Source of the DNA: a virus
Length of the DNA stretch: 17,677 bases
Virus genome (UHGV): UHGV-0132791
Strand: one strand, 5' to 3'
Shown: piece after piece, positions 1 to 17,677 of the stretch
Layout: every line of letters starts with the position of its first letter
Position numbering within the stretch: the first letter of the stretch is position 1
The notes under the pieces: generated by a model
Told to the model about the DNA's origin: nothing
Databases searched by the model: none
Seen by the model: the letters and a program-made list of their open reading frames with translations, nothing else
Program-made: the position numbers and the translations under genes

Positions 1-140
1 CACCACAGAGTGCACAGGCGCGCAGTGACACTGCGCTGGATCGTCTGATGCAGGGTGCACCGGCACCGCTGGCTGCAGGTAACCTGGCATCTGATACCAA
101 TAAAGAATTACTTAATACACCTGAAGCTTTACCGGTATAA
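1..140 (+). CDS. Capsid scaffold/protease (lambda Nu3/C-like), C-terminal fragment, truncated by window start
   Basis: Open frame (first full codon at 3) running to TAA at 138-140, ending 10 nt before the D start codon, as in the lambda Nu3/C-D arrangement. Identity inferred from position; the peptide (…LAAGNLASDTNKELLNTPEALPV*) was not independently verified. Confidence 0.55.
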   Translation, partial: PQSAQARSDTALDRLMQGAPAPLAAGNLASDTNKELLNTPEALPV

Positions 141-149
141 GAGGCAGTT

Positions 150-482
150 ATGGCGACAAAAGAAGAGTTTAACCATTACCAGCCGCTGGGTAACAGTGAT
201 CCGGCTCATACAGCAATTGCGCCTGGCGGATTGAGTGCGAAAACGCCTGCAATGACCCCGCTGATGCTGGATGGCACTACCCGTAAGCTGGTTGTGTGGG
301 ATGGCACCACCGACGGTGCAGCCGTTGGCATTCTGGCGGTTGCTGCTGACCAGACCAGCACCACACTGACGTTCTACAAGTCCGGCTCGTTCCGTTATGA
401 GGATGTGCTCTGGCCGGAGGCTGCCAGCGACGAGACTAAAAAACGGACCGCGTTTGCCGGAACGGCAATCAGCATCGTTTAA
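150..482 (+). CDS. D: Head decoration protein gpD (lambda D)
   Basis: 110-aa ORF; translation is near-identical to lambda gpD as I recall it ([30 protein letters not shown]…[35 protein letters not shown]). Confidence 0.95.
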
Positions 483-502
483 TCTTCCCCTTCATCAACA
501 AA

Positions 503-524
503 GGCCGCCTGTGCGGCTTTTTTT
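503..524 (+). terminator. GC-stem hairpin plus T7 run between D and E (terminator/attenuator-like)
   Basis: GCCGC(504-508) / loop CTGT / GCGGC(513-517) followed by TTTTTTT (518-524). Lies inside the late operon, so probably read through under antitermination. Confidence 0.45.
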
Positions 525-537
525 ATGGAAATAATTT

Positions 538-813
538 ATGTCTGTATATACAACCGCAGAATTACTGGCATCGACCCAGCATCACTTTAAGTTCGATCCG
601 CTGTTTCTGCGCCTGTTTTTCCGTGAAACCTATCCTTTCACCACGGAGAAAGTCTATCTCTCACAAATTCCGGGACTGGTAAACATGGCGCTGTACGTTT
701 CGCCGATTGTTTCCGGTGAGGTTATCCGATCCCGTGGCGGCTCCACCTCTGAATTTACGCCGGGTTATGTCAAACCCAAGCACTTAGCATGGCTTTCTGA
801 GGCTTTCGTGTAG
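538..813 (+). pseudogene. E: Major capsid protein gpE, 5' fragment (codons 1-82), interrupted by insertion; ends in 9 element-encoded codons and a stop
   Basis: Translation MSVYTTAELLA…FKFDPLFLRLFFRE.YPFTTEKVYLSQIPGLVNMALYVSPIVSGEVIRSRGGSTSEFTPGYVKPKH matches the lambda gpE N-terminus; similarity stops after codon CAC (781-783), followed by LAWLSEAFV* (TAG 811-813). Confidence 0.9.
773..782 (+). repeat. Left copy of 10-bp att core / target duplication (AACCCAAGCA)
   Basis: Exact 10-bp identity with 11397-11406, located exactly at the E breakpoint. Confidence 0.75.
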
Positions 814-892
814 TTGCTGGTTTTTACACTTAATCTTTTGATAATAAAGAATAAGTTTATCTGGTGCTTTCACTGAATTTTCCTCGTTATCT

Positions 893-930
893 GTGTGTTG
901 CAATCATCTCTGTATTGCAGCTTGTATTGC
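893..930 (+). repeat. Cluster of TGT(A/G)TTGCA direct repeats (candidate integrase arm-type sites), left end
   Basis: TGTGTTGCAA (895-904) and TGTATTGCAGCTTGTATTGC (911-930); a near-identical 20-mer (one mismatch) recurs at 11300-11319 near the right end. Confidence 0.5.
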
Positions 931-945
931 TTTTTGGGGCTAAAA

Positions 946-2181
946 ATGGCTGGCGAGAACAAACTGAGCGACAAAGCGCTTAAAGGATATCTGGGGAAAC
1001 CCAGAGAAAAGCAGATCACCATTGCTGATGGAAAGGGGCTTTCTATTCGTGTGAGTACTAAAGGGGCTGTGAGCTTTGTTTTCTTCTACAGGTTAGCAGG
1101 TGGCCGGGCTGCTCCGGTCTGGCTAACGTTGGGTAAATATCCTGATATGTCACTCAAACAGGCAAGGGAAAAGCGCGACGAGTGCCGTGGTTGGTTGGCT
1201 GACAAACGTGATCCGCGTATCCAGATTAAGATTCAGGCTGAAGAACGCTTAAAGCCGGTCACAGTGGAGGATGCACTAAATTACTGGTATGAAAATTACT
1301 GTAAGGTGCGTCGTAAAACTCATGCTGTAACGCTTGGCAGATTTCGAAAGCATATCTTTCCCTATATCGGTCATTTGCCCGTAAATGACACTCACCTATA
1401 TGAATGGCTGGACTGTTTTGACCGAATTAAACGTAATGCACCAGTTATGGCGGCGTATGTTTTTTCTGACACTAAATTAGCTCTTCGTTTTTGTCGGGTA
1501 CGCCAGTACGCGACGTGTGATGCTTTAAAGGATTTGCGCATGAGTGATGTGGGGCAGATTGCAGGTAAGCGGGATCGGGTTCTGGATGAAGCCGAACTCG
1601 GCCAGCTCTGGAAGGCAATTTTTGTCGAGCCTGATTTAAAACTAATGTCTGAATACACGCGAAAAATGTTTGTGCTTTGTACAGTATTTGGATGTCGAAT
1701 GAGTGAAGCCCGATTATCAGAATGGAGCGAATGGGATCTCGAAAGTTGGGTTTGGACTGTACCAAAAGATCACTCAAAAACTGGTGTTGAAATCGTCAGA
1801 CCAGTACCTGAAATTCTACGACAGTGGGTAACGGATGTTCACGAAGAGACAAAACATACTGGTTATGTGCTGGGAAGTCTGCGAATTAGAGAAAGCGTAA
1901 GCAAGATTGGGGGGAAAATCGGTAAACGTTTGGGCCATGAAAAACAATGGTCACTACACGACCTTAGAAGAACGCTATCTACTCATCTAAGTGATCTCGG
2001 TGTTGAATTTTATGTAGTAGAACAACTGTTAGGCCATGCGCTACCTGGCGTGGCAGGTGTTTACAACCGGAGTAAGTTTATGGCTAAAAAACTGGATGCT
2101 CTGGAACTCTGGACTACATATCTCAATAGCATCGCAGGTGCTGATTCAAAAGTGACAATCCTCAAACAAAAGGTTGGTTAA
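946..2181 (+). CDS. int: Tyrosine site-specific integrase, P4-like family
   Basis: ATG at 946 preceded by GGGG; N-terminal arm-binding-type region (…LSDKALKGY…DGKGLSIRVSTKGAVSFVFFYR…WLTLGKYPDMSLKQAR) and C-terminal catalytic motifs (LHDLRRT…LLGHA…GVYNRS). The ORF track starts at a GTG at 895; the ATG at 946 is preferred. Confidence 0.9.
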   Translation: MAGENKLSDKALKGYLGKPREKQITIADGKGLSIRVSTKGAVSFVFFYRLAGGRAAPVWLTLGKYPDMSLKQAREKRDECRGWLADKRDPRIQIKIQAEERLKPVTVEDALNYWYENYCKVRRKTHAVTLGRFRKHIFPYIGHLPVNDTHLYEWLDCFDRIKRNAPVMAAYVFSDTKLALRFCRVRQYATCDALKDLRMSDVGQIAGKRDRVLDEAELGQLWKAIFVEPDLKLMSEYTRKMFVLCTVFGCRMSEARLSEWSEWDLESWVWTVPKDHSKTGVEIVRPVPEILRQWVTDVHEETKHTGYVLGSLRIRESVSKIGGKIGKRLGHEKQWSLHDLRRTLSTHLSDLGVEFYVVEQLLGHALPGVAGVYNRSKFMAKKLDALELWTTYLNSIAGADSKVTILKQKVG

Positions 2182-2410
2182 CATGAAAAAAATGGCAATT
2201 GTTGATAAAAAGGGTCTGGAGTACATTCCTAACATTGACCGAATGATCCGTGAGAAAGAATGTCGGGAGCTAACCACTCTTGCGAACAGCACACGCTGGA
2301 AGCTGGAGAAGGAAGGAAAATTTCCTAAGCGGATCAAGATTGGTTCCACTGCTGTTGCATATCGTCTTTCAGAAGTGCAGGCATGGATTCGAGGTGAGTG
2401 GGTAGTTTAA
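2174..2410 (+). CDS. alpA: AlpA-family HTH protein (putative excisionase / transcriptional activator)
   Basis: Small ORF overlapping the int stop; …LTTLANSTRWKLEKEGKFPKRIKIGSTAVAYRLSEVQAWI is typical of the AlpA/Xis HTH family. ORF-track start is a TTG at 2174; the first ATG is at 2183. Confidence 0.7.
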   Translation: MVNMKKMAIVDKKGLEYIPNIDRMIREKECRELTTLANSTRWKLEKEGKFPKRIKIGSTAVAYRLSEVQAWIRGEWVV

Positions 2411-2435
2411 ATTATCTCAGAATAAAATATTATGA

Positions 2436-2471
2436 ATTACTGATTTGAGAATTTGTACTCAAATCAGTAAT
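2436..2471. terminator. 14-bp perfect inverted repeat between convergent genes (possible bidirectional terminator)
   Basis: ATTACTGATTTGAG (2436-2449) / loop 8 nt / CTCAAATCAGTAAT (2458-2471), between the alpA stop (2410) and the stop of the minus-strand gene (2480). AT-rich stem with no clean T-run, so weak. Confidence 0.35.
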
Positions 2472-2479
2472 AACATTCT

Positions 2480-3016
2480 TTATAAGAGATTAAATCCAAA
2501 TAAAGAGTAATCATATACCGGGGTGCATTGCATCCCACTGAATATGCTGATGTTTTTTTCTGTTTCTATCCTTTTTTCAATAAGTTGTTGTATATTTTTA
2601 CAGTACAATTTGTGTGTGATGTTATTATCGTAAGCCTGATATAGCAACGTCAATGTTGATGCTATGAAACATGCAGAAAGAAAATGAACTAGTACATGTG
2701 AGCGTTTTTTGGTTGTCCATGATGCATTCGCTTGTGAAATATAAATCATTCTGAGAATGATAATGATGATAGACAGTAACAGACCACTCAATAAAATAAG
2801 TATTGGGTTTGCGTATTTAATTAATGGTTGAGAGCAAAAAACTATTATAGCTCCTGTGACTGCGTATGAGAAAAAGGAGTAATTAAACTTCTTACTCCTT
2901 CTCTCAAGTATTTTAATTTCATCTTGTGTGGGGGGTTTAGATGCCTCCAATATAAGTTTATTAAATGTTTCTGTTATCTTGTTTTTTGTGTTTTTGGCTA
3001 TTTTTTTTAGATTCAT
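2480..3016 (-). CDS. Small membrane protein (two predicted hydrophobic helices), function unknown; AT-rich cargo gene
   Basis: 178-aa ORF with hydrophobic stretches (…AVTGAIIVFCSQPLIKYANPILILLSGLLLSIIIIILRMIYI… and …HVLVHFLSACFIASTLTLLYQAY…); visibly lower GC than its neighbours; GGAG-like SD upstream of the ATG (rc of 3014-3016). Confidence 0.6.
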   Translation of the reverse strand: MNLKKIAKNTKNKITETFNKLILEASKPPTQDEIKILERRSKKFNYSFFSYAVTGAIIVFCSQPLIKYANPILILLSGLLLSIIIIILRMIYISQANASWTTKKRSHVLVHFLSACFIASTLTLLYQAYDNNITHKLYCKNIQQLIEKRIETEKNISIFSGMQCTPVYDYSLFGFNLL

Positions 3017-3366
3017 AGCATTCTAACTCCCTTAACTTATTTATTACTTTCTCTTTATGATAAGAGAGGGGAATGACTTGGTAAAGTGATTTGTCATTAA
3101 TAATGATAATCCTTGCGATAAATATTTCTGCAAGTTATTTACCTGTTTGTTGCTATCTTGTTAAGCGTTGGGTGTGGTTTATGTTTGGAGCGACTTTATT
3201 TAATCGTGATTTTATGGATTTATATTTATATCCTGTAAGATAAGCGCATGTTAGTTCAGGAGTAGTGTCAGATAAAATTATTCGGAGTAGAACTACCTTT
3301 TCTGTTTATTGCCAGTATTTACATAGCAATGCGCCGTAGTTACTCACATCACGGCGCTGATACTAA

Positions 3367-3669
3367 TTATTCAGATTCTTTGGCTTTACGCCGCTGGAGT
3401 TCTTCACGAGCGACGGCTACGAGTTGCCCGATTTCCTCCGCTGCCTTGATGCCGATTTGTTCGACCTTAGCTAAGGCATCCAGTGAAGACACGAGGGGAT
3501 TTTCTCCGCTTCCTTCTGCCTGGCGGCGGGCGATCTCACCGCGCATGGCGGTTACTATGAATCCGGCGTTGCTTTCGCCGTCCAGTTTTACGGATTCCAT
3601 GCCCTCCATAACATCGTGGGGAACCCTGATCGTTGTCATTTGCGATTTTGCATTTTTGTATACAGACAT
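3367..3669 (-). CDS. Putative ribbon-helix-helix (Arc/CopG-like) transcriptional regulator; candidate element repressor
   Basis: 100-aa ORF; the N-terminus has an RHH-like pattern (β-strand TTIRVPHDV, helix, G-E-S-N turn, helix AGFIVTAMRGEIARR); transcribed divergently from the main element operon across a repeat-bearing intergenic region. Confidence 0.55.
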   Translation of the reverse strand: MSVYKNAKSQMTTIRVPHDVMEGMESVKLDGESNAGFIVTAMRGEIARRQAEGSGENPLVSSLDALAKVEQIGIKAAEEIGQLVAVAREELQRRKAKESE

Positions 3670-3877
3670 AGTTAATCACCAATTTGTTATGTGTATATCA
3701 CTATACACAAAAGTGAGATATAAAAACACTTGCAATGTATATCACCACAATATAATGTATATCTCATATTATGGTCGCTATGTATCTCACAATGATCGAT
3801 TCATAAAAACGACGAAACCCGGCAGTGCGCGAACACTAACCGGGCTTCTAACCAAACCGTTAAACGAGGTAACGATT
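3670..3877. promoter_or_regulatory. Divergent promoter/operator region with four ATGTATATC(A/T)C-type direct repeats
   Basis: TGTATATCAC at 3692-3701 and 3736-3745, TGTATATCTC at 3756-3765, TGTATCTCAC at 3781-3790; AT-rich; lies between the RHH gene start (3669) and the first gene of the plus-strand operon (3878). Confidence 0.5.
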
Positions 3878-4243
3878 ATGGCTGGAACACAGCATACCCA
3901 AACTCACCCTAAATTTATATACACCTTTCTGGCACTACACCACGACCGCATGGCAGATGGAGCAACTACGGTACATGTTGCCGCTGACACGCTGGTTGAT
4001 GCCCGCAAGATGGTTAAGGAGATGGGCTATACTGCGGCTTTCTGGAAAGGGCGTGAAGAAAACACGCTGTTTATTCAGAAATGCGAAAACAATTTCATCT
4101 GGCGTTTTATCGCCCTGAGCACCGCACAACCACGCGTAATACACATCGAGGCCGCCAGCGAACAGGAAGCCCGCCAACAATCCCCAACTGGCTGCGTGAT
4201 GATATTCGCCGCCCGTATTCGTCAGGAGGTATGCCGTGCTTAA
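3878..4243 (+). CDS. Hypothetical protein (first gene of element early operon)
   Basis: ATG at 3878 with GAGG 9-12 nt upstream. The ORF-track ORF 3329..4243 extends upstream antisense to the RHH gene; that extension is judged spurious. Confidence 0.55.
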   Translation: MAGTQHTQTHPKFIYTFLALHHDRMADGATTVHVAADTLVDARKMVKEMGYTAAFWKGREENTLFIQKCENNFIWRFIALSTAQPRVIHIEAASEQEARQQSPTGCVMIFAARIRQEVCRA

Positions 4244-4421
4244 AACCTTCCGTGTATTTGCTCGTGCGGTTAACCCACTAGGCCACACAATTGGTATCGC
4301 TCAGAACGTGAAGGCTGTTAATGTTCAGACGGCTATTGCTGCGGTGAGAAGCGAATCATCAGAATATGGCTTATCACAAGTCATTATTTCAGCAGTGTAT
4401 GAATTAAAAGAGGTGCATTAA
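4236..4421 (+). CDS. Hypothetical small protein
   Basis: GTG start at 4236 preceded by a strong AGGAGG (4224-4229); overlaps the upstream stop; 61 aa. Confidence 0.45.
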   Translation: MLKTFRVFARAVNPLGHTIGIAQNVKAVNVQTAIAAVRSESSEYGLSQVIISAVYELKEVH

Positions 4422-4612
4422 TGCAGGAAATTACATTACACGAAGCCGCTGAACGTGCGCACCAGACAGAAATTATTTGCCGCCTTCTTGAGGTATACCC
4501 GAACAAAATTACAGATGCTGATATATCCGCACTGGCGAGCCTACTGGCGCGTCTTTCGGGAAGTGTCGCTAGTTTTTTGATTGAGGAAGAAAGTAAGCTG
4601 GTGGGGGATTAA
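4421..4612 (+). CDS. Hypothetical small protein
   Basis: ATG overlapping the upstream stop (TAATG at 4419-4423), AGAGG SD; 63 aa. Confidence 0.5.
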   Translation: MQEITLHEAAERAHQTEIICRLLEVYPNKITDADISALASLLARLSGSVASFLIEEESKLVGD

Positions 4613-4834
4613 ATGAATACAGAACGGGAAGTCTTTTTTAAATTGTTAGCATGTGCAGAAAGTTCATTAACTTTAAATAATTCAGCAAAAGCAATATTAA
4701 ATATGTGGCTTGATTGCATAAATGACAATGAAGATGCAAATATTGCTTATGGCCTGTTGTCACTTATTGATGAAGCAGCAGAAAAACTCAATGACGCAAT
4801 AAATAGTGCCCTGCTATCAAATAAGTCGAGTTAA
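4613..4834 (+). CDS. Hypothetical small protein (AT-rich)
   Basis: ATG immediately after the preceding stop; 73 aa; lower GC than flanking genes. Confidence 0.45.
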   Translation: MNTEREVFFKLLACAESSLTLNNSAKAILNMWLDCINDNEDANIAYGLLSLIDEAAEKLNDAINSALLSNKSS

Positions 4835-4851
4835 GTCGAGGAATAAATAAT

Positions 4852-5151
4852 ATGGAAATGAAAAATTCTGGCTTTATTGCCAGCGGCCCCGCTCGGCCTG
4901 AATTTATGAACGGCGATATTTACCGCGATAAATACGGCGGCACGGTAACGATTAAAGGCGTGGCAGAACGGCGCATTACTTACCGCCGTGAGGGGTATAG
5001 CTATGACTGCGTGATGCCTGTTTATCAGTTCCGGCGTGATTTTTCCCTGGTATATGCCGCACCCCGCAGTAAGCCCATCAGCAGGGAAAAAGCGCGGGGA
5101 AACATCCAGAAAATGAAAAGCATGATTAACGCATTCAGGGGCAAAAAATGA
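4852..5151 (+). CDS. Hypothetical protein
   Basis: 99-aa ORF with GAGG SD; its stop overlaps the pri-rep start (ATGA at 5148-5151). Confidence 0.5.
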   Translation: MEMKNSGFIASGPARPEFMNGDIYRDKYGGTVTIKGVAERRITYRREGYSYDCVMPVYQFRRDFSLVYAAPRSKPISREKARGNIQKMKSMINAFRGKK

Positions 5152-6899
5152 AACTGGCACCGAACTTAAAAAAACAGCCACGCGACAGACTGACAGAGGT
5201 AATCATCTTTGCAGGTAGTGATGCGTGGAGCCATGCGAAAGAGTGGCAGGAATGGGCGGGTAAACATATTGCCGCCGACGATGTGCCGCCTGTCGTGCTG
5301 GCTGATGAGCAACTGAAAAATATCACCGATTACCGGATCATTGATGAAGATCGTCAGTGTGTGCGTGTTTACCGCGCAGGACATATCACAGAGCACAGCA
5401 TGACGCAGATTGTTACGTTATTGGCTGTGGCTGGAGTGAAGACCGTACACGAATACGCGGGGATTACTGACACCAGCCCCGTGGATTTATCCGACCAGTT
5501 GCCGCGACTCAAAGAGGAATGCGAGCGTGGGGAAAGTCTGGTGCTTAATCTTCCGACGAAGCAAAAGGCGCAACTTTCACAGATGGCAGACAGTGAACGT
5601 GCACAACTACTTGCCGATCGCTTTGATGGTGTGTGTGTTCATGCAGAAAGTGAAATCGTCCACGTATGGCGCGGCGGGGTATGGTGTCCGGTCAGCACAA
5701 TGGAGCTGAGCCGCGAAATGGTGGCGATCTATTCAGAGCACAGGGCCACATTCAGCAAGCGTGCAATTAATAACGCCGTGGAGGCGTTAAAAGTTATTGC
5801 CGACCCCATGGGGGAGCCGTCCGGTGATTTGCTACCGTTCGCCAATGGTGTGCTTGACCTGAAAACGGGGGAATTTTCCCCGCACTCGCCGGAGAACTGG
5901 ATCACCACGCACAACGGCATTGAGTACACGCCACCAGCACCAGGGGAGAACATCCGCGACAACGCGCCAAACTTTCATAAATGGCTTGATCACGCAGCCG
6001 GAAAAGACCCGCGCAAGATGATGCGTATATGTGCCGCGCTGTACATGATTATGGCGAACCGGTACGACTGGCAGATGTTTATTGAGGCCACCGGAGAGGG
6101 CGGTAGCGGTAAAAGTACATTCACACACATAGCCAGCCTTCTGGCAGGGAAACAGAACACGGTAAGCGCTGAAATGACATCGCTTGATGATGCTGGTGGA
6201 CGTGCGCAGGTTGTCGGGAGTCGTCTTATCGTCCTGGCTGACCAGCCGAAATATACAGGCGAAGGCACGGGCATCAAGAAAATCACGGGCGGCGACCCCG
6301 TGGAAATAAACCCGAAATATGAAAAGCGTTTTACGGCGGTAATCAGGGCGGTGGTGCTGGCTACCAACAATAACCCGATGATATTCACCGAACGGGCCGG
6401 AGGTGTGTCACGTCGTCGCGTAATTTTCCGCTTCGACAATATCGTTAGCGAGGCAGAAAAGGACAAGGATTTACCGGAGAAGGTCGCGGCTGAAATCCCC
6501 GTGATTATCCGCAGATTGCTGGCAAACTTTGCTGATCCAGAAAAGGCGCGACATTTGTTGATTGAACAGCGCGACGGTGAAGAAGCACTGGCGATAAAGC
6601 AACAGACGGATCCGGTTATTGAGTTTTGCCAGTTTCTGAATTTTCTGGAGGAAGCGCGCGGCCTGATGATGGGTGGCGGTGGCGATTCCGTGAAGTACAC
6701 GACCAGAAACAGCCTTTACCGCGTCTATCTGGCGTTTATGGCATACGCAGGCAGAAGCAAGCCGCTAAACGTGGCTGATTTCAGCAAGGCCATGAAGCCA
6801 GCGGCGAAAGTTTACGGATGTGAATATATAACGCGCAGGGTTAAAGGACTTACGCAAACCAATGTGACAACAACAGAGGATTGCGACGCGTTTTTATAA
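5148..6899 (+). CDS. Replication initiator, primase-helicase type (P4 alpha C-terminal / PICI Pri-Rep-like SF3 ATPase)
   Basis: 583 aa; Walker A GEGGSGKST (6093-6119), Walker B-like LIVLAD; overall pattern of the phage/plasmid primase P4-family C-terminal domain; followed directly by an iteron array. Confidence 0.85.
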   Translation: MKLAPNLKKQPRDRLTEVIIFAGSDAWSHAKEWQEWAGKHIAADDVPPVVLADEQLKNITDYRIIDEDRQCVRVYRAGHITEHSMTQIVTLLAVAGVKTVHEYAGITDTSPVDLSDQLPRLKEECERGESLVLNLPTKQKAQLSQMADSERAQLLADRFDGVCVHAESEIVHVWRGGVWCPVSTMELSREMVAIYSEHRATFSKRAINNAVEALKVIADPMGEPSGDLLPFANGVLDLKTGEFSPHSPENWITTHNGIEYTPPAPGENIRDNAPNFHKWLDHAAGKDPRKMMRICAALYMIMANRYDWQMFIEATGEGGSGKSTFTHIASLLAGKQNTVSAEMTSLDDAGGRAQVVGSRLIVLADQPKYTGEGTGIKKITGGDPVEINPKYEKRFTAVIRAVVLATNNNPMIFTERAGGVSRRRVIFRFDNIVSEAEKDKDLPEKVAAEIPVIIRRLLANFADPEKARHLLIEQRDGEEALAIKQQTDPVIEFCQFLNFLEEARGLMMGGGGDSVKYTTRNSLYRVYLAFMAYAGRSKPLNVADFSKAMKPAAKVYGCEYITRRVKGLTQTNVTTTEDCDAFL

Positions 6900-6904
6900 T
6901 TTTA

Positions 6905-7145
6905 GACAAAAGCCCTCTACCTCCTCTACCTAAAGAAAATAAATATATATTATTCAATATGATAAGAAGGTAGAGGGTCAGGTAGAAGGCAAATAAAAGC
7001 CCTCTACCTCCTCCACCATGATTAAGGTCATTTGTGAGGGGCGGGTAGAGGATGGGTAGAGGGCCCCGAAAGCCCTCTACCCATCTGAAAGCCGCGCCAT
7101 TACTGACCTGAAAGATGATTAGGTAGAGAGGTAGAGGAGGTGCAC
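6905..7145. repeat. Iteron array / putative element replication origin
   Basis: About 11 copies of CCTCTACC / GGTAGAGG in both orientations (e.g. 6913-6930, 6969-6989, 6999-7017, 7043-7063, 7073-7082, 7122-7140), including the inverted pair GGGTAGAGGGC…GCCCTCTACCC (7054-7082), flanking an AT-rich stretch (6931-6968); immediately 3' of the replication gene. Confidence 0.7.
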
Positions 7146-7185
7146 CACATTTCAAAACTTTTTAAACGAGGGGGTAAAAATAAAA

Positions 7186-7443
7186 ATGCACACATCAGGA
7201 AAACTGAACAAACATATAAAGCCACATTACCGCGCCCTTGATATGGCTGAACATTGGCTAAGGGTGGCGATTAAGGCAATAGATCGCAACGCCGGGGAAG
7301 GATACGCGAAAGCACATCCCGAACTGATAAGCGCATTCATGACAACGGCGGCTGCAAACTTTGCCACGCTGACCGAACGGGAGATTGCCGAAGCGGAGGA
7401 AGTGACAACCATCAATATTAAGTCCGGAGAGCAGGCAGCTTGA
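7186..7443 (+). CDS. Hypothetical protein
   Basis: 85-aa ORF, ATG at 7186 preceded by GAGGGGG; stop overlaps the start of the next gene. Confidence 0.5.
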   Translation: MHTSGKLNKHIKPHYRALDMAEHWLRVAIKAIDRNAGEGYAKAHPELISAFMTTAAANFATLTEREIAEAEEVTTINIKSGEQAA

Positions 7444-7850
7444 CGGCGCAAATAGCAGCTTACGGGCGGCTGGTGGACGACCCACAGGTAAAACATACCA
7501 GCAAGGGAGCACCCATGACACTGGCACGGATGACGGTATCTTTGCCATGCAGCCAGGCAGATGACGGAACGGCGACGATGTGGTTATCTGTCCTGGCGTT
7601 TGGCAGACAAGCCGACGCGCTGGCAAAGCATCACAAAGGCGAACTCCTGAGCGTGGCGGGTAATATGCAGGTGAGCCAGTGGAGCGGACAGAACGGTGAA
7701 ACGCGGCAGCGCTGGCAGGTTATCGCAGACAGCGTAATCAGTGCGCGAACGGTGCGACCTGGCGGGAACAGACGTAAAACCACAGGCACACAGGGCAACA
7801 CACCACCAGCGGGAGGGGATGATCTCTACGGTGACAATATTCCATTCTGA
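7440..7850 (+). CDS. ssb: Single-stranded DNA-binding protein (SSB-like, OB fold)
   Basis: Pattern resembling E. coli SSB (…GRLVDDPQV…, …WLSVLAFGRQADALAKHHKGELLSVAGNMQVSQWSGQNGETRQRWQVIAD…) and a C-terminal tip …DNIPF like the SSB DDDIPF tail. Start is a TTG at 7440 overlapping the upstream stop; exact start uncertain. Confidence 0.7.
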   Translation: MTAQIAAYGRLVDDPQVKHTSKGAPMTLARMTVSLPCSQADDGTATMWLSVLAFGRQADALAKHHKGELLSVAGNMQVSQWSGQNGETRQRWQVIADSVISARTVRPGGNRRKTTGTQGNTPPAGGDDLYGDNIPF

Positions 7851-7858
7851 ACGCACAG

Positions 7859-7878
7859 GCCGGAGAAATCCGGCTTTT
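7859..7878 (+). terminator. Rho-independent terminator downstream of ssb
   Basis: GCCGGA (7859-7864) / GAAA / TCCGGC (7869-7874) followed by TTTT (7875-7878). Confidence 0.6.
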
Positions 7879-8114
7879 ATCAGTTGAGTCCGTCACACCA
7901 CGCAAAAAAAAGGCCGGAATATTCCGACCCTTTCATCACCAAAGAGAATAATTTATGTCTTTGAACTTGTAACGCTGTACAGAATGACACGTAACGCCGG
8001 ATAAATAAACGAAGATTGAAACTTTGCACAATATTGCATAGCAATGCATAAAGATGCCGATCAAGGCAGATGATAAAATTAATACGACACTTTTACTAAG
8101 TATTAAGAGGTTAT

Positions 8115-9155
8115 ATGAGTGATTTATATTCGCCAGCGGAGTTAATACAGACTGTTAATGCTGAAGATATTCAATGGCAGATTAACTCTTTATTTATAAA
8201 CCTGTTTTTTAAGCGAGTCGTTACATTTGAGACGCGGGATATTGCGCTTGATATTATTGACGATCCAGACATCCCGATGGCTGCATTTTGTTCCCCTATG
8301 GTTGGTAGTAAAGTATCACGCGATGAAGGCTACGAATCAAAAGTAATTCGCCCTGGCTACATGAAGCCAAAAAGTAGTATAGACCCAAATAAAATAGCCG
8401 TTCGTCAACCAGGCGTATCACCGGAACAATTCAATGCATATTCATCACGCAATTTCAAAATAAAGCGAGCGATGGTAAGACAAGCGCAGGCCATTCGCGC
8501 ACGTATTGAATGGCTTGCTGTTCAGGCAATCACAACGGGGAAAAATATCATTGAGGGCGATGGCATTGAACGTTATGAACTGGACTGGAATATAAAACCA
8601 CAAAATATTATCACGCAGTCCGGCGGCACGGAGTGGAGCGGTAGAGATTTATCAACATTTGATCCAAATGATGACATCGAAGAGTACGCAGAAATCAGCG
8701 AAGGGACTACAAATATCATCGTAATGGGACGCAACGTATGGAAAAAATACCGCGCCTTTAAAGCAGTAAAAGATTGCCTTGATACTCGACGGGGATCTAA
8801 TTCCGTTCTTGAAACGGCCCTGAAAAATCTTGGGGATTCCGTCAGTTTTAAGGGTTACGTAGGCGATGTGGCTATTGTTGTGTATAGCGGACGTTATACC
8901 GACGAGGACGGAACAGAAAAATATTTCCTTGATCCTGATTTGATGGTTCTTGGCAATACATCACTTCAGGGCATCGTTGCATACGGTGGCATTCAGGATC
9001 CGGAGCTAATCCGAATGGGGCTGACTAAAGCCGAACTCGCACCGAAAAACTACATTGTGCCTGGAGATCCGGCTATTGAGTACGTACAAACGCACTCTGC
9101 ACCACAGCCAATACCGGCCCGCATCAATCGTTTTGTTACCGTTCGCATTGGTTAA
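8115..9155 (+). CDS. Element-encoded major capsid protein, lambda gpE paralogue
   Basis: 346 aa; clearly homologous but divergent from gpE (shared blocks PGYMKPK, ITQSGGTEWS.RD.ST.DP.DDIEEYA, KAVKD.LDTRRGSNS.LETA.K.LG..VS.KGY.GDVAIVVYSG.Y, MVLGNT); strong SD AAGAGG. Confidence 0.9.
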   Translation: MSDLYSPAELIQTVNAEDIQWQINSLFINLFFKRVVTFETRDIALDIIDDPDIPMAAFCSPMVGSKVSRDEGYESKVIRPGYMKPKSSIDPNKIAVRQPGVSPEQFNAYSSRNFKIKRAMVRQAQAIRARIEWLAVQAITTGKNIIEGDGIERYELDWNIKPQNIITQSGGTEWSGRDLSTFDPNDDIEEYAEISEGTTNIIVMGRNVWKKYRAFKAVKDCLDTRRGSNSVLETALKNLGDSVSFKGYVGDVAIVVYSGRYTDEDGTEKYFLDPDLMVLGNTSLQGIVAYGGIQDPELIRMGLTKAELAPKNYIVPGDPAIEYVQTHSAPQPIPARINRFVTVRIG

Positions 9156-9164
9156 GGGGGAGCA

Positions 9165-9506
9165 ATGGCTACTCATTACACTGAACTCATGGCTGGCACT
9201 GAAGCACTGGTTACTACGTTGGGGATATTTTCAGCTAATAAAGGGGTAATTCCTGCATTTACGCCACTGATGCAAGAAGATGCAACTGGTGCACTGGTGG
9301 TATGGGATGGAACGAGCGCAGGCAAAGCTGTTTATGTTTCCGCTGTACAAATCGATACAGCGACAAAAACGCAGGCTCAGGTTTATAAAACCGGCGTCTT
9401 AAATGTTGATGCTCTGAACTGGCCTGAGTCTGTAACACAACTATCAGCAAAAGTTGCTGCGTTTGTTGGCTCAGGTATTTCTGTTCAGCCGCTGGCACGT
9501 GTGTGA
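9165..9506 (+). CDS. Element-encoded head decoration protein, lambda gpD paralogue
   Basis: 113 aa; gpD-like blocks (TPLM…LVVWDGT…YKTG…WPE…) and length; immediately downstream of the capsid paralogue, with SD AAGGGGGAG. Confidence 0.8.
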   Translation: MATHYTELMAGTEALVTTLGIFSANKGVIPAFTPLMQEDATGALVVWDGTSAGKAVYVSAVQIDTATKTQAQVYKTGVLNVDALNWPESVTQLSAKVAAFVGSGISVQPLARV

Positions 9507-9515
9507 GGTACGAGA

Positions 9516-9860
9516 ATGATTGAAAGAGATAGTCAGCTACGAGAGCTATTAGATATCGATGACAAAATGCGCTTAAGCGAGCGTCTTGTCGATATGAATC
9601 AGGTGATGGAACTTACAACCCTGAGTCGCCGTACACTGCTAAACCTTGAGGCTCGTGGAGAGTTCCCTGAGCGTGTGCAGGTTACGGAAGGGCGTAAGGC
9701 TTGGTATTTAAGCGAGGTTGTTGAGTGGATTAACAATATCCCGCGAGCATCAAACTATTGCCTCGTACCCACACCGGAAAAACCTGATGCGGCGTTATGC
9801 CTCAAGATTGAACGCGCCAGGCGTAATGCCCTGAAAGGGCGCAATAAGTTGATTGGTTGA
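9516..9860 (+). CDS. Second AlpA-family HTH regulator
   Basis: 114 aa; …MNQVMELTTLSRRTLLNLEARGEFPERVQVTEGRKAWYLSEVVEWI… is AlpA/HTH_17-like; located between the decoration gene and the cos site. Confidence 0.7.
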   Translation: MIERDSQLRELLDIDDKMRLSERLVDMNQVMELTTLSRRTLLNLEARGEFPERVQVTEGRKAWYLSEVVEWINNIPRASNYCLVPTPEKPDAALCLKIERARRNALKGRNKLIG

Positions 9861-9868
9861 TGAAATTA

Positions 9869-9895
9869 GGGCCCGCTCTGGCTGGCGGGTCCTTT
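9869..9895 (+). terminator. GC-rich hairpin plus short T run after second AlpA-like gene
   Basis: GGGCCCGC (9869-9876) / 8-nt loop / GCGGGTCC (9885-9892) with one G·U pair, followed by TTT. Confidence 0.35.
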
Positions 9896-9913
9896 CCGGC
9901 AATCCGGCAGACT

Positions 9914-9950
9914 ACGGGGCGGAAGGCGCGCGGGTTTTCGCTATTTATGA
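9914..9950. other. cos-like site (cosN region) of the element
   Basis: ACGGGGCGGAAGGCGCGCGGGTTTTCGCTATTTATGA: flanks match the lambda cos left-end sequence as I recall it (…ACGGGGCGGCGACCTCGCGGGTTTTCGCTATTTATGA…), but the central hexamer differs (AAGGCG vs CGACCT); lies about 150 bp upstream of the Nu1-like TerS, as in lambda. Confidence 0.6.
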
Positions 9951-10076
9951 GCATTTTTAGGGGACTGGTGGTGGTTTTGTTGTTCGCTATATCTGTATGA
10001 ATAATAAGAGAAAAACACAATCAACACACCAACCTGAAACAGTAATTAAGTTGTGGTATCAATGAAATTGCACCTG

Positions 10077-10604
10077 ATGAACAAAAAAAACATGGCAAAA
10101 AGTTGCCGTGTAAGCGCCACTGCGTTCGATAAGTGGGGAGTGATTCCCGTCGAGCGTAAGGGCCGCGAGGCGTTTTATGATGTCGCCAGTGTAATAGATA
10201 ATCGGGTTAACAATGCAATCAGCCAGATTACAAACGAAACGGGCGAGATTGATGATGATGAACTCCTACGAGTCAGGATCAGATTGCTGACAGCACAGGC
10301 AGAGGCGCAGGAGCTTAAAAACGAGCGCGAACGCGGCGACGTTATTGATACAGCGTTTTGTATATACGTGCTTTCAAAACTGGCGAGTCAGATTTCTTCA
10401 ATCATGGACAGCCTGCCGCTTGCCATGACAAGGAAGTTTCCCGACATGAAGCCGTCTATGCTGGATGGACTGAAAAAAGAAGTTATCAGAGCCTGTAACG
10501 CATGCGCAAAACTTGACGAAAACATACCGCTGATGCTGTCCGATTATCTGATGGAAACTGCCGGAAACGTACCGGATAAGTTGCAGCTGAATAAAGATAA
10601 GTAA
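10077..10604 (+). CDS. Terminase small subunit, lambda Nu1-like
   Basis: Homology to lambda Nu1 (MNKKNMAKS…YDVASVID…LLTAQAEAQELKNERERGDVIDTAFCIYVLSKLASQISSIMDSLPLAMTRKFPDMK vs Nu1 …LTRAQADAQELKNARDSAEVVETAFCTFVLSRIAGEIASILDGLPLSVQRRFPELE). ORF track begins at a GTG at 10053; ATG 10077 is chosen by alignment with the Nu1 N-terminus. Confidence 0.85.
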   Translation: MNKKNMAKSCRVSATAFDKWGVIPVERKGREAFYDVASVIDNRVNNAISQITNETGEIDDDELLRVRIRLLTAQAEAQELKNERERGDVIDTAFCIYVLSKLASQISSIMDSLPLAMTRKFPDMKPSMLDGLKKEVIRACNACAKLDENIPLMLSDYLMETAGNVPDKLQLNKDK

Positions 10605-10615
10605 CGTAGTACGCT

Positions 10616-10897
10616 ATGACTGAATCCGAAATACTGCGATTAATCCGCCGTGCTTGTGGAATCAGCAAGCAGCATGACGAACAGGCCACGCAGCCGGACA
10701 GCGTGATCGCCGAAAATTACGCGCGTGTTGTTGCTGATGTGATGCGCCGTGATGGTATTGAGCTTAACGGCGTGGATATGCGCGACATACGGATCAGATT
10801 CCTTGAGTTGCTGGCATACCGTCGCCGTTCTCAACAACGAAGGGAGAGCGCGAAAAACACTTATCAGTGGAAGAAGCCGGAACGGTTGCGGCGGTAG
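10616..10897 (+). CDS. Hypothetical basic protein downstream of TerS
   Basis: 93-aa ORF, ATG at 10616 twelve nt after the TerS stop; no recognisable similarity to terminase large subunit. Confidence 0.45.
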   Translation: MTESEILRLIRRACGISKQHDEQATQPDSVIAENYARVVADVMRRDGIELNGVDMRDIRIRFLELLAYRRRSQQRRESAKNTYQWKKPERLRR

Positions 10898-11235
10898 ATT
10901 CCTGATATTCAGGAAAACCACGAATCCGGGGGTTTACTGGCGCGGTTACGGCGGTGACACACACCGAGGCAGAACAATTACCGTAGGTTAAAGCGACAGT
11001 ATTCACACCAAAGGCAGAAATTAGCTGTTAACGTAACTGACTGATATTTTCGGGAACAGCCAACGGCTGAGGCCGGAGCTATAAAAATAGCTTTGGGTAC
11101 AGTCCTCAGTTTTGAGGGATGTTAACCAACTGAATAATAAGCAAACCTCAAAATTGAGTTTTGTATCTGCCTGAGTTATTTCTGTGCTAACTTGCTGATA
11201 TTCCCGATAACGCAAAATTGCGTTGGCTGGTGGGT

Positions 11236-11255
11236 GAGTTGCAGATCTGCAACTC
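11236..11255. repeat. 20-bp perfect palindrome GAGTTGCAGATCTGCAACTC near right end of element
   Basis: Exact dyad symmetry over 20 bp, about 140 bp inside the right att core; contains the TTGCA motif shared with the arm-type repeats. Confidence 0.6.
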
Positions 11256-11299
11256 GGCTATGAAACTTAATAATCGAACAGCATGTAAATTCATTTCTG

Positions 11300-11320
11300 T
11301 GTATTGCAGCATGTATTGCA
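11300..11320 (+). repeat. TGTATTGCAGCATGTATTGCA direct repeats (candidate arm-type sites), right end
   Basis: Matches 911-930 (TGTATTGCAGCTTGTATTGC) with one mismatch, in the same orientation, about 77 bp inside the right core. Confidence 0.5.
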
Positions 11321-11396
11321 ACATAGTCATTCTGGTAGAGATTATGCTCTATTTTTCCTCTTATATCATTCACATACTTACGTCATTGACTCATGT

Positions 11397-11406
11397 AACC
11401 CAAGCA
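11397..11406 (+). repeat. Right copy of 10-bp att core / target duplication (AACCCAAGCA)
   Basis: Identical to 773-782; preceded by an in-frame TAA (11396-11398) that ends the element-side frame. Confidence 0.75.
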
Positions 11407-12187
11407 TGAGGTGAATCCGCAGATGACCCTGCGTCGCCTGCCGGATGAAGATCCGCAGAACCTGGCTGACCCGGCTTACCGTCGTCGCCGTATTATTCGG
11501 CAGAATATGCTGGATGAAAATCTGGCGATTGCCCAGGTCGAAGAGATGCAGGCAGTTTCTGCCGTGCTTAAGGGCAAATATACCATGACCGGTGAAGCCT
11601 TCGATCCGGTTGAGGTGGATATGGGCCGCAGTGAGGCGAATAACATCACGCAGTCCGGCGGCACGGAGTGGAGCAAGCGTGACAAGTCCACGTATGACCC
11701 GACCGACGATATCGAAGCCTACGCGCTGAACGCCAGCGGTGTGGTGAATATCATCGTGTTCGATCCGAAAGGCTGGGCGCTGTTCCGTTCCTTCAAAGCC
11801 GTCAAGGAGAAGCTGGATACCCGTCGCGGCTCTCATTCCGAGCTGGAGACAGCGGTAAAAGACCTGGGCAAAGCGGTGTCCTATAAGGGAATGTATGGCG
11901 ATGTGGCCATCGTCGTGTATTCCGGACAGTACGTGGAAAACGGCGTCAAAAAGAACTTCCTGCCGGACAACACGATGGTGCTGGGGAACACTCAGGCTCG
12001 CGGTCTGCGCACCTATGGCTGCATTCAGGATGCGGACGCACAGCGCGAAGGCATTAACGCCTCTGCCCGTTACCCGAAAAACTGGGTGACCACCGGCGAT
12101 CCGGCGCGTGAGTTCACCATGATTCAGTCAGCACCGCTGATGCTGCTGGCTGATCCTGATGAGTTCGTGTCCGTACAACTGGCGTAA
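11399..12187 (+). pseudogene. E: Major capsid protein gpE, 3' fragment (codons ~80-341), separated from its 5' part by the insertion
   Basis: Translation PKHEVNPQMTLRRLPDEDPQNLADPAYRRRRII…DEFVSVQLA* matches the lambda gpE C-terminal 260 residues almost exactly; there is no start codon or RBS of its own at the homology boundary (the ORF track starts at an internal GTG at 11411). Confidence 0.9.
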
Positions 12188-12189
12188 TC

Positions 12190-12214
12190 ATGGCCCTTCG
12201 GGGCCATTTCTCTC
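12190..12214 (+). terminator. Hairpin between E and FI (ATGGCCC-TTCG-GGGCCAT) followed by T-rich tract
   Basis: 7-bp stem with 4-nt loop at 12190-12207, then TTCTCTC; likely an attenuator-type structure inside the late operon. Confidence 0.35.
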
Positions 12215-12227
12215 GGTGGAGGAGTCC

Positions 12228-12623
12228 ATGACGAAAGATGAACTGATTGCCCGTCTCCGCTCGCTGGGTGAACAACTGAACCGTGATGTCAGCCTGACGG
12301 GGACGAAAGAAGAACTGGCGCTCCGTGTGGCAGAGCTGGAAGAGGAGCTTGATGACACGGATGACGCTGCCGGTCAGGACACATCTGTCAGCCCGGAAAA
12401 TGCGCTGACCGGACATGAAAATGAGGTGGTATCAGCGCAGCCGGATACCGTGACTGATACGGCTGATCTGGTCACGGTTGTGGCACTGGTGACGCTGCAT
12501 ACTGATGCACTTCACGCCACGCGGGATGAACCTGTGGCATTTGTGCTGCCGGGAACGGCGTTCCGTGTCTCTGCCGGTGTGGCAGCTGAAATGACAGAGC
12601 GCGGCCTGGCCAGAATGCAATAA
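12228..12623 (+). CDS. FI: DNA packaging protein FI
   Basis: MTKDELIARLRSLGEQLNRDVSLTGTKEELALRVAEL… …AFRVSAGVAAEMTERGLARMQ matches lambda gpFI (some substitutions mid-protein); ATG at 12228 with GGAGGAG SD. The ORF track starts upstream at 12159. Confidence 0.9.
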   Translation: MTKDELIARLRSLGEQLNRDVSLTGTKEELALRVAELEEELDDTDDAAGQDTSVSPENALTGHENEVVSAQPDTVTDTADLVTVVALVTLHTDALHATRDEPVAFVLPGTAFRVSAGVAAEMTERGLARMQ

Positions 12624-12634
12624 CGGGAGGCGCT

Positions 12635-12988
12635 GTGGCTGATTTCGATAACCTGTTCGATGCTGCCATTGCCCGCGCCGATGAAACGATACGCGGGTAC
12701 ATGGGAACGTCAGCCACCATGACATCCGGTGAGCAGTCCGGCGCAGTAATACGTGGTGTTTTTGATGACCCTGAAAATATCAGCTATGCCGGACAGGGCG
12801 TGCGCGTTGAAGGCTCCAGCCCGTCCCTGTTTGTCCGGACTGATGATGTGCGGCAGCTGCGGCGCGGCGACACGCTGACCATCGGTGAGGAAAACTTCTG
12901 GATAGACCGGATTTCGCCGGATGATGGCGGAAGCTGTCATCTCTGGCTTGGGCGGGGCGTACCGCCTGCCGTTAACCGTCGCCGCTGA
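12635..12988 (+). CDS. FII: Head-tail joining protein FII
   Basis: (GTG)ADFDNLFDAAIARADETIRGYMGTSAT…LWLGRGVPPAVNRRR matches lambda gpFII. Confidence 0.9.
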   Translation: MADFDNLFDAAIARADETIRGYMGTSATMTSGEQSGAVIRGVFDDPENISYAGQGVRVEGSSPSLFVRTDDVRQLRRGDTLTIGEENFWIDRISPDDGGSCHLWLGRGVPPAVNRRR

Positions 12989-12999
12989 AAGGGGGATGT

Positions 13000-13578
13000 A
13001 TGGCCATAAAAGGTCTTGAGCAGGCCGTTGAAAACCTCAGCCGTATCAGCAGAACGGCGGTGCCCGGTGCCGCCGCAATGGCCATTAACCGCGTTGCTTC
13101 ATCCGCGATATCGCAGTCGGCGTCACAGGTTGCTCGTGAGACAAAGGTACGCCGGAAACTGGTAAAGGAAAGGGCCAGGCTGAAAAGGGCCACGGTCAAA
13201 AATCCGCAGGCCAGAATCAAGGTTAACCGGGGGGATTTGCCCGTAATCAGGCTGGGTAACGCGCGGGTTGTCCTGTCCCGACGCAGGCGTCGTAAAAAGG
13301 GGCAGCGTTCATCCCTGAAAGGTGGCGACAGCGTGCTTGTGGTGGGAAACCGTCGTATTCCCGGCGCGTTTATTCAGCAACTGAAAAATGGCCGCTGGCA
13401 TGTCATGCAGCGTGTGGCCGGGAAAAACCGTTACCCCATTGATGTGGTGAAAATCCCGATGGCGGTGCCGCTGACCACGGCGTTTAAACAGAATATTGAA
13501 CGGATACGGCGTGAACGTCTTCCGAAAGAGCTGGGCTATGAGCTGCAGCATCAACTGAGAATGGTAATAAAGCGATGA
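13000..13578 (+). CDS. Z: Tail assembly/completion protein Z
   Basis: MAIKGLEQAVENLSRIS…[16 protein letters not shown] matches lambda gpZ; stop overlaps the U start. Confidence 0.9.
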   Translation: MAIKGLEQAVENLSRISRTAVPGAAAMAINRVASSAISQSASQVARETKVRRKLVKERARLKRATVKNPQARIKVNRGDLPVIRLGNARVVLSRRRRRKKGQRSSLKGGDSVLVVGNRRIPGAFIQQLKNGRWHVMQRVAGKNRYPIDVVKIPMAVPLTTAFKQNIERIRRERLPKELGYELQHQLRMVIKR

Positions 13579-13970
13579 AACATACTGAACTCCGTGCAGC
13601 CGTACTGGATGCACTGGAAAAACATGACACCGGGGCGACGCTTTTTGATGGTCGCCCCGCTGTTTTTGATGAGGAGGATTTTCCGGCAGTTGCCGTTTAT
13701 CTCACCGGCGCTGAATACACGGGCGAAGAGCTGGACAGCGATACCTGGCAGGCGGAGCTGCATATTGAAGTTTTCCTGCCTGCTCAGGTGCCGGATTCAG
13801 AGCTGGATTCGTGGATGGAGTCCCGGATTTATCCGGTGATGAGCGATGTCCCGGCACTGTCAGATTTGATCACCAGTATGGTGGCCAGTGGCTATGACTA
13901 CCGGCGCGACGATGATGCGGGCCTGTGGAGTTCAGCCGATCTGACTTATGTCATTACCTATGAAATGTGA
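13575..13970 (+). CDS. U: Tail terminator protein U
   Basis: [33 protein letters not shown]… matches lambda gpU. Confidence 0.9.
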
Positions 13971-13977
13971 GGACGAT

Positions 13978-14718
13978 ATGCCTGTACCAAATCCAGTAAT
14001 GCCGGTGAAAGGGGCCGGGACCACCCTGTGGGTTTATAAGGGGAACGGTGACCCTTATGCGAACCCGCTTTCAGACGTTGACTGGTCGCGTCTGGCTAAA
14101 GTTAAAGACCTGACGCCCGGCGAACTGACCGCTGAGTCCTATGACGACAGCTATCTCGATGATGAAGATGCGGACTGGACTGCGACCGGGCAGGGGCAGA
14201 AATCTGCCGGAGATACCAGCTTCACGCTGGCGTGGATGCCCGGAGAGCAGGGGCAGCAGGCGCTGCTGGCGTGGTTTAATGAAGGGGATACCCGTGCCTA
14301 TAAAATCCGCTTCCCGAACGGCACGGTCGATGTGTTCCGCGGCTGGGTCAGCAGTATCGGTAAGGCGGTGACGGCGAAGGAAGTGATCACCCGCACGGTG
14401 AAAGTCACCAACGTGGGACGTCCGTCGATGGCAGAAGATCGCAGCACGGTGACGGCGACAACCGGCATGACGGTGACACCCGCCAGTGCTTCCGTAGTGA
14501 AAGGGCAGAGCACTACGCTGACCGTGGCATTCCAGCCGGAGGGCGCAACCGACAAGAGCTTCCGTGCGGTGTCTGCGGATAAAACAAAAGCCACCGTGTC
14601 GGTCAGCGGTATGACCATCACCGTGAACGGCGTTGCTGCAGGCAAGGTCAACATTCCGGTTGTATCCGGTAATGGTGAGTTTGCTGCGGTTGCAGAAATC
14701 ACCGTCACCGCCAGTTAA
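13978..14718 (+). CDS. V: Major tail protein V
   Basis: [22 protein letters not shown]…[15 protein letters not shown] matches lambda gpV including the C-terminal Ig-like region. ORF track starts 30 nt upstream (13948); ATG 13978 preferred. Confidence 0.9.
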
Positions 14719-14733
14719 TCCGGAGAGTCAGCG

Positions 14734-15156
14734 ATGTTCCTGAAAACCGAATCATTTGAATATAACGGCGTGACCGTCACGCTTTCTGAACTGTCAGCCC
14801 TGCAGCGTATTGAGCATCTTGCCCTGATGAAACGGCAGGCAGAACCGGCGGGATCCGACAGCAACCGGCAGGTTACTGTGGAAGACGTCATCAGAACCGG
14901 CGCGTTTCTGGTGGCGATGTCCCTGTGGCATAACCATCCGAAGAAGACGCAGATGCCGTCCATGAATGAAGCCGTTAAACAGATTGAGCAGGAAGTGCTT
15001 ACCACCTGGCCCACAGAGGCAATTTCTCATGCTGAAAACGTGGTGTACCGGCTGTCCGGTATGTATGAGTTTGTGGTGAATAATGCCCCCGAACAGGCAG
15101 AGGACGCCGGGCCTGCAGAGCCTGTTTCTGCGGGAAAGTGTTCGACGGTGAGCTGA
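14734..15156 (+). CDS. G: Tail assembly chaperone G
   Basis: MFLKTESFE.NGVTVTLSELSALQRIEHLALMKRQAE… matches lambda gpG; ends at TGA 15154-15156. Confidence 0.9.
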   Translation: MFLKTESFEYNGVTVTLSELSALQRIEHLALMKRQAEPAGSDSNRQVTVEDVIRTGAFLVAMSLWHNHPKKTQMPSMNEAVKQIEQEVLTTWPTEAISHAENVVYRLSGMYEFVVNNAPEQAEDAGPAEPVSAGKCSTVS

Positions 15157-15572
15157 GTTTTGCCCTGAAACTGGCGCGTGAGATGGGGCGACCCGACTGG
15201 CGCGCCATGCTTGCCGGGATGTCATCCACGGAGTATGCCGACTGGCACCGCTTTTACAGTACCCATTATTTTCATGATGTTCTGCTGGATATGCACTTTT
15301 CCGGGCTGACGTACACCGTGCTCAGCCTGTTTTTCAGCGATCCGGATATGCATCCGCTGGATTTCAGTCTGCTGAACCGGTGTGAGGCTGACGAAGAGCC
15401 TGAAGGTGATGTGCTGATGCAGAAAGCGGCAGGGCTTGCCGGAGGTGTTCGTTTTGGTCCGGACGGGAATGAAGTTATCCCCGCCTCCCCGGATGTGGCG
15501 GACATGACGGAGGATGACGTAATGCTGATGACAGTATCAGAAGGGATCGCAGGAGGAGTCCGGTATGGCTGA
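14734..15572 (+). CDS. Tail assembly protein G-T fusion produced by programmed -1 ribosomal frameshift
   Basis: Slippery heptamer G GGA AAG at 15132-15138 near the 3' end of G; the -1 frame continues as …GKVFDGELSFALKLAREMGRPDWRAMLAG… to TGA 15570-15572, matching the lambda gpG-T arrangement. Confidence 0.8.
15132..15138 (+). other. -1 programmed frameshift slippery site (GGGAAAG)
   Basis: X XXY YYZ heptamer positioned as in lambda G/T; zero-frame codons GGA AAG. Confidence 0.8.
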
Positions 15573-17677
15573 ACCGGTAGGCGATCTGGTCGTTGATTTA
15601 AGTCTGGATGCGGCCAGATTTGACGAGCAGATGGCCAGAGTCAGGCGTCATTTTTCCGGTACGGAAAGTGATGCGAAAAAAACAGCGGCAGTCGTTGAAC
15701 AGTCAATGAACCGACAGGCGCTGGCTGCACAGAAAGCGGGGATTTCCGTCGGGCAGTATAAAGCCGCCATGCGTATGCTGCCTGCACAGTTCACCGACGT
15801 GGCCACGCAGCTTGCAGGCGGGCAAAGTCCGTGGCTGATCCTGCTGCAACAGGGGGGGCAGGTGAAGGACTCCTTCGGCGGGATGATCCCCATGTTCAGG
15901 GGGCTTGCCGGTGCGATCACCCTGCCGATGGTCGGGGCCACCTCGCTGGCGGTGGCGACCGGTGCGCTGGCGTATGCCTGGTATCAGGGTAACTCAACCC
16001 TGTCCGATTTCAACAAAACGCTGGTCCTTTCCGGTCATCAGTCGGGTCTGACGACAGATCGTATGCTGGTCCTGTCCAGAGCCGGGCAGGCGGCAGGGCT
16101 GACGTTTAACCAGACCAGCGAGTCACTCAGCGCACTGGTTAAGGCGGGGGTAAGCGGTGAGGCTCAGATTGCGTCCATCAGCCAGAGTGTGGCGCGTTTC
16201 TCCTCTGCATCCGGCGTGGAGGTGGACAAGGTCGCTGAAGCCTTCGGGAAGCTGACCACAGACCCGACGTCGGGGCTGACGGCGATGGCACGCCAGTTCC
16301 ATAACGTGACGGCGGAGCAGATTGCGTATGTTGCTCAGTTGCAGCGTTCCGGCGATGAAGCCGGGGCATTGCAGGCGGCGAACGAGGCCGCAACGAAAGG
16401 GTTTGATGACCAGACCCGACGCCTGAAAGAGAACATGGGCACGCTGGAAACCTGGGCAGACAGGACAGCACGGGCATTCAAATCCATGTGGGATGCGGTG
16501 CTGGATATTGGTCGTCCTGATACCGCTCAGGAGATGCTGATTAAGGCAGAGGCTGCGTTTAAGAAAGCGGACGACATCTGGAATCTGCGCAAGGATGATT
16601 ATTTTGTTAACGATGAAGCGCGGGCGCGTTACTGGGATGATCGTGAAAAGGCCCGTCTTGCGCTTGAAGCCGCCCGAAAGAAGGCTGAACAGCAGAGTCA
16701 ACAGGACAAAAATGCGCAGCAGCAGAGCGATACCGAAGCATCACGGCTGAAATATACCGAAGAGGCGCAGAAGGCTTACGAACGGCTGCAGACACCGCTG
16801 GAGAAATATACCGCCCGTCAGGAAGAACTGAACAAGGCACTGAAAGACGGGAAAATCCTGCAGGCAGATTACAACACGCTGATGGCGGCGGCGAAAAAGG
16901 ATTATGAAGCGACGCTGAAAAAGCCGAAACAGTCCGGCGTGAAGGTGTCTGCGGGCGATCGTCAGGAAGACAGTGCTCATGCTGCCCTGCTGACGCTTCA
17001 GGCTGAACTCCGGACGCTGGAGAAGCATGCCGGAGCAAATGAGAAAATCAGCCAGCAGCGCCGGGATTTGTGGAAGGCGGAGAGTCAGTTCGCGGTACTG
17101 GAGGAGGCGGCGCAACGTCGCCAGCTGTCTGTACAGGAGAAATCCCTGCTGGCGCATAAAGATGAGACGCTGGAGTACAAACGCCAGCTGGCTGCACTTG
17201 GCGACAAGGTTACGTATCAGGAGCGCCTGAACGCGCTGGCGCAGCAGGCGGATAAATTCGCACAGCAGCAACGGGCAAAACGGGCCGCTATTGATGCGAA
17301 AAGCCGGGGGCTGACTGACCGGCAGGCAGAACGGGAAGCCACGGAACAGCGCCTGAAGGAACAGTATGGCGATAATCCTCTGGCGCTGAATAACGTCATG
17401 TCAGAGCAGAAAAAGACCTGGGCGGCTGAAGACCTGCTTCGCGGGAACTGGATGGCAGGCCTCAGGTCCGGCTGGAGCGAGTGGAAAGAGAGTGCCACGG
17501 ACAGTATGTCGCAGGTTAAAAGTGCTGCCACGCAGACCTTTGATGGTATTGCGCAGAATATGGCGGCGATGCTGACCGGCAGTGAACAGAACTGGCGCAG
17601 CTTCACCCGTTCCGTGCTGTCTATGATGACAGAAATTCTGCTTAAGCAGGCAATGGTGGGGATTGTCGGGAGTATCG
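15565..17677 (+). CDS. H: Tail tape measure protein H, N-terminal ~704 codons, truncated by window end
   Basis: ATG at 15565 overlapping the T stop; MAEPVGDLVVDLSLDAARFDEQMARVRRHFSG… matches lambda gpH; the open frame continues to the end of the window. Confidence 0.9.
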   Translation, partial: MAEPVGDLVVDLSLDAARFDEQMARVRRHFSGTESDAKKTAAVVEQSMNRQALAAQKAGISVGQYKAAMRMLPAQFTDVATQLAGGQSPWLILLQQGGQVKDSFGGMIPMFRGLAGAITLPMVGATSLAVATGALAYAWYQGNSTLSDFNKTLVLSGHQSGLTTDRMLVLSRAGQAAGLTFNQTSESLSALVKAGVSGEAQIASISQSVARFSSASGVEVDKVAEAFGKLTTDPTSGLTAMARQFHNVTAEQIAYVAQLQRSGDEAGALQAANEAATKGFDDQTRRLKENMGTLETWADRTARAFKSMWDAVLDIGRPDTAQEMLIKAEAAFKKADDIWNLRKDDYFVNDEARARYWDDREKARLALEAARKKAEQQSQQDKNAQQQSDTEASRLKYTEEAQKAYERLQTPLEKYTARQEELNKALKDGKILQADYNTLMAAAKKDYEATLKKPKQSGVKVSAGDRQEDSAHAALLTLQAELRTLEKHAGANEKISQQRRDLWKAESQFAVLEEAAQRRQLSVQEKSLLAHKDETLEYKRQLAALGDKVTYQERLNALAQQADKFAQQQRAKRAAIDAKSRGLTDRQAEREATEQRLKEQYGDNPLALNNVMSEQKKTWAAEDLLRGNWMAGLRSGWSEWKESATDSMSQVKSAATQTFDGIAQNMAAMLTGSEQNWRSFTRSVLSMMTEILLKQAMVGIVGSI

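Follow-up and report, generated by a model that had tools for sequence, protein, structure and literature searches.

Satellites within helper capsid genes

Helper-embedded satellites were described as the HE-PICI (helper-embedded phage-inducible chromosomal island) family by Tommasini, Mageeney and Williams (NAR Genom Bioinform 2023; PMC10111431), after a 2022 preprint. The capsid-E site was the founding and is the most frequent HE-PICI site, with 201 instances (PMC10111431). After mitomycin C, the composite of the type element 11capE of Escherichia coli NRG857c and its prophage excised first and then replicated; the satellite itself excised late, which restored E (PMC10111431). The whole prophage-plus-satellite excised and replicated on SOS induction, precise satellite excision came only at ~2 h, and restoration of attB by this precise excision was confirmed by qPCR and deep sequencing (PMC10111431). 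Because infectious helper or satellite particles were not recovered by the authors (PMC10111431), transfer has never been demonstrated for the family.

The stretch of DNA analysed here (17,677 nucleotides; the window) carries a satellite of the Gram-negative PICI type. In all likelihood it is an HE-PICI of the site group E:Phage_cap_E:80, integrated in the capsid gene of its own helper, and nothing in the sequence contradicts this membership. The helper-embedded arrangement at the same 10-bp site is already known and not new, having been published and induction-tested in 2023. The premise of the original prediction, that a satellite family with the helper capsid gene as its attachment site was undescribed, fails, since HE-PICIs were described in 2022/2023.

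The split capsid gene and its junctions

The helper genes and the satellite boundaries are as follows.

150..482, + strand, helper head decoration gene (lambda D cognate), intact (Pfam HDPD; 100% protein identity to D of phage Perceval)
538..782, + strand, helper major capsid gene E, 5' part, codons 1-82
773..782, + strand, attL copy of the 10-bp identity block AACCCAAGCA (E codons 79-82); same core in the paper's supplement for Eco567.11.E_Phage_cap_E_80
783..11406, + strand, satellite (very probable HE-PICI), 10,624 bp with one core copy counted
11397..11406, + strand, attR copy of AACCCAAGCA
11399..12187, + strand, helper gene E, 3' part, codons 80-341 and stop (100% identical to Perceval E)
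12228..17677, + strand, helper late genes FI, FII, Z, U, V, G, T and the start of H (full length against Perceval)

AACCCAAGCA is present exactly twice in the window, at these two junctions and on the + strand, where 0.07 occurrences are expected by chance; two copies were reached in 2 of 200 shuffles. The ORF at 538..813 is lambda-E-like up to PGYVKPKH, then reads nine foreign, satellite-derived codons (LAWLSEAFV) before a stop at 811-813, and the E frame is picked up again at 11399. In-silico removal of 783-11406 gives a 341-codon lambda-type E ORF. At the protein level its two parts match the capsid protein of Perceval, a sequenced free phage, with 100% identity (residues 1-82 and 80-341), and the genome of this phage has exactly the empty site that was predicted. 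One blastn alignment runs through the joined flanks and shows them to be colinear with Perceval (97.8% identity over 7,054 bp, one 1-bp gap). The satellite lies in the same orientation as the helper late operon, and the reconstructed attP junction reads ...TCATGT-AACCCAAGCA-CTTAGCATGG.... The original prediction had already described the paired cores, the interrupted and resumed frame, the recreated 341-codon E and this attP junction, and had proposed a search with the flanks; the features described were all borne out, the recreated product being identical to that of a free phage.

A misjoin in assembly of a prophage contig with an unrelated island might produce such a picture, and the closest matches found are metagenome-assembled contigs. 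However, of 5,426 complete E. coli genomes, 172 have sequence running across the same left junction, and annotated complete chromosomes contain both junctions. Two independent metagenome assemblies also contain near-identical sequence (99.88% and 99.97% identity), one as a 49-kb contig spanning both junctions and the other as an 11.6-kb contig that extends ~230 bp beyond the right one. The left junction in 172 complete genomes and two metagenome assemblies is therefore no assembly artefact, and the published study confirmed junctions by PCR and deep sequencing (PMC10111431). A chimera, vanishingly improbable, is refuted by this recurrence together with the published verification. In the remaining complete E. 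coli genomes, E homology ends exactly at 782 and restarts at 11393-11397. An uninterrupted empty site is present in 3,102 genomes and in 80 genomes of phages. The survey for the same insert at the same E codon, the search for the inferred attB in intact E and the check on a chimera, all suggested beforehand, thus came out in favour of integration; excision at the E site, also named as a test, has been demonstrated for 11capE.

Integrase, att arms and left end

The left end of the satellite and the two attP arms contain the following.

911..930, + strand, doubled TGTATTGC motif, attP downstream arm (with flanking bases, starts ~131.5 bp from the core centre)
946..2181, + strand, tyrosine integrase co-oriented with E (domain hits Arm-DNA-bind_3 and Phage_integrase; 99.5%, 409/411, identical to the 11capE integrase)
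2183..2410, + strand, AlpA (excisionase / transcription factor family; Pfam Phage_AlpA, E = 3e-15)
2436..2471, + strand, terminator-like hairpin with a 14-bp stem, between alpA and the convergent ORF
2480..3016, - strand, 178-aa ORF with no family assignment (hypothetical protein at the same position in 11capE)
3367..3669, - strand, YlcI/YnfO-family protein (NCBIfam YlcI_YnfO_N; phrog_6522)
11300..11319, + strand, doubled TGTATTGC motif, attP upstream arm (with flanking base, ends ~81.5 bp from the core centre)

The doubled motif occurs in the window only at these two places (chance expectation 0). Its offsets agree with the spacings of 132 +/- 2 and 81 +/- 2 bp published for the family (PMC10111431) and are invariant in every related locus with both motif copies found. 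Over positions 1-3997, which take in attL, int, alpA and the regulatory zone, the window is 98.3% identical to NRG857c. The published supplement lists the core 'aacccaagca' and an attL one base different from that of the window (PMC10111431), and the exact attR-proximal sequence of the window is catalogued for three elements, including Eco2673.11 and Eco8357.11, and stands in the published attR alignment. The match of integrase, core, site and arm motifs to the published family supports the earlier claim of site-specific integration into helper E and not decay. The companion claim, that E is disrupted while the element is resident and would be restored by excision, agrees with the split ORF here and with the restoration shown for 11capE. 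Neither a Bro-N domain protein nor a C4/isrK immunity RNA was detected in the satellite regulatory zone; the window gives no positive confirmation of this portion of the published four-zone scheme.

Replication, capsid and packaging genes

The rightward early block and the late zone comprise the following.

3878..4243, + strand, Icd-like cell-division-inhibitor family ORF, first of the early block (NCBIfam phage_ICD_like, E = 8e-22)
4236..4834, + strand, three small ORFs (61, 63 and 73 aa) of phage/PICI families (phrog_3672, phrog_1478, phrog_2196)
4852..5151, + strand, DUF4222 protein, directly 5' of the primase
5148..6899, + strand, replication primase (D5_N, DUF5906, Pox_D5), allele different from that of 11capE
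6909..7141, no strand, probable origin, ~12 CCTCTACC/GGTAGAGG iterons in both orientations around an AT-rich core
7515..7850, + strand, single-strand DNA-binding protein (Pfam SSB; gene call as in L008)
8115..9155, + strand, satellite major capsid protein (lambda E family), 42% identical to helper E
9165..9506, + strand, satellite head decoration protein (lambda D family), 44% identical to helper D
9516..9860, + strand, second AlpA-family HTH regulator, late zone
9886..9957, + strand, cos-like site (cosQ-cosN region), 82% identical to the NRG857c helper cos
10062..10604, + strand, Nu1-family (Phage_Nu1) small terminase, full length, adjoining the cos-like site
10616..10897, + strand, conserved PICI protein of 93 aa (phrog_1561)

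These domain assignments agree with the original prediction of an integrase beside the left junction with regulatory, replication, capsid and packaging modules. The primase gene has 74% nucleotide identity to that of 11capE over the sole alignable stretch, 5140-5441. The origin of Gram-negative PICIs has been described downstream of pri, and the iteron site has the same position. As a separate observation, well over 1,000 complete E. coli genomes have matches to the part of the query at 10616..10897.

The satellite capsid gene reads AAGCCAAAAAGT at the homologous site, with no match to the att core. Its dN/dS is 0.03-0.09, that of terS is 0.17, and the values for cap, dec and terS span 0.03-0.17; by these ratios, the three genes are under purifying selection. 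The satellite Nu1-type protein has 38% identity over its whole length to Nu1 of a related helper prophage, that of E. coli GN06489 (L001), its C-terminal part being the best conserved. The cosN position reads GGGCGGAAGGCG, and efficient cutting by lambda-type terminase would not be assured because 5 of 12 bases differ from helper-type cosN. The cosB region downstream is unrelated to that of the helper.

Intact E, D and Nu1 homologues under purifying selection could in principle substitute for the interrupted gene, and a 'backup copy' idea was raised in the paper (PMC10111431). The insert would then be a permanent phage module that is packaged along with the rest of the phage genome, either a moron or a replacement head module, in which satellite E and D replace the split E. 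This is highly improbable: integrase, att arms, primase and origin are all provided by the insert itself, and it had no match in 50,697 phage genome records beyond 73 bp of cos-like sequence. A chromosomal PICI of the ordinary kind, which lies nowhere near a prophage and has an unrelated integrase (42% identity), also contains the same late module, and the NRG857c composite of 61 kb is above the tolerated lambda insert size, ~10% of the genome (PMC10111431).

The copy could also be a genuine HE-PICI that no longer excises or transfers, perhaps with a defective helper, so that the prophage capsid gene is permanently inactivated. Many HE-PICI helpers look truncated, and no virions were obtained even for the type element (PMC10111431). 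The copy in strain 24A16CRGN010 is decayed, with IS1 in the satellite capsid gene and attR and helper tail genes lost, and the GN06489 helper portal gene contains an internal stop. The window shows part of the helper only, and with 17.7 kb visible the helper early region, cos and terminase could be defective. Such a fossil is nevertheless unlikely, as all satellite genes and all visible helper genes are full length, the helper E parts are identical to the capsid protein of a free phage, the two cores and the two arm motifs are undamaged, dN/dS of the satellite structural genes is low (values above), and the integrase differs at 2 of 411 residues from that of 11capE, which excises experimentally.

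Proposed cycle of the satellite

As an HE-PICI, the element would enter by recombination, through its tyrosine integrase, between the 10-bp attP core and the same 10 bp at E codons 79-82. No terminator-like site was found on the + strand between E' and int. Helper late transcription would pass through the truncated E into int-alpA, so that satellite excision would be timed by the late phase of the helper, and no helper capsid protein would be made before it. The excised satellite would replicate from its own primase and iteron origin, and the helper large terminase would package it, starting at the satellite cos-like site; in the present variant this large terminase may be recruited by the satellite Nu1-type small terminase. 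The heads used may include its own E and D homologues. The functional steps are carried over by analogy from 11capE.

Comparison with known systems

The present copy and 11capE (Eco567.11capE, NRG857c) are identical in target gene, codon and 10-bp core. Both have doubled TGTATTGC arm motifs with equal spacing, the gene order int, alpA, icd-like, DUF4222, pri, ssb, cap, dec, HTH, and a lambdoid helper of the same kind (flanks 97.6% identical). The present copy differs in its replication module, which is a different allele, in a divergent capsid allele (84.7% protein identity, dS ~1.1) and in a full-length Nu1-type terS by its own cos-like site with a non-helper cosB, whereas 11capE has a helper-like cos (258 bp, 90%) and then a short 64-aa ORF where the Nu1 gene would start. 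The HEPN and DUF262 cargo genes of 11capE are both absent from the present copy.

Gram-negative PICIs of the EcCICFT073 type (Fillol-Salom et al. 2018, 2019) are similar in size, in the unidirectional int-alpA-pri layout with the origin after pri, and in having a capsid-E homologue, a cos site and a packaging-specificity gene after the late HTH regulator. The chromosomal PICI at cspD/clpS of strain Ec1115 shares the late module of the present copy. Classical PICIs differ in their chromosomal integration sites, in helper interaction only in trans and in a distant integrase (42% identity for the Ec1115 example). Their Rpp has 144-153 aa and is without the TerL-binding C-terminus, whereas the alignment of the present 180-aa protein with Nu1 extends as far as its end. 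The capsid-forming PICIs (cf-PICIs) reportedly encode a complete head and packaging set with portal, protease, large terminase and connectors. No portal, protease or TerL was found among the scanned satellite ORFs, which unlike a cf-PICI gave only E-like, D-like and Nu1-like proteins. A satellite-encoded major capsid protein and small terminase are shared with cf-PICIs (Alqurainy et al. 2023).

P4 is similar in its integrase with Arm-DNA-bind_3 and catalytic domains, its AlpA-type regulator, its D5/DUF5906 primase and its reliance on helper structural genes. The Sid, Psu and Delta families were not detected in the scanned ORFs and no C4/isrK-type immunity RNA was found. The present helper is lambdoid instead of P2-like, and the integration site of P4 is a tRNA gene.

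Regulated gene integrity elements include skin of B. subtilis, SpyCI in mutL and Listeria phi10403S in comK. The concept is cited in the discussion of the HE-PICI paper (PMC10111431). As in these elements, the satellite splits a gene without a replacement end, and excision rebuilds the gene at a defined time. The interrupted gene here belongs to the helper phage, that is, to another mobile element, and the switch at the split E is proposed to serve the satellite and not the cell.

Interruption and in silico restoration of the capsid gene

The capsid gene E of the lambda-like helper prophage is split between D and FI by a satellite of 10,624 bp (783-11406). The 10-bp att core, AACCCAAGCA, which corresponds to E codons 79-82, has exactly two copies in the 17,677 bases of the window, one at 773-782 and one at 11397-11406, each on the plus strand (chance alone would give about 0.07 copies; two were reached in 2 of 200 shuffles). 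The reading frame from 538 is lambda-E-like up to ...PGYVKPKH, continues with nine foreign codons (LAWLSEAFV) as far as a stop at 811-813. No in-frame start is present in the 3' part of E, and a TAA stands directly before 11399. Removal of 783-11406 gives a 341-codon E reading frame, the two pieces of which are 100% identical at the protein level to the Perceval major capsid protein (residues 1-82 and 80-341), Perceval being a sequenced free phage with an intact E. The core at both junctions, the foreign codons and the restored frame are all in the sequence, as the original prediction had it. The joined flanks also gave a single colinear blastn alignment with Perceval (97.8% identity over 7,054 bp), in which the predicted empty site is present base for base. 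Compared with Perceval, the helper genes D, FI, FII, Z, U, V, G, and T are full length in the window, which also holds the end of C and the start of H. The int, alpA, pri, cap, and terS genes of the satellite are on the plus strand, which is the late-gene strand.

Relationship to helper-embedded PICIs

Tommasini et al. (2023; PMC10111431) have reported helper-embedded phage-inducible chromosomal islands (HE-PICIs), with Eco567.11capE (11capE) of E. coli NRG857c as the founding example, an 11-kb PICI that is integrated into prophage 50icd, at its lambda-type capsid gene, via a 10-bp identity block. Its site group, E:Phage_cap_E:80, is the commonest of 14 sites in late genes and accounts for 201 of 491 elements (PMC10111431). 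HE-PICIs carry the specific motif tgTGTATTGCantgTGTATTGCa in one copy 81 +/- 2 bp upstream and one copy 132 +/- 2 bp downstream of the attP centre; the copies are co-oriented, and the integrase falls in the 11capE clade, in the subclade that matches the site group (PMC10111431). The window contains two copies of tgTGTATTGCantgTGTATTGCa only, at 11300-11319 and 911-930, whose distances to the core centre, with flanking bases counted, are 81.5 and 131.5 bp, and no match was obtained in any of 200 shuffles (0/200). The offsets are identical in every related locus where both copies were found. The integrase shares 409 of 411 residues with the 11capE integrase of NRG857c, and its clade assignment is by this pairwise identity rather than by phylogeny. 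Positions 1-3997 of the window are 98.3% identical to the NRG857c locus and the right flank 97.6%. As in the published elements, the satellite is embedded inside a lambdoid late gene and co-oriented with it, the core lies near codon 80 of the capsid E family, and E is disrupted while the satellite is resident, with no replacement sequence in attP.

The supplement of the same study (PMC10111431) gives 'aacccaagca' as the core of the type element, the attL of which is one base off that of the window. The exact attR-proximal sequence of the window appears in the published attR alignment for three catalogued elements, including Eco2673.11 and Eco8357.11. The arrangement had been described before, including the 10-bp core, and the window is a further example of the published family. 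The novelty supposed for the attachment site in the original prediction does not stand, since the site, the core and a near-identical integrase had been published in 2022-2023 (PMC10111431). In the literature searched, no further HE-PICI study after 2023 was found, and the term was met only in passing in later papers. The value of the window is that of a positive control, in which a non-obvious and experimentally supported phenomenon was recovered from raw sequence.

A core variant, AGCCGAAGCA, is present at both attL and attR in two complete genomes, at L001:7991-8000 and 18879-18888 (L001 being the satellite and helper locus of E. coli GN06489) and at L002:7991-8000 and 19057-19066, with unchanged arm-motif spacing. 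As the core varies between elements, the comparison suggests that the obligatory crossover segment is AAGCA, the shared right part of the 10-bp block, which agrees with the case-marking in the published alignments (PMC10111431).

Recurrence of the junctions and the empty site

Of 5,426 complete E. coli genomes, 172 contain sequence across the left junction (from the 5' part of E through the core to the beginning of int), and in about 3,000 other genomes the E homology ends exactly at window position 782. Homology at the right junction starts at 11393-11397. At least 80% of 11100-11700 is spanned by no complete E. coli genome; this is because the right end of the satellite varies between elements and is not evidence against the junction. 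Annotated complete chromosomes carry a capsid pseudogene 'missing C-terminus', the satellite, and a capsid pseudogene 'missing N-terminus'. Strains FDAARGOS_1296 and GN06489 are among the carriers of close relatives. In addition, one independent metagenome assembly contains a 49-kb contig of 99.88% identity that spans both junctions, and another contains an 11.6-kb contig of 99.97% identity that extends some 230 bp beyond the right junction. These recurrences exclude an assembly chimera, and the junctions are real, as had been proposed. Intact E genes matching the inferred attB also exist: an uninterrupted copy of the reconstructed empty site is present in 3,102 complete genomes and in the genomes of 80 phages. 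The invariant junction, core, and arm sites exclude random insertion or gene decay and support the site-specific integration originally put forward.

Comparison of the insert with 50,697 phage records gave no match except 73 bp of cos-like sequence, so the insert is not carried in packaged phage genomes. That it is a permanent phage module packaged with the helper is unlikely on this ground, and also because a 61-kb composite of helper and satellite, as in NRG857c, exceeds the insert size that lambda packaging tolerates (PMC10111431) and because the same late module occurs in chromosomal PICIs.

A decayed relative, L004 (NZ_CM148325.1, locus 18001-29125), has an intact attL and int, 99.6% identical to the left junction of the window. 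This locus has an IS1 in the satellite capsid gene and has lost the right end of the satellite, attR, the 3' part of E, and the tail genes of the helper. The gene iss (increased serum survival lipoprotein) lies just upstream of cos in the helpers of L001 (573-866), L004 (10809-11102), and the related locus L005 (587-880), which places the composite in a virulence-associated prophage lineage.

Gene content of the insert

The genes of the insert run rightward like the late operon of the helper, except for two leftward ORFs after alpA.

Genes of the 10,624-bp insert
946-2181, plus strand, tyrosine integrase with Arm-DNA-bind_3 domain
2183-2410, plus strand, AlpA
2480-3016, minus strand, 178-aa ORF
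leftward, after alpA, YlcI/YnfO-family protein
rightward, Icd-like ORF, three small conserved ORFs, and DUF4222 protein
5148-6899, plus strand, D5_N/DUF5906 primase
rightward, grouped with the primase, SSB
8115-9155, plus strand, lambda-E-family capsid protein, 42% identical to helper E
9165-9506, plus strand, lambda-D-family decoration protein, 44% identical to helper D
rightward, late zone, second AlpA-like regulator
10062-10604, plus strand, Phage_Nu1-family small terminase
rightward, following the small terminase, conserved 93-aa protein

The ORF family scan of the 10.6 kb revealed no genes for portal, protease, large terminase, tail, or lysis functions, and by its genes the insert is a Gram-negative PICI-type satellite. 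Its stretch 10,900-11,290 is non-coding. Downstream of the primase gene, where a PICI origin would be expected, about twelve CCTCTACC/GGTAGAGG iterons surround an AT-rich stretch. The unassigned ORFs gave no PADLOC match, and no recognisable defence cargo was found in the insert. The 178-aa ORF has no match in PHROGs, NCBIfam, or PADLOC and only a sub-threshold match to DUF443 in Pfam; a 537-bp hypothetical gene is annotated at its place in 11capE and other relatives. Between alleles of the satellite cap, dec, and terS genes, dN/dS is 0.03-0.17, which indicates maintenance by selection. The satellite capsid gene reads AAGCCAAAAAGT at the place homologous to the att core and should therefore not be a target for self-integration. 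Tommasini et al. have likewise noted the capsid gene of 11capE as a non-target (PMC10111431).

HE-PICIs and Gram-negative PICIs are organized, in this order, into Integration (int, alpA), Bro/immunity, Replication (pri, ssb, ori), and Late (captured phage late genes) zones. The Integration, Replication, and Late zones are seen in the window, and the second zone holds the YlcI-like and Icd-like ORFs together with ORFs of unknown family. Domain scans detected no Bro-N domain in this zone, and an Rfam scan at E <= 1 found no C4/isrK immunity RNA in the element; the other matches at this cutoff were a SymR-like one, below threshold, and two spurious ones to microRNAs on the origin iterons. The SymR match (35 bits, with the gathering score at 61; E = 0.0017) coincides with a candidate cis-antisense small RNA at 3795-3890 on the minus strand, in which two hairpins are followed by a U-run (MFE -35.8 kcal/mol, z = -4.7). 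It is antisense to the start region of the Icd-like ORF (ribosome-binding site and ATG at 3878). Four copies of a TGTATATC(A/T)C-like motif, which look like operator sites of a satellite regulatory switch, are present in the intergenic region 3689-3792, from which the YlcI-like (leftward) and Icd-like (rightward) ORFs diverge.

Excision and transcription

In mitomycin C experiments with 11capE, the whole 61-kb composite was excised from icd and replicated (PMC10111431). Excision of the satellite was first detected at 2 h and reached 42-98% of the excised composites (PMC10111431). The kinetics were obtained by qPCR and deep sequencing, the reads of which confirmed precise attB and attP, and infectious particles could not be recovered (PMC10111431). 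The window copy shares integrase, core, and arm sites with 11capE, its E is restorable, and the neighbouring helper genes are intact. The predicted attP junction of the excised satellite is TCATGT-AACCCAAGCA-CTTAGC. The same sequence of composite excision, composite replication, and satellite excision restoring E is indirectly supported for the window copy because the exact empty site exists in free phages. The original mechanistic reading, that the helper would make no capsid protein of its own until excision restored E, is supported. It is unlikely, as far as 17.7 kb of sequence can show, that the copy is stranded and no longer mobile. Decayed relatives exist and truncated helpers have been remarked on (PMC10111431), but every gene and site visible in the window is intact.

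Q-dependent late transcription would run from D through the truncated E into int and alpA. A scan found no terminator-like site on the plus strand between 482 and 946 and a strong hairpin after alpA. Late read-through would delay satellite excision to the helper late phase, and helper capsid synthesis would be delayed together with it. The excised satellite would then replicate from its own origin and be packaged from its own cos. The parasite of a virus sits here in the capsid gene of that virus, which has no heads until the parasite has left and which replicates, and probably transcribes, the satellite in cis.

Cos site and small terminase

The remaining interest is in what the satellite may do with capsid, decoration, and Nu1-type genes of its own while it silences the helper capsid gene. 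Alignment of the NRG857c helper cos region to the window located a cosQ/cosN-like sequence of only about 72 bp (9886-9957), with GGGCGGAAGGCG at the cosN position where the helper has GGGCGGCGACCT. The cosB region that follows is unrelated to that of the helper and precedes a full-length Nu1 homologue. This 180-aa protein matches Pfam Phage_Nu1 and is 38% identical to the Nu1 of L001 in an alignment along its whole length (residues 9-170 of 183), in which conservation is highest towards the C-terminus. A PDB chain sequence search gave no RppC or Nu1 DNA-binding-domain match at E <= 1, so sequence alone cannot tell an Rpp-like from a Nu1-like N-terminal domain. The cos-terS module is not restricted to embedded elements: 190 complete genomes match it over 80% or more of the query, and it occurs in a chromosomal PICI.

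The cosN varies among satellites, as seen by comparison of 9886-9957 with L003:11059-11316, L005:2420-2677, and L001:17100-17335. The window has GGGCGGAAGGCG, 11capE has GGGCGTCAGGCG, and the satellite of GN06489 has the helper-type GGGCGGCGACCT even though its TerS is 100% identical in protein sequence to that of the window. A search for lambda cosN, GGGCGGCGACCT, with up to 2 mismatches gave one match (11/12), at 6287-6298 in the primase gene, and was rejected as chance since 159 of 200 shuffles gave at least one. The match is contained in a palindrome, CACGGGCGGCGACCCCGTG, at 6284-6302, which probably resembles lambda cosN by chance.

Comparison with known satellites

Compared with 11capE, the window copy is a mosaic. 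The primase region aligns with that of 11capE only over 5140-5441 (74% nucleotide identity), the capsid alleles are 84.7% identical in protein sequence (dS about 1.1), and the HEPN/DUF262 cargo of 11capE is absent from the window copy. 11capE carries 258 bp of helper-like cos at 90% identity (the published figure was reproduced), followed by a 64-aa ORF where the Nu1 gene would start; the window has instead the short cos-like sequence, the non-helper cosB, and the complete Nu1 homologue. The characterised Rpp proteins of EcCICFT073-type PICIs, encoded at the same gene position, are 144-153 aa long, with a wHTH domain and a dimerisation helix, and are thought to be without the TerL-binding C-terminus. 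The 180-aa window protein differs from these in aligning to Nu1 including the C-terminal part.

Capsid-forming PICIs (cf-PICIs) encode all capsid-formation and packaging proteins (capsid, portal, protease, TerS, TerL, and connectors), whereas the window satellite has only E-like, D-like, and Nu1-like genes. It is a rather improbable reading that the window variant is a partly capsid-forming embedded satellite, in which, with helper E silenced, a shell of its own E and D homologues, which are under strong purifying selection, would be built around the helper portal and protease, and its own Nu1-type TerS would bring the helper large terminase to the satellite-specific cos, bypassing helper E and TerS. 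If true, such a satellite would stand between the Rpp-type PICIs and the cf-PICIs. The satellite might conceivably specify a smaller shell, and by rough scaling one 10.6-kb unit would correspond to a T=3-size head and two units to a T=4-size head.

P4-like satellites have Sid/Psu/Delta genes, a CI-type immunity RNA, and a P2-type helper. In the window, Sid/Psu/Delta are absent from the Pfam and PHROG matches of the scanned ORFs, the immunity RNA models C4/isrK are unmatched, and the helper is lambdoid. Being without a full virion gene set and presumably helper-dependent, the insert has the general character of a phage satellite. An ordinary chromosomal PICI with the gene order of the window satellite was observed between cspD/yljB and clpS (L009; NZ_CP126614.1, locus 3687-13286). 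It has the same cap-dec-HTH-terS-93aa late module as the window, and its integrase is only 42% identical. Embedded and non-embedded PICIs exchange modules, with the embedded lifestyle set by the integrase alone.

Follow-up and report, generated by a model that had tools for sequence, protein, structure and literature searches.

A helper-embedded PICI co-oriented with the late operon of its lambda-like helper, and possible read-through of the late transcript into int-alpA

The window analysed here, a 17,677-nt stretch of viral DNA, contains a PICI-type satellite of 10,624 bp (783-11406) whose host site is gene E of a lambda-like prophage, and the satellite has the orientation of the late operon that it interrupts. 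There is very little doubt that the element is a PICI of the helper-embedded kind (HE-PICI), of the family defined by Tommasini, Mageeney & Williams (2023, NAR Genom Bioinform; PMC10111431), in which it falls in site group E:Phage_cap_E:80. For the transcriptional consequence of this arrangement, the reading that we prefer, at a probability of roughly 55%, is that the helper late transcript would read through in cis into the int-alpA genes of the satellite. Family and arrangement were published in 2023 and are thus already known, and the same paper sets out the advantages of embedding and, in its Discussion, the hypothesis that helper late transcription continues into the near-identical element 11capE; the finding is real, but not new. 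No later paper testing read-through was found in the literature, nor were transcript data for any HE-PICI. What the window adds is a further member of the family and three refinements, namely that the internal hairpins are unconvincing as barriers, that one of them lies in a cos site, and that non-embedded PICIs carry the capsid/TerS module as well.

As the earlier note had claimed, the element lies inside the helper late operon, with D and the 5' part of E (E') upstream, and the 3' fragment of E and the genes FI to H downstream. The limits given there, 538-12623, do enclose the element, which itself spans 783-11406, but take in FI and both parts of E as well. The helper genes and attachment sequences are as follows.

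150-482, plus strand: helper head decoration gene D (Pfam HDPD, E = 7e-21)
500-521, plus strand: hairpin between helper genes D and E, with a tail of seven U (U7; fold z = -3.0; our own scan)
538-782, plus strand: 5' fragment of the helper major capsid gene E, covering codons 1-82 and positions 1-78 of the Pfam Phage_cap_E profile
773-782: attL core AACCCAAGCA, identical to the 10-mer at 11397-11406
909-931, plus strand: doubled TGTATTGC motif, attP downstream arm, 131.5 bp from the core centre
11298-11320, plus strand: doubled TGTATTGC motif, attP upstream arm, 81.5 bp from the core centre
11397-11406: attR core AACCCAAGCA, a 10-bp direct repeat with the attL core
11407-12187, plus strand: helper gene E, 3' fragment, codons 83-341 (Phage_cap_E profile positions 94-328)
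12228-12623, plus strand: helper FI (Pfam Packaging_FI)
12228-15572, plus strand: helper FI, FII, Z, U, V, G and T, with H next, to the window end

The genes FI to H were named by Pfam (Packaging_FI, Phage_attach, Minor_tail_Z, Phage_tail_U, Phage_TTP_12 and Phage_TAC_2) and by the annotation of relatives.

The Phage_cap_E profile is followed in E' up to residue 82 and is carried on by the 3' fragment. The sequences flanking the two copies of AACCCAAGCA differ, and the block of identity between attL and attR is 10 bp. The element carries no replacement sequence for E, the 5' frame of which enters the element and stops at 813, and in-silico excision of 783-11406 yields an intact E of 341 aa. 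Many E. coli genomes carry the site unoccupied and uninterrupted, with 99.8% identity across 800/800 nt; in the case of LF82, prophage Perceval is the helper of NRG857c with an intact E, the breakpoints lying exactly at the core. A doubled motif specific to HE-PICIs, tgTGTATTGCantgTGTATTGCa, has been described on either side of the attP centre (81 +/- 2 bp upstream, 132 +/- 2 bp downstream; PMC10111431), and the doubled arm motifs in the window are found at these spacings (81.5 and 131.5 bp). The integrase is 99.7% identical in nucleotide sequence to that of NRG857c 11capE, and 49-54% identical in amino-acid sequence, by pairwise comparison, to its counterparts in the portal, ClpP and TerL site groups. 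The element is best explained as having been inserted by its own tyrosine integrase at the 10-bp core in the helper major capsid gene. Such interruption of a gene without replacement, with precise excision restoring it, is shared with regulated gene integrity, or active lysogeny, a parallel discussed in PMC10111431, although here it is a gene of a second mobile element that is interrupted, and the satellite that the switch benefits.

Within the element, the zones follow the order integration, dynamic, replication and late.

946-2181, plus strand: tyrosine integrase, int (Pfam Arm-DNA-bind_3 and Phage_integrase)
2183-2410, plus strand: alpA, excisionase/activator family, 1 nt after int (Pfam Phage_AlpA, E = 3e-15)
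2436-2471: 14-bp AU-rich hairpin between the convergent alpA (plus) and membrane-protein gene (minus), z = -5.1
2480-3016, minus strand: membrane protein, 178 aa, low-GC cargo (GC 0.33)
3367-3669, minus strand: YlcI/YnfO-family protein, 100 aa (NCBIfam NF041551, E = 8.5e-20; phrog_6522)
3689-3790, plus strand: four direct repeats ATGTATATCWC between divergent genes, a candidate for an operator or internal promoter region
3878-4243, plus strand: Icd-like protein (NCBIfam phage_ICD_like; PHROG 'transcriptional repressor' families)
4236-5151, plus strand: three small ORFs and a DUF4222 gene, overlapping or abutting
5148-6899, plus strand: primase/helicase (D5_N, DUF5906)
6909-7081: three iterons AAAGCCCTCTACC, ori-like, directly 3' of the primase gene
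7186-7850, plus strand: orf85 and SSB (SSB, 7440-7850)
7857-7876, plus strand: GC-rich 8-bp hairpin after SSB, followed by UUUUAU, z = -2.6
8115-9155, plus strand: satellite gpE-like major capsid protein (Pfam Phage_cap_E, 3e-42)
9165-9506, plus strand: satellite gpD-like decoration protein (Pfam HDPD, 3e-16)
9516-9860, plus strand: second AlpA-like HTH regulator (Pfam Phage_AlpA, 2e-9; phrog_2790)
9868-9957, plus strand: satellite cos region, with the hairpin 9868-9893, a cosN-like 12-mer GGGCGGAAGGCG at 9917-9928 and conserved nicking flanks
10053-10897, plus strand: Nu1-like TerS (10053-10604; Pfam Phage_Nu1, 1.4e-24; phrog_57) and orf93

That all element genes but two lie on the helper late strand was also borne out, as 15 of the 17 share the strand of D to H (7713 nt on the plus and 840 nt on the minus strand), among them int, alpA and primase, which lie on the strand of the interrupted E. 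The exceptions are the genes for the membrane protein and for the protein previously called an RHH regulator, which is indeed on the minus strand but belongs to the YlcI/YnfO family. The membrane protein has no Pfam hit above the curated cutoff (DUF443 appears below threshold only), and no PHROG, NCBIfam or PADLOC family. The Icd-like gene heads the rightward early/replication operon. Pfam, PHROG and Rfam scans of the dynamic zone revealed no Bro-N domain and no C4 or isrK RNA, and an annotated Bro-N gene is absent from the type element 11capE as well. In the late zone, the satellite capsid protein is 42% identical to helper E, the decoration protein 44% identical to helper D, and the TerS 38% identical to helper-type Nu1.

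The gene content and size typical of Gram-negative PICIs are present, with int, alpA, a pri/rep gene with an adjacent ori, a size in the range of about 10-15 kb, and no tail or lysis genes; the position of the ori 3' of the primase matches that described in PMC6092414. With EcCICFT073 and the other Gram-negative PICIs of that study (Fillol-Salom et al. 2018, ISME J), the element shares int-alpA, a primase with downstream ori, a length of ~10 kb, late-zone capsid and decoration homologues, and lambdoid cos helpers. Those elements occupy chromosomal sites and meet their helpers in trans only, whereas the window element resides inside the helper capsid gene. In encoding a major capsid protein and a small terminase of its own, the satellite is reminiscent of capsid-forming PICIs (cf-PICIs), but that class was rejected since the capsid set is incomplete, comprising capsid protein, decoration protein and TerS only; neither gene calls nor Pfam scans revealed a portal, a protease, a head-tail connector or an HNH gene. 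An HE-PICI with a fuller cf-PICI capsid set does exist at the TerL site. A P4-like satellite is ruled against by the lack of an Rfam C4 or isrK hit (the P4 CI/seqA immunity RNAs) at E <= 1, and general Pfam, PHROG and NCBIfam scans named no psu, delta, sid or ash.

The closest described element is Eco567.11capE, the type HE-PICI of E. coli NRG857c, which has the same int, the same 10-bp att core at the same E codon, and the same arm motifs and orientation. Gene order is shared from int-alpA through the membrane protein, YlcI-like, icd-like, DUF4222, primase, SSB, capsid, decoration and HTH genes, but the replication and late zones are 74-91% identical or unalignable. The window element then continues with an intact Nu1-like TerS and orf93, and its similarity to 11capE at cos is limited to 73 bp, whereas in 11capE a 64-aa ORF precedes HEPN and DUF262 genes on the minus strand, and the cos match extends over 255 bp. 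Judged by sequence identity, the capsid/TerS module is closest, among relatives, to that of a non-embedded PICI, the tRNA-Pro (yejM-yejO) element of E. coli MEW. There, identity across the whole SSB-capsid-decoration-HTH-TerS-orf93 module amounts to 90.3%, SSB-capsid intergenic hairpins included, but the element is chromosomal rather than prophage-embedded, with a different integrase and integration site.

Relatives of the element were checked at 6 independent late-gene sites in different target genes, and all 6 are co-oriented (2^-6 = 0.016), where the orientation of one insertion is taken as a coin flip (prior 50%) and all E:80 copies, which share an att site, are counted as one event. The published survey found co-orientation at 14/14 HE-PICI sites (PMC10111431). 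These counts are best explained by an orientation that is fixed across the HE-PICI family.

In the preferred reading, int-alpA would be silent in the lysogen together with the helper late operon. Upon induction, polymerase antiterminated by Q would set out from the helper late promoter, pass D and E' and enter int-alpA, and Int and AlpA would excise the satellite late in the cycle, rebuilding E and the late operon. AlpA would additionally turn on the satellite's own operons, a role established for AlpA of a related PICI. Read-through could also lead to passive transcription of the remainder of the element and, until excision, of FI to H, and the satellite cos and Nu1-like TerS would redirect the helper terminase onto satellite DNA. 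The anatomy is consistent with such a course. The distance from the E' stop to the int start is 132 nt, and our own scan revealed no plus-strand terminator-like site and no opposing gene between the D-E hairpin and the end of alpA (none before 2436), so that the late transcript would enter int-alpA directly. In lambda, neither intrinsic nor Rho-dependent terminators halt polymerase once it has been modified by Q. In relatives of the helper, a Q-family antiterminator gene lies upstream, and this gene, the lysis genes, cos and the head genes are contiguous on one strand; Q and the late promoter of the window's helper lie outside the window. In related systems, AlpA is needed for PICI induction and activates PICI genes, its own expression being helper-dependent (PMC6092414), and 11capE is excised only once the composite has replicated, reaching 42-98% by 2-3 h after induction (PMC10111431). 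Against this reading, a weak sigma-70-like site lies upstream of int (823-852), so that int could have its own promoter. Beyond alpA, the plus strand of 2411-3877 (~1.45 kb) would be untranslated antisense RNA, and an unmodified polymerase would be stopped there via Rho. Non-embedded relatives with the same late module are induced in trans, so that the biology of the family does not call for read-through. The helper may also be defective, given the lack of virions from the type strain and a portal pseudogene in the closest complete genome, where the helper lies at the DLP12/ompT locus rather than at icd, the location of the 11capE helper.

The earlier note had further proposed that capsid and TerS genes could be expressed from the helper late transcript, and that helper tail genes depend on read-through or on promoters inside the element. 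Both fit the anatomy, but in weakened form. The closest capsid/TerS module resides in a chromosomal PICI that no helper transcript can enter, implying that an expression route independent of read-through must exist and that coupling is additive at most; and because excision restores E and the operon, any dependence of the tail genes would be transient. A stronger proposal, made in outline in PMC10111431, is that the antiterminated late transcript is the necessary cis induction signal, replacing the diffusible helper inducer of ordinary PICIs, with the interruption of E a timer that lets satellite capsid, decoration and cos/TerS get ahead of the helper. We regard this as possible but doubtful.

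Clearly less probable than the preferred reading is the explanation that co-orientation was selected purely to avoid conflict, since very strong late transcription would run head-on into an opposed satellite and silence it by antisense, with the satellite genes on their own AlpA-dependent promoters and the helper trigger acting in trans, as for EcCICFT073. Helper phages do induce alpA of a non-embedded PICI in trans, and AlpA auto-activates (PMC6092414). The chromosomal tRNA-Pro PICI carries the closest late module together with the region upstream of it, and an operator-like repeat array lies in the divergent regulatory region at 3670-3877. Likewise, the position of the post-SSB hairpin is occupied in related elements, dividing replication from late zone in all variants. 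Conflict avoidance, however, leaves unexplained why int-alpA lies directly 3' of the interrupted late gene with no intervening terminator, and minus-strand cargo genes are tolerated both in the element and in the helper operon (iss and ylcI, in relatives).

It is improbable that the element hairpins are real terminators that keep FI to H silent until excision, as a strict transcriptional gate. All three hairpins previously placed on the late path were located, but just one is terminator-like. The stem at 2436-2471 is very stable, but has no U-tract on the plus strand. The hairpin at 9868-9893 (10 bp, z = -1.1) folds no better than shuffles and is part of the cos site, called by alignment with lambdoid cos sites, making it an unlikely terminator. 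This leaves 7857-7876, with its GC-rich stem and UUUUAU tail, as what looks like the sole terminator-like element hairpin on the plus strand, and the helper's D-E hairpin looks at least equally strong. The latter is the best intrinsic-terminator look-alike on the plus strand of the region, yet it lies inside the late operon and is therefore normally read through; a further terminator-like hairpin is tolerated in the helper operon at 12190-12207. Together with the indifference of Q-modified polymerase to terminators, this means that the internal hairpins are not convincing barriers to transcription. The NRG857c composite gave no virions or phage (PMC10111431), whereas the LF82 prophage with intact E forms plaques, but disruption of E already accounts for the missing plaques. 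That co-orientation is a functionally meaningless accident of att-site geometry is very improbable, as the even prior holds for one insertion, such as the single event behind the E:80 copies, but not for six of six sites with different target genes or for all 14 of the survey.

Helper-embedded satellites illustrate how a phage parasite can plug itself into the late operon of its helper. Such a position keeps the satellite silent in the lysogen, times its excision late, has it replicated passively and disables the helper capsid gene until it departs. The window variant, having a cos allele and a TerS of its own, would make a good test case for the cis-induction reading. A natural pair is provided by NRG857c, in which the site is occupied, and LF82 prophage Perceval, in which the same site is empty, the two helpers being about 99.8% identical.

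The window holds the head-tail section of a lambda-like prophage late operon, laid out as follows.

150-482, plus strand: helper D
946-2181, plus strand: tyrosine integrase (int)
2183-2410, plus strand: AlpA
2480-3016, minus strand: membrane protein, 178 aa, low GC
3367-3669, minus strand: YlcI/YnfO-family protein
then, plus strand: Icd-like protein, followed by three small ORFs and a DUF4222 protein
5148-6899, plus strand: D5_N/DUF5906 primase
6909-7081: iterons, 3' of the primase gene
then, plus strand: small ORF, followed by SSB
8115-9155, plus strand: gpE-like capsid protein
9165-9506, plus strand: gpD-like decoration protein
then, plus strand: second AlpA-like HTH protein
10053-10604, plus strand: Nu1-like small terminase (TerS)
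then, plus strand: 93-aa ORF (orf93), the last element gene
11407-12187, plus strand: remaining 259 codons of helper E, after the element
downstream of the E 3' fragment, all plus strand: helper FI, FII, Z, U, V, G, T and H

The sequence AACCCAAGCA is present twice, at 773-782 and at 11397-11406, with differing flanks. Removal of 783-11406 in silico creates a 1026-nt ORF that encodes an intact 341-aa E, reading ...GYVKPKH/EVNPQ... across the junction, and an 800-nt probe over the rebuilt junction matches many E. coli genomes uninterrupted, at 99.8% identity. The repeat pair, the restored E and the natural empty sites thus define an element proper of 10,624 bp. The interval of 538-12623 given in the earlier note contains it, at 783-11406, and also takes in both E fragments and FI. 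Excision restores E and the operon, and any dependence of FI to H on read-through is confined to unexcised copies.

Helper-embedded PICIs (HE-PICIs) were described by Tommasini, Mageeney and Williams in 2023 (PMC10111431), the type element being Eco567.11capE (11capE) of E. coli NRG857c, an 11-kb PICI in a lambda-like capsid gene with a 10-bp identity block, at site E:Phage_cap_E:80 (PMC10111431). The int gene of the window is 99.7% identical to the NRG857c int, and is found at 95% identity or more in 177 complete E. coli genomes. The 5' fragment of E ends at position 78 of the profile, and the HE-PICI-specific doubled motif tgTGTATTGCantgTGTATTGCa is present at 11298-11320 (81.5 bp upstream of the attP centre) and at 909-931 (131.5 bp downstream), the published spacings being 81 +/- 2 and 132 +/- 2 (PMC10111431). 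Together with a gene order that is the same as in 11capE, the int identity, E end and doubled motif make the element a member of this known family. Assignment as a P4-like element was considered, but P4-type C4/isrK immunity RNAs (CI/seqA-type) are absent from the window in an Rfam search at E <= 1, which returned only a sub-threshold symR-like match and chance miRNA/leader matches; general family scans with Pfam, PHROG and NCBIfam named none of psu, delta, sid and ash. Assignment as a cf-PICI was rejected on gene content, as portal, protease and connector genes are absent.

The element is a mosaic, with the stretch from int to the YlcI-like gene ~98% identical to 11capE, a divergent replication zone, and a late zone closest to a PICI at tRNA-Pro. 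Whereas 11capE lacks a TerS and carries minus-strand HEPN and DUF262 genes at its 3' end, the element of the window has an intact Nu1-like TerS instead. The whole window is absent from the set of complete E. coli genomes (best match, 94% coverage at 95.2% identity), and in the phage collection the element has no copy, the matches there being confined to 73 bp of cos.

The claim that element genes are co-oriented with the helper late genes was confirmed, with 15 of the 17 element genes on the same strand (7713 nt versus 840 nt). Co-orientation was already known for the family, in which all HE-PICIs at all 14 sites share the orientation of the target late gene (PMC10111431). As a chance baseline, one insertion amounts to a coin flip and all copies at the E:Phage_cap_E:80 site were counted as one event, so other site groups were checked directly. 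Three E. coli relatives are co-oriented: L003, in a gene of another PICI that fuses ClpP protease and capsid; L004, in portal gene B; and L005, in a large-terminase gene. Further relatives, sought in a single genome for each species, were found in E in Kosakonia and Cedecea, in ClpP in Rahnella and Kluyvera, in portal at position ~241 in Erwinia, in the portal N-terminus in Xenorhabdus hominickii, and in the G/T gene in X. kozodoii. Co-orientation holds at 6/6 distinct sites (2^-6 = 0.016), in line with 14 of 14 in the published survey. The Xenorhabdus insertions (L017 5635-5850 and L018 5671-5880) interrupt the portal gene in its N-terminal portion and the gene for the G/T tail chaperone.

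That a helper late transcript might run through the element was a rediscovery by the earlier note of a published hypothesis (PMC10111431), for which our literature search found no later paper reporting a test, and which is partly supported here. The E 5' fragment terminates at 813, int starts at 946, and alpA begins 1 nt after int. Scans found no plus-strand terminator-like sites between the D-E hairpin and 2436. With an open path and int adjacent to alpA, any late transcript would therefore deliver int and alpA jointly. In the related EcCICFT073, induction requires AlpA, which activates PICI genes as well as its own gene and whose expression is helper-dependent (PMC6092414). In 11capE, the order of events was established by qPCR and deep sequencing: the composite excises and replicates first, with satellite excision only at ~2 h, at 42-98% (PMC10111431). 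Late excision triggered in cis would fit these data, which are compatible with it rather than proof of it.

The three hairpins proposed to lie in the path of the transcript all fold near their suggested positions. The first, at 2436-2471, where alpA and the membrane-protein gene converge, is a very stable AU-rich stem of 14 bp (z = -5.1) that has no U-tract on the plus strand. The second, at 7857-7876, is a GC-rich 8-bp stem followed by UUUUAU (z = -2.6), and is the sole plausible plus-strand intrinsic terminator within the element; a hairpin 3' of SSB is present in all variants examined. The third, at 9868-9893, is not superior to shuffled sequence (z = -1.1) and lies within the satellite cos site. 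The helper's own D-E hairpin (500-521, with a U7 tail) and E-FI hairpin (12190-12207) are at least equally terminator-like; the hairpin-plus-U-tract scan is noisy, and compact GC stems with U tails were found only at 500-521, 7857-7876 and 12190-12207. The window does not extend to Q or the late promoter. In related helpers, a Q-family antiterminator is encoded upstream on the same strand, and the minus-strand genes iss and ylcI lie inside the late transcription unit. In lambda, Q-modified polymerase passes both intrinsic and Rho-dependent terminators. Given the helper's own hairpins, the tolerated minus-strand genes and Q antitermination, the element hairpins are unlikely to be barriers.

The proposal that the capsid and TerS genes could be expressed from the helper late transcript is limited by a relative of this module outside any prophage. 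The closest relative of the late module, SSB-capsid-decoration-HTH-TerS-orf93 (window 7440-10900), is in E. coli MEW (L007 10000-13543; 90.3% identity, full length), where it belongs to a non-embedded chromosomal PICI at tRNA-Pro (yejM-yejO), and the intergenic region between SSB and capsid is nearly the same. The MEW PICI is out of reach of any helper transcript, and thus the late module must have an expression route of its own; the match also implies that late modules move between embedded and chromosomal PICIs. Upstream, the YlcI-like and icd-like genes diverge from a region (3670-3877) with four direct repeats ATGTATATCWC (3689-3790), an arrangement suggesting that the replication operon has a promoter under internal regulation. 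The icd-like start codon is overlapped by a minus-strand match to a symR-like antisense RNA at 3811-3883, which at 35 bits falls below the gathering score of 61. Neither consensus promoters (18 versus 19.0 in shuffles) nor terminators (16 versus 12.2) are enriched, so these scans cannot settle promoter positions. The att-arm half-site TATTGCA at internal promoters (5 matches versus 3.3 expected, not significant) was dropped. Three exact copies of AAAGCCCTCTACC, inside longer imperfect repeats, lie at 6909-7081, immediately 3' of the primase gene, and these repeats are probably the satellite replication origin.

The satellite cos (9885-9957) aligns with lambdoid cos and has conserved nicking flanks. 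Its cosN-like 12-mer at 9917-9928 is GGGCGGAAGGCG, an allele shared with phage PhiR46_1, where helper-type relatives have GGGCGGCGACCT. The cosB side is diverged and unrelated to that of the helper, and the satellite TerS shares 38% identity with helper-type Nu1, conservation being better in its C-terminal half. These comparisons suggest that packaging could be redirected by the satellite's own TerS/cos pair.

LF82 and NRG857c form a natural pair of strains for testing the read-through hypothesis. The LF82 prophage Perceval (L025, NC_011993.1 1190000-1225000) corresponds to the helper of NRG857c, but its E is intact; the flanks are 99.8-99.98% identical, and the breakpoints coincide precisely with the 10-bp core. 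Perceval is reported to form plaques (PMC9928086), whereas the NRG857c composite yielded no plaque-forming units (PMC10111431), a contrast that is suggestive only, as the laboratories and the indicator strains differed. In E. coli GN06489, the closest complete genome, the portal gene of the helper (L001 12227-13828) is marked as a pseudogene, interrupted by an internal stop; helpers of the satellite are thus probably defective in some cases, and that of the window may be as well.

Related elements at the same E site have two variable minus-strand cargo slots, after alpA and before attR. The first is occupied in the window by the low-GC membrane protein (2480-3016), for which PADLOC and NCBIfam scans gave no match. 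The second is empty in the window (10898-11396), and holds DUF2971 in one relative (L026 11287-12045) and HEPN plus DUF262 in 11capE (L002 23034-24750). The genes in these slots look like lysogeny-expressed morons, possibly with defensive roles.

Follow-up and report, generated by a model that had tools for sequence, protein, structure and literature searches.

Helper-embedded PICIs (HE-PICIs) were described by Tommasini, Mageeney and Williams in 2023, and the first of them, Eco567.11capE, was discovered in a lambdoid prophage, inside the capsid gene E (PMC10111431). The 11capE element has a 10-bp identity block and is excised precisely, late after mitomycin C induction, and a census of HE-PICIs added 201 elements at E:Phage_cap_E:80 and, spread over 13 other sites in late genes, another 290 (PMC10111431). 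From reconstructed HE-PICI attPs a doubled motif, tgTGTATTGCantgTGTATTGCa, was reported, with two co-oriented copies located 81 ± 2 bp upstream and 132 ± 2 bp downstream of the attP center. The motif was described as unique to HE-PICIs and absent from fis PICIs, and integrase arm domains, AlpA, or an unknown protein were proposed as its binders (PMC10111431). Binding or site-mutation experiments on the motif are reported neither in that paper nor in the citing papers that were found.

Here, a stretch of viral DNA of 17,677 nucleotides (the window) was analyzed. The element it carries agrees with Eco567.11capE in the motif, the co-oriented pair, the insertion point in E, the 10-bp block, and the gene order. 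The copies in the window lie 80 and 132 bp from the centers of the overlap (777 and 11400), compared with 81 and 132 ± 2 bp in the published element. Two differences from the paper were noted: the paper makes no mention of a third, degenerate copy of the motif, and fis PICIs carry other doublets at the same positions. The motif, its positions, and the binder hypothesis were already known (PMC10111431), and the window is a confirmatory instance. The question left open in 2023, which protein reads the motif, gains a comparative argument for the arm domain of the integrase (Int).

The arrangement resembles that of phage lambda, where Int combines an N-terminal arm domain with C-terminal core recognition and where repeated arm sites flank an overlap of roughly 7 bp (PMC2951348). 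The arm sites of lambda are P1, P2, and P'1-P'3; the span of the attP of about 250 bp and the spacing of tandem sites by about one helical turn are also shared (PMC2951348). Lambda makes use of bending proteins, for which a need is probable in HE-PICIs as well. In contrast to lambda, the HE-PICI arm domain is of the Arm-DNA-bind_3/DUF4102 type of the P4 clade, the site sequence is different, and the layout consists of 2 + 2 strict doublets (plus one weak copy) with a longer int-proximal arm. Three features are shared with the IntS/TorI system of KplE1 (CPS-53): int is read in the direction that leads away from attL, the stretch from the core to the start of int contains arm-type sites, and the gene of the recombination directionality factor type is uncoupled. 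Together they form the basis of the idea of Int autoregulation (PMC2951348). However, binding sites, transcription starts, and repression were measured for KplE1, whereas the window is known from its sequence, with no promoter predicted over the repeats.

Organization of the satellite element

The 10.6-kb element (784-11406) interrupts a lambda-like major capsid gene E and is an HE-PICI of the published 11capE type, located in the capsid gene of a prophage. E is broken at 783/784 and 11406/11407, after ...PGYVKPKH, with gene D upstream and FI downstream. The genes of the element follow the order int, AlpA, DUF4222, D5_N primase, SSB, Phage_cap_E, HDPD, a second AlpA-like gene, and small terminase. 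Between AlpA and DUF4222 lie small PICI-type ORFs and, on the reverse strand, a low-GC ORF for a membrane protein. This is the gene order of PICIs, with int-alpA, a dynamic zone, a replication zone of DUF4222, primase, and SSB, and a late zone with captured capsid genes. The left arm together with int was found in 175 of 5,426 complete Escherichia coli genomes, every time at the E junction. A tRNA as integration target was rejected, as no tRNA gene is present within the 17.7-kb window. Transposon-like terminal inverted repeats were rejected as well, because the copies are direct and a tyrosine integrase and a 7-10-bp identity block are present. The features are listed in the table.

Table. Features of the element and its surroundings in the window
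Feature	Position	Strand	Basis or remark
Lambda gpD-like decoration protein	150-482		Translation; locus also annotated in E. coli A37 and M12
E 5' fragment of the helper prophage (attB left half)	538-783	+	Translation; major capsid protein in many genomes, also partial pseudogene
attL copy of the identity block AACCCAAGCA	774-783	+	attL/attR comparison
IHF-consensus match TATCAAAAGATTA	831-843	-	Between core and P' doublet; retained in Kosakonia, one mismatch off in Cedecea
Third, degenerate copy TGTGTTGCA	894-902	+	17 bp upstream of P' doublet
P' arm doublet TGTATTGCAgctTGTATTGCT	911-931	+	int-proximal, attL side; two half-sites, 12-bp period
int, P4/PICI-clade tyrosine integrase, 411 aa	946-2181	+	PF13356 E = 3.7e-19; PF00589 (Phage_integrase) E = 1e-16
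alpA, AlpA/HTH_17-type regulator	2183-2410	+	PF05930 E = 3.1e-15; directly after int
D5_N primase	5148-6899		
E-like capsid gene of the satellite	8115-9155		
D-like decoration gene of the satellite	9165-9506		
P arm doublet TGTATTGCAgcaTGTATTGCA	11300-11320	+	int-distal, attR side; 12-bp period, same orientation as P' doublet
Core-proximal block TTGACTCATGTA	11386-11397	+	P side; invariant in five E-site elements
attR copy of the identity block AACCCAAGCA	11397-11406	+	attL/attR comparison
E 3' fragment of the helper (attB right half)	11407-12187	+	Translation, annotation of the same locus

Residues 7-93 of Int form an Arm-DNA-bind_3 domain (PF13356), the N-terminal arm-type DNA-binding domain. 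Its relatives of known structure are the integrases of CP4/P4-like islands in PDB entries 3JU0 and 3JTZ/3RMP (entitled 'Phage integrase' and 'Integrase', 'CP4-like integrase'), which align with residues 17-93 (E = 3e-6 and 2e-5) and belong to the same Pfam family but are distant by sequence. The AlpA encoded next to int is a possible directionality factor.

Several observations concern the remainder of the element. The capsid gene of the satellite and the interrupted E of the helper share DNA patches of 74-84% identity (8604-8689 versus 11639-11724; 8862-8892 versus 11897-11927), a similarity that may result from capture from a helper. Cargo varies at two places, behind alpA and immediately inside attR. 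In the window, the spot after alpA is occupied by the membrane-protein ORF (2480-3016, - strand, GC 0.33); in its place, sister elements carry genes for a TIR-domain protein, a SWIM zinc-finger protein, an abortive-infection protein, or DUF2971 (L001 2437-4018; L002 9503-10378 and 1167-1928). The cargo spots are likely hotspots of anti-phage defense. Past the primase gene lie direct repeats AAAAGCCCTCTACCTCCTC(T/C)ACC, 87 bp apart (6908-6930, 6995-7017), and a 27-nt imperfect inverted repeat of related sequence (GGGTAGAGG / CCTCTACCC, 7038-7098), which together look like iterons of a satellite replication origin. The second AlpA/HTH_17-like gene (9516-9860) belongs to the late zone, where it is flanked by the decoration gene and the gene for the small terminase, and matches phrog_2790, 'excisionase and transcriptional regulator'.

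Repeats and core of the attachment site

With up to one mismatch, the 9-mer TGTATTGCA occurs on the + strand at 894-902 (TGTGTTGCA), 911-919 (exact), 923-931 (TGTATTGCT), 11300-11308 (exact), and 11312-11320 (exact). Elsewhere in the 17.7 kb, matches were found only at 2524 on the + strand and at 8952 on the - strand. The two doublets lie outside coding sequence and are co-oriented, one in each arm, and they overlap a 24-nt direct repeat (907-930 versus 11296-11319) with identity at 22 of 24 positions. The P' doublet starts 134 bp from the overlap center at 777 (132 bp with the prefix 'tg', 909 - 777) and 35 bp before the int ATG. The P doublet spans -100 to -80 bp relative to the overlap center at 11400. 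The matching repeats near both ends and their common orientation had been recognized in the preliminary description with correct doublet coordinates, and its range of 77-130 bp for the distances to the core was confirmed: 77 bp separate 11320 from the core at 11397, and 128 bp separate the core end at 783 from 911. The third, related copy reported there exists as well, but at 894-903 and not at 895-904; it may be a weak fifth arm site.

The number of single 9-mers (up to one mismatch) is not enriched in the window, with 7 observed versus 5.3 expected. A pair of 20-mers with at most one mismatch, in contrast, arose in only 5 of 300 Markov shuffles of the window, and five of the six + strand matches fall within 319 bp of two arm zones (binomial probability about 1e-8, with the zones set post hoc), which bears out the earlier view that the 20-mer similarity is unlikely to be due to chance. 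The signal of the repeats is their tandem arrangement and placement, not the 9-mer count. A location of the repeats inside the int coding sequence by way of a GTG start at 895 was rejected, since the RefSeq annotation of L001 and the homologues (MAGENKLSDK) place the start at ATG 946. The repeats were also rejected as IHF sites, the motif being off the IHF consensus.

Strand exchange probably takes place within AACCCAA (774-780), as judged from a comparison of attL with attR in the Kosakonia (AGCCAAA) and Cedecea (AACCAAA) relatives, which limits the overlap to 7 bp. Similarity to intact E genes ends at window position 782. The block TTGACTCATGTA is, by its position, a candidate core-type Int site. 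CATGTAA, together with the element-side CTTAGCATG of attL (784-792), makes up an imperfect inverted repeat around AACCCAA, and the two are likely a pair of core-type Int sites. The core-proximal block TTGACTCATGTAAC differs overall from TGTATTGC but has TGTA in common with it, and in the HE-PICI in a ClpP-protease gene (L006) an extra TGTATTGCA directly adjoins the core. Because of the TGTA beside the core (CATGTAA) and the core-abutting TGTATTGCA of L006, arm-type and core-type recognition may not be cleanly separate. ATGTA was also seen just before the core in the portal-site and ClpP-site groups, and the P arm of L006 contains TGTATTGTG in addition to the core-abutting TGTATTGCA (23928-23979).

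The match to the IHF consensus between the core and the P' doublet may be a DNA-bending site. Promoter and terminator prediction in the left arm gave a single weak sigma-70-like match (823-852), upstream of the repeats and without overlap, and no terminator. In the right arm a single sigma-70-like match was obtained on the - strand (11369-11341), no more than expected by chance.

Doublets in related elements

The conservation of the arms was assessed in the right arm, which is variable; the left arm is at least 95% identical across the 175 E. coli genomes and is uninformative on constraint. Relatives were found with the integrase, and a right-arm alignment was made for five elements at the E site (window, E. 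coli A37, E. coli M12, Kosakonia, and Cedecea). A scan of GTDB with Int yielded only three loci, one of which (L005, Kluyvera) contains a partial int without the motif. The integrases of the Kosakonia and Cedecea elements are 83-88% identical to that of the window. Mean column identity in the right arm was 71%, and the only invariant islands were the TGTATTGCA-nnn-TGTATTGC doublet and TTGACTCATGTA. By hand count, the doublet and TTGACTCATGTA are 74 bp apart in all five elements. The P' doublet is likewise unchanged in the Kosakonia and Cedecea relatives, and the third copy decays from TGTGTTGCA in the window to TGCGTTGCA in Kosakonia and CGCGTTGCG in Cedecea.

Among HE-PICIs of other site groups, the co-oriented doublet is present in both arms of the E. 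coli elements in the portal gene (L007, L009) and the TerL gene (L008) and of an Arsenophonus element (L019). Both arms of L006, the element in a ClpP-protease gene, contain it as well, with one substitution in the right-arm copy (CGTATTGC). In a Morganella element (L020) it was seen in the left arm, the right arm lying outside the compared locus. Both L006, of the ClpP-site group, and Morganella L020 contain elements of the form xxxxTTGCA at the same 17-bp offset as the third copy; neither the TerL-site group nor Arsenophonus has an equivalent. The portal-site group contains an extra perfect TGTATTGCA downstream of the P' doublet (L007 13973-13981). When the E, B, A, and C groups are compared, identity amounts to 67% in the arm domain (residues 1-95), against 46% in the core-binding domain, 45% in the catalytic domain, and 55% in AlpA. 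The arm domain is thus the most conserved Int domain across the HE-PICI groups, and a signature of its residues is common to the window and the other groups.

Relatives with about 50% identical integrases were compared together with their genomic contexts. A fis PICI of Klebsiella (L012) lacks TGTATTGC and carries the doublets cCGTATATCACtatgTGTATCAC before int and TGTATCACtggaTGTATCAC beside fis, co-oriented and with a 12-bp period. At least four motif classes occur among the fis PICIs: TGTATCAC (Klebsiella L012), TGTATAAA (Serratia L010), GGTGTAGTC (Yersinia L016), and GTGGGGTAC (L017 and Pectobacterium L018). Each of these five elements has a P' doublet that begins 129-130 bp past the fis-end core. 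The distal doublet, co-oriented with it, ends 81-84 bp before the core in L012 and in IMG/VR contigs of the other three fis classes, and both arms of an element have one motif class in common. From HE-PICIs to fis PICIs, the geometry is kept while the sequence of the doublet changes. The motif, published as restricted to HE-PICIs, represents one of the specificity classes within an architecture that is common to the fis PICIs and to a tRNA-Ile PICI surrounding L006 (GGTATCCT). In L017, a third GTGGGGTAC is present about 75 bp downstream of the doublet.

Candidate binders of the motif

In a pairwise comparison of a small sample of 11 elements, the identity of the arm domain was 59-74% in pairs with the same motif and 44-64% in pairs with different motifs. 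The motif class was predicted with an AUC of 0.98 from the arm domain, 0.49 from the rest of Int, and 0.65 from AlpA, with kinship of the elements ignored. Positions 23, 37, 44, 45, 57, and 59 are candidates for the residues that determine specificity. The clearest pair is L010 and L017, in which the rest of Int is 89.6%, AlpA 83.9%, and the arm domain 61.7% identical and the motifs differ. The motifs of L012 and L016 also differ, and the central conserved (helix-turn-helix-like) stretch of their AlpA proteins is, by eye, nearly the same. The E and TerL groups show the opposite: their AlpA proteins are 49% identical and differ in the aligned helix-turn-helix segment, and their motif is the same. 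In scans of IMG/VR with the motifs only, every match located up to about 130 bp upstream of a related int had the predicted arm-domain class, and in four contigs a second match was the co-oriented distal doublet; most matches had no such int nearby, and only those beside a related int or paired in one contig were used.

The comparisons favor a motif class that follows the Int arm domain, not AlpA or the rest of Int. Since about 35 bp separate the P' doublet from the region coding for the arm domain, part of this co-inheritance could be due to physical linkage. Data free of linkage come from the distal arm only, with one to two contigs for each of the non-TTGC classes. Taken together, the repeats are, with good probability, arm-type Int-binding sites of an HE-PICI attP that is now split into attL and attR. 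Arm-type sites for integrase or excisionase had been suggested before. The integrase half of this suggestion agrees with the arm domain in Int, the presence of the motif in both arms, the fixed distances, the invariance, and the covariation, and the excisionase half is disfavored by the mismatch between motif and AlpA.

There is a slim chance that the doublets are instead sites of AlpA, acting as excisionase/directionality factor or as transcription activator. A spacing of tandem direct repeats by about one helical turn is typical for excisionase sites (lambda Xis, KplE1 TorI), and the doublets would fit this pattern. Sites of directionality factors are normally limited to one arm, however, and the doublets are identical in both. 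The position of alpA directly after int and the inclusion of AlpA among the possible binders (PMC10111431) speak for this alternative, but the motif does not follow AlpA, as shown by the 84% identical proteins of L010 and L017, by L012 and L016 over the conserved stretch, and by the divergent proteins of the TerL and E groups. As a candidate reader of the motif, the Int arm domain is favored over AlpA by these comparisons.

It also appears improbable that the left cluster is mainly an operator or promoter of int, serving autoregulation or the control of read-through from the helper late operon, with the right copy being secondary. Each half-site contains a -35-like TTGCA, and in KplE1 the overlap of attL with the int promoter results in negative autoregulation, which was predicted to be widespread (PMC2951348). 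In most elements 33-47 bp separate the doublet from the int ATG, but this distance rises to 70 bp in the portal group and to 129 bp in L017, whereas the distance to the crossover stays at 129-134 bp. With the crossover distance fixed and the int distance varying, the constraint appears to act on recombination geometry and not on int expression. Furthermore, the sole sigma-70-like match of the left arm does not cover the repeats, and an identical, precisely spaced doublet 10 kb away would be left unexplained. An operator role is compatible with arm sites as a secondary function, and the Int autoregulation via the left cluster that the preliminary description proposed is plausible only through the parallel with KplE1.

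The doublets might also be bound by a different factor, from the host or from the element itself, that organizes the attP architecture. This was left open in the description of HE-PICIs (PMC10111431), and other element proteins could covary with the motif too. We regard it as very unlikely, because a host protein would leave it unexplained that fis PICIs with the same attB in related enterobacteria fall into four or more motif classes and because the Int arm domain was the only covarying segment among the proteins compared. Chance similarity or a remnant of neutral duplication would fit the unenriched 9-mer count but is effectively refuted by the shuffling result and by the invariance of motif and spacing across genera and insertion sites.

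If the doublets are arm-type Int sites, the C-terminal part of Int would act at the core, around the 7-bp overlap AACCCAA in gene E, while its N-terminal Arm-DNA-bind_3 domain would read TGTATTGC. Four arm half-sites would be available, two about 81-100 bp away on the P side and two about 132-154 bp away on the P' side. As all four have the same orientation, each of four Int protomers could connect one arm site with one core site after the arms have been bent back; the IHF-like site and/or AlpA may provide the bends. Such a lambda-like intasome would insert the satellite into gene E and, in the late phase of helper development, mediate its precise excision.

A more tentative proposal, possible but doubtful, is that the doubled arm motif is one 'channel' of a diversifying code of arm sites and arm domains in the P4/PICI integrase clade. 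Each integrase would then assemble an intasome on its own arms only, preventing cross-excision and scrambling among co-resident satellites, and a swap would move the arm domain together with its sites. Such a swap is suggested by the mosaic of L010 and L017. Satellites that compete for one core site or are nested or arranged in tandem do carry different arm classes, as seen in the fis PICIs (at least four) and in the nested pair at L006 (TGTATTGC versus GGTATCCT), which suggests that satellites with the same target site avoid cross-talk through their arm sites. The motif classes amount to natural specificity swaps for how Arm-DNA-bind_3 domains read DNA and are usable for orthogonal integrase/att pairs.

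A few loci depart from the simple pattern. The IMG/VR contig L293 has TGTATTGC doublets at both ends and an internal GGTGTAGTC doublet on the reverse strand (about 10168-10290), with a fis-type core, ...TCAGTTCATGCCGTA, 80-odd bp further on. The internal doublet resembles a P arm that was left behind from the attP of a fis PICI, which suggests an exchange of integration modules; a fis-type P arm inside an HE-PICI may be a trace of arm-unit swaps. The HE-PICI L006 is nested in the tRNA-Ile PICI, whose own doublet GGTATCCT has an 11-bp period and is present in both arms, and the int of L006 is interrupted by IS100 within the region coding for the arm domain (11877-15071). Two Salmonella loci (L014 and L015) have a mixed doublet in both arms, TGTATTGC followed by TGTATAGC, and their integrase (P0038) is the same protein in two different genomic contexts.

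Follow-up and report, generated by a model that had tools for sequence, protein, structure and literature searches.

A swappable cargo slot after alpA in a capE-site helper-embedded satellite, and a small membrane protein as a candidate phage exclusion factor

Immune systems have been reported at the 5′ or 3′ ends of PICIs (PMC11364771), and accessory immune hotspots have been located at these ends and downstream of pri in PICIs, as well as in P4-like satellites (PMC11364771; PMC9122126). The helper-embedded PICI (HE-PICI) of the capE site, designated the '11capE' type, has been described by Tommasini, Mageeney & Williams (2023; PMC10111431). In that account, the zone following alpA is named the 'Bro zone' and is assigned DNA-interacting proteins and immunity RNAs; defence cargo in this zone is not described, the word 'defense' occurring once in the text and 'cargo' nowhere (PMC10111431). 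Both the type of carrier element reported here and satellite defence hotspots were already known. What goes beyond that account, as judged from sequence, is the post-alpA slot as a defence-type hotspot in a capE HE-PICI, together with a cargo protein that has no described family and is a candidate for an anti-phage role.

Phage morons were reportedly described by Juhala et al. in 2000 as autonomous promoter-gene-terminator units, and HK97 gp15 is said to have been identified by Cumby et al. in 2012 as an inner-membrane exclusion protein. A related arrangement is found in the lambda cI-rexA-rexB locus, in which a membrane-protein gene is located downstream of a leftward gene expressed from a divergent control region.

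The window analyzed here, by which we mean the whole 17,677-nt stretch of virus genome UHGV-0132791, covers the head-gene region of a lambdoid prophage. An inserted element of 10.6 kb (~783-11406) sits within the prophage capsid gene, and essentially this composite has been annotated by RefSeq in numerous E. coli strains, strain 104 among them. The features that define the borders of this element and the surroundings of the slot are the following:

150-482: D-like decoration gene of the prophage
538-~783 and 11411-12187: E-like major capsid gene of the prophage, split by the insertion
773-782 and 11397-11406: 10-bp att core repeat AACCCAAGCA, bounding the element
946-2181, plus strand: satellite integrase (Pfam Arm-DNA-bind_3 and Phage_integrase; RefSeq annotation of the identical element)
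2183-2410, plus strand: AlpA (Pfam Phage_AlpA; RefSeq), which with int forms the conserved left arm ending at the slot
2402-2410: left junction of the variable slot, in the last alpA codons; homology with elements L002, L003, L004, L026 and L027, whose cargo differs, ends at 2401-2407
3367-3669, minus strand: YlcI/YnfO-family gene, 100 aa (NCBIfam NF041551, E 8.5e-20; phrog_6522)
3670-3877: divergent control region, which drives the YlcI-like gene

In order, the element carries int, alpA, an AT-rich segment, the minus-strand YlcI/YnfO-like gene, an Icd-like gene, a number of small genes, DUF4222, a D5-type primase, SSB, its own cap_E capsid gene, a D-like decoration gene, another AlpA-like gene and, last, a gene for a Nu1-like small terminase. 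The element is a HE-PICI of the capE site. As in the representatives described previously, it lies within the lambda-E-like major capsid gene of a lambdoid prophage and points in the same direction as that gene, and it displays the same succession of int, alpA, dynamic zone, DUF4222, D5-type primase and SSB, and its own cap_E and D-like genes (PMC10111431). Unlike in that account, the zone after alpA in this element begins with a swappable defence-type slot. The 3′ end of the element family is variable too, with HEPN and DUF262 genes in elements L001 and L002 versus the Nu1-like gene in the present one. A 304-aa plus-strand ORF at 3329-4243, which had been considered as the 'regulator' to the right of the slot, is in all likelihood spurious, as its span runs into two genes backed by family models and by RefSeq, the YlcI-like and the Icd-like one.

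A swappable AT-rich segment follows alpA

The DNA between the int-alpA pair and the regulator had been described as more AT-rich than the rest of the element, and its base composition bears this out. The GC content of positions 2411-3330 is 0.309, compared with 0.472 for the rest of the inserted element and 0.567 for the flanking prophage DNA, and no other 920-bp stretch in the 17.7 kb is as low (the next lowest that does not overlap it has a value of 0.405). The sole convincing gene within this segment is a single, intact 178-aa ORF (hereafter ORF178) at 2480-3016, which lies on the strand opposite to int-alpA, as had been claimed. The same claim of opposite orientation does not extend to the regulator, since the latter is the minus-strand YlcI/YnfO gene at 3367-3669; thus, ORF178 runs against int-alpA and in the same direction as the regulator. 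We also weighed a 50-aa hydrophobic plus-strand ORF (3091-3243) as a possible type-I-toxin-like peptide, and rejected it as non-coding because it is interrupted by stop codons in other alleles and because every substitution in it is non-synonymous. A search for an RNA gene in the segment and in its conserved ~350-bp upstream region yielded no Rfam match.

Of 5426 complete E. coli genomes, 179 contain the 3′ half of int together with alpA. The AT-rich segment is found in 68 of these 179, always on the chromosome and at 90-100% identity. In sister elements whose int-alpA region is 97-99% identical to that of the present element, homology stops at 2401-2407 and resumes at ~3323 or further to the right; in those where the small regulator gene has also been exchanged, it resumes only at 3825-4088. 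Other E. coli elements share the ylcI/icd module from 3322-3329 onwards. Between these junctions, related elements carry a CAP12/Pycsar effector-type TIR protein (PF10137, E 1.2e-33), a member of the putAbiC family (PF16872, E 2.8e-16), PD-T7-1 (E 1.2e-114 and 8.8e-32, in a decayed composite where a frameshift divides it), a DUF2971 protein accompanied by a SWIM protein, or a 305-aa protein without an identified family. Judging from an evenly spaced sample, ORF178 appears to fill the slot most often (~38%), with the TIR protein in second place.

The locus is not invariant among relatives. The junctions are sharp, the site is fixed between alpA and the YlcI-like/Icd-like control region, and the genes found there in near-identical elements are unrelated to one another, in agreement with the original prediction of a variable accessory hotspot. 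The post-alpA slot is a real accessory hotspot whose content is swappable. Like the immune hotspots of PICIs and P4-like satellites, it combines a fixed position with many alternative cargo genes, several of them recognised as anti-phage, in otherwise near-identical satellites. Unlike the cargo of those hotspots, ORF178 belongs to no described defence family, and its anti-phage activity is a candidate property.

More distant counterparts of the same arrangement occur in diverged capE-type elements, among them one in Kosakonia, where a homologue with 35% identity to ORF178 resides in the same slot of a diverged capE-type element whose int-alpA region retains ~80% DNA identity. The slot in this case has a GC content of 27-35%, and the homologue adjoins a second, unrelated cargo gene. 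The second cargo genes beside the homologue in L026 and L027 are likewise unrelated to each other.

Anatomy of the ORF178 cassette

Within and adjoining the AT-rich segment, the following features accompany ORF178:

2436-2471: perfect inverted repeat with 14-bp arms (2436-2449 and 2458-2471, 100% complementary) and an 8-nt loop
2480-3016, minus strand: ORF178, 178 aa, ATG start
3017-3330: AT-rich non-coding region upstream of ORF178, ~310 bp
3027-3033, minus strand: AAGGGAG, resembling a Shine-Dalgarno site, 10 nt ahead of the ATG at 3016-3014 (read from the sequence)
3057-3085, minus strand: candidate sigma-70 promoter, TTTACC and TATCAT with a 17-nt spacer, 9/12 consensus matches
3331-3357, minus strand: GC-rich hairpin, GCGCCGT / ACGGCGC with a 13-nt loop, just past the YlcI-like stop (read from the sequence)

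Read along the minus strand, the order is the end of the YlcI-like gene (3367), the GC-rich hairpin (3357-3331), an AT-rich spacer with the promoter-like site and the Shine-Dalgarno sequence, ORF178, and finally the inverted repeat (2471-2436). The inverted-repeat hairpin, which had been predicted to bound the segment, has perfect 14-bp arms and folds far better than shuffled sequences: the RNA is predicted to fold with -18.5 kcal/mol on the plus strand and -21.2 kcal/mol on the minus strand (z ~-5), and 0 of 200 shuffles were as good. It sits between the convergent alpA and ORF178 genes, with a U-rich tract following on the minus strand, and its stems are invariant in 15 distinct alleles, the single change being located in the loop. 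This structure looks like a bidirectional terminator that could stop transcripts arriving from both sides. It falls within the DNA exchanged from element to element and is thus a component of the cargo cassette.

The promoter assignment for ORF178 is a weak one, since promoter-like sites are no commoner in the segment than in shuffled sequence (eight found, 6.4 expected). A second potential source of transcripts is the upstream gene. The hairpin at 3331-3357 marks the right edge of the cargo, and it has no U-tract, so that read-through from the YlcI-like gene into ORF178 is possible. Like rexB in the lambda cI-rexA-rexB locus, ORF178 is located downstream of, and co-oriented with, a gene transcribed leftward from a divergent control region, and this placement makes read-through expression in the quiescent state plausible. 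Unlike the lambda rex genes, ORF178 has no RexA-like partner and no homology to RexB, and the two genes are separated by a 350-bp spacer containing the promoter-like site.

The cassette also shares several traits with morons. It is inserted between backbone genes, its composition is deviant, it is present in some relatives and absent from others, and it includes a terminator hairpin; its candidate promoter is a 9/12 match of a kind that occurs at chance density. Whereas HK97 gp15 is carried by a phage, ORF178 resides in a satellite, although one member of its family is a true prophage moron, being an opposite-strand insertion between the head genes of a prophage.

The reading frame of ORF178 is intact in all copies that were translated, and dN/dS across alleles is 0.2-0.5. 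Divergence between the two main E. coli alleles is mosaic: codons 79-128, which span the end of TM2, the following loop and TM3, exhibit a dS of 0.37 and a dN of 0.31, compared with a dS of at most 0.14 and a dN of at most 0.03 in the flanks. Such a pattern points to recombinational import of a diverged patch, to relaxed or diversifying change in these codons, or to both. Among the 15 distinct alleles, the coding sequence is less conserved than the region upstream of it, with ten variable sites in 3017-3330 versus 37 in the 150 bp at 2631-2780.

ORF178 and its family

The identical ORF is annotated in RefSeq as hypothetical protein WP_001049528.1, and a literature search returned no mention of WP_001049528. 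Three hydrophobic segments were found in the protein (residues 48-66, 70-94 and 107-127), rather than the two helices originally proposed. The distribution of charge favours a predicted topology in which the N-terminus is inside and the C-terminus outside, with 16 K/R residues on the predicted inside and 6 on the outside. The TM2-TM3 loop contains 1-6 K/R and zero acidic residues in 15 of 16 family members, whereas the K/R bias gives an ambiguous signal in those members that are most divergent. AlphaFold2, run with an 11-sequence alignment, produced a confident, all-helical model (pLDDT 85.3, pTM 0.58) in which TM3 runs on as a long helix to residue 147 and is followed by a short return helix at 152-161.

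In the 16-sequence family alignment, P71, C139, Q143, F159 and C164 are invariant. The family is characterized by the motif QP(L/F)xK(F/Y)xNP at the turn between TM1 and TM2, which in ORF178 takes the form QPLxKYANP, and by C-x3-Q ... (E/D)K..(I/A)F....C in the C-terminal domain. Conservation is greatest in the turn (residues 64-72) and in the C-terminal domain (128-166), and least in the N-terminal region, the TM2-TM3 loop and TM3. Given the predicted N-in, C-out topology, the conserved turn and the C-terminal domain would both face the periplasm. The Cys-pair C-terminal domain is probably periplasmic, and the C139-C164 pair could then form a disulfide.

When 1.84 billion representative proteins were searched exhaustively with HMMER, only 11 matches were returned. 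Ten are distant relatives with 25-37% identity, eight of them 148-175 aa in length, one a 113-aa fragment and one a doubtful match of 588 aa, which was excluded from the alignments. A profile search brought a few further members, and the distant homologues as a whole are 21-36% identical to ORF178 and of similar length. Scans of metagenomes and genome collections yielded almost no additional members, which indicates that the family is rare. When ORF178 was compared with Pfam, PHROGs, PADLOC and NCBIfam (the NCBIfam scan covering ORF178 alone among family members), the sole hit was a sub-threshold match to DUF443, at 18.8 bits against a cut-off of 26.2. Sixteen family members had no consistent match in Pfam or PHROGs, any hits being sporadic, marginal and to unrelated membrane families, and three further members had no match in PADLOC. 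Structure searches with the ORF178 model recovered no specific or informative fold match, and a profile search of PDB sequences recovered nothing meaningful. Judged by these profile and structure searches alike, the ORF178 family is an unannotated one. At the nucleotide level, tblastn searches with three family members against INPHARED phages and with ORF178 against PLSDB plasmids gave no match, nor did the DNA of the segment match phage genomes.

The homologues occupy a variety of other genomic contexts. In Pseudomonas mandelii, a homologue follows a retron type XI RT-protease gene at a distance of 49 bp and on the same strand, an adjacency observed in a single instance; retron XI is among the known types of RT-protease fusion (PMC7736814). 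In another Pseudomonas, the homologue is on an island that also carries AAA_21/AAA_15 genes and, ~3 kb away, a pyocin-S locus. A Pantoea homologue lies between a T6SS cluster (TssM/F/G/J) and an HNH gene near smpB, and one homologue adjoins an integrase fragment, Imm42 and umuDC. Several others are found at chromosomal sites without telling neighbours or an obvious link to phages. A conserved partner gene was sought across more than ten contexts and none was found. This lack of a recurring neighbour suggests that ORF178 works alone or with components of the host or of phages.

Possible functions of ORF178

We tentatively favour, at somewhat less than an even chance, the view that ORF178 is a stand-alone phage exclusion protein that acts at the envelope and is encoded by an autonomous cassette in a satellite hotspot. 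The cassette, comprising a candidate promoter, a Shine-Dalgarno sequence, one gene and a putative bidirectional terminator hairpin, would serve as an autonomous accessory unit in the 5′ hotspot. Its product would be an inner-membrane protein with a cytoplasmic, K/R-rich N-terminus, three TM helices and a periplasmic C-terminal helical hairpin of ~50 aa, which may be stapled by a disulfide between C139 and C164. Expression would take place in the quiescent state of the satellite-prophage composite, and the periplasmic face of the protein, made up of the QPLxKYANP turn and the Cys-pair domain, would block genome entry by competing phages or an early step at the envelope.

Exclusion of this kind would be analogous to that by P22 SieA, T4 Imm and HK97 gp15. 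The likeness to SieA is one of size and setting. At 164 versus 178 aa, both are proteins with several hydrophobic segments encoded by temperate elements, and both are specified by a lone opposite-strand gene, P22 sieA being located at the end of the late operon with a promoter of its own. In sequence and profile the two show no detectable similarity: hhalign comparisons of ORF178 with P22 SieA and SieB gave probabilities of 0.1-0.2% (0.1% for SieA), Pfam produced no SieB match, and SieA has no counterpart of the Cys-pair C-terminal domain. As ORF178 matches no defence, Sie or Abi family and no structural analogue was found, the arguments for exclusion, and equally for abortive infection, are drawn from guilt by association and from predicted membrane topology.

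The same associations can be read in favour of an abortive infection (Abi) effector, that is, a latent pore-forming or depolarizing toxin that is triggered by infection and kills the cell before phage release. RexB, the retron-IV 2TM proteins and SLATT-type effectors act as infection-triggered membrane killers of this sort. ORF178 is likewise small and multi-helical, Abi-type genes (putAbiC and TIR) fill the same slot in sister elements, and the P. mandelii homologue adjoins a retron XI gene. That adjacency, however, was seen once, PADLOC counts retron XI as a single-gene system, and no sensor or partner is conserved across contexts. In addition, neither ORF178 nor the other members scanned matched an Abi or effector model in PADLOC or Pfam, and conservation in the family peaks in the turn and the C-terminal domain rather than in the TM helices. 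We consider an Abi effector unlikely; because no partner gene is conserved, a stand-alone exclusion protein is a better fit than an Abi system composed of sensor and effector.

The predicted topology invites a different comparison. Immunity proteins against pore-forming colicins of the E1 type have three TM helices, an N-in, C-out orientation and a size near that of ORF178, and ORF178 resembles them in both predicted topology and size. ORF178 might by analogy be an orphan immunity protein that protects the host, as beneficial cargo, from a toxin acting at the membrane or in the periplasm, such as a pore-forming colicin, a pyocin or a T6SS effector. Its solitary gene is in keeping with orphan immunity genes, and homologues are found near the T6SS cluster in Pantoea, the pyocin-S locus in Pseudomonas and an Imm42 gene. 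Nevertheless, a cognate toxin gene is adjacent in none of the contexts examined, the Pfam matches listed (E up to 1) include no immunity family for colicins or microcins, and the identifiable alternative occupants of the slot are all anti-phage rather than anti-bacteriocin. On balance, a role in immunity to such toxins appears improbable.

A part in the life cycle of the satellite itself, whether in the timing of helper lysis (as a holin or antiholin partner), in membrane-associated replication or in packaging, is suggested by the co-orientation of this satellite-encoded membrane protein gene with the gene driven by the control region and by the strong conservation of its upstream region. We regard such a part as very unlikely, given that only ~38% of the elements sharing this int-alpA contain ORF178 and that unrelated genes replace it in others, that it lies outside any lysis cassette, and that homologues are found outside satellites as well; a marginal match to a holin PHROG (E 0.029) was obtained with one of 16 family members. 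Finally, although ORF178 is annotated nowhere and its very low GC content is typical of silenced foreign DNA, a functionless ORF hitch-hiking in AT-rich, horizontally acquired DNA is hard to credit for a frame that is intact in the copies translated, has a dN/dS well below 1 outside one mosaic patch, is preceded by a good Shine-Dalgarno site and followed by a terminator, and belongs to a family whose invariant motifs persist down to 21-36% identity.

The view of ORF178 as an envelope-acting exclusion protein can be extended to its relatives. ORF178 might found an undescribed family of single-gene, envelope-acting anti-phage proteins in which three TM helices carry a disulfide-stapled periplasmic hairpin that blocks genome entry, with representatives in helper-embedded satellites, prophage morons and defence islands of Gammaproteobacteria, and in which the hypervariable TM2-loop-TM3 patch tunes specificity or lets the protein evade phage counter-measures. 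We consider this fuller proposal doubtful as it stands.

Satellite and prophage hotspots are a productive source of new anti-phage genes. As the commonest occupant (~38%) of a slot that holds TIR, putAbiC and PD-T7-1 genes in sister elements, ORF178 is a good candidate for a new defence gene, and one that is compact (178 aa), stands alone and is easily testable. If ORF178 were instead a toxin-immunity or life-cycle gene, the hotspot would not be purely anti-phage. If it does act by exclusion at the envelope, it would represent a new family in a class with few characterized members, and helper-embedded satellites would shield the satellite-prophage composite from competing phages.

Insert boundaries, gene content and 3′ cargo

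The insert occupying 773-11406 of the window is a helper-embedded PICI sited in the lambda-E-like major capsid gene (PMC10111431), with the following features:

773-782 and 11397-11406: att core, AACCCAAGCA
8115-9155: the element's own cap_E capsid gene
9165-9506: the element's D-like decoration gene
9516-9860: the element's second AlpA-like gene
10053-10604: the element's Nu1-like small terminase gene

Comparison of window positions 9900-11400 with two sister-element loci, L001 (19550-21525) and L002 (17229-19204), reveals another variable slot at the element's 3′ end. This slot holds the Nu1-like gene and a 93-aa ORF in the window, minus-strand HEPN and DUF262 genes in L001 and L002, and a 311-aa unknown gene in a third sister locus, L003. 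Near the 3′ cargo of L002, a sub-threshold match to the Rfam family MicX (17413-17507; 34.4 bits versus 75, E 5.7e-4) is probably due to chance.

A probable antisense RNA to the right of the first slot

To the right of the first cargo slot, conservation resumes at a block of ~100 bp that is shared even with the diverged Kosakonia-type elements and that corresponds to a candidate RNA. Two features lie in this region:

3805-3890, minus strand: candidate antisense small RNA, two stem-loops followed by a U-tract
3329-4243, plus strand: 304-aa ORF crossing the YlcI-like gene, the divergent promoter region and the Icd-like gene

The minus-strand RNA is likely to be an antisense small RNA that faces the Icd-like gene at its ribosome-binding site and start codon, the likely start being 3878. 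Its predicted fold is stable (MFE -33.9 kcal/mol, z -5.0), and its terminator stem exhibits compensatory changes at 6 pairs among five sequences compared. A match to SymR (Rfam) scores 35.3 bits (E 1.6e-4), below the family's gathering threshold of 61. The RNA may serve as the element's immunity RNA, or may control a toxic Icd-like protein. The 304-aa ORF is almost certainly spurious as a gene: it is antisense throughout the YlcI-like gene, spans the divergent promoter region and enters the Icd-like gene in frame.

Variation and neighbours of the slot occupants

Within ORF178, the predicted membrane protein occupying the first slot, the two principal E. coli alleles differ in a mosaic hypervariable patch:

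2631-2780: codons 79-128, covering the end of TM2, a predicted cytoplasmic loop and TM3

For these codons dS is 0.37, dN 0.31 and omega 0.83, and the flanking regions of the same alleles are near-identical. In strain MLI104K2 the slot is instead occupied by PD-T7-1 (L004, 10056-11404), broken into ORFs of 131 and 316 aa; this composite is badly decayed: its integrase, terminase and portal genes carry frameshifts, and it contains IS insertions.

A distant ORF178 homologue in Pseudomonas mandelii (L031, 6303-8447) lies 49 bp 3′ of a retron type XI RT-trypsin-protease gene, in the same orientation. The retron gene matches PADLOC RT-Protease_XI (E 1.4e-174), and PADLOC classes retron XI as a single-gene system. 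The pairing was seen once only; were it to recur, a membrane partner for retron XI would be new.

Follow-up and report, generated by a model that had tools for sequence, protein, structure and literature searches.

The paper that founded the study of Gram-negative PICIs describes the activator AlpA alone and calls it unclear whether a global repressor exists in these islands (PMC6092414). Over-expression of AlpA alone in a non-lysogen is sufficient for the model island EcCICFT073 to excise and replicate, and helper phage raises alpA expression; Stl/Rpr of the SaPIs are inactivated by helper proteins, and Gram-negative PICIs are switched on via AlpA (PMC6092414). Later genomic work described a helper-embedded subtype (HE-PICI) of about 10-20 kb that lies in a prophage late gene, with all non-hypothetical genes unidirectional, and proposed that helper late transcription reads into one such island, 11capE (PMC10111431). 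The small divergent gene considered here is described in neither the 11capE paper (PMC10111431) nor the EcCICFT073 paper (PMC6092414); in later genomic work it counts as hypothetical or goes by the name of an accessory "prophage-associated protein".

Organization of the helper-embedded satellite

The window, that is, the whole 17,677-nt stretch of viral DNA analysed, contains an HE-PICI of the cap_E site, inserted in the lambda-E-like capsid gene of a helper prophage. The 10-bp att core AACCCAAGCA is found at 773-782 and 11397-11406 and splits the lambda-E-like ORF. The genes int (895-2181), alpA (2174-2410) and a P4-type primase gene are co-oriented with one another and with the prophage late gene, and direct repeats flank the element. 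The same layout is also present in RefSeq genomes. The element resembles 11capE (Tommasini, Mageeney and Williams 2023) in organization and in inserting at the same kind of site, a lambda-E-like capsid gene with a 10-bp att core inside it, and it shares with EcCICFT073 (Fillol-Salom et al. 2018) the order int, alpA, RHH/Icd-like, primase, SSB and capsid. At all loci examined, including EcCICFT073 (CFT073 1,377,930-1,388,654), int and alpA are followed by cargo, then by a gene of the ribbon-helix-helix (RHH) type on the minus strand and an operon on the plus strand driven by a promoter that we call P_R. At 2436-2471 lies an AT-rich palindrome where transcription coming from alpA could end if the polymerase is not antiterminated.

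The first gene of the P_R operon (3878..4243, plus strand) encodes an Icd-like protein of 121 aa, that is, one like a host cell division inhibitor (NCBIfam NF033153, E=7.8e-22; PHROG 1743/6196). The main cargo of the operon is a P4-family primase (D5_N/DUF5906) at 5148..6899 on the plus strand, assigned by Pfam and TIGR01613. The RHH gene (3367..3669, minus strand) is divergent from this Icd-like-to-primase operon, and a 208-bp control region separates the two. The initial annotation had called it the only divergently transcribed ORF of regulator size. The divergence stands, with the footnote that a 178-aa membrane ORF at 2480-3016 also lies on the minus strand; that ORF is not regulator-like. 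A hairpin (3331-3357) follows the RHH stop codon, and 350 bp of non-coding DNA lie downstream.

The divergent YlcI/YnfO family gene and its protein

The RHH gene starts with ATG and, by translation of the ORF in the window, encodes 100 aa plus a stop codon. An identical protein, WP_001588496.1, is found in E. coli 382634_2f and is labeled "YlcI/YnfO family protein" in RefSeq. Compared with ten homologues, and only where synonymous sites were unsaturated, dN/dS ranged from 0.05 to 0.38, which indicates that the ORF is a genuine coding gene. Residues 8-49 match NCBIfam NF041551 (YlcI_YnfO_N) at E=8.5e-20 and 70.5 bits (cutoff 30), and the alignment spans model positions 1-42 of 42. PHROG 6522, a group of unknown function, also matches (E=1.7e-61). 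No functional study turned up in a literature search covering YlcI, YnfO and DUF3950. PADLOC defence models gave no match to the RHH protein or to the 178-aa membrane ORF; among four other ORFs of the element there were weak matches alone, to ORF 9516-9860 (E about 0.004-0.007).

No curated RHH sequence family in Pfam matched the protein at its cutoff. The sub-threshold matches repeat across the family: PSK_trans_fac is hit by 14 of 38 members (E=0.019 for the window protein and 9.8e-4 for the best of the 38, with scores below cutoff), and DUF7557 and HicB_lk_antitox recur as well. We take all three to be members of RHH families. No helix-turn-helix (HTH) family in Pfam or NCBIfam matched and the fold matches were of the RHH kind, in agreement with the initial view that this is not a cI- or Stl-like HTH repressor. 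Some sources name the homologues Arc-like or CopG. By hhalign the protein aligns in register with Arc (TTIRVP with FNLRWP, GES with GRS) at a probability of only 11%, and its residues 11, 13 and 15 fall on Arc Q9, N11 and R13, the base-contacting residues of that repressor. For Mnt, with its sequence entered by hand, the hhalign probability was 0.9%. Sequence searches of PDB with the protein and two profiles (phmmer, hmmsearch) returned nothing below E=0.3. Foldseek found no significant PDB match for the N-terminal model or for the full-length model, the latter being dominated by its C-terminal helix.

The predicted N-terminal DNA-binding domain comprises residues 1-56 (3502..3669, minus strand). 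Conservation and the AlphaFold2 (AF2) model place an arm and strand at residues 11-17 (MTTIRVP) and helix A at 18-27. These are followed by the turn D30-G31-E32-S33-N34, in which E32 is invariant, and by helix B from residue 34 to 52 or 54. R15 and P17 are invariant among the homologues compared. The single-chain AF2 model of the N-terminal part has a pLDDT of 84 with helices at 18-27 and 34-52, and thus predicts a strand-helix-helix topology spanning some 45 residues, in which a short turn of the G-x-S/T/N type precedes helix B. The signature proposed earlier from the letters alone (a strand in the TTIRVPHDV region, a G-E-S-N turn and a second helix) is present in every part, and structure prediction favours the RHH fold that had been suggested.

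The C-terminal region (residues 58-100; 3370..3498, minus strand) is highly conserved and carries an SSLDAL...IG motif. AF2 predicts a single long amphipathic helix at residues 58-99, with pLDDT above 90 at residues 70-90; its hydrophobic moment is 0.96 and its heptad preference is weak. Family members of 59-64 aa do not have this helix, and others carry a different tail in its place. EcCICFT073 encodes such a short homologue: a 59-aa RHH protein (C_RS30120) at the equivalent position, accompanied by the operator module discussed below and without the C-terminal helix. The earlier suggestion of an oligomerizing C-terminal region thus comes down to a predicted long amphipathic helix that the EcCICFT073 homologue and many other members lack. 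In the long forms the helix may serve in oligomerization or in binding a partner.

Putative operators, promoters and antisense RNA in the control region

The control region contains five putative operators of 10 bp each, spaced 20-25 bp apart, or about two helical turns. O1 (GTGATATACA, 3692..3701, minus strand) abuts the -10 element of the RHH promoter and covers its predicted start. O2 (GTGAGATATA, 3713..3722, plus strand) is inverted relative to O1, and the pair brackets this -10 element. O3 (again GTGATATACA, 3736..3745, minus strand) lies within the -35/-10 spacer of P_R. O4 (GAGATATACA, 3756..3765, minus strand) overlaps the P_R -10 element by its final base and covers the predicted +1, and O5 (GTGAGATACA, 3781..3790, minus strand) is in the P_R leader. 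P_R itself (3730..3756, plus strand) was read from the sequence as TTGCAA, a 15-nt spacer and TATAAT, and would serve the operon from the Icd-like gene through DUF4222 and the primase to SSB. An automatic promoter scan of the window did not call P_R, owing to its unusual 15-nt spacer. The same scan calls the homologous promoter in a related locus, L020 (TTGACG-17-TAACAT), and in EcCICFT073 (TTGACG-18-TATAGT). The -10 of the RHH promoter (TATAGT, 3700..3705, minus strand) was also read from the sequence; its -35 is poor, with none recognizable. TATAAT, TATACT or TATATT is kept at the equivalent position in related loci.

With at most one mismatch, the 17.7-kb window contains four matches of the GTGATATACA type, all within 3692-3790, where the fifth, inverted copy also lies. 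Matches in 34 kb of composite prophage are confined in the same way, except for one isolated one-mismatch match at L001:6157. No predicted operator copy was found near int or alpA in the window or in the composite prophage, so the predicted regulon is local. Within the Icd-like ORF, the sequence at 3914-3923 resembles an operator; we rejected it as an extra copy because it is kept in L013 and L015, both of which belong to other operator classes.

This confinement bears on whether the RHH protein could be an Stl-like master repressor that silences the whole satellite until a helper protein binds the C-terminal helix and strips the repressor from DNA. The divergent arrangement of repressor and replication operon is like that of Gram-positive PICIs (PMC6092414), the predicted operators do lie on the replication-operon promoter, and across genera the arm is less conserved than the last 45 residues, which is what would be expected if those residues form a surface for a conserved partner. 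We nevertheless regard it as unlikely, given that int and alpA have no operator nearby and that the family commonly includes short forms (59-64 aa). In EcCICFT073 the homologue lacks the helix altogether and AlpA alone fully induces the island in a non-lysogen (PMC6092414). The term "master" repressor used in the initial annotation is thus not established, and its idea that the repressor senses a helper protein is weakened, since EcCICFT073 has the homologous module and yet responds to AlpA alone.

The operators were compared across 18 loci from Escherichia, Klebsiella, Enterobacter, Erwinia, Serratia, Xenorhabdus, Photorhabdus and Phytobacter. The promoter scaffold is constant, and all repeat copies vary together in eight classes that track arm residues 10-14; the O1-equivalent position holds class-specific repeats in all 18. 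Loci with identical arms have repeated 7-mers in common (Jaccard 0.37 versus 0.014), and the Spearman coefficient, uncorrected for phylogeny, is 0.54 for the arm versus 0.09 for the helix region. With the arm codons no more than 100 bp away from the repeats, some of this covariation could stem from their being physically linked within a block that recombines. A natural swap is seen between the window and L013 from E. coli. The two are 97.6-98.7% identical on both sides of the swap, with AlpA 100% and the Icd-like protein 99% identical, and segment 3623-3841 (RHH codons 1-16 plus the operators) is replaced in L013 by a divergent cassette of about 220 bp. L013 carries TGAATCACA-type sites where the window carries GTGATATACA-type sites, and arm residues 10-14 read KQISI in L013 and QMTTI in the window protein. 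From this comparison, the RHH protein would read DNA sequence-specifically through the side chains of its beta-strand and arm.

A different reader of the repeats (AlpA, the primase or a host factor), or a role of the repeats as replication iterons with the RHH-like ORF unrelated to them, is very improbable. P4-family primases do bind iterons, and the primase alleles of the window and L013 are only 51% identical. AlpA can be rejected because it is identical in the two loci while their repeats differ. As for the primase, the swapped block has its boundary near codon 16 of the RHH gene, a stretch of 98.7% identity lies between the block and the primase gene, and primases of the DUF927 type occur with two repeat classes (L002 versus L017 and L018). 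In GN-PICIs the ori has been placed downstream of pri (PMC10111431), which speaks against iterons at this position.

The control region also encodes a predicted cis-antisense RNA of about 79 nt (3805..3883, minus strand; -10 TATGCT at 3891-3896, minus strand), supported by the Rfam symR model, covariation and folding. Its complementarity to the Icd-like gene takes in the start codon and the Shine-Dalgarno sequence. Hairpin 1 presents a CCUC anti-Shine-Dalgarno loop and hairpin 2 is an intrinsic terminator; the structure has 23 consensus pairs, 11 of them with compensatory changes, and an MFE of -33.8 kcal/mol. The symR match (E=2.7e-4) reaches 35.3 bits where the gathering score is 61, and symR is the sole Rfam match at the equivalent place in L002, L005 and L011 (29.9-38.7 bits). 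Like SymR of the E. coli SymE/SymR pair (RF01809), the RNA is cis-antisense, about 77-79 nt long, starts just inside its target ORF, covers the start codon and Shine-Dalgarno sequence, and forms two hairpins with similar terminator-loop sequences. It differs in its target, which is symE for SymR and the Icd-like gene here, and in scores (30-39 bits) far under the gathering threshold. P4-type immunity RNA has been reported in some PICIs (PMC10111431); the corresponding Rfam models (C4, isrK) had no match in the window at the gathering threshold, and within 2400-5200 there was nothing at E<=10.

An RHH protein beside a probably toxic gene might act as an antitoxin that directly binds and neutralizes the product of the Icd-like gene or a small protein encoded downstream, with DNA binding as a secondary property. 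We rejected such a toxin-antitoxin arrangement for want of a partner gene and consider it highly unlikely. On the RHH strand there is no ORF of at least 40 aa downstream before 3016, beyond the stop codon come the hairpin and 350 bp of non-coding DNA, and the ORF after that comes with a promoter-like site of its own. A small ORF found downstream of the RHH gene in relatives is absent from the window and from L013, and there was no PADLOC match. The Icd-like gene, for its part, lies on the opposite strand and is already paired with the antisense RNA.

Proposed control of the replication operon and comparison with known systems

The explanation we prefer, and consider moderately probable, is that the RHH protein is a small DNA-binding repressor that acts locally on the replication operon and on its own promoter. 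We infer that it binds DNA as a dimer, represses P_R and regulates itself. In the dimer, residues about 8-17, which form the arm and beta-strand, would pair and read the 10-bp GTGATATACA-type sites. From the positions of O3/O4 (P_R spacer and start point) and O1/O2 (RHH -10), we propose that the bound protein occludes RNA polymerase at both promoters. The replication or early operon, including the probably toxic Icd-like protein, would thereby be held silent in the integrated element, the repressor would set its own level via O1/O2, and the antisense RNA would add a further lock on the Icd-like gene at the level of translation. Such control would be local and not global. More speculatively, induction would come most likely from upstream, by AlpA-activated transcription or by helper late transcription through the element; interference with the RHH gene, which is convergent, and repressor titration by replicating copies could contribute as well. 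It would probably be independent of any helper protein that inactivates the RHH repressor.

A control on copy number, modeled on CopG of pMV158 and ORF56 of pRN1, differs from this explanation in timing alone, and the present data do not separate the two. Here the RHH protein would damp the primase operon once the element replicates, and silence would come from the absence of AlpA together with the antisense RNA. We think it improbable, because P_R is near consensus (TATAAT; TTGACG in relatives) and would fire constitutively if unrepressed, so that a standing repressor would be needed in the integrated state too.

If the RHH protein is merely a local autoregulator, the outcome is an ordinary one, another small RHH repressor. 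The combination of an RHH-operator module and an antisense RNA on the replication-operon promoter is found in all related islands examined, including EcCICFT073, and the repressor question in Gram-negative PICIs becomes simple to address experimentally. The YlcI/YnfO family gains a probable function, and the natural specificity swaps could supply orthogonal repressor-operator pairs. A wider reading, which we put forward as possible but rather doubtful, is that the RHH protein and the SymR-like RNA are the missing quiescence or immunity switch of Gram-negative PICIs, with the cassette defining at least eight immunity groups and the C-terminal helix providing the surface for derepression. If true, the switch would cover classical (EcCICFT073), helper-embedded and capsid-forming islands, co-resident satellites of different groups would ignore each other, and the C-terminal helix of the long forms would be where a helper or host protein lifts repression.

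Among known systems, the immI region of P22 combines the repressors Mnt and Arc with the sar antisense RNA. The window protein has no significant homology to either repressor. The immI region controls an antirepressor, while the genes under control in the window are those for an Icd-like protein and a primase, and a single operator of 17-21 bp in a phage contrasts with five sites about 22 bp apart in a satellite. CopG (pMV158) and ORF56 (pRN1) are plasmid copy-control RHH proteins co-transcribed with a replication gene; the regulator in the window is divergent from its operon, has the 45-residue C-terminal helix in addition, and has no Pfam RHH match at cutoff. Stl/Rpr are HTH proteins, whereas the window protein is of the RHH type, and no derepressor is required in the model island EcCICFT073. 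What they share is position, since Stl/Rpr also lie between int and the replication module and are divergent from that module (PMC6092414). In E. coli K-12, YlcI (DLP12) and YnfO (Qin) have the same N-terminal 42-residue domain as the RHH protein; their genes are presumably in lambdoid prophage late regions near small-terminase homologues and not beside an Icd-like/primase operon.

The putative regulator gene and the surrounding element

The initial annotation placed a candidate repressor gene at 3367-3669. We found this minus-strand ORF as described; it starts with ATG, is 100 codons long and encodes the quoted MSVYKNAKSQMTTIRVPHDVMEGMESVKLDGESNAGF... An identical protein is encoded in several complete E. 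coli genomes under the RefSeq name 'YlcI/YnfO family protein'. Residues 8-49 match NCBIfam NF041551 (70.5 bits, cutoff 30), the protein matches PHROG 6522 (function unknown) with E=1.7e-61, and dN/dS is 0.05-0.38 against ten homologues where synonymous sites are unsaturated. It is a genuine gene. On the opposite strand, the 304-codon ORF at 3329-4243 is spurious before position 3878, the start of the real Icd-like gene. Judged by sequence, the protein can be assigned to the YlcI/YnfO family only. This family is small (94 clusters at 50% identity among 1.84 billion proteins). A literature search for the family found no functional study, and a 2026 survey entered the protein merely as 'prophage-associated protein' in capsid-forming PICIs (phage satellite islands). 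Directly past the stop codon lies a GC-rich hairpin (GCGCCGT...ACGGCGC, 3331-3357, minus strand), which is kept in the model Gram-negative island EcCICFT073. At this point several other islands carry a small basic ORF of 55-84 aa, absent in the window.

The window covers part of the head-tail region of a lambdoid prophage, into which an element of ~10.6 kb is inserted; a 10-bp direct repeat, AACCCAAGCA (773-782 and 11397-11406), bounds the element. In the prophage part there is a D-like gene at 150-482 and a lambda-E-like capsid gene that the att core at 773-782 interrupts after ~82 codons (ORF 538-813); the remainder of the capsid gene resumes past the second repeat copy. On the plus strand the element encodes an integrase (895-2181), AlpA (2174-2410), an Icd-like protein (3878-4243) followed by small ORFs, DUF4222 (4852-5151), a P4-family primase (5148-6899), SSB (7440-7850), E-like capsid (8115-9155) and D-like decoration (9165-9506) proteins that are divergent versions of its own, and a Nu1-like small terminase (10053-10604). 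The element is a helper-embedded PICI of the '11capE' type of Tommasini, Mageeney and Williams (PMC10111431), in which the non-hypothetical genes are all oriented one way; the regulator gene is not mentioned in that paper. Between the decoration and terminase genes sits a plus-strand gene (9516-9860) whose 114-aa product is a second protein with an AlpA domain (Pfam PF05930, E=2e-9), which may act in packaging redirection or as a late regulator. The cargo between alpA and the regulator gene is an AT-rich minus-strand ORF (2480-3016) with its own promoter-like site; the predicted 178-aa membrane protein matches no Pfam, PHROGs, NCBIfam or PADLOC family. Between alpA and this ORF, an AT-rich palindrome with a 14-bp stem (2436-2471) looks like a bidirectional terminator.

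Predicted ribbon-helix-helix fold and C-terminal helix

The initial annotation proposed a ribbon-helix-helix (RHH) protein rather than a cI/Stl-like HTH repressor and suggested structure prediction. AlphaFold2 with a 39-sequence alignment gave an extended N-terminus, helices at residues 18-27 and 34-54 and a long helix at 58-99 (mean pLDDT 79). A second model of residues 1-56, made with a more diverse alignment, had helices at 18-27 and 34-52 (pLDDT 84, pTM 0.60). The extended N-terminus and two helices are consistent with an RHH fold; no strand was called in the monomer model, as would also be expected for a monomer. The family alignment, extending to ~30% identity, shows the pattern xxVRFPxDLLxxhxxhxxxxESxxxFhxxAhxxEIxRR, and we take this to be typical of RHH proteins. 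In an hhalign comparison with Arc, TTIRVP aligned with Arc FNLRWP and GES with Arc GRS, so that residues 11, 13 and 15 correspond to Q9, N11 and R13, the base-contacting residues of Arc. A Foldseek search with the models gave no significant match, and PDB sequence and profile searches gave no match. In Pfam, no RHH family reached the cutoff, and sub-threshold matches to PSK_trans_fac, DUF7557 and HicB_lk_antitox recurred. The model helices (18-27 and 34-52), the family pattern and the Arc register support the proposed reading; the predicted fold is well supported, not proven, and we agree that the protein is not a Stl/cI-type HTH repressor.

Residues 58-99 are predicted to form a single long amphipathic helix that is more conserved than the DNA-reading arm (L59, S62, L63, L66, I72 and G73 are invariant). 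Across the family (proteins P0145-P0209) the tails are of three kinds: the long SSLDAL...IG helix, as in the window protein, an unrelated ~40-residue tail (AEDAIVSAL...), or none (59-64 aa). The tail appears to be a swappable module. Mnt-like oligomerisation would fit a cooperative mode of binding, with the sites lying two helical turns from one another; partner binding is a possible alternative function.

Putative operators and arm-repeat covariation

The 208 bp between the regulator gene and the Icd-like gene contain five copies of a 10-bp motif, the putative operators O1 (3692-3701), O2 (3713-3722, inverted), O3 (3736-3745), O4 (3756-3765) and O5 (3781-3790). They are spaced 20-25 bp apart and have the minus-strand consensus GTGATATACA. 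Outside these five, the 17.7-kb window has no match with fewer than two mismatches, and in 34 kb of a composite prophage such matches are confined to the control region except for one isolated one-mismatch match. P_R, the predicted rightward promoter of the Icd-like/DUF4222/primase/SSB operon (3730-3756, plus strand; TTGCAA, 15 nt, TATAAT), has O3 within its spacer and O4 over its start point, while the -10 of the regulator's own promoter (TATAGT, 3705-3700) is bracketed by O1 and O2. This is the layout of a classical small autoregulated repressor. The promoter scan tool did not call P_R in the window because of the short 15-nt spacer; it called the homologous promoters in a related locus, L020 (TTGACG-17-TAACAT), and in EcCICFT073 (TTGACG-18-TATAGT). 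Scanning of the window and the composite prophage found no operator copy around int or alpA, which leaves the proposed title of master repressor unsupported.

Our comparison covered eight genera and 18 related loci, in which the promoter scaffold is kept and the repeats stay at about -30, -52, -75 and -97 relative to the start codon. The sequence of the repeats shifts in all copies together, forming eight classes that track protein residues 10-14 (the arm). Arm QMTTI is found with GTGATATACA, QLTTV or QLFTV with TGAAACACAC, QSLTA with GTCTTACACC, QLKNI or QVKNV with AAATACACACC, QMKNI with GGTGTGCA or GTACACACC, QQ(I/L)NA with GGTATTCA or GGGATTCA, KQISI with TGAATCACA, and QALKA (EcCICFT073) with GTGGCCCAC. 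The mean Jaccard index of repeated 7-mers was 0.37 for identical arms vs 0.014 for arms at most 50% identical, and the arm gave a Spearman correlation with the repeats of 0.54, the helix A-B region one of 0.09 (neither statistic is corrected for phylogeny). The arm codons physically adjoin the repeats, and linkage therefore contributes to the association. Concerted change of four or five copies within a conserved scaffold is what repressor-operator coevolution predicts, and linkage alone does not account for it.

An element of E. coli GCA_014103455 is 97.6% identical to the window over 2101-3622 and 98.7% over 3842-4235. The segment 3623-3841 (~220 bp), which spans codons 1-16 of the regulator, every operator and the antisense-RNA terminator hairpin, is swapped there for a divergent cassette, an apparent natural specificity swap. 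AlpA and the Icd-like protein were excluded as readers of the repeats, since they are 100% and 99% identical in the two elements although the repeats differ. The swap also makes reading by the primase unlikely; DUF927 primases are found with two different repeat classes. These comparisons are the strongest line of evidence for binding to the control region, and sequence-specific binding of the RHH protein to O1-O5 is highly probable.

Proposed control and known systems

Occupation of O3 and O4 would block the operon promoter, and occupation of O1 and O2 would limit the regulator's own synthesis. Comparative evidence gives good support to a predicted role in repression at the replication-operon promoter, and we consider repression of P_R by the RHH protein likely. 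A second control may act on translation. A conserved small RNA of ~79 nt (3805-3883, minus strand; own -10 TATGCT at 3896-3891) overlaps the Icd-like start codon and ribosome-binding site, and this predicted cis-antisense RNA should therefore block Icd-like translation. The CCUC loop of hairpin 1 is complementary to the Shine-Dalgarno sequence of the Icd-like gene, and hairpin 2, with a U-run behind it, forms an intrinsic terminator. Of the 23 pairs that RNAalifold gave for 14 loci, 11 show compensatory changes. The sole Rfam resemblance is to the type I antitoxin RNA SymR (35.3 bits at E=2.7e-4, short of the gathering score, 61), which is likewise the only match at the corresponding position of three further loci (30-39 bits over the loci). 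No P4 CI-type RNA (Rfam C4, isrK) was found.

EcCICFT073 carries the same module: a 59-aa YlcI/YnfO protein, C_RS30120 (NC_004431.1 1380473-1380652, minus strand; 18474-18653 of our extracted locus L024), is divergent from the Icd-like C_RS30125, and GGTGTGGCCCAC (twice) and GTCCCCCACC lie on the same promoter scaffold. Both genes have late-added locus tags and were not discussed by Fillol-Salom et al. 2018 (PMC6092414). In that study AlpA is the activator, its over-expression alone in a non-lysogen led to excision and runaway replication of EcCICFT073, and the helper acts through higher alpA expression. AlpA alone induces the island, and a helper-encoded anti-repressor is therefore unneeded, at least for the short form. 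The initial annotation assumed that the protein, if it is the repressor, senses a helper protein; a master repressor of this kind is not proven, and these induction data contradict it in the case of the short homologue. We favor, speculatively, an override from upstream, in which AlpA-driven transcription would cross the convergent regulator gene and enter the primase operon. For the embedded element, Q-antiterminated late transcription of the helper might alternatively take the same path; helper read-through was proposed for 11capE by Tommasini et al. (PMC10111431). Ordinary transcripts may be terminated at the palindrome 2436-2471. The whole scheme of binding, repression and autoregulation, this derepression route included, we favor only by a narrow measure.

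Whether Gram-negative PICIs have a repressor was an open question in 2018 (PMC6092414). The RHH protein is a conserved, overlooked candidate, accompanied by an antisense RNA and naturally swapped specificity cassettes, all directly testable. A toxin-antitoxin reading was rejected, as the protein is without a toxin partner. The mechanism is of an ordinary kind and its interest rests on the context. The closest functional analogue of the RHH protein and antisense RNA is the immI region of P22, where the sar antisense RNA acts alongside the RHH repressors Mnt and Arc; the plasmid copy-control RHH proteins CopG and ORF56 are a further analogue.

What the first reader, a model, noticed from the sequence alone, without database searches (positions are those of the whole stretch)
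3670..3877. Divergent control region with four ATGTATATCAC-type operator-like repeats
Between the minus-strand RHH regulator gene and the plus-strand element operon lies an AT-rich 208-bp region carrying four direct repeats of a 10-mer (3692-3701, 3736-3745, 3756-3765, 3781-3790). Layout and repeat spacing fit a repressor-controlled bidirectional switch like the Stl/Str region of PICIs or a phage immunity region.
Basis: partly seen in the sequence, partly recalled or inferred. Interest (0 to 1): 0.55.

Follow-up and report, generated by a model that had tools for sequence, protein, structure and literature searches.

The report
PICI repressor operators plus antisense RNA
The AT-rich gap between two divergent genes of a phage satellite holds five evenly spaced binding sites for the satellite's own small ribbon-helix-helix regulator, placed over both promoters, followed by a small antisense RNA gene; this makes it a candidate for the repressor switch not yet identified in Gram-negative phage-inducible islands.

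Summary
The four repeats are real, and they are more than chance. A fifth, inverted copy at 3713-3722 was missed. The five sites lie 21-23 bp apart and overlap a predicted rightward promoter (-35 TTGCAA 3730-3735, -10 TAATGT 3753-3758). They also bracket a predicted leftward -10 (3700-3705).

In 29 related loci from at least eight genera the layout stays the same, but the repeated word changes. The word changes together with residues 10-14 of the divergent YlcI/YnfO-family protein, which is its predicted ribbon-helix-helix beta-strand. The same allele carries the same word across genera. Identical AlpA or Icd-like proteins occur with different words. Within the window's allele group, 86% of site columns are invariant against 28% of other columns.

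The right third of the interval (about 3803-3883) is something else. It is a covariation-supported two-hairpin RNA on the minus strand, antisense to the Shine-Dalgarno sequence and AUG of the Icd-like gene. It resembles SymR but scores below the Rfam threshold.

The element is a known helper-embedded Gram-negative PICI (11capE type). No paper in the searchable library describes this regulator or its operators, and the model PICI EcCICFT073 carries the same module.

Verdict: a real operator array with a repressor and an antisense RNA, functionally closest to P22 immI. It is a new member of a known kind. Binding and promoters are inferred, not shown.

The parts
3367..3669 (-). Gene for a 100-aa YlcI/YnfO-family protein. 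Predicted N-terminal ribbon-helix-helix domain (beta-strand about residues 9-16, helices 18-27 and 34-54) followed by a long C-terminal helix 58-99. Proposed operator-binding repressor.
   Evidence: - NCBIfam NF041551: 70.5 bits against a cut-off of 30.
- phrog_6522.
- AF2 model, pLDDT 82.
- Residues 10-14 are hypervariable between the invariant S9 and R15-x-P17.
3692..3701 (+). Operator site O1, TGTATATCAC. It abuts the predicted leftward -10.
3700..3705 (-). Predicted -10 of the leftward (ylcI) promoter: TATAGT on the minus strand. It lies inside the box TATACAC(A)AAA, which is conserved in all specificity classes.
   Evidence: The box is conserved across all alleles while the flanking operator words change. 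The function is inferred. The consensus scan found no promoter.
3713..3722 (-). Operator site O2, the inverted copy (GTGAGATATA = reverse complement of TATATCTCAC).
   Evidence: I8, I10. Invariant in Yersinia, Enterobacter and E. coli relatives of the same allele.
3730..3735 (+). Predicted -35 of the rightward promoter (TTGCAA; TTGAC/TTGAT/TTGAA in relatives).
   Evidence: Sits at a conserved position in every relative, 17 bp upstream of a TAnnnT hexamer. Inferred.
3736..3745 (+). Operator site O3, TGTATATCAC. It fills the first 10 bp of the promoter spacer.
3753..3758 (+). Predicted -10 of the rightward promoter (TAATGT).
   Evidence: A conserved TAnnnT lies 17 bp from the -35 in all relatives. 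It is a weak match to consensus and was not found.
3756..3767 (+). Operator site O4. It overlaps the end of the -10 and the expected transcription start.
3781..3790 (+). Operator site O5, TGTATCTCAC, about +15 to +25 of the rightward transcript.
   Evidence: A fifth site lies at the same offset in most specificity classes.
3803..3883 (-). Candidate cis-antisense small RNA of about 80 nt with two stem-loops. The anti-SD sequence CCUC sits in loop 1. The 3' GC-rich stem is followed by UUUCGUCGUUUUU. It is complementary to the 5' UTR, the SD (GAGG 3866-3869) and the AUG of the Icd-like gene.
   Evidence: - Rfam SymR RF01809: 35.3 bits, E 8.7e-5, below the gathering score of 61. The same hit appears at the same place in Xenorhabdus and Yersinia loci.
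- Consensus fold is -26.9 kcal/mol with 23 pairs on the minus strand, against -11.0 with 13 pairs on the plus strand.
- 95.6% of cells are paired, 13 pairs show compensatory changes, and 0/500 shuffles reach this.
- There are 53 G-U cells that would be A-C on the plus strand. Window MFE is -33.9 against -19.8.
3891..3896 (-). Predicted -10 of the antisense RNA promoter. It reads TATGCT on the minus strand; relatives have TGgTATAAT or TGgTATGAT at the same distance from the start codon.
   Evidence: Inferred only.
3878..4243 (+). First gene of the rightward operon, a 121-aa Icd-like protein. It is followed by small ORFs, a DUF4222 gene and the D5-type primase (5148-6899).
   Evidence: NCBIfam NF033153, 77 bits. 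Pfam and PHROGs. RefSeq annotation of the near-identical locus L001.

Best explanation
The interval is a compound control region of a Gram-negative phage-inducible chromosomal island.

**Part 1, operator array (about 3685-3795).**
- It holds five ~10-bp sites (consensus TRTATMTCAC, frame TG-N5-CA), spaced about two helical turns apart.
- Dimers of the divergently encoded YlcI/YnfO-family ribbon-helix-helix protein recognise the sites through the N-terminal beta-strand. The long C-terminal helix probably bridges neighbouring dimers.
- O3 and O4 occupy the spacer and the -10/start of the rightward promoter, which drives the Icd-like to primase operon. O5 lies just downstream of them.
- O1 and O2 bracket the -10 of the regulator's own promoter.
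- Occupancy should therefore shut off the replication operon and autoregulate the repressor.

**Part 2, antisense RNA (about 3803-3883).** This stretch encodes an ~80-nt minus-strand RNA that pairs with the SD and AUG of the Icd-like gene. It adds a post-transcriptional block on the first gene, which is probably toxic.

**What is shown:**
- the repeats and their non-randomness;
- conservation of the architecture;
- word/allele co-variation;
- the footprint;
- strand-specific RNA covariation.

**What is inferred:**
- DNA binding by this protein;
- the sign of regulation;
- the promoter positions;
- expression of the RNA;
- how the block is lifted. Possibilities are AlpA, a helper antirepressor, or read-through from the helper late operon.
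For: 1. **Non-random cluster.**
2. **Fixed frame, changing word.**
   - In 29 relatives from E. coli, Yersinia, Enterobacter, Xenorhabdus, Photorhabdus, Erwinia, Serratia, Phytobacter and metagenomes, sites lie at offsets of about 22/46/66/90/112 from the regulator's start codon. The conserved -35, -10 and TATACAC boxes keep their places.
   - The repeated word differs by class: MTT(I/L/V)R -> TGTATATC; LTTVR -> TGTGTTTC; SLTAR -> TGTAAGAC; QISIR -> TGTGATTC; (M/L/V)KN(I/V)R -> GGTGTGTA; MISTR -> GTGTAG(T/G)C; and so on.
   - Cognate words give 4-6 sites per region. Non-cognate words give 0-1.
3. **Same allele, same word across genera.** The window's word is kept in Yersinia and Enterobacter. 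TGTGTTTC is kept in E. coli and in Xenorhabdus/Photorhabdus.
4. **Footprint within the window's allele group.** 43/50 site columns are invariant against 13/46 other columns (Fisher p = 8e-9).
5. **Where the protein varies.** Variation is concentrated at residues 10-14, next to the invariant R15-x-P17, in register with Arc's base-reading strand.
6. **Fold.** The predicted fold is RHH.
7. **Controls.** AlpA is identical in the window, L001 and L006, yet L006 has different words. The N-terminal 50 residues of the Icd-like protein are identical in the window and L010 (the whole gene region is 94.9% identical in DNA), yet the operators and regulator differ.
8. **Antisense RNA.**
Against: - There is no experimental binding or transcript data.
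- The consensus promoter scan found no sigma-70 site in 3300-4300. The proposed -10 hexamers are weak.
- Sequence-level evidence for RHH is weak:
  - no Pfam family above threshold;
  - PF07704 only sub-threshold;
  - hhalign probability 5% against Arc and 0.5% against Mnt;
  - Foldseek found nothing useful.
- The variable N-terminal codons lie only about 22 bp from the variable operators. Part of the allele/word correlation could therefore reflect inheritance of one mosaic block. The internal repetition and the footprint argue against that being the whole story.
- Site orientation differs between classes, and a spacing of about 22 bp is unusual for RHH proteins.
- In EcCICFT073, AlpA overexpression alone induced excision and replication (PMC6092414). 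Any repressor must therefore be overridable. That island's homologue lacks the C-terminal helix.
Confidence: 0.7

Rival explanations
1. The repeats are operators, but for a different protein: AlpA (the known PICI activator), the Icd-like protein (PHROG families 1743 and 6196 label it 'transcriptional repressor'), or a helper-phage regulator.
For: - AlpA is the only regulator shown experimentally in these islands (PMC6092414).
- PHROG annotation of the Icd-like C-terminal domain.
- The allele/word correlation could partly be linkage.
Against: - AlpA is identical in the window/L001 and in L006, but the words differ.
- The Icd-like N-terminus is identical in the window and L010, but the operators differ.
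- A helper-encoded factor would not explain words that track the island's own beta-strand allele across genera.
Confidence: 0.08
2. The YlcI-family protein binds the sites but only autoregulates its own promoter, like an RHH antitoxin or a plasmid CopG-type regulator. The rightward operon would then be controlled mainly by AlpA and the antisense RNA.
For: - Several relatives have a small ORF immediately downstream of the regulator gene. That layout resembles an antitoxin-toxin pair.
- AlpA alone induces EcCICFT073 (PMC6092414).
Against: - Three of the five sites (O3-O5) lie on or just downstream of the rightward core promoter, not the leftward one. That placement is conserved in all classes.
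- The window has no partner ORF of 40 aa or more on the minus strand between 3017 and 3366.
Confidence: 0.1
3. The conserved hairpins at about 3803-3883 act in the plus-strand mRNA leader, not as a separate antisense RNA. They could be a translational operator that sequesters the AUG, a terminator/antiterminator, or the target of a c4/CI-type immunity RNA.
For: - Watson-Crick covariation fits either strand.
- The SD lies in the loop and the AUG in the stem of the plus-strand hairpin.
- P1 and P4 use same-strand immunity RNAs upstream of icd/eta. C4/isrK hits are reported in some PICIs (PMC10111431).
Against: - 53 G-U cells become A-C on the plus strand, so pairing is 95.6% on the minus strand against 83.9% on the plus strand.
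- Consensus energy is -26.9 against -11.0 kcal/mol.
- A U-rich tail follows the stem only on the minus strand.
- The SymR-like match is on the minus strand in three genera.
- There is no C4 or isrK hit, even at E <= 10.
- A conserved -10-like hexamer is correctly placed on the minus strand.
Confidence: 0.15
4. The repeats are replication iterons or a partition (centromere-like) array, or they are chance similarity in AT-rich DNA.
For: - RHH proteins such as ParG and omega bind repeat arrays.
- PICI origins contain iterons (PMC6092414).
- The region is 29% G+C.
Against: - PICI origins map downstream of pri, not here (PMC6092414, PMC10111431).
- No ParA-type gene was seen among the genes examined here or in the RefSeq annotation of the near-identical element L001.
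- The sites coincide with promoter elements.
- Chance is excluded by local shuffles (1/300) and by the footprint.
Confidence: 0.03

Closest known systems
Phage P22 immunity I region (mnt / arc / sar / ant)
   Same: - Small RHH repressors act at operators that overlap divergent promoters.
- A short cis-antisense RNA covers the ribosome-binding region of the controlled gene (described in PMC2629481 and its references 62-68).
- From my own knowledge: Mnt, like this protein, is an RHH domain followed by a C-terminal helical oligomerisation domain.
   Different: - No detectable sequence relationship (hhalign 5% to Arc, 0.5% to Mnt).
- There is one regulator gene, not two.
- There are five sites about 22 bp apart, not one or two adjacent half-site pairs.
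- The controlled genes are Icd-like through primase, not an antirepressor.
- The antisense RNA resembles SymR, not sar.
SymE/SymR of E. coli (Rfam RF01809; PMC1891008)
   Same: - A cis-encoded antisense RNA of about 77-80 nt starts next to the complement of the start codon, covers the SD, and has the same two-hairpin layout.
- The target is a tightly repressed gene that is also under a transcriptional repressor.
- The full-length model aligns (1-77) at E 8.7e-5.
   Different: - The score is 35-39 bits against a gathering score of 61.
- The target protein is Icd-like, not SymE/AbrB-fold.
- The transcriptional repressor is an island-encoded RHH protein, not LexA.
SaPI / Gram-positive PICI Stl (Rpr)-Str divergent region
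   Same: A divergently transcribed regulator lies between the integration module and the replication module of a phage satellite, with operators in the intergenic region (PMC6092414 introduction).
   Different: - Stl/Rpr are described as master repressors paired with a second, divergent regulatory gene. Here the fold is RHH.
- The protein is 100 aa, with no obvious sensor domain.
- The first rightward gene is Icd-like.
- Derepression by a helper protein is unknown.
- Gram-negative PICIs were described as lacking an identified repressor (PMC6092414).
P1 immI (c4 RNA-icd-ant) and P4 CI RNA immunity
   Same: An icd-type gene at the head of an operon is held off by a small RNA. PICI 'Bro zones' were proposed to carry such immunity RNAs (PMC10111431).
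   Different: - Those RNAs are on the same strand as the operon and act on separate target sites.
- No C4 or isrK match here.
- Here the RNA is a true cis-antisense transcript.
Multi-repeat RHH regulators (omega of pSM19035, ParG, CopG, MetJ) - from my own knowledge
   Same: One RHH dimer binds each short repeat. Repeats are tolerated in direct or inverted orientation. Arrays overlap promoters.
   Different: Known arrays have contiguous repeats of 7-11 bp. Here the sites are about 22 bp centre to centre, which implies bridging through the C-terminal helix.
EcCICFT073 and 11capE (Gram-negative PICI and helper-embedded PICI)
   Same: - The gene order is the same: int-alpA-[cargo]-ylcI<->icd-like-...-DUF4222-primase-ssb-capsid-decoration.
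- The window's element splits a lambda E-type capsid gene exactly as described for 11capE (PMC10111431).
   Different: - Those papers do not describe this regulator, the operators or the antisense RNA.
- EcCICFT073's homologue is a 59-aa form that lacks the C-terminal helix, with a different operator word.

Membership tests
YlcI/YnfO family (NCBIfam NF041551) | Match to the N-terminal 42-residue model above the curated cut-off | tested here: met
   70.5 bits against a cut-off of 30; residues 8-49 align to model positions 1-42. RefSeq annotates the homologues the same way.
Ribbon-helix-helix (MetJ/Arc) DNA-binding superfamily | An N-terminal beta-strand followed by two helices, similar to solved RHH domains | tested here: met
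   - AF2: residues 1-17 extended, helices 18-27 and 34-54.
Ribbon-helix-helix (MetJ/Arc) DNA-binding superfamily | Significant sequence or profile match to an RHH family | tested here: inconclusive
   - No Pfam family above threshold.
- PF07704 matches only sub-threshold, in 39/50 members.
- hhalign against Arc is in register, but probability is 5%.
Ribbon-helix-helix (MetJ/Arc) DNA-binding superfamily | Dimerisation through the paired beta-strands, and sequence-specific binding to repeated sites | not testable with these tools
   Indirect support only: the beta-strand allele co-varies with the repeated word.
SaPI/PICI Stl (Rpr) master repressor with divergent Str | A divergent pair of regulatory genes (repressor plus a second regulator heading the rightward operon) | tested here: not met
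   The rightward operon starts with an Icd-like protein (NF033153). Pfam found no DNA-binding regulator domain in the next small ORFs.
SaPI/PICI Stl (Rpr) master repressor with divergent Str | Derepression by direct binding of a helper-phage protein | not testable with these tools
   No data.
P22 immI (Mnt/Arc + sar) | Homology of the repressor to Arc or Mnt | tested here: not met
   hhalign probability is 5.3% against Arc and 0.5% against Mnt.
P22 immI (Mnt/Arc + sar) | A cis-antisense RNA over the RBS of the controlled gene | tested here: met
   Strand-specific covariation and energy favour a minus-strand RNA covering the SD and AUG. Expression was not shown.
SymR antitoxin RNA (Rfam RF01809) | Covariance-model score at or above the gathering threshold (61 bits) | tested here: not met
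   35.3 bits in the window and 38.4-38.7 bits in Yersinia and Xenorhabdus relatives. The alignments are full length.
C4 / isrK (P1 c4, P4 CI immunity RNAs; Rfam) | Match to the covariance models | tested here: not met
   No hit at the gathering score in the whole window. No hit at E <= 10 in 3500-4400.
Gram-negative PICI, helper-embedded (11capE type) | int, alpA and primase co-oriented; about 11 kb; inserted in a lambdoid major capsid gene, which it disrupts; carries its own capsid homologue | tested here: met
   - Pfam and PHROGs.
- Annotation of the 98%-identical locus in E. coli 382634_2f.
- The capsid reading frame stops at ...GYVKPKH near 787 and resumes with EVNPQMT near 11407.
- Matches the description in PMC10111431.

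The most novel reading that the evidence does not exclude
YlcI/YnfO-family RHH proteins may be the so-far unidentified master repressors, or immunity determinants, of enterobacterial PICIs, including the model island EcCICFT073.

- They would fall into about a dozen or more largely orthogonal specificity classes. Each class is defined by three to five beta-strand residues and a matching TG-N5-CA operator word.
- This would parallel the immunity types of lambdoid phages.
- They would work together with a SymR-like antisense RNA to keep the Icd-like to primase operon silent until a helper phage is active.
Probability: 0.4. Interest if true: 0.65.

Novelty: new member of a known kind. Interest (0 to 1): 0.45.

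Why it matters
**The gap in the published model.** The model for Gram-negative PICIs has an activator (AlpA) but no repressor. [quoted passage not shown] I found no later paper in the searchable library that fills this gap.

**What this module offers.**
- It is present in the window, in EcCICFT073, and in hundreds of E. coli genomes. Part of the 1-kb region around it matched in 753 of 5,426 complete genomes.
- It gives a concrete, testable candidate: one small protein, five mapped sites, three predicted promoters and one predicted small RNA.
- The natural series of beta-strand alleles with matching operator words works as a specificity code for an uncharacterised RHH family. It could supply orthogonal repressor/operator pairs.
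- It may also explain how several related islands could coexist in one cell without cross-regulation.

**Limits.** This is a prediction from sequence comparison. The kind of device, an RHH repressor with an antisense RNA, is already well known from P22.

Tried and rejected
- **Rfam at gathering thresholds on the whole window:** no hit.
- **Consensus promoter/terminator scan of 3300-4300:** no promoter. The two terminator-like hits lie inside genes. The promoters proposed here rest on cross-locus conservation only.
- **Solved-structure sequence searches:**
  - The single-sequence PDB search found only a chance hit.
  - The profile search gave a weak helix-hairpin-helix match to Hef (E 0.0079). 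I recorded it but did not build on it.
- **hhalign against Arc and Mnt:** in register but not significant.
- **Literature:**
  - nothing relevant on YlcI/YnfO function;
  - nothing on a repressor of EcCICFT073-type islands;
  - nothing on an antisense RNA at icd-like genes.
- **Phage collection search:** only short matches to the leader/icd 5' end, in poorly annotated records.
- **Considered and rejected:** AlpA or Icd-like as the binding protein; iterons or a partition site; chance; a plus-strand leader structure (kept as a minor rival).
- **Reading-frame artefact:** the 304-aa ORF at 3329-4243 from the ORF listing comes from an open frame running across the intergenic region.
Full report
**Observation.** The interval 3670-3877 lies between a 100-aa gene on the minus strand (3367-3669) and a plus-strand operon whose first ATG is at 3878.
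- TGTATATCAC occurs exactly at 3692 and 3736. It occurs with one mismatch at 3756 and 3781. These are the only four matches at <=1 mismatch in the 17.7-kb window, against 0.78 expected.
- Shuffling only the 208-bp interval, with dinucleotides preserved, gave four copies of any 10-mer at <=1 mismatch in 1 of 300 trials.
- The repeat finder also reports an inverted copy, GTGAGATATA, at 3713-3722.
- With that copy, and the fourth site read in its best register (3758-3767), the five site centres are 21, 23, 22 and 23 bp apart.
- Only the operator part is strongly AT-rich: 29% G+C for 3685-3795, 48% for 3803-3883.

**Context.** The window holds an ~10.6-kb satellite.
- Its genes, in order, are: integrase (895-2181), AlpA (2174-2410), a 178-aa membrane protein on the minus strand, the regulator gene, an Icd-like gene, small ORFs, DUF4222, a D5-type primase (5148-6899), SSB, a major capsid homologue, a decoration protein, an HTH protein and TerS.
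- A 98%-identical copy in E. coli 382634_2f sits inside the major capsid gene of a lambdoid prophage. In the window the capsid frame stops at ...GYVKPKH near 787 and resumes with EVNPQMT near 11407.
- This is the helper-embedded Gram-negative PICI described as 11capE (PMC10111431). That part is already known.
- That paper, and the founding paper on Gram-negative PICIs, describe AlpA as an activator. [quoted passage not shown]
- Neither paper mentions this regulator or these repeats. Searches for YlcI/YnfO, for a repressor of EcCICFT073, and for an antisense RNA at icd-like genes found nothing relevant.

**The regulator.**
- The 100-aa protein matches the NCBIfam YlcI/YnfO N-terminal model (70.5 bits, cut-off 30). 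It matches no Pfam family above threshold.
- There are 249 homologues across Enterobacterales, and UniRef names some of them 'Arc-like DNA binding domain-containing protein'.
- An alignment of 50 homologues shows a nearly invariant protein, except for residues 10-14. These lie between the invariant S9 and R15-x-P17. They fall into discrete alleles: LTTVR, QISIR, MTTIR (the window), MKNIR, MTTLR, SLTAR, QLNAR and others.
- AlphaFold (pLDDT 82) gives an extended N-terminus, helices 18-27 and 34-54, and a long helix 58-99.
- hhalign places KSQMTTIRVPHDV on Arc's KMPQFNLRWPREV. R15 then corresponds to Arc R13, and residues 11 and 13 to Arc's base-reading Q9 and N11. The match is not significant; the residue roles are from my own knowledge of Arc.
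- I conclude that the fold is RHH with a C-terminal helical extension. The evidence is moderate.

**Comparative test of the operator hypothesis.** I collected 29 related loci, including EcCICFT073:
- nine from complete E. coli genomes;
- eleven from other genera, via a genome scan;
- eight by exact-protein look-up.

All have the same divergent gene pair and the same frame:
- A conserved TATACAC(A)AAA box lies between sites 1 and 2.
- A conserved AAAACAC-TTGnnn follows.
- A 17-bp spacer begins with site 3.
- A TAnnnT hexamer comes next.
- Site 4 follows immediately.
- A fifth site usually lies about 22 bp further on.

Site offsets from the regulator's start codon are about 22/46/66/90/112 in almost every class.

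The repeated word, however, differs by class and tracks the beta-strand allele:

| Beta-strand allele | Operator word |
|---|---|
| MTT(I/L/V)R | TGTATATC / TGTATCTC |
| LTTVR and LFTVR | TGTGTTTC |
| SLTAR | TGTAAGAC |
| QISIR | TGTGATTC |
| (M/L/V)KN(I/V)R | GGTGTGTA |
| MISTR | GTGTAG(T/G)C |
| ALAAR | GTGTAAAC |
| Q(L/I)NAR | GG(T/G)ATTCA |

- Cognate words give 4-6 sites per region and non-cognate words 0-1. Cross-matches occur only between closely related alleles or words.
- The same allele carries the same word in different genera. The window's word and its five-site pattern (+,-,+,+,+) recur in Yersinia enterocolitica, Enterobacter ludwigii and another E. coli lineage. TGTGTTTC recurs in E. 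coli, Xenorhabdus and Photorhabdus.
- Within the window's allele group, 43 of 50 site columns are invariant against 13 of 46 other columns (Fisher p = 8e-9).
- Two controls argue against other proteins. AlpA is identical in the window, L001 and L006, yet L006 uses TGTGTTTC. The N-terminal 50 residues of the Icd-like protein are identical in the window and L010, and the gene region is 94.9% identical in DNA. Yet L010 has a different short regulator and different inverted repeats.
- A caveat: the variable codons are only about 22 bp from the variable DNA, so block inheritance contributes to the correlation. It does not explain the four- to six-fold internal repetition of each word, or the footprint.

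**Mechanism.**
- The rightward promoter is inferred as TTGCAA (3730-3735), 17 bp, TAATGT (3753-3758). O3 fills the spacer next to the -35. O4 overlaps the end of the -10 and the start site. O5 lies at about +15 to +25.
- The leftward -10 is inferred as TATAGT (complement of 3700-3705), flanked by O1 and O2.
- A protein bound at these sites should exclude RNA polymerase from both promoters. This would repress the Icd-like to primase operon and autoregulate the regulator.
- The ~22-bp spacing puts all sites on roughly one face of the helix. It is wider than in known RHH arrays. The conserved C-terminal helix is the obvious candidate for bridging dimers.
- None of this is shown experimentally. 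The consensus promoter scan found nothing in the region, so the promoters rest on conservation alone.

**The right third is an RNA gene.**
- Permissive Rfam scanning gave a full-length but sub-threshold match to SymR on the minus strand at 3811-3883 (35.3 bits, gathering score 61, E 8.7e-5). The same match appears at the same place in Xenorhabdus and Yersinia relatives (38.7 and 38.4 bits).
- Nineteen distinct sequences of this segment fold on the minus strand into two hairpins: 23 pairs, 13 with compensatory changes, -26.9 kcal/mol. The plus strand gives 13 pairs and -11.0 kcal/mol.
- On the named structure, 95.6% of cells pair. No shuffle out of 500, and no slid register, comes close.
- Fifty-three G-U cells would be A-C mismatches on the plus strand, where pairing falls to 83.9%. 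The window's own MFE is -33.9 kcal/mol on the minus strand against -19.8 on the plus strand.
- The 3' hairpin is followed by UUUCGUCGUUUUU on the minus strand only.
- Loop 1 carries CCUC, the complement of the SD. The RNA would begin next to the complement of the start codon, as SymR does relative to symE. SymR is a cis-encoded RNA that represses an SOS-induced toxin (PMC1891008).
- A -10-like hexamer sits at the right distance in all relatives: TATGCT in the window, TGgTATAAT or TGgTATGAT in others.
- I therefore read 3803-3883 as a cis-antisense RNA that blocks translation of the Icd-like gene. A plus-strand leader function remains a minor rival.

**Comparison with known systems.**
- Functionally, the closest is the P22 immunity I region. 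There, RHH repressors (Mnt, Arc) act at divergent promoters, and the sar antisense RNA covers the ribosome-binding region of ant (PMC2629481). There is no detectable sequence homology to Arc or Mnt. The site array and the controlled genes also differ.
- The RNA is SymR-like but fails Rfam's threshold. The C4/isrK immunity RNAs reported for some PICIs are absent here.
- The model island EcCICFT073 carries the same module. Its regulator is shortened to 59 aa: the RHH domain joined to the last eight residues. Its operators read GTGGGCCACACC.

**Verdict.** The region is an ordinary kind of device: a repressor-operator array with an antisense RNA. But it belongs to an uncharacterised protein family, in a class of satellites for which no repressor has been reported. 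It also shows an unusually clear natural series of protein-allele/operator-word pairs. I rate it a new member of a known kind, of moderate interest.

Noticed in passing
window 538-787 and about 11407-12190; element about 788-11410: The satellite sits inside a lambda E-type major capsid gene. The frame stops at ...GYVKPKH and resumes with EVNPQMT. The satellite carries its own capsid (8115-9155) and decoration (9165-9506) homologues. This matches the published helper-embedded PICI '11capE' (PMC10111431), so it is already known.
   Followed up: yes
window 2480-3016 (-); L010 293-1168; L002 22-822; L023, L027, L029; L028: The slot between alpA and the regulator gene holds different cargo in different relatives. 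The window has a 178-aa predicted membrane protein with no family match. L010 has a TIR-domain protein. Others have AntA/AntB or Bro-N proteins. It looks like an accessory or defence hotspot.
   Followed up: partly
L032 8474-8653 (E. coli CFT073, island EcCICFT073): The model PICI's YlcI-family protein is only 59 aa. The RHH domain is joined directly to the last eight residues, so the long C-terminal helix is deleted. Its operators are two direct GTGGGCCACACC copies on the promoter. This may matter for why no repressor phenotype was noticed in that island.
   Followed up: partly
window 3367-3669 (-), protein residues about 45-86: A profile of the family weakly matches the helix-hairpin-helix domain of Hef (PDB 1x2i, E 0.0079). 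I72 and G73 are invariant (LDALAKVEQIGIKAAEEI). AlphaFold nevertheless draws one continuous helix, 58-99. A second, non-specific DNA-binding motif is possible.
   Followed up: no
L034 1165-1281 (phage mEp460_ev081); H28 (Klebsiella phage P12620-1): The same leader hairpins, followed by a truncated icd-like start (MAGIQHNQTHPKLT*), occur unannotated in a lambdoid phage. A ~75% match occurs in a 106-kb Klebsiella phage. The antisense-RNA/icd 5' module is therefore not confined to satellites.
   Followed up: partly
L020 1907-2049: A strong isrN small-RNA match (152.7 bits, gathering score 44) lies about 1 kb from the regulator gene in one relative. That record is titled Martelella alba but has enterobacterial-type content. 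There is no counterpart in the window.
   Followed up: no
L017 and L019 (Xenorhabdus vietnamensis contig NZ_MUBJ01000038.1): Two copies of the module with the same beta-strand allele (LTTVR) lie in opposite orientation within about 5 kb on one 16.6-kb contig. Elements of the same specificity class can therefore sit side by side, which complicates a simple 'orthogonal immunity' picture.
   Followed up: no
window 3329-4243 (+): The mechanical ORF list shows a 304-aa ORF that runs antisense through the regulator gene and across the intergenic region, in frame with the Icd-like gene. It is an artefact. The annotated and conserved start is ATG 3878.
   Followed up: yes

Follow-up and report, generated by a model that had tools for sequence, protein, structure and literature searches.

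The 17,677-base window (the whole stretch of DNA analysed here) contains a prophage whose major capsid gene is split: positions 1-78 of the capsid E profile are matched at 538-813 and positions 94-328 at 11411-12187. A satellite element of the PICI type (≈820-11400) sits between the two halves on the same strand. The prophage genes that flank it are a D gene upstream and the FI, head-closure, tail completion, terminator and major tail genes downstream. Such a helper-embedded PICI (HE-PICI) arrangement was described for 11capE in E. coli NRG857c (PMC10111431), and the window agrees with it in carrying its satellite inside the capsid gene. The same capsid-gene insertion is found in E. coli 20Ec-P-124 (L001). 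As in other Gram-negative PICIs, the int, alpA and pri-rep genes form a unidirectional module, and an array of short repeats (iterons) lies immediately 3' of pri-rep. The coordinates of these features are collected in Table 1. Two AlpA-family genes (2174-2410 and 9516-9860) are present in this single satellite.

Table 1. Genes and sequence features of the satellite element in the window.
Feature	Position	Strand	Description
Integrase gene	895-2181		PICI element
AlpA gene	2174-2410		PICI element; next after int
Pri-Rep gene	5148-6899	+	583 aa; D5_N 152-282; SF3 helicase/DUF5906 315-416; C-terminal origin-binding domain, putative (Pfam, NCBIfam)
Putative origin-binding domain	6606-6881	+	Codons 487-578; homologous to P4 alpha C-terminal domain (PDB 1ka8)
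Covarying codons 543 and 546	6774-6776, 6783-6785	+	Track the iteron class
Iteron pair 1	6914-6930	+	Two direct CCTCTACC, 9 bp spacing; offsets +17F, +26F from the stop codon; kept in 14 of 14 E. coli/Shigella relatives
AT-rich spacer	6931-6968		89.5% A+T; candidate DNA-unwinding element; iteron pairs 1 and 2 flank it head-to-head
Iteron pair 2	6969-6988	-	GGTAGAGG and GGTAGAAG, 12 bp spacing; +70R, +82R
Iteron pair 3	7001-7017	+	CCTCTACC and degenerate CCTCCACC, 9 bp spacing; +104F, +113F
Iteron pair 4	7044-7062	-	Two GGTAGAGG, 11 bp spacing; +145R, +156R
Inverted iteron pair (7055 R / 7074 F)	7050-7086		Could form a hairpin or cruciform; 15-bp stem, 7-nt loop
Non-iteron block CTGAAAGCCGCGCCATTACTGAC	7086-7108	+	Near-invariant in 15 relatives despite differing iteron flanks
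Iteron pair 5	7122-7137	-	GGTAGAGA and GGTAGAGG, 8 bp spacing; +223R, +231R
Block AAAACTTTTTAAACGAGGGGGTAAAAATAAA	7157-7187	+	A/T element, then orf85 ribosome-binding site; invariant in 15 relatives
orf85	7186-7443	+	phrog_1231; replication module
Single-strand DNA-binding protein gene (ssb)	7440-7850	+	Replication module
Lambda-E-type capsid gene and D-type decoration gene	8115-9506		PICI element
Second AlpA-like gene	9516-9860		Between the decoration gene and terS
Small terminase gene (TerS)	10053-10604		PICI element

The array occupies the 286-bp gap between the 583-residue ORF (5148-6899) and an 85-residue ORF, which is followed by the SSB gene, and starts 15 nt past the stop codon of the former. 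The octamer CCTCTACC or its complement GGTAGAGG occurs exactly at 6914, 6923, 6969, 7001, 7044, 7055, 7074 and 7130 (eight copies), and copies of CCTCTACC with one mismatch at 6981, 7010 and 7122 bring the total to 11 within 6914-7137. With CCTCTACC on the plus strand denoted F, the layout reads FF(6914,6923)-AT-RR(6969,6981)-FF(7001,7010)-RR(7044,7055)-F(7074)-RR(7122,7130), and the spacing within pairs is 8-12 bp. Outside the array, the whole window contains no exact copy in either orientation. When one mismatch was allowed, the window held 24 matches to CCTCTACC, against 7.96 ± 2.78 in 200 dinucleotide shuffles, none of which reached 24. This octamer is also the most clustered in the window, with eight copies in 240 bp, compared to three for the next unrelated 8-mer.

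The 40-bp segment starting at 6926, which runs through most of the AT-rich spacer, is the least stable duplex in the whole 17.7 kb, and the equivalent of 6931-6968 is AT-rich in every relative aligned. Further downstream, the reverse copy at 7055 and the forward copy at 7074 form an inverted pair with 11 bp of perfect complementarity (7054-7064 / 7072-7082), in which the stem grows to 15 bp (7050-7064 / 7072-7086). As single-stranded DNA, this stem has a predicted free energy of -24.6 kcal/mol (z = -6.9). An inverted R-F pair is seen in relatives too, and each P4 crr unit begins with one. We considered the hairpin as an intrinsic terminator and rejected it, since it is without a T-run. The inspection of the sequence that preceded this analysis had described about 11 copies in both orientations within some 240 bp, a near-perfect inverted pair at 7054-7082 and an AT-rich stretch at 6931-6968, and all three descriptions were borne out.

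A scan of GTDB genomes, which gave four loci, and a scan of IMG/VR were carried out, and 94 related loci were compared overall. In the annotated genomes of 14 E. coli and Shigella relatives, 9-11 copies of the TCTACC core are found at near-identical offsets from the pri-rep stop codon (+17F, +26F, +70/72R, +82R or +94F, +104F, +113F, +145R, +156R, +177F, +223R and +231R). The three copies with one mismatch in the window are true sites, because perfect copies occupy the same offsets in relatives; the degenerate +113 site, for example, is perfect in L010, L012 and L019. The layout FF-AT-R-FF-RR-F-RR is kept, with other repeats, in relatives whose protein is 41-52% identical. The repeat is ACTGTTCAC in Serratia and TGTTCAT in Morganella, and in phage vB_KppS-Ant it is GTGTTCACC, which is the P4 type-1 repeat. 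Each class of E. coli loci has its own two bases 5' of the TCTACC core, and all copies change together. The window and the other members of its class have CC[C/T]TCTACC, L001 has TT[A/G]TCTACC, and CT[G/A]TCTACC is found in CFT073, Nissle and others. We refer to CCTCTACC as the class-1 and to CTGTCTACC as the class-2 iteron. Judged from these alignments, the concerted change of 8-bp repeats at 11 fixed positions points to selection by one binding protein.

Two non-iteron blocks are conserved to the same degree as the iterons, namely 7086-7108 and the A/T element AAAACTTTTTAAAC at 7157-7170, which shows no variation in 15 relatives. Counterparts of the two blocks are found in the P4 crr unit. 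A CTGAAA motif stands at the place equivalent to 7086-7108 in each crr unit and in L007. For the A/T element, a similar block comes after the last iteron pair and reads aaaaaaaactttttt in P4 crr and ATAAAACTTTTTGC in the Morganella locus L004. Possible roles of the 7157-7170 element are those of a start site, a binding site for a host factor or a promoter element. The order pri-rep, array, orf85, ssb is identical in all relatives. Scans for sigma-70-like promoters and terminators in 6700-7400, for Rfam families in the window, and for DnaA boxes (up to two mismatches), IHF sites and GATC in the array gave no match. We count these results for a replication origin, as nothing in them points to another role.

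The protein encoded upstream of the array, Pri-Rep, shares 40.8% identity with P4 alpha across residues 137-579, and its residues 225-431 match the structure of the SaPI5 primase-helicase (7ola) with an E-value of 1.5e-13. Residues 487-578 match PDB 1ka8 (E = 2.8e-7 with the full protein as query, 2.2e-8 with the domain alone), which we take to be the origin-binding winged helix of P4 alpha that recognises the type-1 repeats. The gene had been called a primase-helicase in the earlier note; the helicase and origin-binding domains were recovered, but a primase domain was not. Neither Zn_Ribbon_Prim nor Toprim matched Pri-Rep even at E ≤ 10, whereas P4 alpha and the Morganella homologue (L004) have both. 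By domain content, the "primase" in its name is a database label, and a very common E. coli protein family is thus annotated as "DNA primase" with no recognisable primase domain. Residues 1-140 (window 5148-5570) have no Pfam or NCBIfam match. The alleles of this N-terminal domain are only ≈45% identical to one another, and it is shuffled independently of the remainder of the protein, being 99% identical to that of L001 and 45% to that of L008. It is predicted to have an α/β fold (pLDDT 60-84), for which Foldseek returned no significant match. The 99%-identical protein cluster is from E. coli, and the IMG/VR contig L020 carries a 100%-identical gene.

Fillol-Salom et al. (2018, ISME J) reported that PICIs carry an ori after pri-rep and examined that of EcCICFT073 by means of a temperature-sensitive plasmid (PMC6092414). 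The plasmid with the EcCICFT073 pri-ori fragment was kept at 44 °C, the Δpri derivative was not maintained at this temperature, and the Δori plasmid gave significantly fewer colonies, its maintenance being described as "significantly reduced" (PMC6092414). Maintenance of the EcCICFT073 plasmid thus depends on pri-rep and on the ori fragment in cis. We mapped the published primers (supplement of PMC6092414) on the CFT073 chromosome (L016). The Δori insert ends 4 nt past the pri-rep stop codon, and the pri-ori insert ends ≈20 nt into the next ORF, where the end primer matches CFT073 with a one-base difference. This places the deleted "ori" at L016 2553-2859, which corresponds to window 6904 to ≈7208, and these limits identify the fragment deleted as "ori" with the homologous array. 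The fragment also holds both non-iteron blocks, including the whole of 7157-7187, so that the deletion did not single out the iterons.

EcCICFT073 is a close relative of the window element. The helicase part of Pri-Rep is ≈96% and the C-terminal domain 92% identical, the genes are arranged in the same way (DUF4222, pri-rep, array, orf85, ssb), and 11 TCTACC-core iterons are found at the same offsets, with the AT-rich spacer in the same place. The two differ in the iteron class and the accompanying residues of Pri-Rep (CT[G/A]TCTACC with N543/G546 in EcCICFT073, CC[C/T]TCTACC with A543/S546 in the window), in the use of a +94F site where the window has +82R, and in the N-terminal 140 residues of Pri-Rep, which are ≈45% identical. 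Furthermore, the window element is embedded in a prophage capsid gene, unlike EcCICFT073. The arrangement given in the legend to Fig. 2a of PMC6092414 is found here, with the forward pair at 6914-6930 and the reverse pair at 6969-6988 on either side of the AT-rich stretch. Thus, the array very probably serves as the origin (ori) of vegetative replication for a Gram-negative, helper-embedded PICI that resides in the capsid gene of an E. coli lambdoid prophage. This strengthens the candidate origin proposed in the earlier note, since the alignment with the experimentally tested ori of EcCICFT073 matches the two arrays site by site. From the homologues we infer that Pri-Rep binds to and initiates at the window array. 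An origin of this type is already described and experimentally supported in EcCICFT073, and the window feature is an allele of it. Its placement is useful for annotating PICIs and HE-PICIs and for building PICI-based vectors, and does not define a new kind of element.

The origins of the SaPIs SaPIbov1 and SaPI1 are likewise found immediately 3' of rep, where two sets of short iterons flank an AT-rich region, and a SaPI rep-ori segment drives autonomous replication (PMC6092414). The window shares this arrangement and a related helicase core, as seen in the match to SaPI5. The SaPI ori sequences, however, are unrelated to those of the window, the host is Gram-positive, and Pri and Rep are often separate proteins. 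Iteron plasmids such as pSC101, R6K, RK2 and P1 also have repeated initiator-binding sites beside an AT-rich unwinding element. These plasmids have direct repeats of 17-22 bp, DnaA boxes and a winged-helix Rep without a helicase, and host DnaB is loaded. In the window, by contrast, repeats of 8-9 bp are found in either orientation, the helicase is part of the initiator, and DnaA boxes are absent.

Phage P4 is similar to the window in the D5_N, SF3-helicase and C-terminal origin-binding domains of alpha, in its octamer repeats in both orientations, in an array directly 3' of the initiator gene, and in having no DnaA boxes. Alpha also has the Zn-ribbon and Toprim primase domains, which Pri-Rep is without. 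The P4 repeat is TGTTCACC, compared to CCTCTACC in the window, and among the relatives, repeats like TGTTCACC are confined to L003 and L007, which are more distant. P4 has two clusters (4314-4585 and 9310-9413), with ori and crr ≈4.5 kb apart, whereas the window has one. In the P4 record, the crr (cis replication region) is the array that immediately follows alpha, and it is made up of two 120-bp repeats with five type-1 repeats each. These statements on ori and crr follow the GenBank annotation and general background on P4. The comparison with origins 3' of primase-helicase genes that was drawn in the earlier note therefore holds for PICIs, and for SaPIs as well, but not for P4, in which the array at this place is crr. 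The PICI array works like an origin and is related to the P4 system without its bipartite organisation, and what is divided between ori and crr in P4 appears to be united in the one array.

This difference raises the question of whether the array could instead be an auxiliary cis element like P4 crr, bound by Pri-Rep while initiation needs or uses a separate origin elsewhere. Its position corresponds to that of crr and not of the P4 ori, and its distal half (inverted pair, CTGAAA, spacer, RR and AAAACTTTTT) has the same order of elements as one 120-bp crr unit. P4 has two iteron clusters, whereas a single one was found in the window and in each of the complete relatives L001, L007 and L008. 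In addition, the EcCICFT073 pri-ori fragment, in which this array is the sole iteron cluster, is sufficient for maintenance (PMC6092414). Taken together, we consider an element that only assists a distant origin to be unlikely. It is very unlikely that the repeats are mainly operators, serving pri-rep autoregulation, control of orf85 and ssb, or control of copy number by handcuffing. The array does lie directly upstream of orf85 and ssb, with a conserved block that abuts the orf85 ribosome-binding site, and plasmid iterons commonly double as regulatory sites. However, such operators are difficult to reconcile with a region (6700-7400) that has no sigma-70-like promoter or terminator, and with an AT-rich core between head-to-head sites, which is a feature of origins. 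Deletion of the homologous region also impairs maintenance that depends on replication (PMC6092414). A regulatory role may nevertheless exist as a secondary function, as it is compatible with that of an origin.

The satellite encodes its own TerS, and a minus-strand ORF of 101 aa (6850-7155) overlaps the array, from which one might suppose that the array is a packaging site (cos/pac) for this TerS, or else a coding or chance feature. The repeats covary with Pri-Rep, however, and not with packaging genes, and PICI cos sites are located near the late end of the element (PMC10111431). No CDS is annotated over the array in any relative, which led us to reject the minus-strand ORF as a gene, and the shuffle statistics (24 against 7.96 ± 2.78) rule out an array formed by chance. 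We regard this whole group of explanations as extremely improbable.

A self-contained origin served by an initiator that is also a helicase is the best-supported reading. By analogy with PICI biology, Pri-Rep would be made after induction. Its C-terminal P4-alpha-type domain would then bind the 8-9-bp iterons (c-C-[C/T]-TCTACC) at the 11 fixed positions, as suggested by homology and covariation. By analogy with P4 alpha and SaPI Rep, the SF3 helicase would be assembled by protomers bound on either side of 6931-6968, at the head-to-head pairs, and would open this stretch, the weakest duplex in the region. The opened strands would presumably be covered by the SSB of the element itself as replication proceeds. 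The absence of DnaA boxes, IHF sites and GATC from the array fits independence from the host initiator, and P4 replication is likewise independent of it.

In the first 15 sequences compared, only two of the 583 aligned columns of Pri-Rep separate the main iteron classes, and both are inside the 1ka8-like domain: A543/S546 accompanies CC, and N543/G546 accompanies CT or TT. Residues 543 and 546 predict the iteron class in 62 of the 63 unique combinations of domain and array (98.4%; 94 loci), an association that is confounded by linkage to the array, 140 bp away, and by shared ancestry. The next best column of Pri-Rep reaches 76%, and the best column of the equally near 85-residue ORF downstream reaches 83%. 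Among 120 database cluster representatives, 88 have AS and 32 have NG, with no other combination. Ser546 is peculiar to the CCTCTACC class, while Gly is found in every other class, P4 alpha included. The sole mismatch, L062 (IMGVR_UViG_3300029303_000153, around positions 2740-3250), combines A543/S546 with class-2 CT[G/A]TCTACC iterons, and its crossover lies just downstream of codon 546. Alignment with the 1ka8 sequence, together with low-confidence models, places both residues in the first turn of the third helix, the putative recognition helix. The AlphaFold2 models of the C-terminal domain alone (pLDDT 55) and of full-length Pri-Rep (pLDDT 40; 120 homologues, 97% identical per column) are too poor to position residues 543 and 546 reliably, and Foldseek found nothing significant with either. 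The alignment was shallow, as the homologues were close E. coli relatives only.

Comparison of the window with the HE-PICI L001 revealed a replaced segment (≈6050-7230) that comprises the C-terminal third of Pri-Rep and the entire array. The two elements are 98-100% identical on either side of this segment, but 44-89% identical within it. With L008, a PICI located elsewhere on the chromosome (cspD/clpS), the identity across this segment is 95-100%. The origin-binding domain and the array therefore travel together as a cassette.

We tentatively propose, as a joint reading that we hold to be quite possible but slightly short of probable, that A543/S546 versus N543/G546 is a minimal specificity switch by which Pri-Rep is retargeted between CC[C/T]TCTACC and CT[G/A]TCTACC, that domain and origin are exchanged as a cassette (≈6050-7230), and that the PICI array is the fused equivalent of the separate ori and crr of P4. 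If this is true, switch and cassette exchange together would give PICIs with common hosts and helpers orthogonal replicons. The natural covariation of initiator and iterons, in which a change of two amino acids goes with a change of two bases at 11 sites, offers a design for specificity-swap experiments on origin-binding domains of the P4 alpha type. The replication module (query 5100-7500) is very common, with matches in 1067 of the 5426 complete E. coli genomes searched; all of them are chromosomal, and a single genome has up to eight.

Follow-up and report, generated by a model that had tools for sequence, protein, structure and literature searches.

The satellite that splits the major capsid gene of the prophage in UHGV-0132791 is almost certainly an HE-PICI (helper-embedded PICI) of the published E:Phage_cap_E:80 / Eco567.11capE type, and its own capsid and decoration genes, called E-like and D-like here, belong with the same near certainty to the c1499/c1500 family of late-zone genes. 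Comparative sequence analysis indicates that both genes are real, functional and under strong selection, and that their lineage is satellite-specific and old. They may encode a matched shell-and-cement pair that is built on the portal, scaffold and protease of the helper and is redundant with a competent lambda-type helper; we put this mechanism forward tentatively, with slightly less than even confidence. Taken as a whole, identity together with mechanism, it is the best explanation available, and one that we hold at even weight for and against.

Results

A helper-embedded PICI in the capsid gene of a lambda-like prophage

The window, meaning the whole stretch of DNA that was analysed (17,677 nt), shows the late genes of a lambda-like prophage, with an insertion at about codon 81 of capsid gene E. 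Helper gene D lies on the 5' side of the element, and FI, FII, Z, U, V, G, T and H lie on its 3' side. The insertion is defined by the following features.

150-482, + strand: helper head decoration gene D, intact, 110 aa (ORF; matches the D-like protein of the element; annotated 'head decoration protein' in syntenic loci)
538-782, + strand: helper major capsid gene E, 5' part, ending with the att core (ORF; annotated as partial major capsid protein in H35 and NRG857C)
773-782, + strand: attL core AACCCAAGCA (10-mer found twice in the window)
783-11396, + strand: body of the helper-embedded PICI (core-to-core repeat; comparison with related loci)
909-931, + strand: doubled TGTATTGC about 132 bp from the att centre, in the P' arm of attP (repeats; published HE-PICI motif tgTGTATTGCantgTGTATTGCa)
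11298-11320, + strand: doubled TGTATTGC, P arm, ending about 81 bp ahead of the att centre (repeats; published motif)
11397-11406, + strand: attR core AACCCAAGCA (10-mer found twice in the window)
11407-12187, + strand: 3' part of helper major capsid gene E (ORF; match to the E-like protein of the element)

The 10-bp direct repeat AACCCAAGCA has just two copies in the window, one at each end of the body that splits helper E, and joining the flanks over this core yields an in-frame helper E gene of 1026 nt that encodes a 341-aa protein. Core to core, the element measures 10,624 bp, in line with the original prediction of about 10.6 kb. The identity block of 11capE is also 10 bp, and the published hallmark of HE-PICIs is a doubled tgTGTATTGCantgTGTATTGCa that occurs twice in one orientation, once about 81 bp upstream of the attP centre and once about 132 bp downstream of it (PMC10111431). 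In the window, TGTATTGC stands at 911 and 923 in the P' arm, where the motif starts at 909 (131-132 bp past the core centre), and at 11300 and 11312 in the P arm, where the motif ends at 11320 (81 bp before the core centre). The HE-PICI features of site group E:Phage_cap_E:80 are present, namely the split late gene, the identity block that restores E and the doubled arm motif, and the integrase was assigned to the HE-PICI clade by pairwise comparison, with 409 of 411 residues identical to the integrase of the type element. The junction of E fragment, attL, int and alpA is 99.4% identical to that of NRG857C; it is present in 174 complete E. coli genomes, 43 of which have the whole arrangement of the window.

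The main genes of the element are all on the + strand. Those ahead of the late zone, with the probable origin, are as follows.

946-2181, + strand: tyrosine integrase, 411 aa (Pfam Arm-DNA-bind_3 and Phage_integrase; 409/411 identical to the NRG857C 11capE integrase)
2183-2410, + strand: AlpA of the integration zone (Pfam Phage_AlpA 2.8e-15)
4852-5151, + strand: DUF4222 protein (domain match)
5148-6899, + strand: D5-type primase/helicase (Pfam D5_N, DUF5906, Pox_D5; PHROG 864)
6908-7081, + strand: three iterons AAAGCCCTCTACC downstream of pri, probable ori (repeats; position as in the ori of GN-PICIs, PMC6092414)
7440-7850, + strand: SSB (Pfam SSB 1.4e-14)

The core set of Gram-negative PICIs is present, with int, alpA, a D5-type primase gene and iterons 3' of pri in a unidirectional element of 10.6 kb. 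The iteron region is the sole difference between the window and the related locus L013. Pfam and PHROGs searches found no portal, protease/scaffold, large terminase, connector or tail gene in any ORF of the element, so portal, protease/scaffold, TerL and tails must come from the helper, as had been predicted. Membership of the cf-PICIs was rejected, since an own portal, protease, head-tail connectors and TerL are all absent from the ORFs. A P4-like satellite was rejected on gene content as well: no ORF had a Pfam or PHROG match to Sid, Psu or Delta, or to alpha primase, Cnr or Eps. At the gathering threshold, Rfam detected no P4-type C4/isrK immunity RNA.

The element encodes a complete capsid protein

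8115-9155, + strand: satellite gpE-type major capsid protein, 346 aa, homologue of EcCICFT073 c1499 (Pfam, PHROG, pairwise comparison, structure model)
9165-9506, + strand: satellite gpD/SHP-type decoration protein, 113 aa, homologue of c1500 (Pfam, PHROG, phmmer)

The capsid ORF is intact, with a ribosome-binding site (AAGAGG) 7 nt upstream. Residues 8-343 of its 346-aa product match Pfam Phage_cap_E (3.4e-42), and the PHROG match is 29, major head protein (8e-90); the product is collinear with lambda gpE over residues 5-345 (phmmer to 7VI9, 3.7e-77). Overall, it is 42-46% identical to helper E, with 46% identity over 260 aa for the 3' part (E=1e-70) and 33% over 83 aa for the 5' fragment (E=1e-12). 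The D-like protein is 44% identical to helper D over 78 aa (E=8e-19). The original view of these genes as genuine, divergent relatives of helper E and D was therefore correct, as was the statement that helper D remains intact upstream.

An AF2 model of the E-like protein (pLDDT 79.6, pTM 0.82), built with the reconstructed helper E left out of the alignment, has its best structural match in 3BQW (TM 0.89) and reaches a TM of 0.87-0.89 to lambda gpE 7SJ5. 3BQW is also the best PDB sequence match for the protein (E=1.3e-122) and is 97% identical to E. coli PICI capsid cluster P0042. The comparison with the HK97 fold of gpE, proposed along with the original prediction, revealed no missing domain. 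All domains are present, and the only clade-wide indels, defined as gaps in every phage-clade sequence, are of +3 aa and +1 aa and lie in the N-terminal arm region. At the position of lambda W308, phage E has an invariant W and the subclade of the window has Y. We saw no sign of altered curvature in the sequence of the E-like protein or in its AF2 model. By fold and by collinearity with gpE, it is predicted to be a complete HK97-type capsid protein.

The decoration protein and its pairing with the capsid protein

The decoration ORF is intact; for its product the Pfam match is HDPD (2.6e-16) and the PHROG match is 49, head decoration (6.7e-27), and phmmer gives 8.7e-17 to phage 21 SHP 1TD0 and about 1e-12 to lambda gpD. 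By sequence, the D-like protein belongs to the trimeric cement-protein family of lambda gpD and SHP (HDPD). D accompanies E in all 16 satellite loci examined, and the gene order is inverted relative to phages, with E then D in satellites and D then E in phages.

In lambda, the gpD N-terminus makes a beta-sheet with the E-loop of gpE and the N-arm of a neighbouring gpE (PMC5701804). The N-terminus of D gave no alignment between satellite and helper in BLAST and is conserved among satellite sequences. In the E-like protein, the first 86 residues or so are 33% identical to helper E and the rest 46%; the N-terminal windows of E are not better conserved inside the satellite clade. Divergence between satellite and helper is greatest in the regions that make the E-D contact in lambda. 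Decoration proteins bind only an assembled, expanded lattice. Since the decoration gene has been kept, we infer that the E-like protein forms a lattice and is not a mere poison or vertex factor.

An old satellite lineage under selection

Values of dN/dS are 0.05-0.09 for E-like and 0.04-0.12 for D-like, and the proteins keep lengths of exactly 346 and 113 aa across five genera. The closest match to the E-like protein in a protein-level search of 50,697 phage genomes was 42% identical, and a DNA-level search of the same genomes with the E/D pair gave four weak 66% fragments only. Bacterial homologues, on the other hand, form a continuous range from 100% to 51% identity. The satellite E clade is separate from phage E, with a mean between-clade identity of 42%, and those members that were checked are located in PICIs. 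A locus search with the E-like protein alone returned four loci, too small a sample for a broad survey. Between genera, satellite E is 77-80% identical while the helper E C-terminal parts at these loci are 35-52% identical; satellite E appears to evolve independently of the helper's E.

The E/D pair is present in 470 of 5,426 complete E. coli genomes (~9%). Pairs with 98% and 100% aa identity occur in PICIs at abgR-smrA and tRNA-Pro, where no capsid gene is disrupted, and the identical E-like protein is found at locus L012, a site without E fragments. In an Edwardsiella relative embedded in a portal gene, E/D occur next to helper D and E genes that are both intact. Some elements have an incomplete late module, since an intact terS is absent from both NRG857C and locus L014. 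Defence cargo (Abi_C; HEPN and DUF262) adjoins the E/D module in satellite late zones.

Expression and packaging signals

8024-8079, + strand: candidate promoter of the late operon, with TTGCAY repeats and a -10-like TAAAAT (five-genus alignment; function inferred)
9516-9860, + strand: second AlpA-family HTH protein, late zone (Pfam Phage_AlpA 2.1e-09; PHROG 2790)
9886-9958, + strand: lambda-like cos, with the cosN-like 12-mer GGGCGGAAGGCG at 9917-9928 (alignment to the joined ends of lambda NC_001416)
10053-10604, + strand: Nu1-type small terminase, 183 aa (Pfam Phage_Nu1 1.4e-24; PHROG 57; 38% identity to full-length lambda Nu1)
10616-10897, + strand: conserved 93-aa protein, PHROG 1561 (kept after terS in relatives)

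Each of 11 loci has the TTGCAY pattern exactly once, in every case 70-100 bp ahead of the capsid start. It is conservation, and that only, which marks this motif upstream of E/D as promoter-like. A scan for generic sigma-70 promoters and terminators gave no more hits than shuffled sequence and is therefore uninformative on expression.

The cos was located by reading 9840-10080 and aligning it with the lambda ends. When up to 2 mismatches to lambda cosN GGGCGGCGACCT were allowed, the window gave a single match, which lies within pri and is due to chance. Homology of the 183-aa protein to Nu1 includes the C-terminal half, and at E<=0.01 it had no sequence match among PDB chains, deposited Rpp structures included. 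It looks like a true TerS. Rpp, in the packaging redirection described by Fillol-Salom et al. (2019), is a short TerS-mimic that forms heterodimers with the DNA-binding domain of helper TerS. By the packaging limits of lambda, four units of the element (42.5 kb, 87.6% of lambda) would fit a normal head.

Discussion

Prior experiments on the gene family and the site

Helper-dependent induction, packaging and high-frequency transfer have been demonstrated for EcCICFT073 (Fillol-Salom et al. 2018, ISME J, PMC6092414). With lambda as the helper, its packaged DNA was all phage-sized; deletion of c1499 or c1500 left transfer and lambda interference both unchanged, and an island in which cat replaced c1499 was transferred well, with no phenotype found by the authors (PMC6092414). 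A structural role of these genes, if any, is therefore dispensable with those helpers. The original prediction had the capsid paralogue required for transduction; for c1499 it is not, a result that concerns the homologue and not the element in the window. For the insertion site, Tommasini, Mageeney & Williams (2023, NAR Genom Bioinform) reported 201 helper-embedded PICI instances at E (PMC10111431). In NRG857C they measured 11capE excision after induction by qPCR and read counts, finding it in 42-98% of composites by 2-3 h, and particles of this type element were not detectable (PMC10111431). Our literature searches on PICI capsid/decoration gene function, HE-PICIs and gpE W308A brought up nothing beyond the 2018, 2019 and 2023 papers cited here, and no particle data for PICI members of the E-like clade.

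What the pair may do

In the mechanism we favour, the E-like and D-like proteins would be a co-adapted shell-and-cement pair, expressed from its own activator-dependent promoter along with the second AlpA-like protein. The E-like protein would assemble on helper portal, scaffold and protease into a lattice, either as whole shells or as whole capsomers, and D-like trimers would stabilise it; the element would need a D-like protein because helper D is adapted to helper E. Element TerS with helper TerL would cut at the element cos and fill E-like or helper shells, and helper connectors and tails would finish the particle. This assumes that a 42%-identical shell protein is compatible with helper Nu3, C and portal, the element being without its own scaffold or protease. 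Redundancy of the pair with a fully competent lambda-type helper would explain the null knockouts, and the pair would pay off if helper shell protein were limiting, delayed, incompatible or targeted; an embedded satellite leaves its helper unable to make E before excision.

It is unlikely, in our judgement, that the pair makes self-sufficient satellite shells on helper portal and scaffold, possibly of another triangulation number or stability, with their own D cement and filled through the element's own cos and TerS. If satellite-specific shells did prove true, GN-PICIs of this kind would be an intermediate between PICIs that steal whole heads and cf-PICIs that encode them, and the null knockouts of EcCICFT073 would reflect helper redundancy in laboratory conditions.

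We regard as distinctly improbable a redirection of capsid size, in which the E-like protein, by itself or together with helper gpE, would give smaller T=4 or T=3 shells for one or two genome copies, cemented by the D-like protein. With the 48.5 kb of lambda scaled by (T/7)^1.5, a T=4 shell would take about 21 kb, against 21.2 kb for two units, and a T=3 shell about 13.6 kb, sizes that would permit such a route. The lambda small-head mutants described by Katsura in 1983 are reportedly E point mutants. That paper is among the references of the review by Dokland (2019, PMC6893505), which also provides precedents: SaPIbov5 Ccm redirects capsid size, and the same role is proposed for PmCI172, which makes small capsids and encodes a capsid homologue. 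The N-arm position of the clade-wide indels and the change from the invariant W at the W308 position would be consistent with such a role. However, neither sequence nor model shows altered curvature, four units suit a normal head, and the EcCICFT073 homologue gave only phage-sized DNA with lambda and could lose c1499 with no loss of transfer. The small element-specific capsids of the original prediction are disfavoured to the extent that a homologue about 55% identical, acting in trans, can speak for the element (PMC6092414).

Similarly improbable is interference or defence, whereby the E-like protein, with the D-like protein, would co-assemble with and poison the capsids of the helper or of competitor lambdoid phages, protecting the host population or biasing assembly toward the satellite. 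PICIs often interfere with helper assembly, a 42%-identical subunit could plausibly join mixed capsomers, and the Abi_C and HEPN/DUF262 genes beside the E/D module are defence cargo. Yet a poison would need no dedicated decoration protein, and a fold so strongly conserved throughout is better explained by competence in assembly than by sabotage. Interference with lambda was no weaker once c1499 or c1500 had been deleted (PMC6092414), and in EcCICFT073 it maps to Rpp acting on TerS; poisoning by co-assembly, also part of the original prediction, loses ground on the deletion result, again from the ~55% homologue only.

Helper E is not expressible while the satellite is embedded, and excision is required first. 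The pair might then compensate for the interrupted gene or serve as a copy held in reserve before excision, along the lines of the 'backup intact copy' raised by Tommasini et al. (PMC10111431); HE-PICIs target the capsid gene most often, and among the late genes of GN-PICIs those for capsid proteins are the most frequent. We consider this very unlikely. A D-like gene is carried though helper D is undisrupted, the exact E-like protein occurs at a site lacking E fragments, and excision, which is frequent in NRG857C, precisely restores E. This precise restoration, the 98-100% identical pairs in chromosomal PICIs and the portal-embedded carrier together argue for a generic late-zone module of GN-PICIs. 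Carriage of E/D is, by these comparisons, not a consequence of insertion into E, and the claim that the element replaces the capsid subunit it disrupts is not supported. That the genes are functionless leftovers of a captured phage late-gene block is barely credible and was rejected on the selection analysis (dN/dS 0.04-0.12), for although the EcCICFT073 knockouts had no phenotype and PICI late zones do capture prophage late genes, the frames are intact with invariant lengths in five genera, only satellites make up the clade and no phage comes close as a donor, the E/D order is the reverse of that in phages and the upstream TTGCAY motif is conserved.

Significance

A satellite inside a helper capsid gene with its own capsid gene has already been published, and so has the capsid/decoration pair of GN-PICIs; the window therefore adds no new kind of system. 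New here are the satellite-only clade, the inverted gene order, the dN/dS values, the divergence at the E-D contact, the promoter-like motif and the downstream cos and terS. The pair is carried by about 9% of complete E. coli genomes, is under selection of capsid strength and has no close phage counterpart, yet it is so far without a phenotype. The location of its proteins, whether in helper shells, in shells of their own or in no particles, would decide whether classical PICIs do nothing but steal heads or also build them in part. It would also bear on how cf-PICIs could have arisen.

Comparison with known systems

Like P4, the element is a satellite of enterobacteria, about 11 kb long, that is packaged through cos and has a D5-type primase and its own capsid-decorating protein. 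P4 uses the external scaffold Sid and the decoration protein Psu and has no capsid protein of its own, whereas the window element is without Sid, Psu and Delta. With the cf-PICIs it shares an own major capsid protein and small terminase and the use of helper tails, but those elements encode the full head and packaging set (portal, protease, connectors, TerL, often HNH), which the window element is without.

SaPIbov5 Ccm is likewise a satellite HK97-fold paralogue of the helper capsid protein, with the rest of the head machinery borrowed. It differs in its proven size-redirection and interference phenotype, in having no decoration partner and in its Gram-positive, prolate helper; for the window element no size change is known, and the knockout of the homologue is null. 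Given Ccm and the role proposed for PmCI172 (PMC6893505), the original claim of a capsid-hijacking route distinct from known ones does not stand.

EcCICFT073 c1499/c1500 share with the window pair their protein families, the E-then-D order and the place after ssb in the PICI late zone; the crystal structure for this module is PDB 3BQW. The c1499 protein is about 54-56% identical (aa) to the window's capsid protein, and EcCICFT073 is chromosomal, acts in trans and uses Rpp to redirect helper TerS, whereas the window element has a full-length Nu1-type TerS. Loci L008 and L009, which have a c1499-type capsid protein and may not be EcCICFT073, carry a small ORF where the window has the TTGCAY motif.

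Eco567.11capE of NRG857C has the same lambda-type E integration site, the same 10-bp block, 409 of 411 integrase residues in common, TGTATTGC arm motifs at the published spacings and the same four-zone gene order, with capsid and decoration genes for 346 and 113 aa. The capsid proteins of the two elements share only 85% identity, and the NRG857C element has HEPN/DUF262 cargo and just a 64-aa ORF at the place of terS, where the window element has an intact Nu1-type terS and is without HEPN/DUF262 cargo. These differences are allelic or mosaic, and the two elements are members of one family.

The element and its helper

The window spans the late region of a lambda-like prophage: D, the 5' part of E, a 10.6-kb insertion, the rest of E, and then the FI-to-H cognates. 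The 10-mer AACCCAAGCA occurs in only two places in the window (773-782 and 11397-11406). Joining across it gives helper E (341 aa) in frame and sets the element length at 10,624 bp, which bears out the original prediction of about 10.6 kb inside helper E.

Features of the helper and the element
150-482: helper D
From 538: helper E, 5' fragment
909-931 and 11298-11320: both att arms carry the doubled TGTATTGC motif, with the published HE-PICI hallmark spacings
Element 5' part: tyrosine integrase, then AlpA
After AlpA: low-GC ORF, minus strand
After the minus-strand ORF: YlcI/YnfO-like gene, Icd-like gene, small PHROG-only ORFs
Mid-element: DUF4222, D5-type primase, then iterons
Between the iterons and the capsid gene: small conserved ORF and SSB
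8024-8079: TTGCAY repeats and -10-like TAAAAT, conserved across genera; putative promoter
Late zone, in this order: capsid, decoration, second AlpA-family gene
9886-9958: lambda-like cos, cosN-like 12-mer GGGCGGAAGGCG at 9917-9928; directly 5' of terS
10053-10604: Nu1-type small terminase gene (terS), full-length, 38% identity to lambda Nu1; element 3' part
Element 3' part: conserved 93-aa ORF
To 12187: helper E remainder
3' of the helper E remainder: FI, FII, Z, U, V, G, T, H cognates

This layout is that of a Gram-negative PICI (GN-PICI). The element genes include no homologue of portal, protease/scaffold, TerL, connector or tail genes, which agrees with the prediction that portal, protease/scaffold, TerL and tail genes would be missing, and no homologue of Sid, Psu or Delta. 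Three exact iterons (AAAGCCCTCTACC) and longer 23-nt repeats lie 3' of the primase at 6908-7081, probably the ori.

The minus-strand ORF (2436-3016, 178 aa) lies in a 33% GC patch, is apparently hydrophobic and had no family match. It is kept as a hypothetical protein in NRG857C, the E. coli strain with the type HE-PICI Eco567.11capE, and in the E. coli GN06489 locus (L003). A hairpin with a perfect 14-bp stem (2436-2471) sits between alpA and this ORF. The cargo slot 3' of the late operon is variable: the window has none, with ~500 bp of non-coding DNA, NRG857C (L020 20222-22196) carries HEPN and DUF262 cargo with terS down to a 64-aa ORF, and four loci (L012, L015-L017, ~13180-13940) carry Abi_C. 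An AF_1680-family gene stands in place of terS in L014 (12230-13546). The helper portal of GN06489 (L003 9227-10828) is annotated as a pseudogene with an internal stop, so some helpers with embedded satellites are decaying.

The capsid and decoration proteins

The E-like protein (8115-9155, 346 aa) matches Pfam Phage_cap_E nearly end to end (3.4e-42) and PHROG 29, major head protein. Its identity to helper E is 46% for the 3' part (E=1e-70) and 33% for the 5' fragment (E=1e-12). The D-like protein (9165-9506, 113 aa) matches Pfam HDPD and PHROG 49 and shares 44% identity with helper D (E=8e-19). Among proteins of known structure, phage 21 SHP and lambda gpD are its closest relatives. The two genes are thus divergent relatives of helper E and D, as predicted. 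Every factual detail of that observation was right, including the presence of helper D and the interruption of E, and its interpretation is partly supported.

Structure prediction against the gpE fold, proposed as a check, was run. The E-like protein is collinear with lambda gpE over residues 5-345, and its AlphaFold model (pLDDT 79.6, pTM 0.82) gave TM scores of 0.87-0.89 to lambda gpE (7SJ5) and 0.89 to 3BQW. By alignment and predicted structure, it is a complete gpE. The N-terminal arm region holds the only two clade-wide indels (gaps in all phage-clade sequences): +3 aa at positions 17-19 and +1 aa at position 50. The best match by both sequence and fold is 3BQW, "putative capsid protein of prophage (E. 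coli CFT073)", which is 97% identical to an E. coli PICI capsid cluster (P0042).

Position Y313 aligns with lambda gpE W308. The residue there is W in 11/11 phage-clade E proteins aligned, while roughly half of the satellite clade, the window's protein included, has Y. PDB 7SJ5 is the lambda W308A mutant, which we take to be assembly-defective and monomeric. Two homologous single-contig ORFs (P0002, 463 aa; P0064, 470 aa) fuse the capsid and decoration domains (PF03864 + PF02924), either through sequencing errors or as natural read-through fusions.

A four-stranded sheet in lambda joins the gpD N-terminus to the E-loop of one gpE and to the N-arm of the adjacent gpE (PMC5701804). These D-E contact regions are the most divergent ones between satellite and helper. 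The satellite D N-terminus is shorter than that of phage D, conserved among satellites and unrelated to it, and at the C-terminus satellite D proteins are extended by 4-5 residues. Over its first ~86 residues the E-like protein is 33% identical to the helper, compared with 46% for the remainder; within the satellite clade, N-terminal windows of E were no better conserved than the remainder. The divergence at the contact fits a cognate pair, and pairing specificity of this kind would explain why D-like is carried although helper D is intact.

Distribution, selection and lineage

The pair corresponds to c1499 (capsid) and c1500 (head decoration) in EcCICFT073, a chromosomal E. coli PICI, both genes having been described in 2018 (PMC6092414); 21 of 29 reference GN-PICIs have a capsid gene (PMC10111431). 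Its DNA was present in 470 of 5,426 complete E. coli genomes. Two of the closest matches, at abgR-smrA (L001) and tRNA-Pro (L002) in E. coli, are PICIs with the window's late module (capsid 98% aa identity, decoration 100%, AlpA-like 96%), whereas their integrases and primases share just 26-45% identity with those of the window. The late module therefore moves from one PICI backbone to another. L003 and NRG857C have integrases >99% identical to the window's and capsid proteins 84-85% identical.

The exact window capsid protein also occurs in an element (L012) whose flanks contain no E fragments. That element (GCA_052627445.1 contig, 2766 onward) has the same integrase type, begins precisely at the att core and has chromosomal flanks (ynfA side, rspA side); either it integrated off target or the surrounding helper was lost.

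Classical PICIs at tRNA-Pro and close to smpB carry an E. coli homologue with 55% identity. In Edwardsiella, a homologue with 58% identity belongs to an HE-PICI that splits the helper portal gene (L010, Edwardsiella tarda MBLV01000009.1), with its E-then-D pair carried next to helper D and E genes that are both intact. A Salmonella homologue with 43% identity is the capsid gene of an ordinary prophage, and Cedecea and Kosakonia genomes also have the E-embedded arrangement. The pair is a generic PICI module that is not tied to insertion in E.

Both genes are under strong purifying selection. Frames of exactly 346 and 113 codons are intact in Escherichia, Kluyvera, Superficieibacter, Cedecea and Kosakonia, and the capsid gene gave dN/dS values of 0.05-0.09 and the decoration gene 0.04-0.12, between copies with synonymous sites far from, or at, saturation.

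Among 50,697 phage genomes, the best E-like match was lambda E itself, at 42%. Homologues in bacterial genomes form a continuum from 100% down to 51% that clusters apart from phage-type E proteins; mean identities were 60% and 67% within clades and 42% between them (maximum 47%). These sequences point to a satellite-only lineage. In every satellite locus E comes before D, and in phages D comes before E, so the module is not a simple recent capture. Satellite E is 77-80% identical across genera, while the C-terminal parts of helper E there are 35-52% identical to the window's helper; satellite E does not follow the helper's E. The pair is widespread, strongly conserved and satellite-specific.

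Expression and packaging signals

A terminator-like hairpin lies 3' of ssb, and the TTGCAY/TAAAAT motif is 35-90 bp 5' of the window's capsid gene. In each of 11 loci of ~20 kb, the TTGCAY pattern is present exactly once, 70-100 bp ahead of the start of the capsid gene, with the same relative position in L001, L002, L004, L005, L007 and L012-L017. CFT073-type PICIs lack this motif and have a small ORF there instead. The motif has ATTGCA in common with the doubled att-arm motif TGTATTGCA; one DNA-binding protein, possibly of the AlpA family, might serve both excision and late-operon activation. The element's 12-nt counterpart of lambda cosN (GGGCGGCGACCT) has cosQ-like and I2-like flanks near-identical to lambda, whereas cosB, 3' of it, has diverged. 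The pair thus appears to have its own expression and packaging signals.

Possible functions of the pair

To our knowledge, decoration proteins of the gpD/SHP family bind only the assembled, expanded lattice. A co-diverged D kept under strong selection argues for a lattice-forming E-like protein, and against a poison or a lone vertex factor. We propose that the two proteins may be a matched shell-and-cement pair that would assemble on the portal, scaffold and protease of the helper. The element's cos and TerS, with helper TerL, would serve to fill the shells, and helper connectors and tails would finish the particles. The pair would be redundant where a fully competent lambda-type helper gives E and D. 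It would be of use where the helper's shell protein is limiting, arrives late, is incompatible or is targeted; as long as the element stays embedded, helper E would not be available before excision. We offer this reading as a whole tentatively, and stop short of calling it probable.

Deleting c1499 or c1500 left EcCICFT073 transfer by a resident helper unchanged in strain C600 (3.8e3 and 8.7e3 vs 8e3 transductants/ml), an island with cat in place of c1499 transferred well with lambda and phi80, and the authors report that they found no phenotype (PMC6092414). The homologue for which small capsids and poisoning have thus been tested, and not seen, is 55% identical and acts in trans. NRG857C, the type strain of the embedded element, gave no detectable particles (PMC10111431).

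Size redirection by E-like is unlikely. Capsid homologues redirect size in SaPIbov5 (Ccm) and are proposed to do so in PmCI172 (PMC6893505), so the element's route is not categorically distinct from known ones, contrary to the original prediction. However, four element units add up to 42.5 kb, which is 87.6% of lambda and needs no more than normal heads, and EcCICFT073, with its 55%-identical homologue, packaged only phage-sized DNA with a lambda helper (PMC6092414). A role in interference or defence is just as doubtful: neither deletion relieved lambda interference (PMC6092414), and EcCICFT073 interference and packaging specificity map to Rpp acting on helper TerS (Fillol-Salom et al. 2019). 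That the pair compensates for the disrupted helper E, as first proposed, is very improbable, being contradicted by chromosomal and portal-embedded relatives that carry it and by precise excision of the element. The dN/dS values leave hardly any room for a relic.

Comparison with known systems

This exact configuration was published by Tommasini, Mageeney & Williams in 2023 (PMC10111431). Their 11capE type has a 10-bp identity block and 201 further instances at site E:Phage_cap_E:80, and their HE-PICI diagnostic is the doubled motif tgTGTATTGCantgTGTATTGCa at ~-81 and +132 from the attP centre. The window's E-fragment/attL/int/alpA junction is 99.4% identical to that of NRG857C, and 409/411 integrase residues are identical. 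Gene order is common to both, including the 346-aa capsid and 113-aa decoration genes, but the capsid proteins are 85% identical. The junction is present in 174 of 5,426 complete E. coli genomes and the whole window arrangement in 43. L013, a metagenomic E. coli scaffold, matches the window at 99.8% identity, the sole difference being a length change in the iteron region, and has the helper portal and protease intact upstream. The system is therefore a known one, belonging to the E:Phage_cap_E:80 HE-PICI group and carrying a c1499/c1500-type module.

Follow-up and report, generated by a model that had tools for sequence, protein, structure and literature searches.

A known type of helper-embedded PICI in a lambda-type capsid gene, with the satellite's own capsid copy probably a non-target through old divergence

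The window analysed here is a stretch of 17,677 nucleotides of the virus genome UHGV-0132791, in which the lambda-type late genes D, E, FI, FII, Z, U, V, G and T flank a long insert. At its left end lies a helper prophage head-decoration gene, the cognate of lambda D (positions 150-482, plus strand; PHROG head decoration, E=1e-29). It is followed by the 5' fragment of the helper capsid gene, a gene of the lambda E type (538-782, plus strand), whose translation is broken after ...PGYVKPKH; the open reading frame that starts at 538 extends to 813 via nine satellite-derived codons (LAWLSEAFV). The E frame resumes at a second copy of the junction core as ...KPKHEVNPQ..., and the 3' part of the gene (11407-12187, plus strand), recognized by its translation and by reconstitution of the gene, runs from the third base of the His82 codon through ...EVNPQ... 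to the stop at 12187. Joined to each other, the translations of the two parts make up an intact E protein of 341 amino acids. The helper late genes FI, FII, Z, U, V, G and T come after E (12228-15572, plus strand), as identified by PHROG and Pfam matches and by gene calls in the metagenome scaffold L269.

Each junction carries a copy of the 10-bp identity block AACCCAAGCA, with the attL copy at 773-782 and the attR copy at 11397-11406, both on the plus strand. These exact repeats are the only two occurrences of the block in the window. The pair of 10-mers is not significant on its own, since 77 of 200 shuffled sequences reach two matches at one mismatch or fewer; we count the repeat as significant because deleting 783-11406 in silico, which removes the insert and one copy of the core, gives back an intact 341-codon E. 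Eleven viral contigs hold an uninterrupted E gene whose product is 100% identical to the restored protein. The longer helper sequence ccgggttatgtcaaacccaagca occurs once, at 760-782, where shuffles expect no match. Together with the restoration of E upon deletion, it confirms that helper E encodes PGYVKPKH at the insertion point, as an earlier preliminary description of this DNA had read it.

The insert (783-11396, plus strand, co-oriented with E) is a helper-embedded PICI satellite of 10,614 bp, as judged from its gene content, its match to L269 and its relative 11capE. Its genes fall into an integration zone (int, AlpA), a replication zone (DUF4222, primase, SSB) and a late zone (E, D, Nu1). 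The integration zone begins with a P4-type tyrosine integrase of 411 amino acids containing Arm-DNA-bind_3 and Phage_integrase domains (946-2181, plus strand; Pfam). Adjoining int is a gene for a small AlpA-family HTH protein, a likely excisionase (2183-2410, plus strand; Pfam Phage_AlpA, E=2.8e-15), and after this first AlpA gene a hairpin at 2436-2471 forms a terminator-like site. The variable zone (2480-4834) contains a low-GC (about 0.33) open reading frame of 178 amino acids on the minus strand (2480-3016), which is also found in E. coli NRG 857C and for which we found no significant Pfam, PHROG or PADLOC match. The same zone encodes an Icd-like small protein of a repressor PHROG (3878-4243, plus strand), with corresponding gene calls in L269 and NRG 857C. 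A 304-aa open reading frame at 3329-4243 is probably over-called, with its PHROG matches confined to residues 251-303. The zone shows no Bro-domain match in Pfam or PHROG; moreover, an Rfam scan of the window returned no family at gathering score, and hence no C4/isrK immunity RNAs there or elsewhere in the window. PADLOC models gave no matches on six cargo or unknown open reading frames.

In the replication zone, a DUF4222 protein (4852-5151, plus strand; Pfam, E=9e-24) precedes a D5_N/DUF5906 primase-helicase (5148-6899, plus strand; Pfam; PHROG DNA primase, E=3e-163). Repeats of AAAGCCCTCTACC spaced 87 and 73 bp apart (6908-7081, plus strand) are putative origin iterons, based on their position downstream of pri; the repeat region differs in length from that of L269. 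A single-strand DNA-binding protein is encoded at 7440-7850 (plus strand; Pfam SSB, E=1.4e-14). The late zone holds the satellite's own E-family major capsid gene (8115-9155, plus strand; 346 amino acids; Pfam Phage_cap_E, E=3e-42), in which the PGYMKPKS codons, homologous to the helper att site, read cctggctacatgaagccaaaaagt (8352-8375, plus strand). The satellite's own D-family head-decoration gene (9165-9506, plus strand; Pfam HDPD, E=2.6e-16) and a second AlpA-family regulator (9516-9860, plus strand; Pfam Phage_AlpA; PHROG excisionase/regulator) come next, and the late-zone cargo includes a Nu1-type small terminase subunit (10053-10604, plus strand; PHROG, E=8e-52; Pfam Phage_Nu1). Searches with Pfam and PHROG found no portal, protease, large terminase, head-tail connector or tail genes in the insert, and its gene content suggests that the satellite depends on a helper for packaging and transfer.

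The int, alpA and pri genes all lie on the plus strand, as does E, and we detected no plus-strand terminator between the E 5' fragment and int. This arrangement is in keeping with a model in which late transcription of the helper continues into the satellite, as proposed in PMC10111431. The insert is 99.8% identical to L269, an independent assembly, and the exact protein encoded by the window's own capsid gene is indexed in 213 blocks of an assembly collection.

Helper-embedded PICIs (HE-PICIs) have been described by Tommasini, Mageeney & Williams (2023; PMC10111431), whose site group E:Phage_cap_E:80 (E:80) comprises 201 instances of the occupied site. Their element 11capE excises precisely after induction to yield attB and attP products, as detected by qPCR and deep sequencing, and virions could not be recovered (PMC10111431). 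HE-PICIs of the group are organized in four zones in the order Integration, Bro, Replication and Late; the first, third and fourth are clear in the window's insert, and its variable zone, as noted above, gave no Bro-domain match. The same study defines a motif present in two co-oriented copies, one 81 +/- 2 bp upstream and the other 132 +/- 2 bp downstream of the attP centre. In the window, the doubled motif tgTGTATTGCantgTGTATTGCa, a doubling of TGTATTGC, has exactly two co-oriented copies, and these stand at the published distances: tgTGTATTGCagcaTGTATTGCa in the P arm (11298-11320, plus strand) is 81.5 bp upstream of the attP centre, and tcTGTATTGCagctTGTATTGCt in the P' arm (909-931, plus strand) is 131.5 bp downstream. 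With the integrases of further E:80 elements, some of them from Cedecea and Kosakonia, that of the window shares 83-93% identity, and by amino acid identity it is predicted to fall within the HE-PICI clade. Fig. 1A of PMC10111431 already sets the att site against lambda E and the satellite's own capsid homologue, and the authors infer that the difference in the latter "would likely prevent self-integration." Both the arrangement and the point that the satellite does not target its own copy have been in print since 2023, and the finding as first stated for this window is already known.

The insertion site lies in a highly constrained part of the capsid protein. In a set of 84 distinct full-length homologues of E (66-100% identity), no other 8-residue stretch of the protein is as conserved as PGYVKPKH, whose mean column conservation is 0.99 and whose P, G, K, P, K and H are invariant; the proposed placement of the att site within a conserved capsid motif is therefore well founded. 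Residues P75, G76, Y77, K79, P80 and K81 do not vary even when helper-type capsids are compared with those of the satellite type, despite an identity of only about 43% between the two. The attL junction is present in 173 of 5426 complete E. coli genomes, and the E:80 site is also occupied in Cedecea and Kosakonia.

We compared the satellite's own capsid gene with helper E, to which it is 43.7% identical in amino acids and 50.5% identical in nucleotides. As the preliminary description had noted, the own paralogue encodes PGYMKPKS at 8352-8375 and lacks the core, which it matches at five of ten positions. The same description took the gene to be diverged at this site, and here the data say otherwise: the gene-wide mean is 5.08 matches, so that the divergence at the site equals the average of the gene and is not special, and windows of 23 and 31 nt around the site likewise show average divergence. 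The motif reads PGYMKPKSSID in 46 of 47 satellite-type capsids, with the wobble positions free, and some sibling satellites match a helper core at eight of ten positions (for example AGCCCAAGAG versus AGCCCAAGCA). What is constant in the own copy is the replacement of CAY (His) by AGY (Ser), together with a difference in the right flank. Within the E:80 group, no satellite's own capsid gene contains a sequence resembling the target, which upholds the view that the own copy is not a target.

A scan of genome contigs with the own capsid protein as query gave four loci only, which we used as controls and which are too few for statistics. Two of them, in Kluyvera (L184) and Superficieibacter (L185), are satellites adjoining a tRNA(CAT) gene beside mug-rpoD-dnaG. 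Their capsids share 79-80% identity with that of the window's satellite and have the same PGYMKPKSSID motif. The Kluyvera satellite carries a tyrosine integrase (Pfam); within 10 kb of either locus we found no relative of the window's integrase, and neither locus showed the doubled motif or a split E gene. Because PGYMKPKSSID is also present in these tRNA-adjacent satellites, the non-target state is a lineage trait of the satellite capsid family.

Overall, we propose that the P4-type tyrosine integrase recombined the satellite attP with the K-P-K-H codons of E, and that precise excision would restore E, as is known experimentally for the near-identical 11capE (PMC10111431). The satellite's own paralogue would escape targeting mainly through Ser (AGY) in place of the helper His (CAY), along with its differing flanks. 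As the Ser trait is common to satellites that do not target E, its most economical reading is as a by-product of old divergence, with no dedicated adaptation for self-avoidance. We consider it very probable that the window is a lambdoid late region whose E gene is interrupted by a published HE-PICI of the E:Phage_cap_E:80 group, and probable that the non-target state of the satellite's own copy is such a by-product.

Self-avoidance could instead be an evolved adaptation, with selection keeping the satellite's capsid gene free of a usable attB; the element would be split or inverted if attP recombined with a pseudo-attB inside it. Consistent with this idea, the His codon is absent in all of the approximately 44 E:80 satellites sampled, and the sole His-bearing satellite-type capsid belongs to an element located at another late-gene site. 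That counter-example, however, stands alone and comes from a capsid lineage that has diverged (55% identity). At the six conserved PGY-KPK residues, none of the six codons is common to both paralogues, against a background of 0.40 (p about 0.05). Moreover, some satellites, but not others, match the helper exactly over a 30-nt patch elsewhere in the own capsid gene. This patch indicates that sequence exchange between the paralogues occurs, including from helper to satellite, so that conversion of the site would be possible yet is not seen, and the lasting absence of a target could reflect selection. The codon, His and patch evidence thus hints weakly at selection. Against it stand the Ser residue and PGYMKPKSSID motif of the tRNA(CAT)-locus satellites, which have an unrelated integrase, and the agreement of the site's divergence with the gene-wide average. 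We regard a selected self-avoidance as unlikely.

A more literal model would make the exact sequence AACCCAAGCA the recognition sequence, kept by protein constraint, with its absence alone protecting the own copy. In its favour, AACCCAAGCA is an exact repeat in the window, in 11capE and in many siblings, and the K-P-K-H codons fix seven of the ten core positions. The variation of the core in nature speaks against it. Among the matches listed, the exact core is found at 28 of 120 viral-contig sites that encode the identical peptide; the other cores at these 120 listed sites are AGCCGAAGCA (29), AGCCGAAACA (29), AACCGAAGCA (13) and others for the remainder. In the 80 closest intact E genes (at least 96% amino acid identity), 32 have AACCCAAGCA and 46 have AGCCGAAGCA. 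The E-gene samples are redundant, and their counts apply among the matches listed; read in this way, only 23-40% of the E genes encoding PGYVKPKH carry the exact 10-mer. Within the same 80 genes, the core ranks in the 92nd percentile of nucleotide diversity among the 10-mers of E. The 10-mer whose conservation across helper E genes the preliminary description had inferred is thus poorly conserved (28 of 120 listed sites and 32 of 80 E genes), the outcome which that description had itself named as counting against its inference.

Occupied sites vary in the same manner. At least eight different sequences are present at the core position of occupied attR junctions, and besides AACCCAAGCA the occupied variants include AGCCGAAGCA, AACCGAAGCA, AGCCAAAGCA, AGCCCAAGCA, AGCCAAAACA, AACCTAAGCA and AGCCTAAACA. 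We assembled 23 composites with both junctions (15, plus L186, L187, five siblings and the window). The attL core equals the attR core in 16 of these, using four different sequences, and the two cores are unequal in the other seven. Four of those seven are mismatched at positions 2 and 5, two at position 8 and the last at positions 8 and 9. Core positions 2, 5 and 8 are the wobble positions of Lys-Pro-Lys and vary freely at both empty and occupied sites, while position 9, the first base of the His codon, is unequal only in a Cedecea pair. The constant part of the core, A-CC-AA-CA, is what the protein sequence fixes. In addition, an element of the same kind has inserted off-target in the chromosomal gene rspA (L268), where the chromosomal sequence matches four of ten core positions and junction homology is at most 1 bp. 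The unequal attL and attR cores, combined with an off-target insertion that has almost no core identity, imply tolerance of mismatches in or next to the overlap. An overlap at about block positions 2-8 would be compatible with both the hybrid and the rspA junctions, and heteroduplex segregation makes its placement ambiguous.

Taken together, these sequence comparisons suggest that the exact 10-mer is neither what is conserved nor what is required, and that the conserved entity is the peptide; the literal model is accordingly very improbable. The preliminary idea that the integrase targets a sequence under protein-level constraint in many helpers stands as to constraint and breadth, given the occupancy in E. 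coli, Cedecea and Kosakonia, and fails as to the exact 10-mer as the thing conserved. That account is thus partly supported, right in outline and wrong on the exact 10-mer and on the divergence of the own copy. The entries for the E:80 group in the supplement of PMC10111431 include the identity blocks 'aacccaagca', 'agccgaagca' and 'aagca'; the refinement concerning core variants is in this sense already within the published data, though the text of the paper does not discuss it. Finally, although a short direct repeat bounds the insertion, we reject a transposon target-site duplication or an assembly artefact as having next to no chance of being correct, given the lack of any transposase domain, the presence of a tyrosine integrase, AlpA and arm-type motifs at fixed spacing, the use of one fixed site in hundreds of independent genomes of several genera, the precise excision of 11capE with attB and attP products (PMC10111431), and the 99.8% identical copy in an independent assembly.

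Core variation may also have left a trace in intact E genes. We compared 85 distinct E genes, all intact and each with one or the other main allele (AACCC or AGCCG), a modest sample whose members are not independent. In these genes, E nucleotides 237 and 240 (the Lys79 and Pro80 wobble positions) show perfect linkage to one another, and neither exceeds an r2 of 0.19 with any other common polymorphism. With sites 10-17 nt away, their r2 is 0.01-0.12, against a background median of 0.63-0.75. By nearest-neighbour discordance, they take the top two places among 105 common sites, with values of 0.31 and 0.28 compared to a median of 0.047 and a maximum of 0.24 among the other sites. Some E genes are unequal at nucleotides 237 and 240 only, including one pair that is identical at all other 1,016 positions. 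The maximum r2 to a neighbour falls in the 13th percentile for the core site and is not extreme, and the argument for a footprint rests on the nearest-neighbour discordance and on the near-identical gene pairs.

The discordance at nucleotides 237 and 240 and the hybrid attL/attR pairs suggest that an overlap patch is swapped between attP and attB. We tentatively propose that satellite integration and excision repeatedly exchange a very short crossover patch between attP and helper E, leaving a synonymous footprint at the Lys79 and Pro80 wobble positions; we would put the chances of this proposal somewhat short of even. The idea is not discussed in PMC10111431. If true, it would mean that the integrase tolerates heterology in the overlap region, and that past occupancy is written in the core allele of an empty E gene.

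Helper-embedded satellites represent an unusual, cis-acting form of phage parasitism, in which the helper capsid gene is held hostage until excision. To this picture our analysis adds a quantitative correction, that the peptide and not the 10-mer is conserved, and the observation that the own copy is not specially diverged at the att site. It also adds a testable hint of synonymous scars in helper capsid genes, the only point that is possibly new, which would bear on how strictly the HE-PICI integrase family needs its crossover sequences to be identical.

Heterology between crossover sequences is tolerated by IntDOT of CTnDOT and by the Int protein of Tn916. A similar mismatch tolerance is implied here by natural junctions only, and for an integrase of another lineage (P4-type, with Arm-DNA-bind_3). 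Among satellites, the window's element resembles other Gram-negative PICIs, such as EcCICFT073 and the tRNA-Ile2 and fis PICIs, in its size (approximately 10-11 kb), its unidirectional genes and its combination of int, AlpA and primase; Gram-negative PICIs also often carry an own capsid gene of the window's satellite lineage. The EcCICFT073-type, tRNA-Ile2 and fis elements differ in that they sit in chromosomal genes or beside tRNA genes, use other integrases, and lack the doubled TGTATTGC motif that the window has. Like cf-PICIs, the window's satellite has genes of its own for a major capsid protein, a decoration protein and a small terminase. Unlike them, it has only these E-like, D-like and Nu1-like genes and no portal, prohead protease or head-tail connector genes, so that its capsid could not be built without a helper.

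The closest described system is Eco567.11capE, located in prophage 50icd of E. coli NRG 857C. The two elements have the same integration site, their attL junctions are 100% identical over 130 nt, and their integrases are 99.5% identical in amino acids. Both have the doubled motif at equal spacing, and the window's junction also agrees with the published attL alignment (PMC10111431). They also have a common gene order of int, AlpA, variable zone, DUF4222, primase, SSB, own E, own D and AlpA. Identity between the two is about 98% across the left 4 kb and in the helper flanks, whereas the window's primase region has no megablast match in 11capE and the own capsid and decoration genes are just 83.7% identical in nucleotides. 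The late-zone cargo differs as well, comprising a Nu1-type small terminase and a 93-aa open reading frame in the window, and a HEPN and DUF262 pair in 11capE. Judged by this pattern of identity, the window's satellite is a sibling genotype or mosaic relative of 11capE rather than 11capE itself.

In helper E, the capsid gene of the surrounding lambda-like prophage, the 10-bp att core at the K-P-K-H codons includes two wobble positions, E nt 237 and 240 (window positions 774 and 777). Across 100 distinct uninterrupted E genes (loci L001-L267), these positions carry two linked alleles, AACCC and AGCCG, that are unlinked to polymorphisms only 10 nt away. Moreover, among 105 common sites, nt 237 and 240 rank as the top two in phylogenetic discordance. 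Satellite excision may have left this pattern as a footprint.

We also compared the satellite's own capsid gene with helper E. Although the pair shows an overall identity of only 50%, the two genes share an identical 30-nt run, ATCACGCAGTCCGGCGGCACGGAGTGGAGC, encoding ITQSGGTEWS (window 8610-8639 in the satellite gene and 11645-11674 in the helper gene). Among 20 sampled satellite copies that encode ITQSGGTEWS, ten carry the helper version and ten a diverged version, ATCACTCAGTCTGGCGGTACTGAGTGGTCA. This pattern suggests a gene-conversion patch.

Integration leaves parts of E on both sides of the satellite. Upstream, it yields a predicted 91-aa ORF (window 538-813) that joins E residues 1-82 to nine residues from the satellite, LAWLSEAFV; in sibling loci, this truncated-E fusion is annotated by gene callers. 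Downstream of attR, the ORF that remains after interruption of E at the E:80 site corresponds exactly to protein cluster P0100 (254 aa, N-terminus MTLRRLPDED...). The cluster holds 2,046 member sequences, an indirect indication that public assemblies very commonly contain occupied E:80 sites.

Satellites of this kind are also found at other sites. In L268 (NCBI GCA_052627445.1, DBKFRI010000003.1), one whose capsid protein is identical to that of the window's satellite sits within chromosomal rspA, outside any prophage, with junctions at 2766-2776 and 14100-14110. The junctions show no more than 1 bp of homology, the attL side retains the full AGCCGAAGCA, and the flanks, once joined, match intact rspA at 100%. 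The rspA site is uninterrupted in 5077 of 5426 E. coli genomes. At locus L105 (reverse complement, 3598-4617, 7185-7207 and ~7284), an element of the helper-embedded type that carries the doubled arm-type motif sits at another late-gene site, with an uninterrupted helper D-E pair downstream of it. Its predicted attR core is GCCATGTATG, and its capsid gene alone among the satellite-type copies sampled encodes PGYMKPKH.

Directly downstream of the primase gene, AAAGCCCTCTACC occurs three times (window 6908-7081, spacings of 87 and 73 bp), and these repeats are likely the replication origin. The sole length difference between the window and L269, a 99.8% identical metagenome scaffold, falls at these repeats. 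A 14-bp-stem hairpin (2436-2471) lies between the int operon and a low-GC (~0.33) 178-aa ORF on the minus strand (2480-3016), convergent with int/AlpA. This ORF gave no significant match in Pfam, PHROG and PADLOC searches; its counterpart is kept as a hypothetical protein in the published near relative Eco567.11capE (PMC10111431).

Among sibling elements, the segment directly preceding attR is a cargo hot spot (window 9900-11300; L183 26009-27983; L268 13180-13941; L270 12230-13546). It encodes a Nu1-like small terminase and a 93-aa ORF in the window, Abi_C in L268 and L271-L273, an AF_1680-family gene in L270, and HEPN and DUF262 in Eco567.11capE.

Follow-up and report, generated by a model that had tools for sequence, protein, structure and literature searches.

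Positions 9887-10604 of the window (the whole stretch of 17,677 nucleotides of the virus genome UHGV-0132791 that was analysed) probably constitute the packaging module of a phage-inducible chromosomal island (PICI) embedded in its helper (HE-PICI), in which the satellite's own small terminase (TerS), bound to a site designated R3', would place the large terminase (TerL) of the helper on the cosN of the satellite. This reading builds on the anatomy and homologies of the region, on the way in which site and TerS strictly go together and on the purifying selection to which terS is subject. The satellite would have retained cosQ, cosN and the 22-bp right flank in the form that a lambda-type TerL cuts and uses for termination, and would have swapped the helper cosB for a satellite-specific site, R3' (9966-9984). 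Its Nu1-family TerS would recognise R3' through an N15-class winged-helix domain and, once bound there, would place the helper TerL at the satellite cosN, either directly by way of its C-terminal domain or through mixed oligomers with the helper TerS. Satellite concatemers would then be cut at 9917/9928 and packaged in helper-derived heads.

The specificity of N15-type packaging is asymmetric: the N15 terminase packages lambda DNA, whereas the lambda terminase does not package N15 DNA. With such an asymmetry, the helper alone might be unable to package the satellite, while the satellite TerS might still act on helper DNA. A broader proposal, which we put forward only tentatively, is that the enterobacterial PICIs, helper-embedded as well as conventional, possess here a third route of cos hijacking, in which the N15-class domain and R3' would be a fixed pair and the C-terminal half and cosQ-cosN would be exchanged with whatever lambdoid helpers are met.

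The satellite and its helper prophage

The window is the late region of a lambdoid prophage, with D and the N-terminal part of E at one side and the C-terminal part of E, FI, FII, Z, U, V, G, T and H at the other. Gene E, the capsid gene of this lambda-like prophage, is split by a 10.6-kb insert (783-11406) that lies inside it and is co-oriented with it; the E reading frame is interrupted after ...GYVKPKH and continues at 11407. The same 10-bp identity block, AACCCAAGCA, stands at both ends, as attL (773-782, + strand) at the left satellite junction in helper gene E, and as attR (11397-11406, + strand) where helper gene E picks up again. The attL block corresponds to the E_Phage_cap_E_80 site of an earlier study (PMC10111431).

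Within the insert the zones follow each other in the order integration, accessory, replication and late: an integrase and AlpA are succeeded by small ORFs, these by a D5-type primase and SSB, and these in turn by genes for an E-like capsid protein, a D-like decoration protein, an AlpA-like regulator and the TerS, with a 93-aa ORF after it. This zone organisation agrees with that of RefSeq relatives. With its position and orientation inside gene E, its terminal identity blocks and this order of zones, the element can be classified as an HE-PICI of the published capE type at site E_Phage_cap_E_80. That the window is merely a degraded lambdoid prophage is ruled out by the precise att repeats splitting gene E and by the PICI organisation of the insert.

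The initial annotation had the element carrying no large terminase, and this is borne out by tblastn with lambda gpA and N15 gp2 as queries, which found no TerL in the whole window (best E=1.7); for a satellite, the lack of a TerL gene adjoining terS is to be expected. The 93-aa ORF (10616-10897, + strand), whose function is unassigned, belongs to phrog_1561 (unknown function) and has no significant PDB match by phmmer. It shares 73% identity with the last ORF of the satellite EcCICFT073, where rppA precedes that ORF; it is missing from the Enterobacter/Citrobacter relatives and is thus probably not essential to the packaging module. A scan of promoters and terminators yielded nothing exceeding chance.

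The cos site and its cosB region

From 9887 to 9950 the sequence is readily identified as a lambda-type cosQ-cosN. The cosQ heptamer GGGTCCT, the packaging-termination signal, occupies 9887-9893 (+ strand), at the same 30-nt distance upstream of the left nick that lambda has, and the wider cosQ block GGGTCCTTTC is kept in all of the 15 sequences upstream of this TerS that were aligned or inspected, as well as in the phage cos sites compared. The 12-nt cohesive end of cosN, GGGCGGAAGGCG (9917-9928, + strand), can be aligned with those of lambda, 21, N15 and YDC107_1; the nicks are predicted to fall before 9917 on the top strand and after 9928 on the bottom strand. Its left half, GGGCGG, is conserved together with the flanking CG dinucleotides (ACG/GGGCGGAAGGCG/CG). 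To the right follows CGCGGGTTTTCGCTATTTATGA (9929-9950, + strand), the equivalent of the lambda I2 region, which is identical to lambda at 22/22 positions. A sequence resembling the left end of the lambda cos had been noted at just this place in an initial reading of the DNA and is confirmed there, with the cohesive end exactly at 9917-9928, cosQ at the lambda spacing and a perfectly matching right flank. It does lie upstream of terS, as was also claimed, but cosN and the ATG are 133 nt apart, not about 150 bp.

A BLASTN comparison of 9880-10100 with 50,697 phage records gave matches restricted to 9885-9957, all of them at phage cos sites. The matches include the cos annotated in phage 21; the best of them, to phages YDC107_1 and PhiR46_1, have 94.5% identity (E=1e-23). 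The cohesive ends of the satellite and lambda differ solely at bp 7, 8, 9, 10 and 12, that is, in the half of cosN (bp 7-12) that Feiss and co-workers have described as tolerant of change and naturally variable (PMC4669245). A bona fide phage, YDC107_1, has an identical cohesive-end variant, as does the helper prophage of another HE-PICI, L009. When satellites are compared with the helpers in which they are embedded, the cohesive ends are the same in two of five composites and different at 5 positions in the other three; since bp 7-12 tolerate change, agreement or disagreement of this kind speaks neither for nor against the model.

The homology to phage cos sites ends at about 9957, and what follows is not a lambda-type cosB (R3-I1-R2-R1) of either the lambda or the 21 type; no lambda R sequences are present in the cosB region. 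What is found at bp 50-68 is a (GGT)3(T/G)TTGTTGTT block, and this is our candidate TerS-binding site R3' (TGGTGGTGGTTTTGTTGTT, 9966-9984, + strand, bp +50 to +68 from the left end). It sits at the position of R3 in both lambda (bp 50-65) and N15 (bp 48-59). The cosB of N15 is a simple one, with a single critical site, R3 (GAGGTTGTTGTT, bp 48-59), of which bp 54-59 are critical (PMC4669245). Set against this N15 site, the satellite has (GGT)3TTTGTTGTT. The two agree in register at only 6 of 12 positions, and a score of 9/12 requires a 9-bp shift, which counts against our reading, as the spacing from cosN to R3 is critical in lambda.

Apart from cosQ and cosN, R3' is the most conserved intergenic block, both in 13 aligned sequences and in two further genera. 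The upstream comparison took in E. coli, loci encoding the Enterobacter/Citrobacter-type TerS, Kosakonia and Superficieibacter, and the TerS of the non-E. coli loci have merely 57-60% identity to that of the window. The motif GGTGGTGKTKTTGTT is present as one site, some 85-100 bp before the start codon, in every one of the fetched TerS-bearing loci (15/15), and is absent from all 10 fetched loci that do not have this TerS, among them lambda, 21, N15, YDC107_1, CFT073, NRG857c and Pseudomonas relatives; in the 17.7-kb window it occurs once, against 0.16 occurrences expected by chance. The suggestion of an element-specific cosB has therefore stood up well: the lambda cosB has been replaced, and the conserved block in its place strictly co-occurs with this TerS. 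From this pairing we infer that the TerS binds to R3'.

There could be a second, inverted site at 10021-10035 (- strand; reverse complement AGGTTGGTGTGTTGA), at bp ~+105 to +119 and not far from where R2 lies in lambda. Among the blocks of the upstream alignment it ranks second in conservation, and it matches inverted R3' by eye at 11 of 18 positions, but as a candidate it is a weak one and was not picked up by the repeat search, which returned only short, probably chance repeats. Manual inspection found no good IHF consensus between R3' and this candidate site, and a direct repeat (9937-9949 / 9983-9995) is not conserved in the relatives.

The satellite TerS and its domains

The terS gene (10062-10604, + strand) encodes a protein of 180 aa, its start codon being the RefSeq start in near-identical genomes; the RefSeq label of the gene is 'terminase small subunit'. 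Its homology to lambda Nu1, already recognised in the initial annotation, is well substantiated: the protein scores 87 bits against Pfam Phage_Nu1 (PF07471; cut-off 30) over residues 34-151, matches phrog_57 (terminase small subunit) over its full length (residues 2-174, E=2e-51) and has 38% identity to lambda Nu1 over 180 aa. The closest phage relative is N15 gp1, at 47.6%. NCBIfam gave no matches, phmmer found no significant match in the PDB (lambda TerS 1-98, RppC, 1J9I and 6HN7 included), and an AlphaFold2 model computed from an 11-sequence alignment was too poor for use (pLDDT 49, pTM 0.29).

The N-terminal 50 residues, which make up the predicted DNA-binding domain, are 58-60% identical to N15 gp1, with an identical recognition-helix core, AFDKWGV, and a similar wing. 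Compared with lambda Nu1 the identity of this domain is 27% (residues 1-50), or 38% in a separate alignment of residues 6-50. Its sequence thus places the domain in the N15 class, and it is no orphan. The contrast drawn in the initial annotation between a Nu1-like C-terminus and a diverged N-terminus does not hold up; against these 27-38% for the N-terminal domain, identity to lambda Nu1 is about 51% in the central self-association region and 39% over the C-terminal 41 residues.

It is these 41 residues that align with the gpA-binding region of lambda, and their 39% identity to lambda Nu1 is to be compared with 31% for phage 21 gp1. The latter protein is not interchangeable with Nu1 for gpA binding, and its large-subunit specificity differs from that of lambda. 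Figures so close allow two routes, and the TerL may be captured directly or via mixed oligomers with the helper TerS. The E. coli satellites have two C-terminal types, each roughly equidistant (12-17 of 41 residues, 29-41%) from the lambda-type, the 21-type and a third type of helper TerS, and one of these satellite types occurs in helpers with different TerL N-termini (L008 vs L027), which leaves direct contact of the satellite TerS with the helper gpA plausible, but not compelling. By whichever of the two routes, we infer that the satellite TerS recruits the helper TerL.

Distribution, related systems and alternative readings

The cosB'-terS stretch is carried by 181 of 5426 complete E. coli genomes and the rppA module by 97, so that the former is apparently at least as common in this species as Rpp. 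Among the matching E. coli genomes listed, the 180-aa ORF is in every case annotated as an intact terminase small subunit, and intact TerS homologues are found in several other named genera. Pairwise dN/dS (omega) comes to 0.21 and 0.15 for the gene as a whole and to 0.02-0.13 in its N-terminal half, the total spread being 0.02-0.27; in four or more named genera, terS is subject to purifying selection. No part of the protein is better conserved within the family than the DNA-binding domain (76-100% in the comparisons that were made), and the last 42 residues are far more variable (36-62%). The taxonomic census is a thin one, as a genome-contig scan produced four loci only with the TerS alignment as query and no matches with a single TerS protein.

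The module is not confined to satellites in gene E; it is also present in portal-gene HE-PICIs (L009 and L027) and in a conventional E. coli PICI (L026) located between cspD and clpS. Another PICI, that of Superficieibacter, adjoins mug, rpoD and dnaG and is not prophage-embedded. In its TerS the satellite DNA-binding domain is followed by a C-terminal half of lambda-like type (two C-terminal segments have 86% and 64% identity to lambda), and N15 gp1 is built in the same way. Such a make-up, shared by a satellite and a phage, shows the half of TerS that binds DNA and the half that faces TerL to be separate modules in evolution.

The prototype HE-PICI, 11capE, was reported to be without terS and presumably to use the helper cos (Tommasini, Mageeney and Williams 2023, PMC10111431). 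It resembles the window element in its gene E site with AACCCAAGCA, its orientation, its order of zones and the place of its cos, as well as in its homologous capsid, decoration and AlpA-like genes. At the position of the cos, 11capE of strain NRG857c has a lambda-type cos with lambda R sequences, then the first Nu1 codons and then a HEPN/DUF262 cassette, and no satellite TerS. Where the prototype has a lambda-type cosB and a truncated start of Nu1, the window element has R3' and an intact TerS; with so different a layout, the packaging module of the window is another one, although the satellite family is the same.

A closer parallel in layout is the cos1-RppA system of EcCICFT073 (Fillol-Salom et al. 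2018/2019; Murialdo & Feiss 2022), likewise a cos-type satellite of lambdoid phages with no TerL. Both elements have an E-like capsid gene, a D-like decoration gene, a single intervening gene (non-homologous in the two), a helper-type cosQ-cosN, a non-phage cosB with a (GGT)3/(ACC)3 core at bp ~51-64, a packaging gene of the winged-helix type (as predicted for the present element) and the 93-aa ORF. The (GGT)3 cores are, however, oppositely oriented, and the packaging gene is an Rpp in EcCICFT073 and a full-length Nu1-family TerS of 180 aa here. With N15 the element shares, besides the class and AFDKWGV core of the DNA-binding domain, a compact cosB with a G/T-rich triplet-repeat site at the R3 position and a lambda-like cosQ and cosN, but N15 is autonomous as a phage and encodes a TerL itself, and the C-terminal half of its gp1 has about 80% identity to lambda Nu1, as against 39-51% for the satellite. 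Pac SaPIs such as SaPI1 and SaPIbov1 are similar in concept: their TerS, too, is satellite-encoded, reads a packaging site that belongs to the satellite and operates together with the helper TerL, but they are headful (pac) systems of Gram-positive hosts in which interference needs a separate protein, Ppi, whereas here there is a cos system and a TerS of the Nu1 family.

The concept of a PICI TerS is already known, from the SaPI TerS, as a core component in SatelliteFinder and as a terS homolog in some GN PICIs; in E. coli, the cos PICIs so far investigated rely on Rpp. The literature searched does not describe any satellite TerS of the cos type and the Nu1 family that has a cosB of its own, and the sole HE-PICI paper does not treat such a TerS. 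Two routes to satellite-specific packaging have been characterised, the satellite TerS of the pac SaPIs and the Rpp adaptor of the E. coli cos PICIs, and the pairing of a satellite TerS with its own cosB in a cos system would add a third. It would offer a natural system for finding how a TerS of the Nu1 type brings a foreign TerL into position at cosN, a point of the lambda field that Murialdo and Feiss have raised for Rpp, and a short orthogonal TerS/cos pair of this sort could perhaps serve for the selective packaging of engineered DNA by lambda-type machinery.

For a full-length TerS, direct capture of the TerL seems the simplest reading. A serious alternative, though we think it unlikely to be the right one, is that the protein operates in the manner of an Rpp: the satellite TerS would co-assemble with the helper TerS through its DNA-binding and central domains, the mixed oligomer would read R3', and the helper subunit would contact the TerL, as has been proposed for Rpp-TerS. 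It speaks for this alternative that terS occupies the exact slot that rppA has in EcCICFT073, preceded by cosQ-cosN and a non-phage cosB and followed by the homologous 93-aa ORF, that the part best conserved with the helper TerS proteins is the central self-association domain (51-60%) and not the C-terminus, and that the same satellite C-terminal type is found alongside different types of helper TerL. The Rpps, for which the need for the helper TerS has been demonstrated, are nevertheless proteins of 139-154 aa without the C-terminal region (PMC9026076), whereas the 180-aa TerS has kept a full-length Nu1-like C-terminal region under purifying selection, and in one lineage this region has been swapped for a lambda-like one. 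Moreover, the protein has no BLASTP similarity to RppA and no phmmer PDB match to RppC or to the N-terminal domain of lambda TerS.

Two other readings would deny the TerS its role in the specific packaging of the satellite. It could mainly be a weapon that titrates the helper TerL or poisons the helper TerS and so cuts the helper yield, with the satellite DNA being packaged at low specificity via the common cosQ-cosN. Helper interference is commonplace among satellites, but the conservation of R3', its strict co-occurrence with this DNA-binding domain and the fact that the strongest constraint bears on the DNA-binding half all point to sequence-specific DNA recognition as the selected function, and make this reading highly improbable. 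The packaging module that we favour may itself entail some interference with the helper, including the 'packaging redirection' of the initial annotation. Finally, the region could be a relic, that is, a late gene and cos fragment taken from an N15-like or lambdoid phage and now devoid of function. The late zones of PICIs do capture helper late genes (PMC10111431), and the prototype 11capE has just such a truncated Nu1 remnant; yet, with an ORF that is intact in all of the E. coli genomes listed and in several other genera, an omega far below 1, a conserved upstream motif and a cosB that is matched at the DNA level in no phage among the 50,697 records, we find this scarcely credible.

Positions 9929-10935, comprising cosB', terS and the 93-aa ORF, have 100% identity to the element in strain FDAARGOS_1296, while the 28 bp at 9901-9928 (the cosQ-cosN spacer and the cohesive end) differ from that strain at 11 positions and from the cos that phage YDC107_1 and the L009 helper carry at only 2. 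The L027 satellite has a cosQ-cosN spacer of a distinct type, identical to that of its helper. Given this mosaic junction at cosN and the shared spacer in L027, the cosQ-cosN segment appears to be subject to exchange among satellites and phages, cosN being one of its boundaries; both short-patch recombination and the post-packaging joining of ends are conceivable as the means of exchange. As side evidence, the mosaic junction fits with past activity of this cos.

Mosaic structure of the cos region

The satellite has its junctions at 773-782 and 11397-11406, with the element itself (783-11406) lying in gene E of the lambdoid helper, and this arrangement is the helper-embedded PICI configuration already published (PMC10111431). 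Its lambda-type cutting site, cosQ-cosN, has the cohesive end at 9917-9928, and this end, taken together with the cos sites of L005, L007, L008, L009 and L027, reveals three cohesive-end variants in circulation (GGGCGGCGACCT, GGGCGGAAGGCG and GGGCGTCAGGCG), all of whose differences fall within bp 6-12, numbered from the left end. In two of the five composites, the satellite's variant is also that of the helper in which it is embedded; in the other three, the two differ at 5 positions.

The right edge of cosN is also a sharp mosaic boundary (9901-9928 versus 9929-10935). To its right, the sequence is 100% identical over 1007 bp (9929-10935) to the element in strain FDAARGOS_1296, whereas the 28 bp immediately to the left (9901-9928) differ from that element at 11 positions. 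Compared with the phage-type cos of YDC107_1 and of the L009 helper, this same short segment has only 2 mismatches. The abrupt break in identity at cosN, along with the near-match to a phage-type cos, suggests that the cosQ-cosN segment has been swapped with phages.

TerS and its candidate binding sites

A chimeric version of TerS, the Nu1-family small terminase, is found in a Superficieibacter sp. PICI (L023, 10001-10504) that adjoins mug, rpoD and dnaG and has no surrounding prophage. Its DNA-binding domain is of the satellite type (70% identity to that of the window versus 26% to that of lambda) and its C-terminal half is lambda-like (86% and 64% identity to lambda).

The candidate TerS-binding site R3' has a (GGT)3 core at 9967-9975. 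Such a core is also present in the Rpp-type cos1 of EcCICFT073 (L006, about 2612-2620, minus strand). Its spacing from cosN is almost that of R3', but its orientation is reversed, so that bp 55-63 read ACCACCACC. The EcCICFT073 stretch with this sequence is R3-PICI in the proposal of Murialdo and Feiss. The probability of a given 9-mer falling by chance in so narrow a window is of the order of 1e-4, a rough estimate made without a shuffle test. In the Pseudomonas-type relatives L024 and L025, GAGGTTGGTTGTTGTGTTGTT lies just in front of genes whose TerS products share the AFDKWGV recognition helix, which suggests that DNA-binding domains of this class generally go with sites made of G/T triplet repeats.

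Neighboring genes and variable cargo

Directly upstream of cos lies a second AlpA-family regulator (9516-9860), whose length is 114 aa in the window but 127 aa among relatives, the genes differing by about 40 bp; in EcCICFT073 an unrelated 137-aa ORF fills this slot. A 93-aa ORF of unknown function (10616-10897, phrog_1561) follows terS; its EcCICFT073 homolog (73% identical) comes after rppA, and it is absent in the Enterobacter/Citrobacter relatives. Although the satellite splits the helper's E gene, it carries its own homologs of lambda E (8115-9155, 346 aa, PF03864) and D (9165-9506, 113 aa, PF02924), and the EcCICFT073 equivalents of these genes have been tested for a role in lambda interference (PMC6092414).

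Comparison with L007, L008, L012 and L017 shows two variable cargo slots, at 2480-3016 (minus strand) and 10900-11396. The second holds no ORF of more than about 65 aa in the window, and the first holds a 178-aa ORF, judged by eye to be hydrophobic. In relatives, defence-like genes occupy both slots: after alpA, a TIR-domain protein (L008 and L017) or BRO-N (L009); after terS, HEPN+DUF262 (L007), an Abi-family protein (L008) or FRG+DUF3892 (L012).
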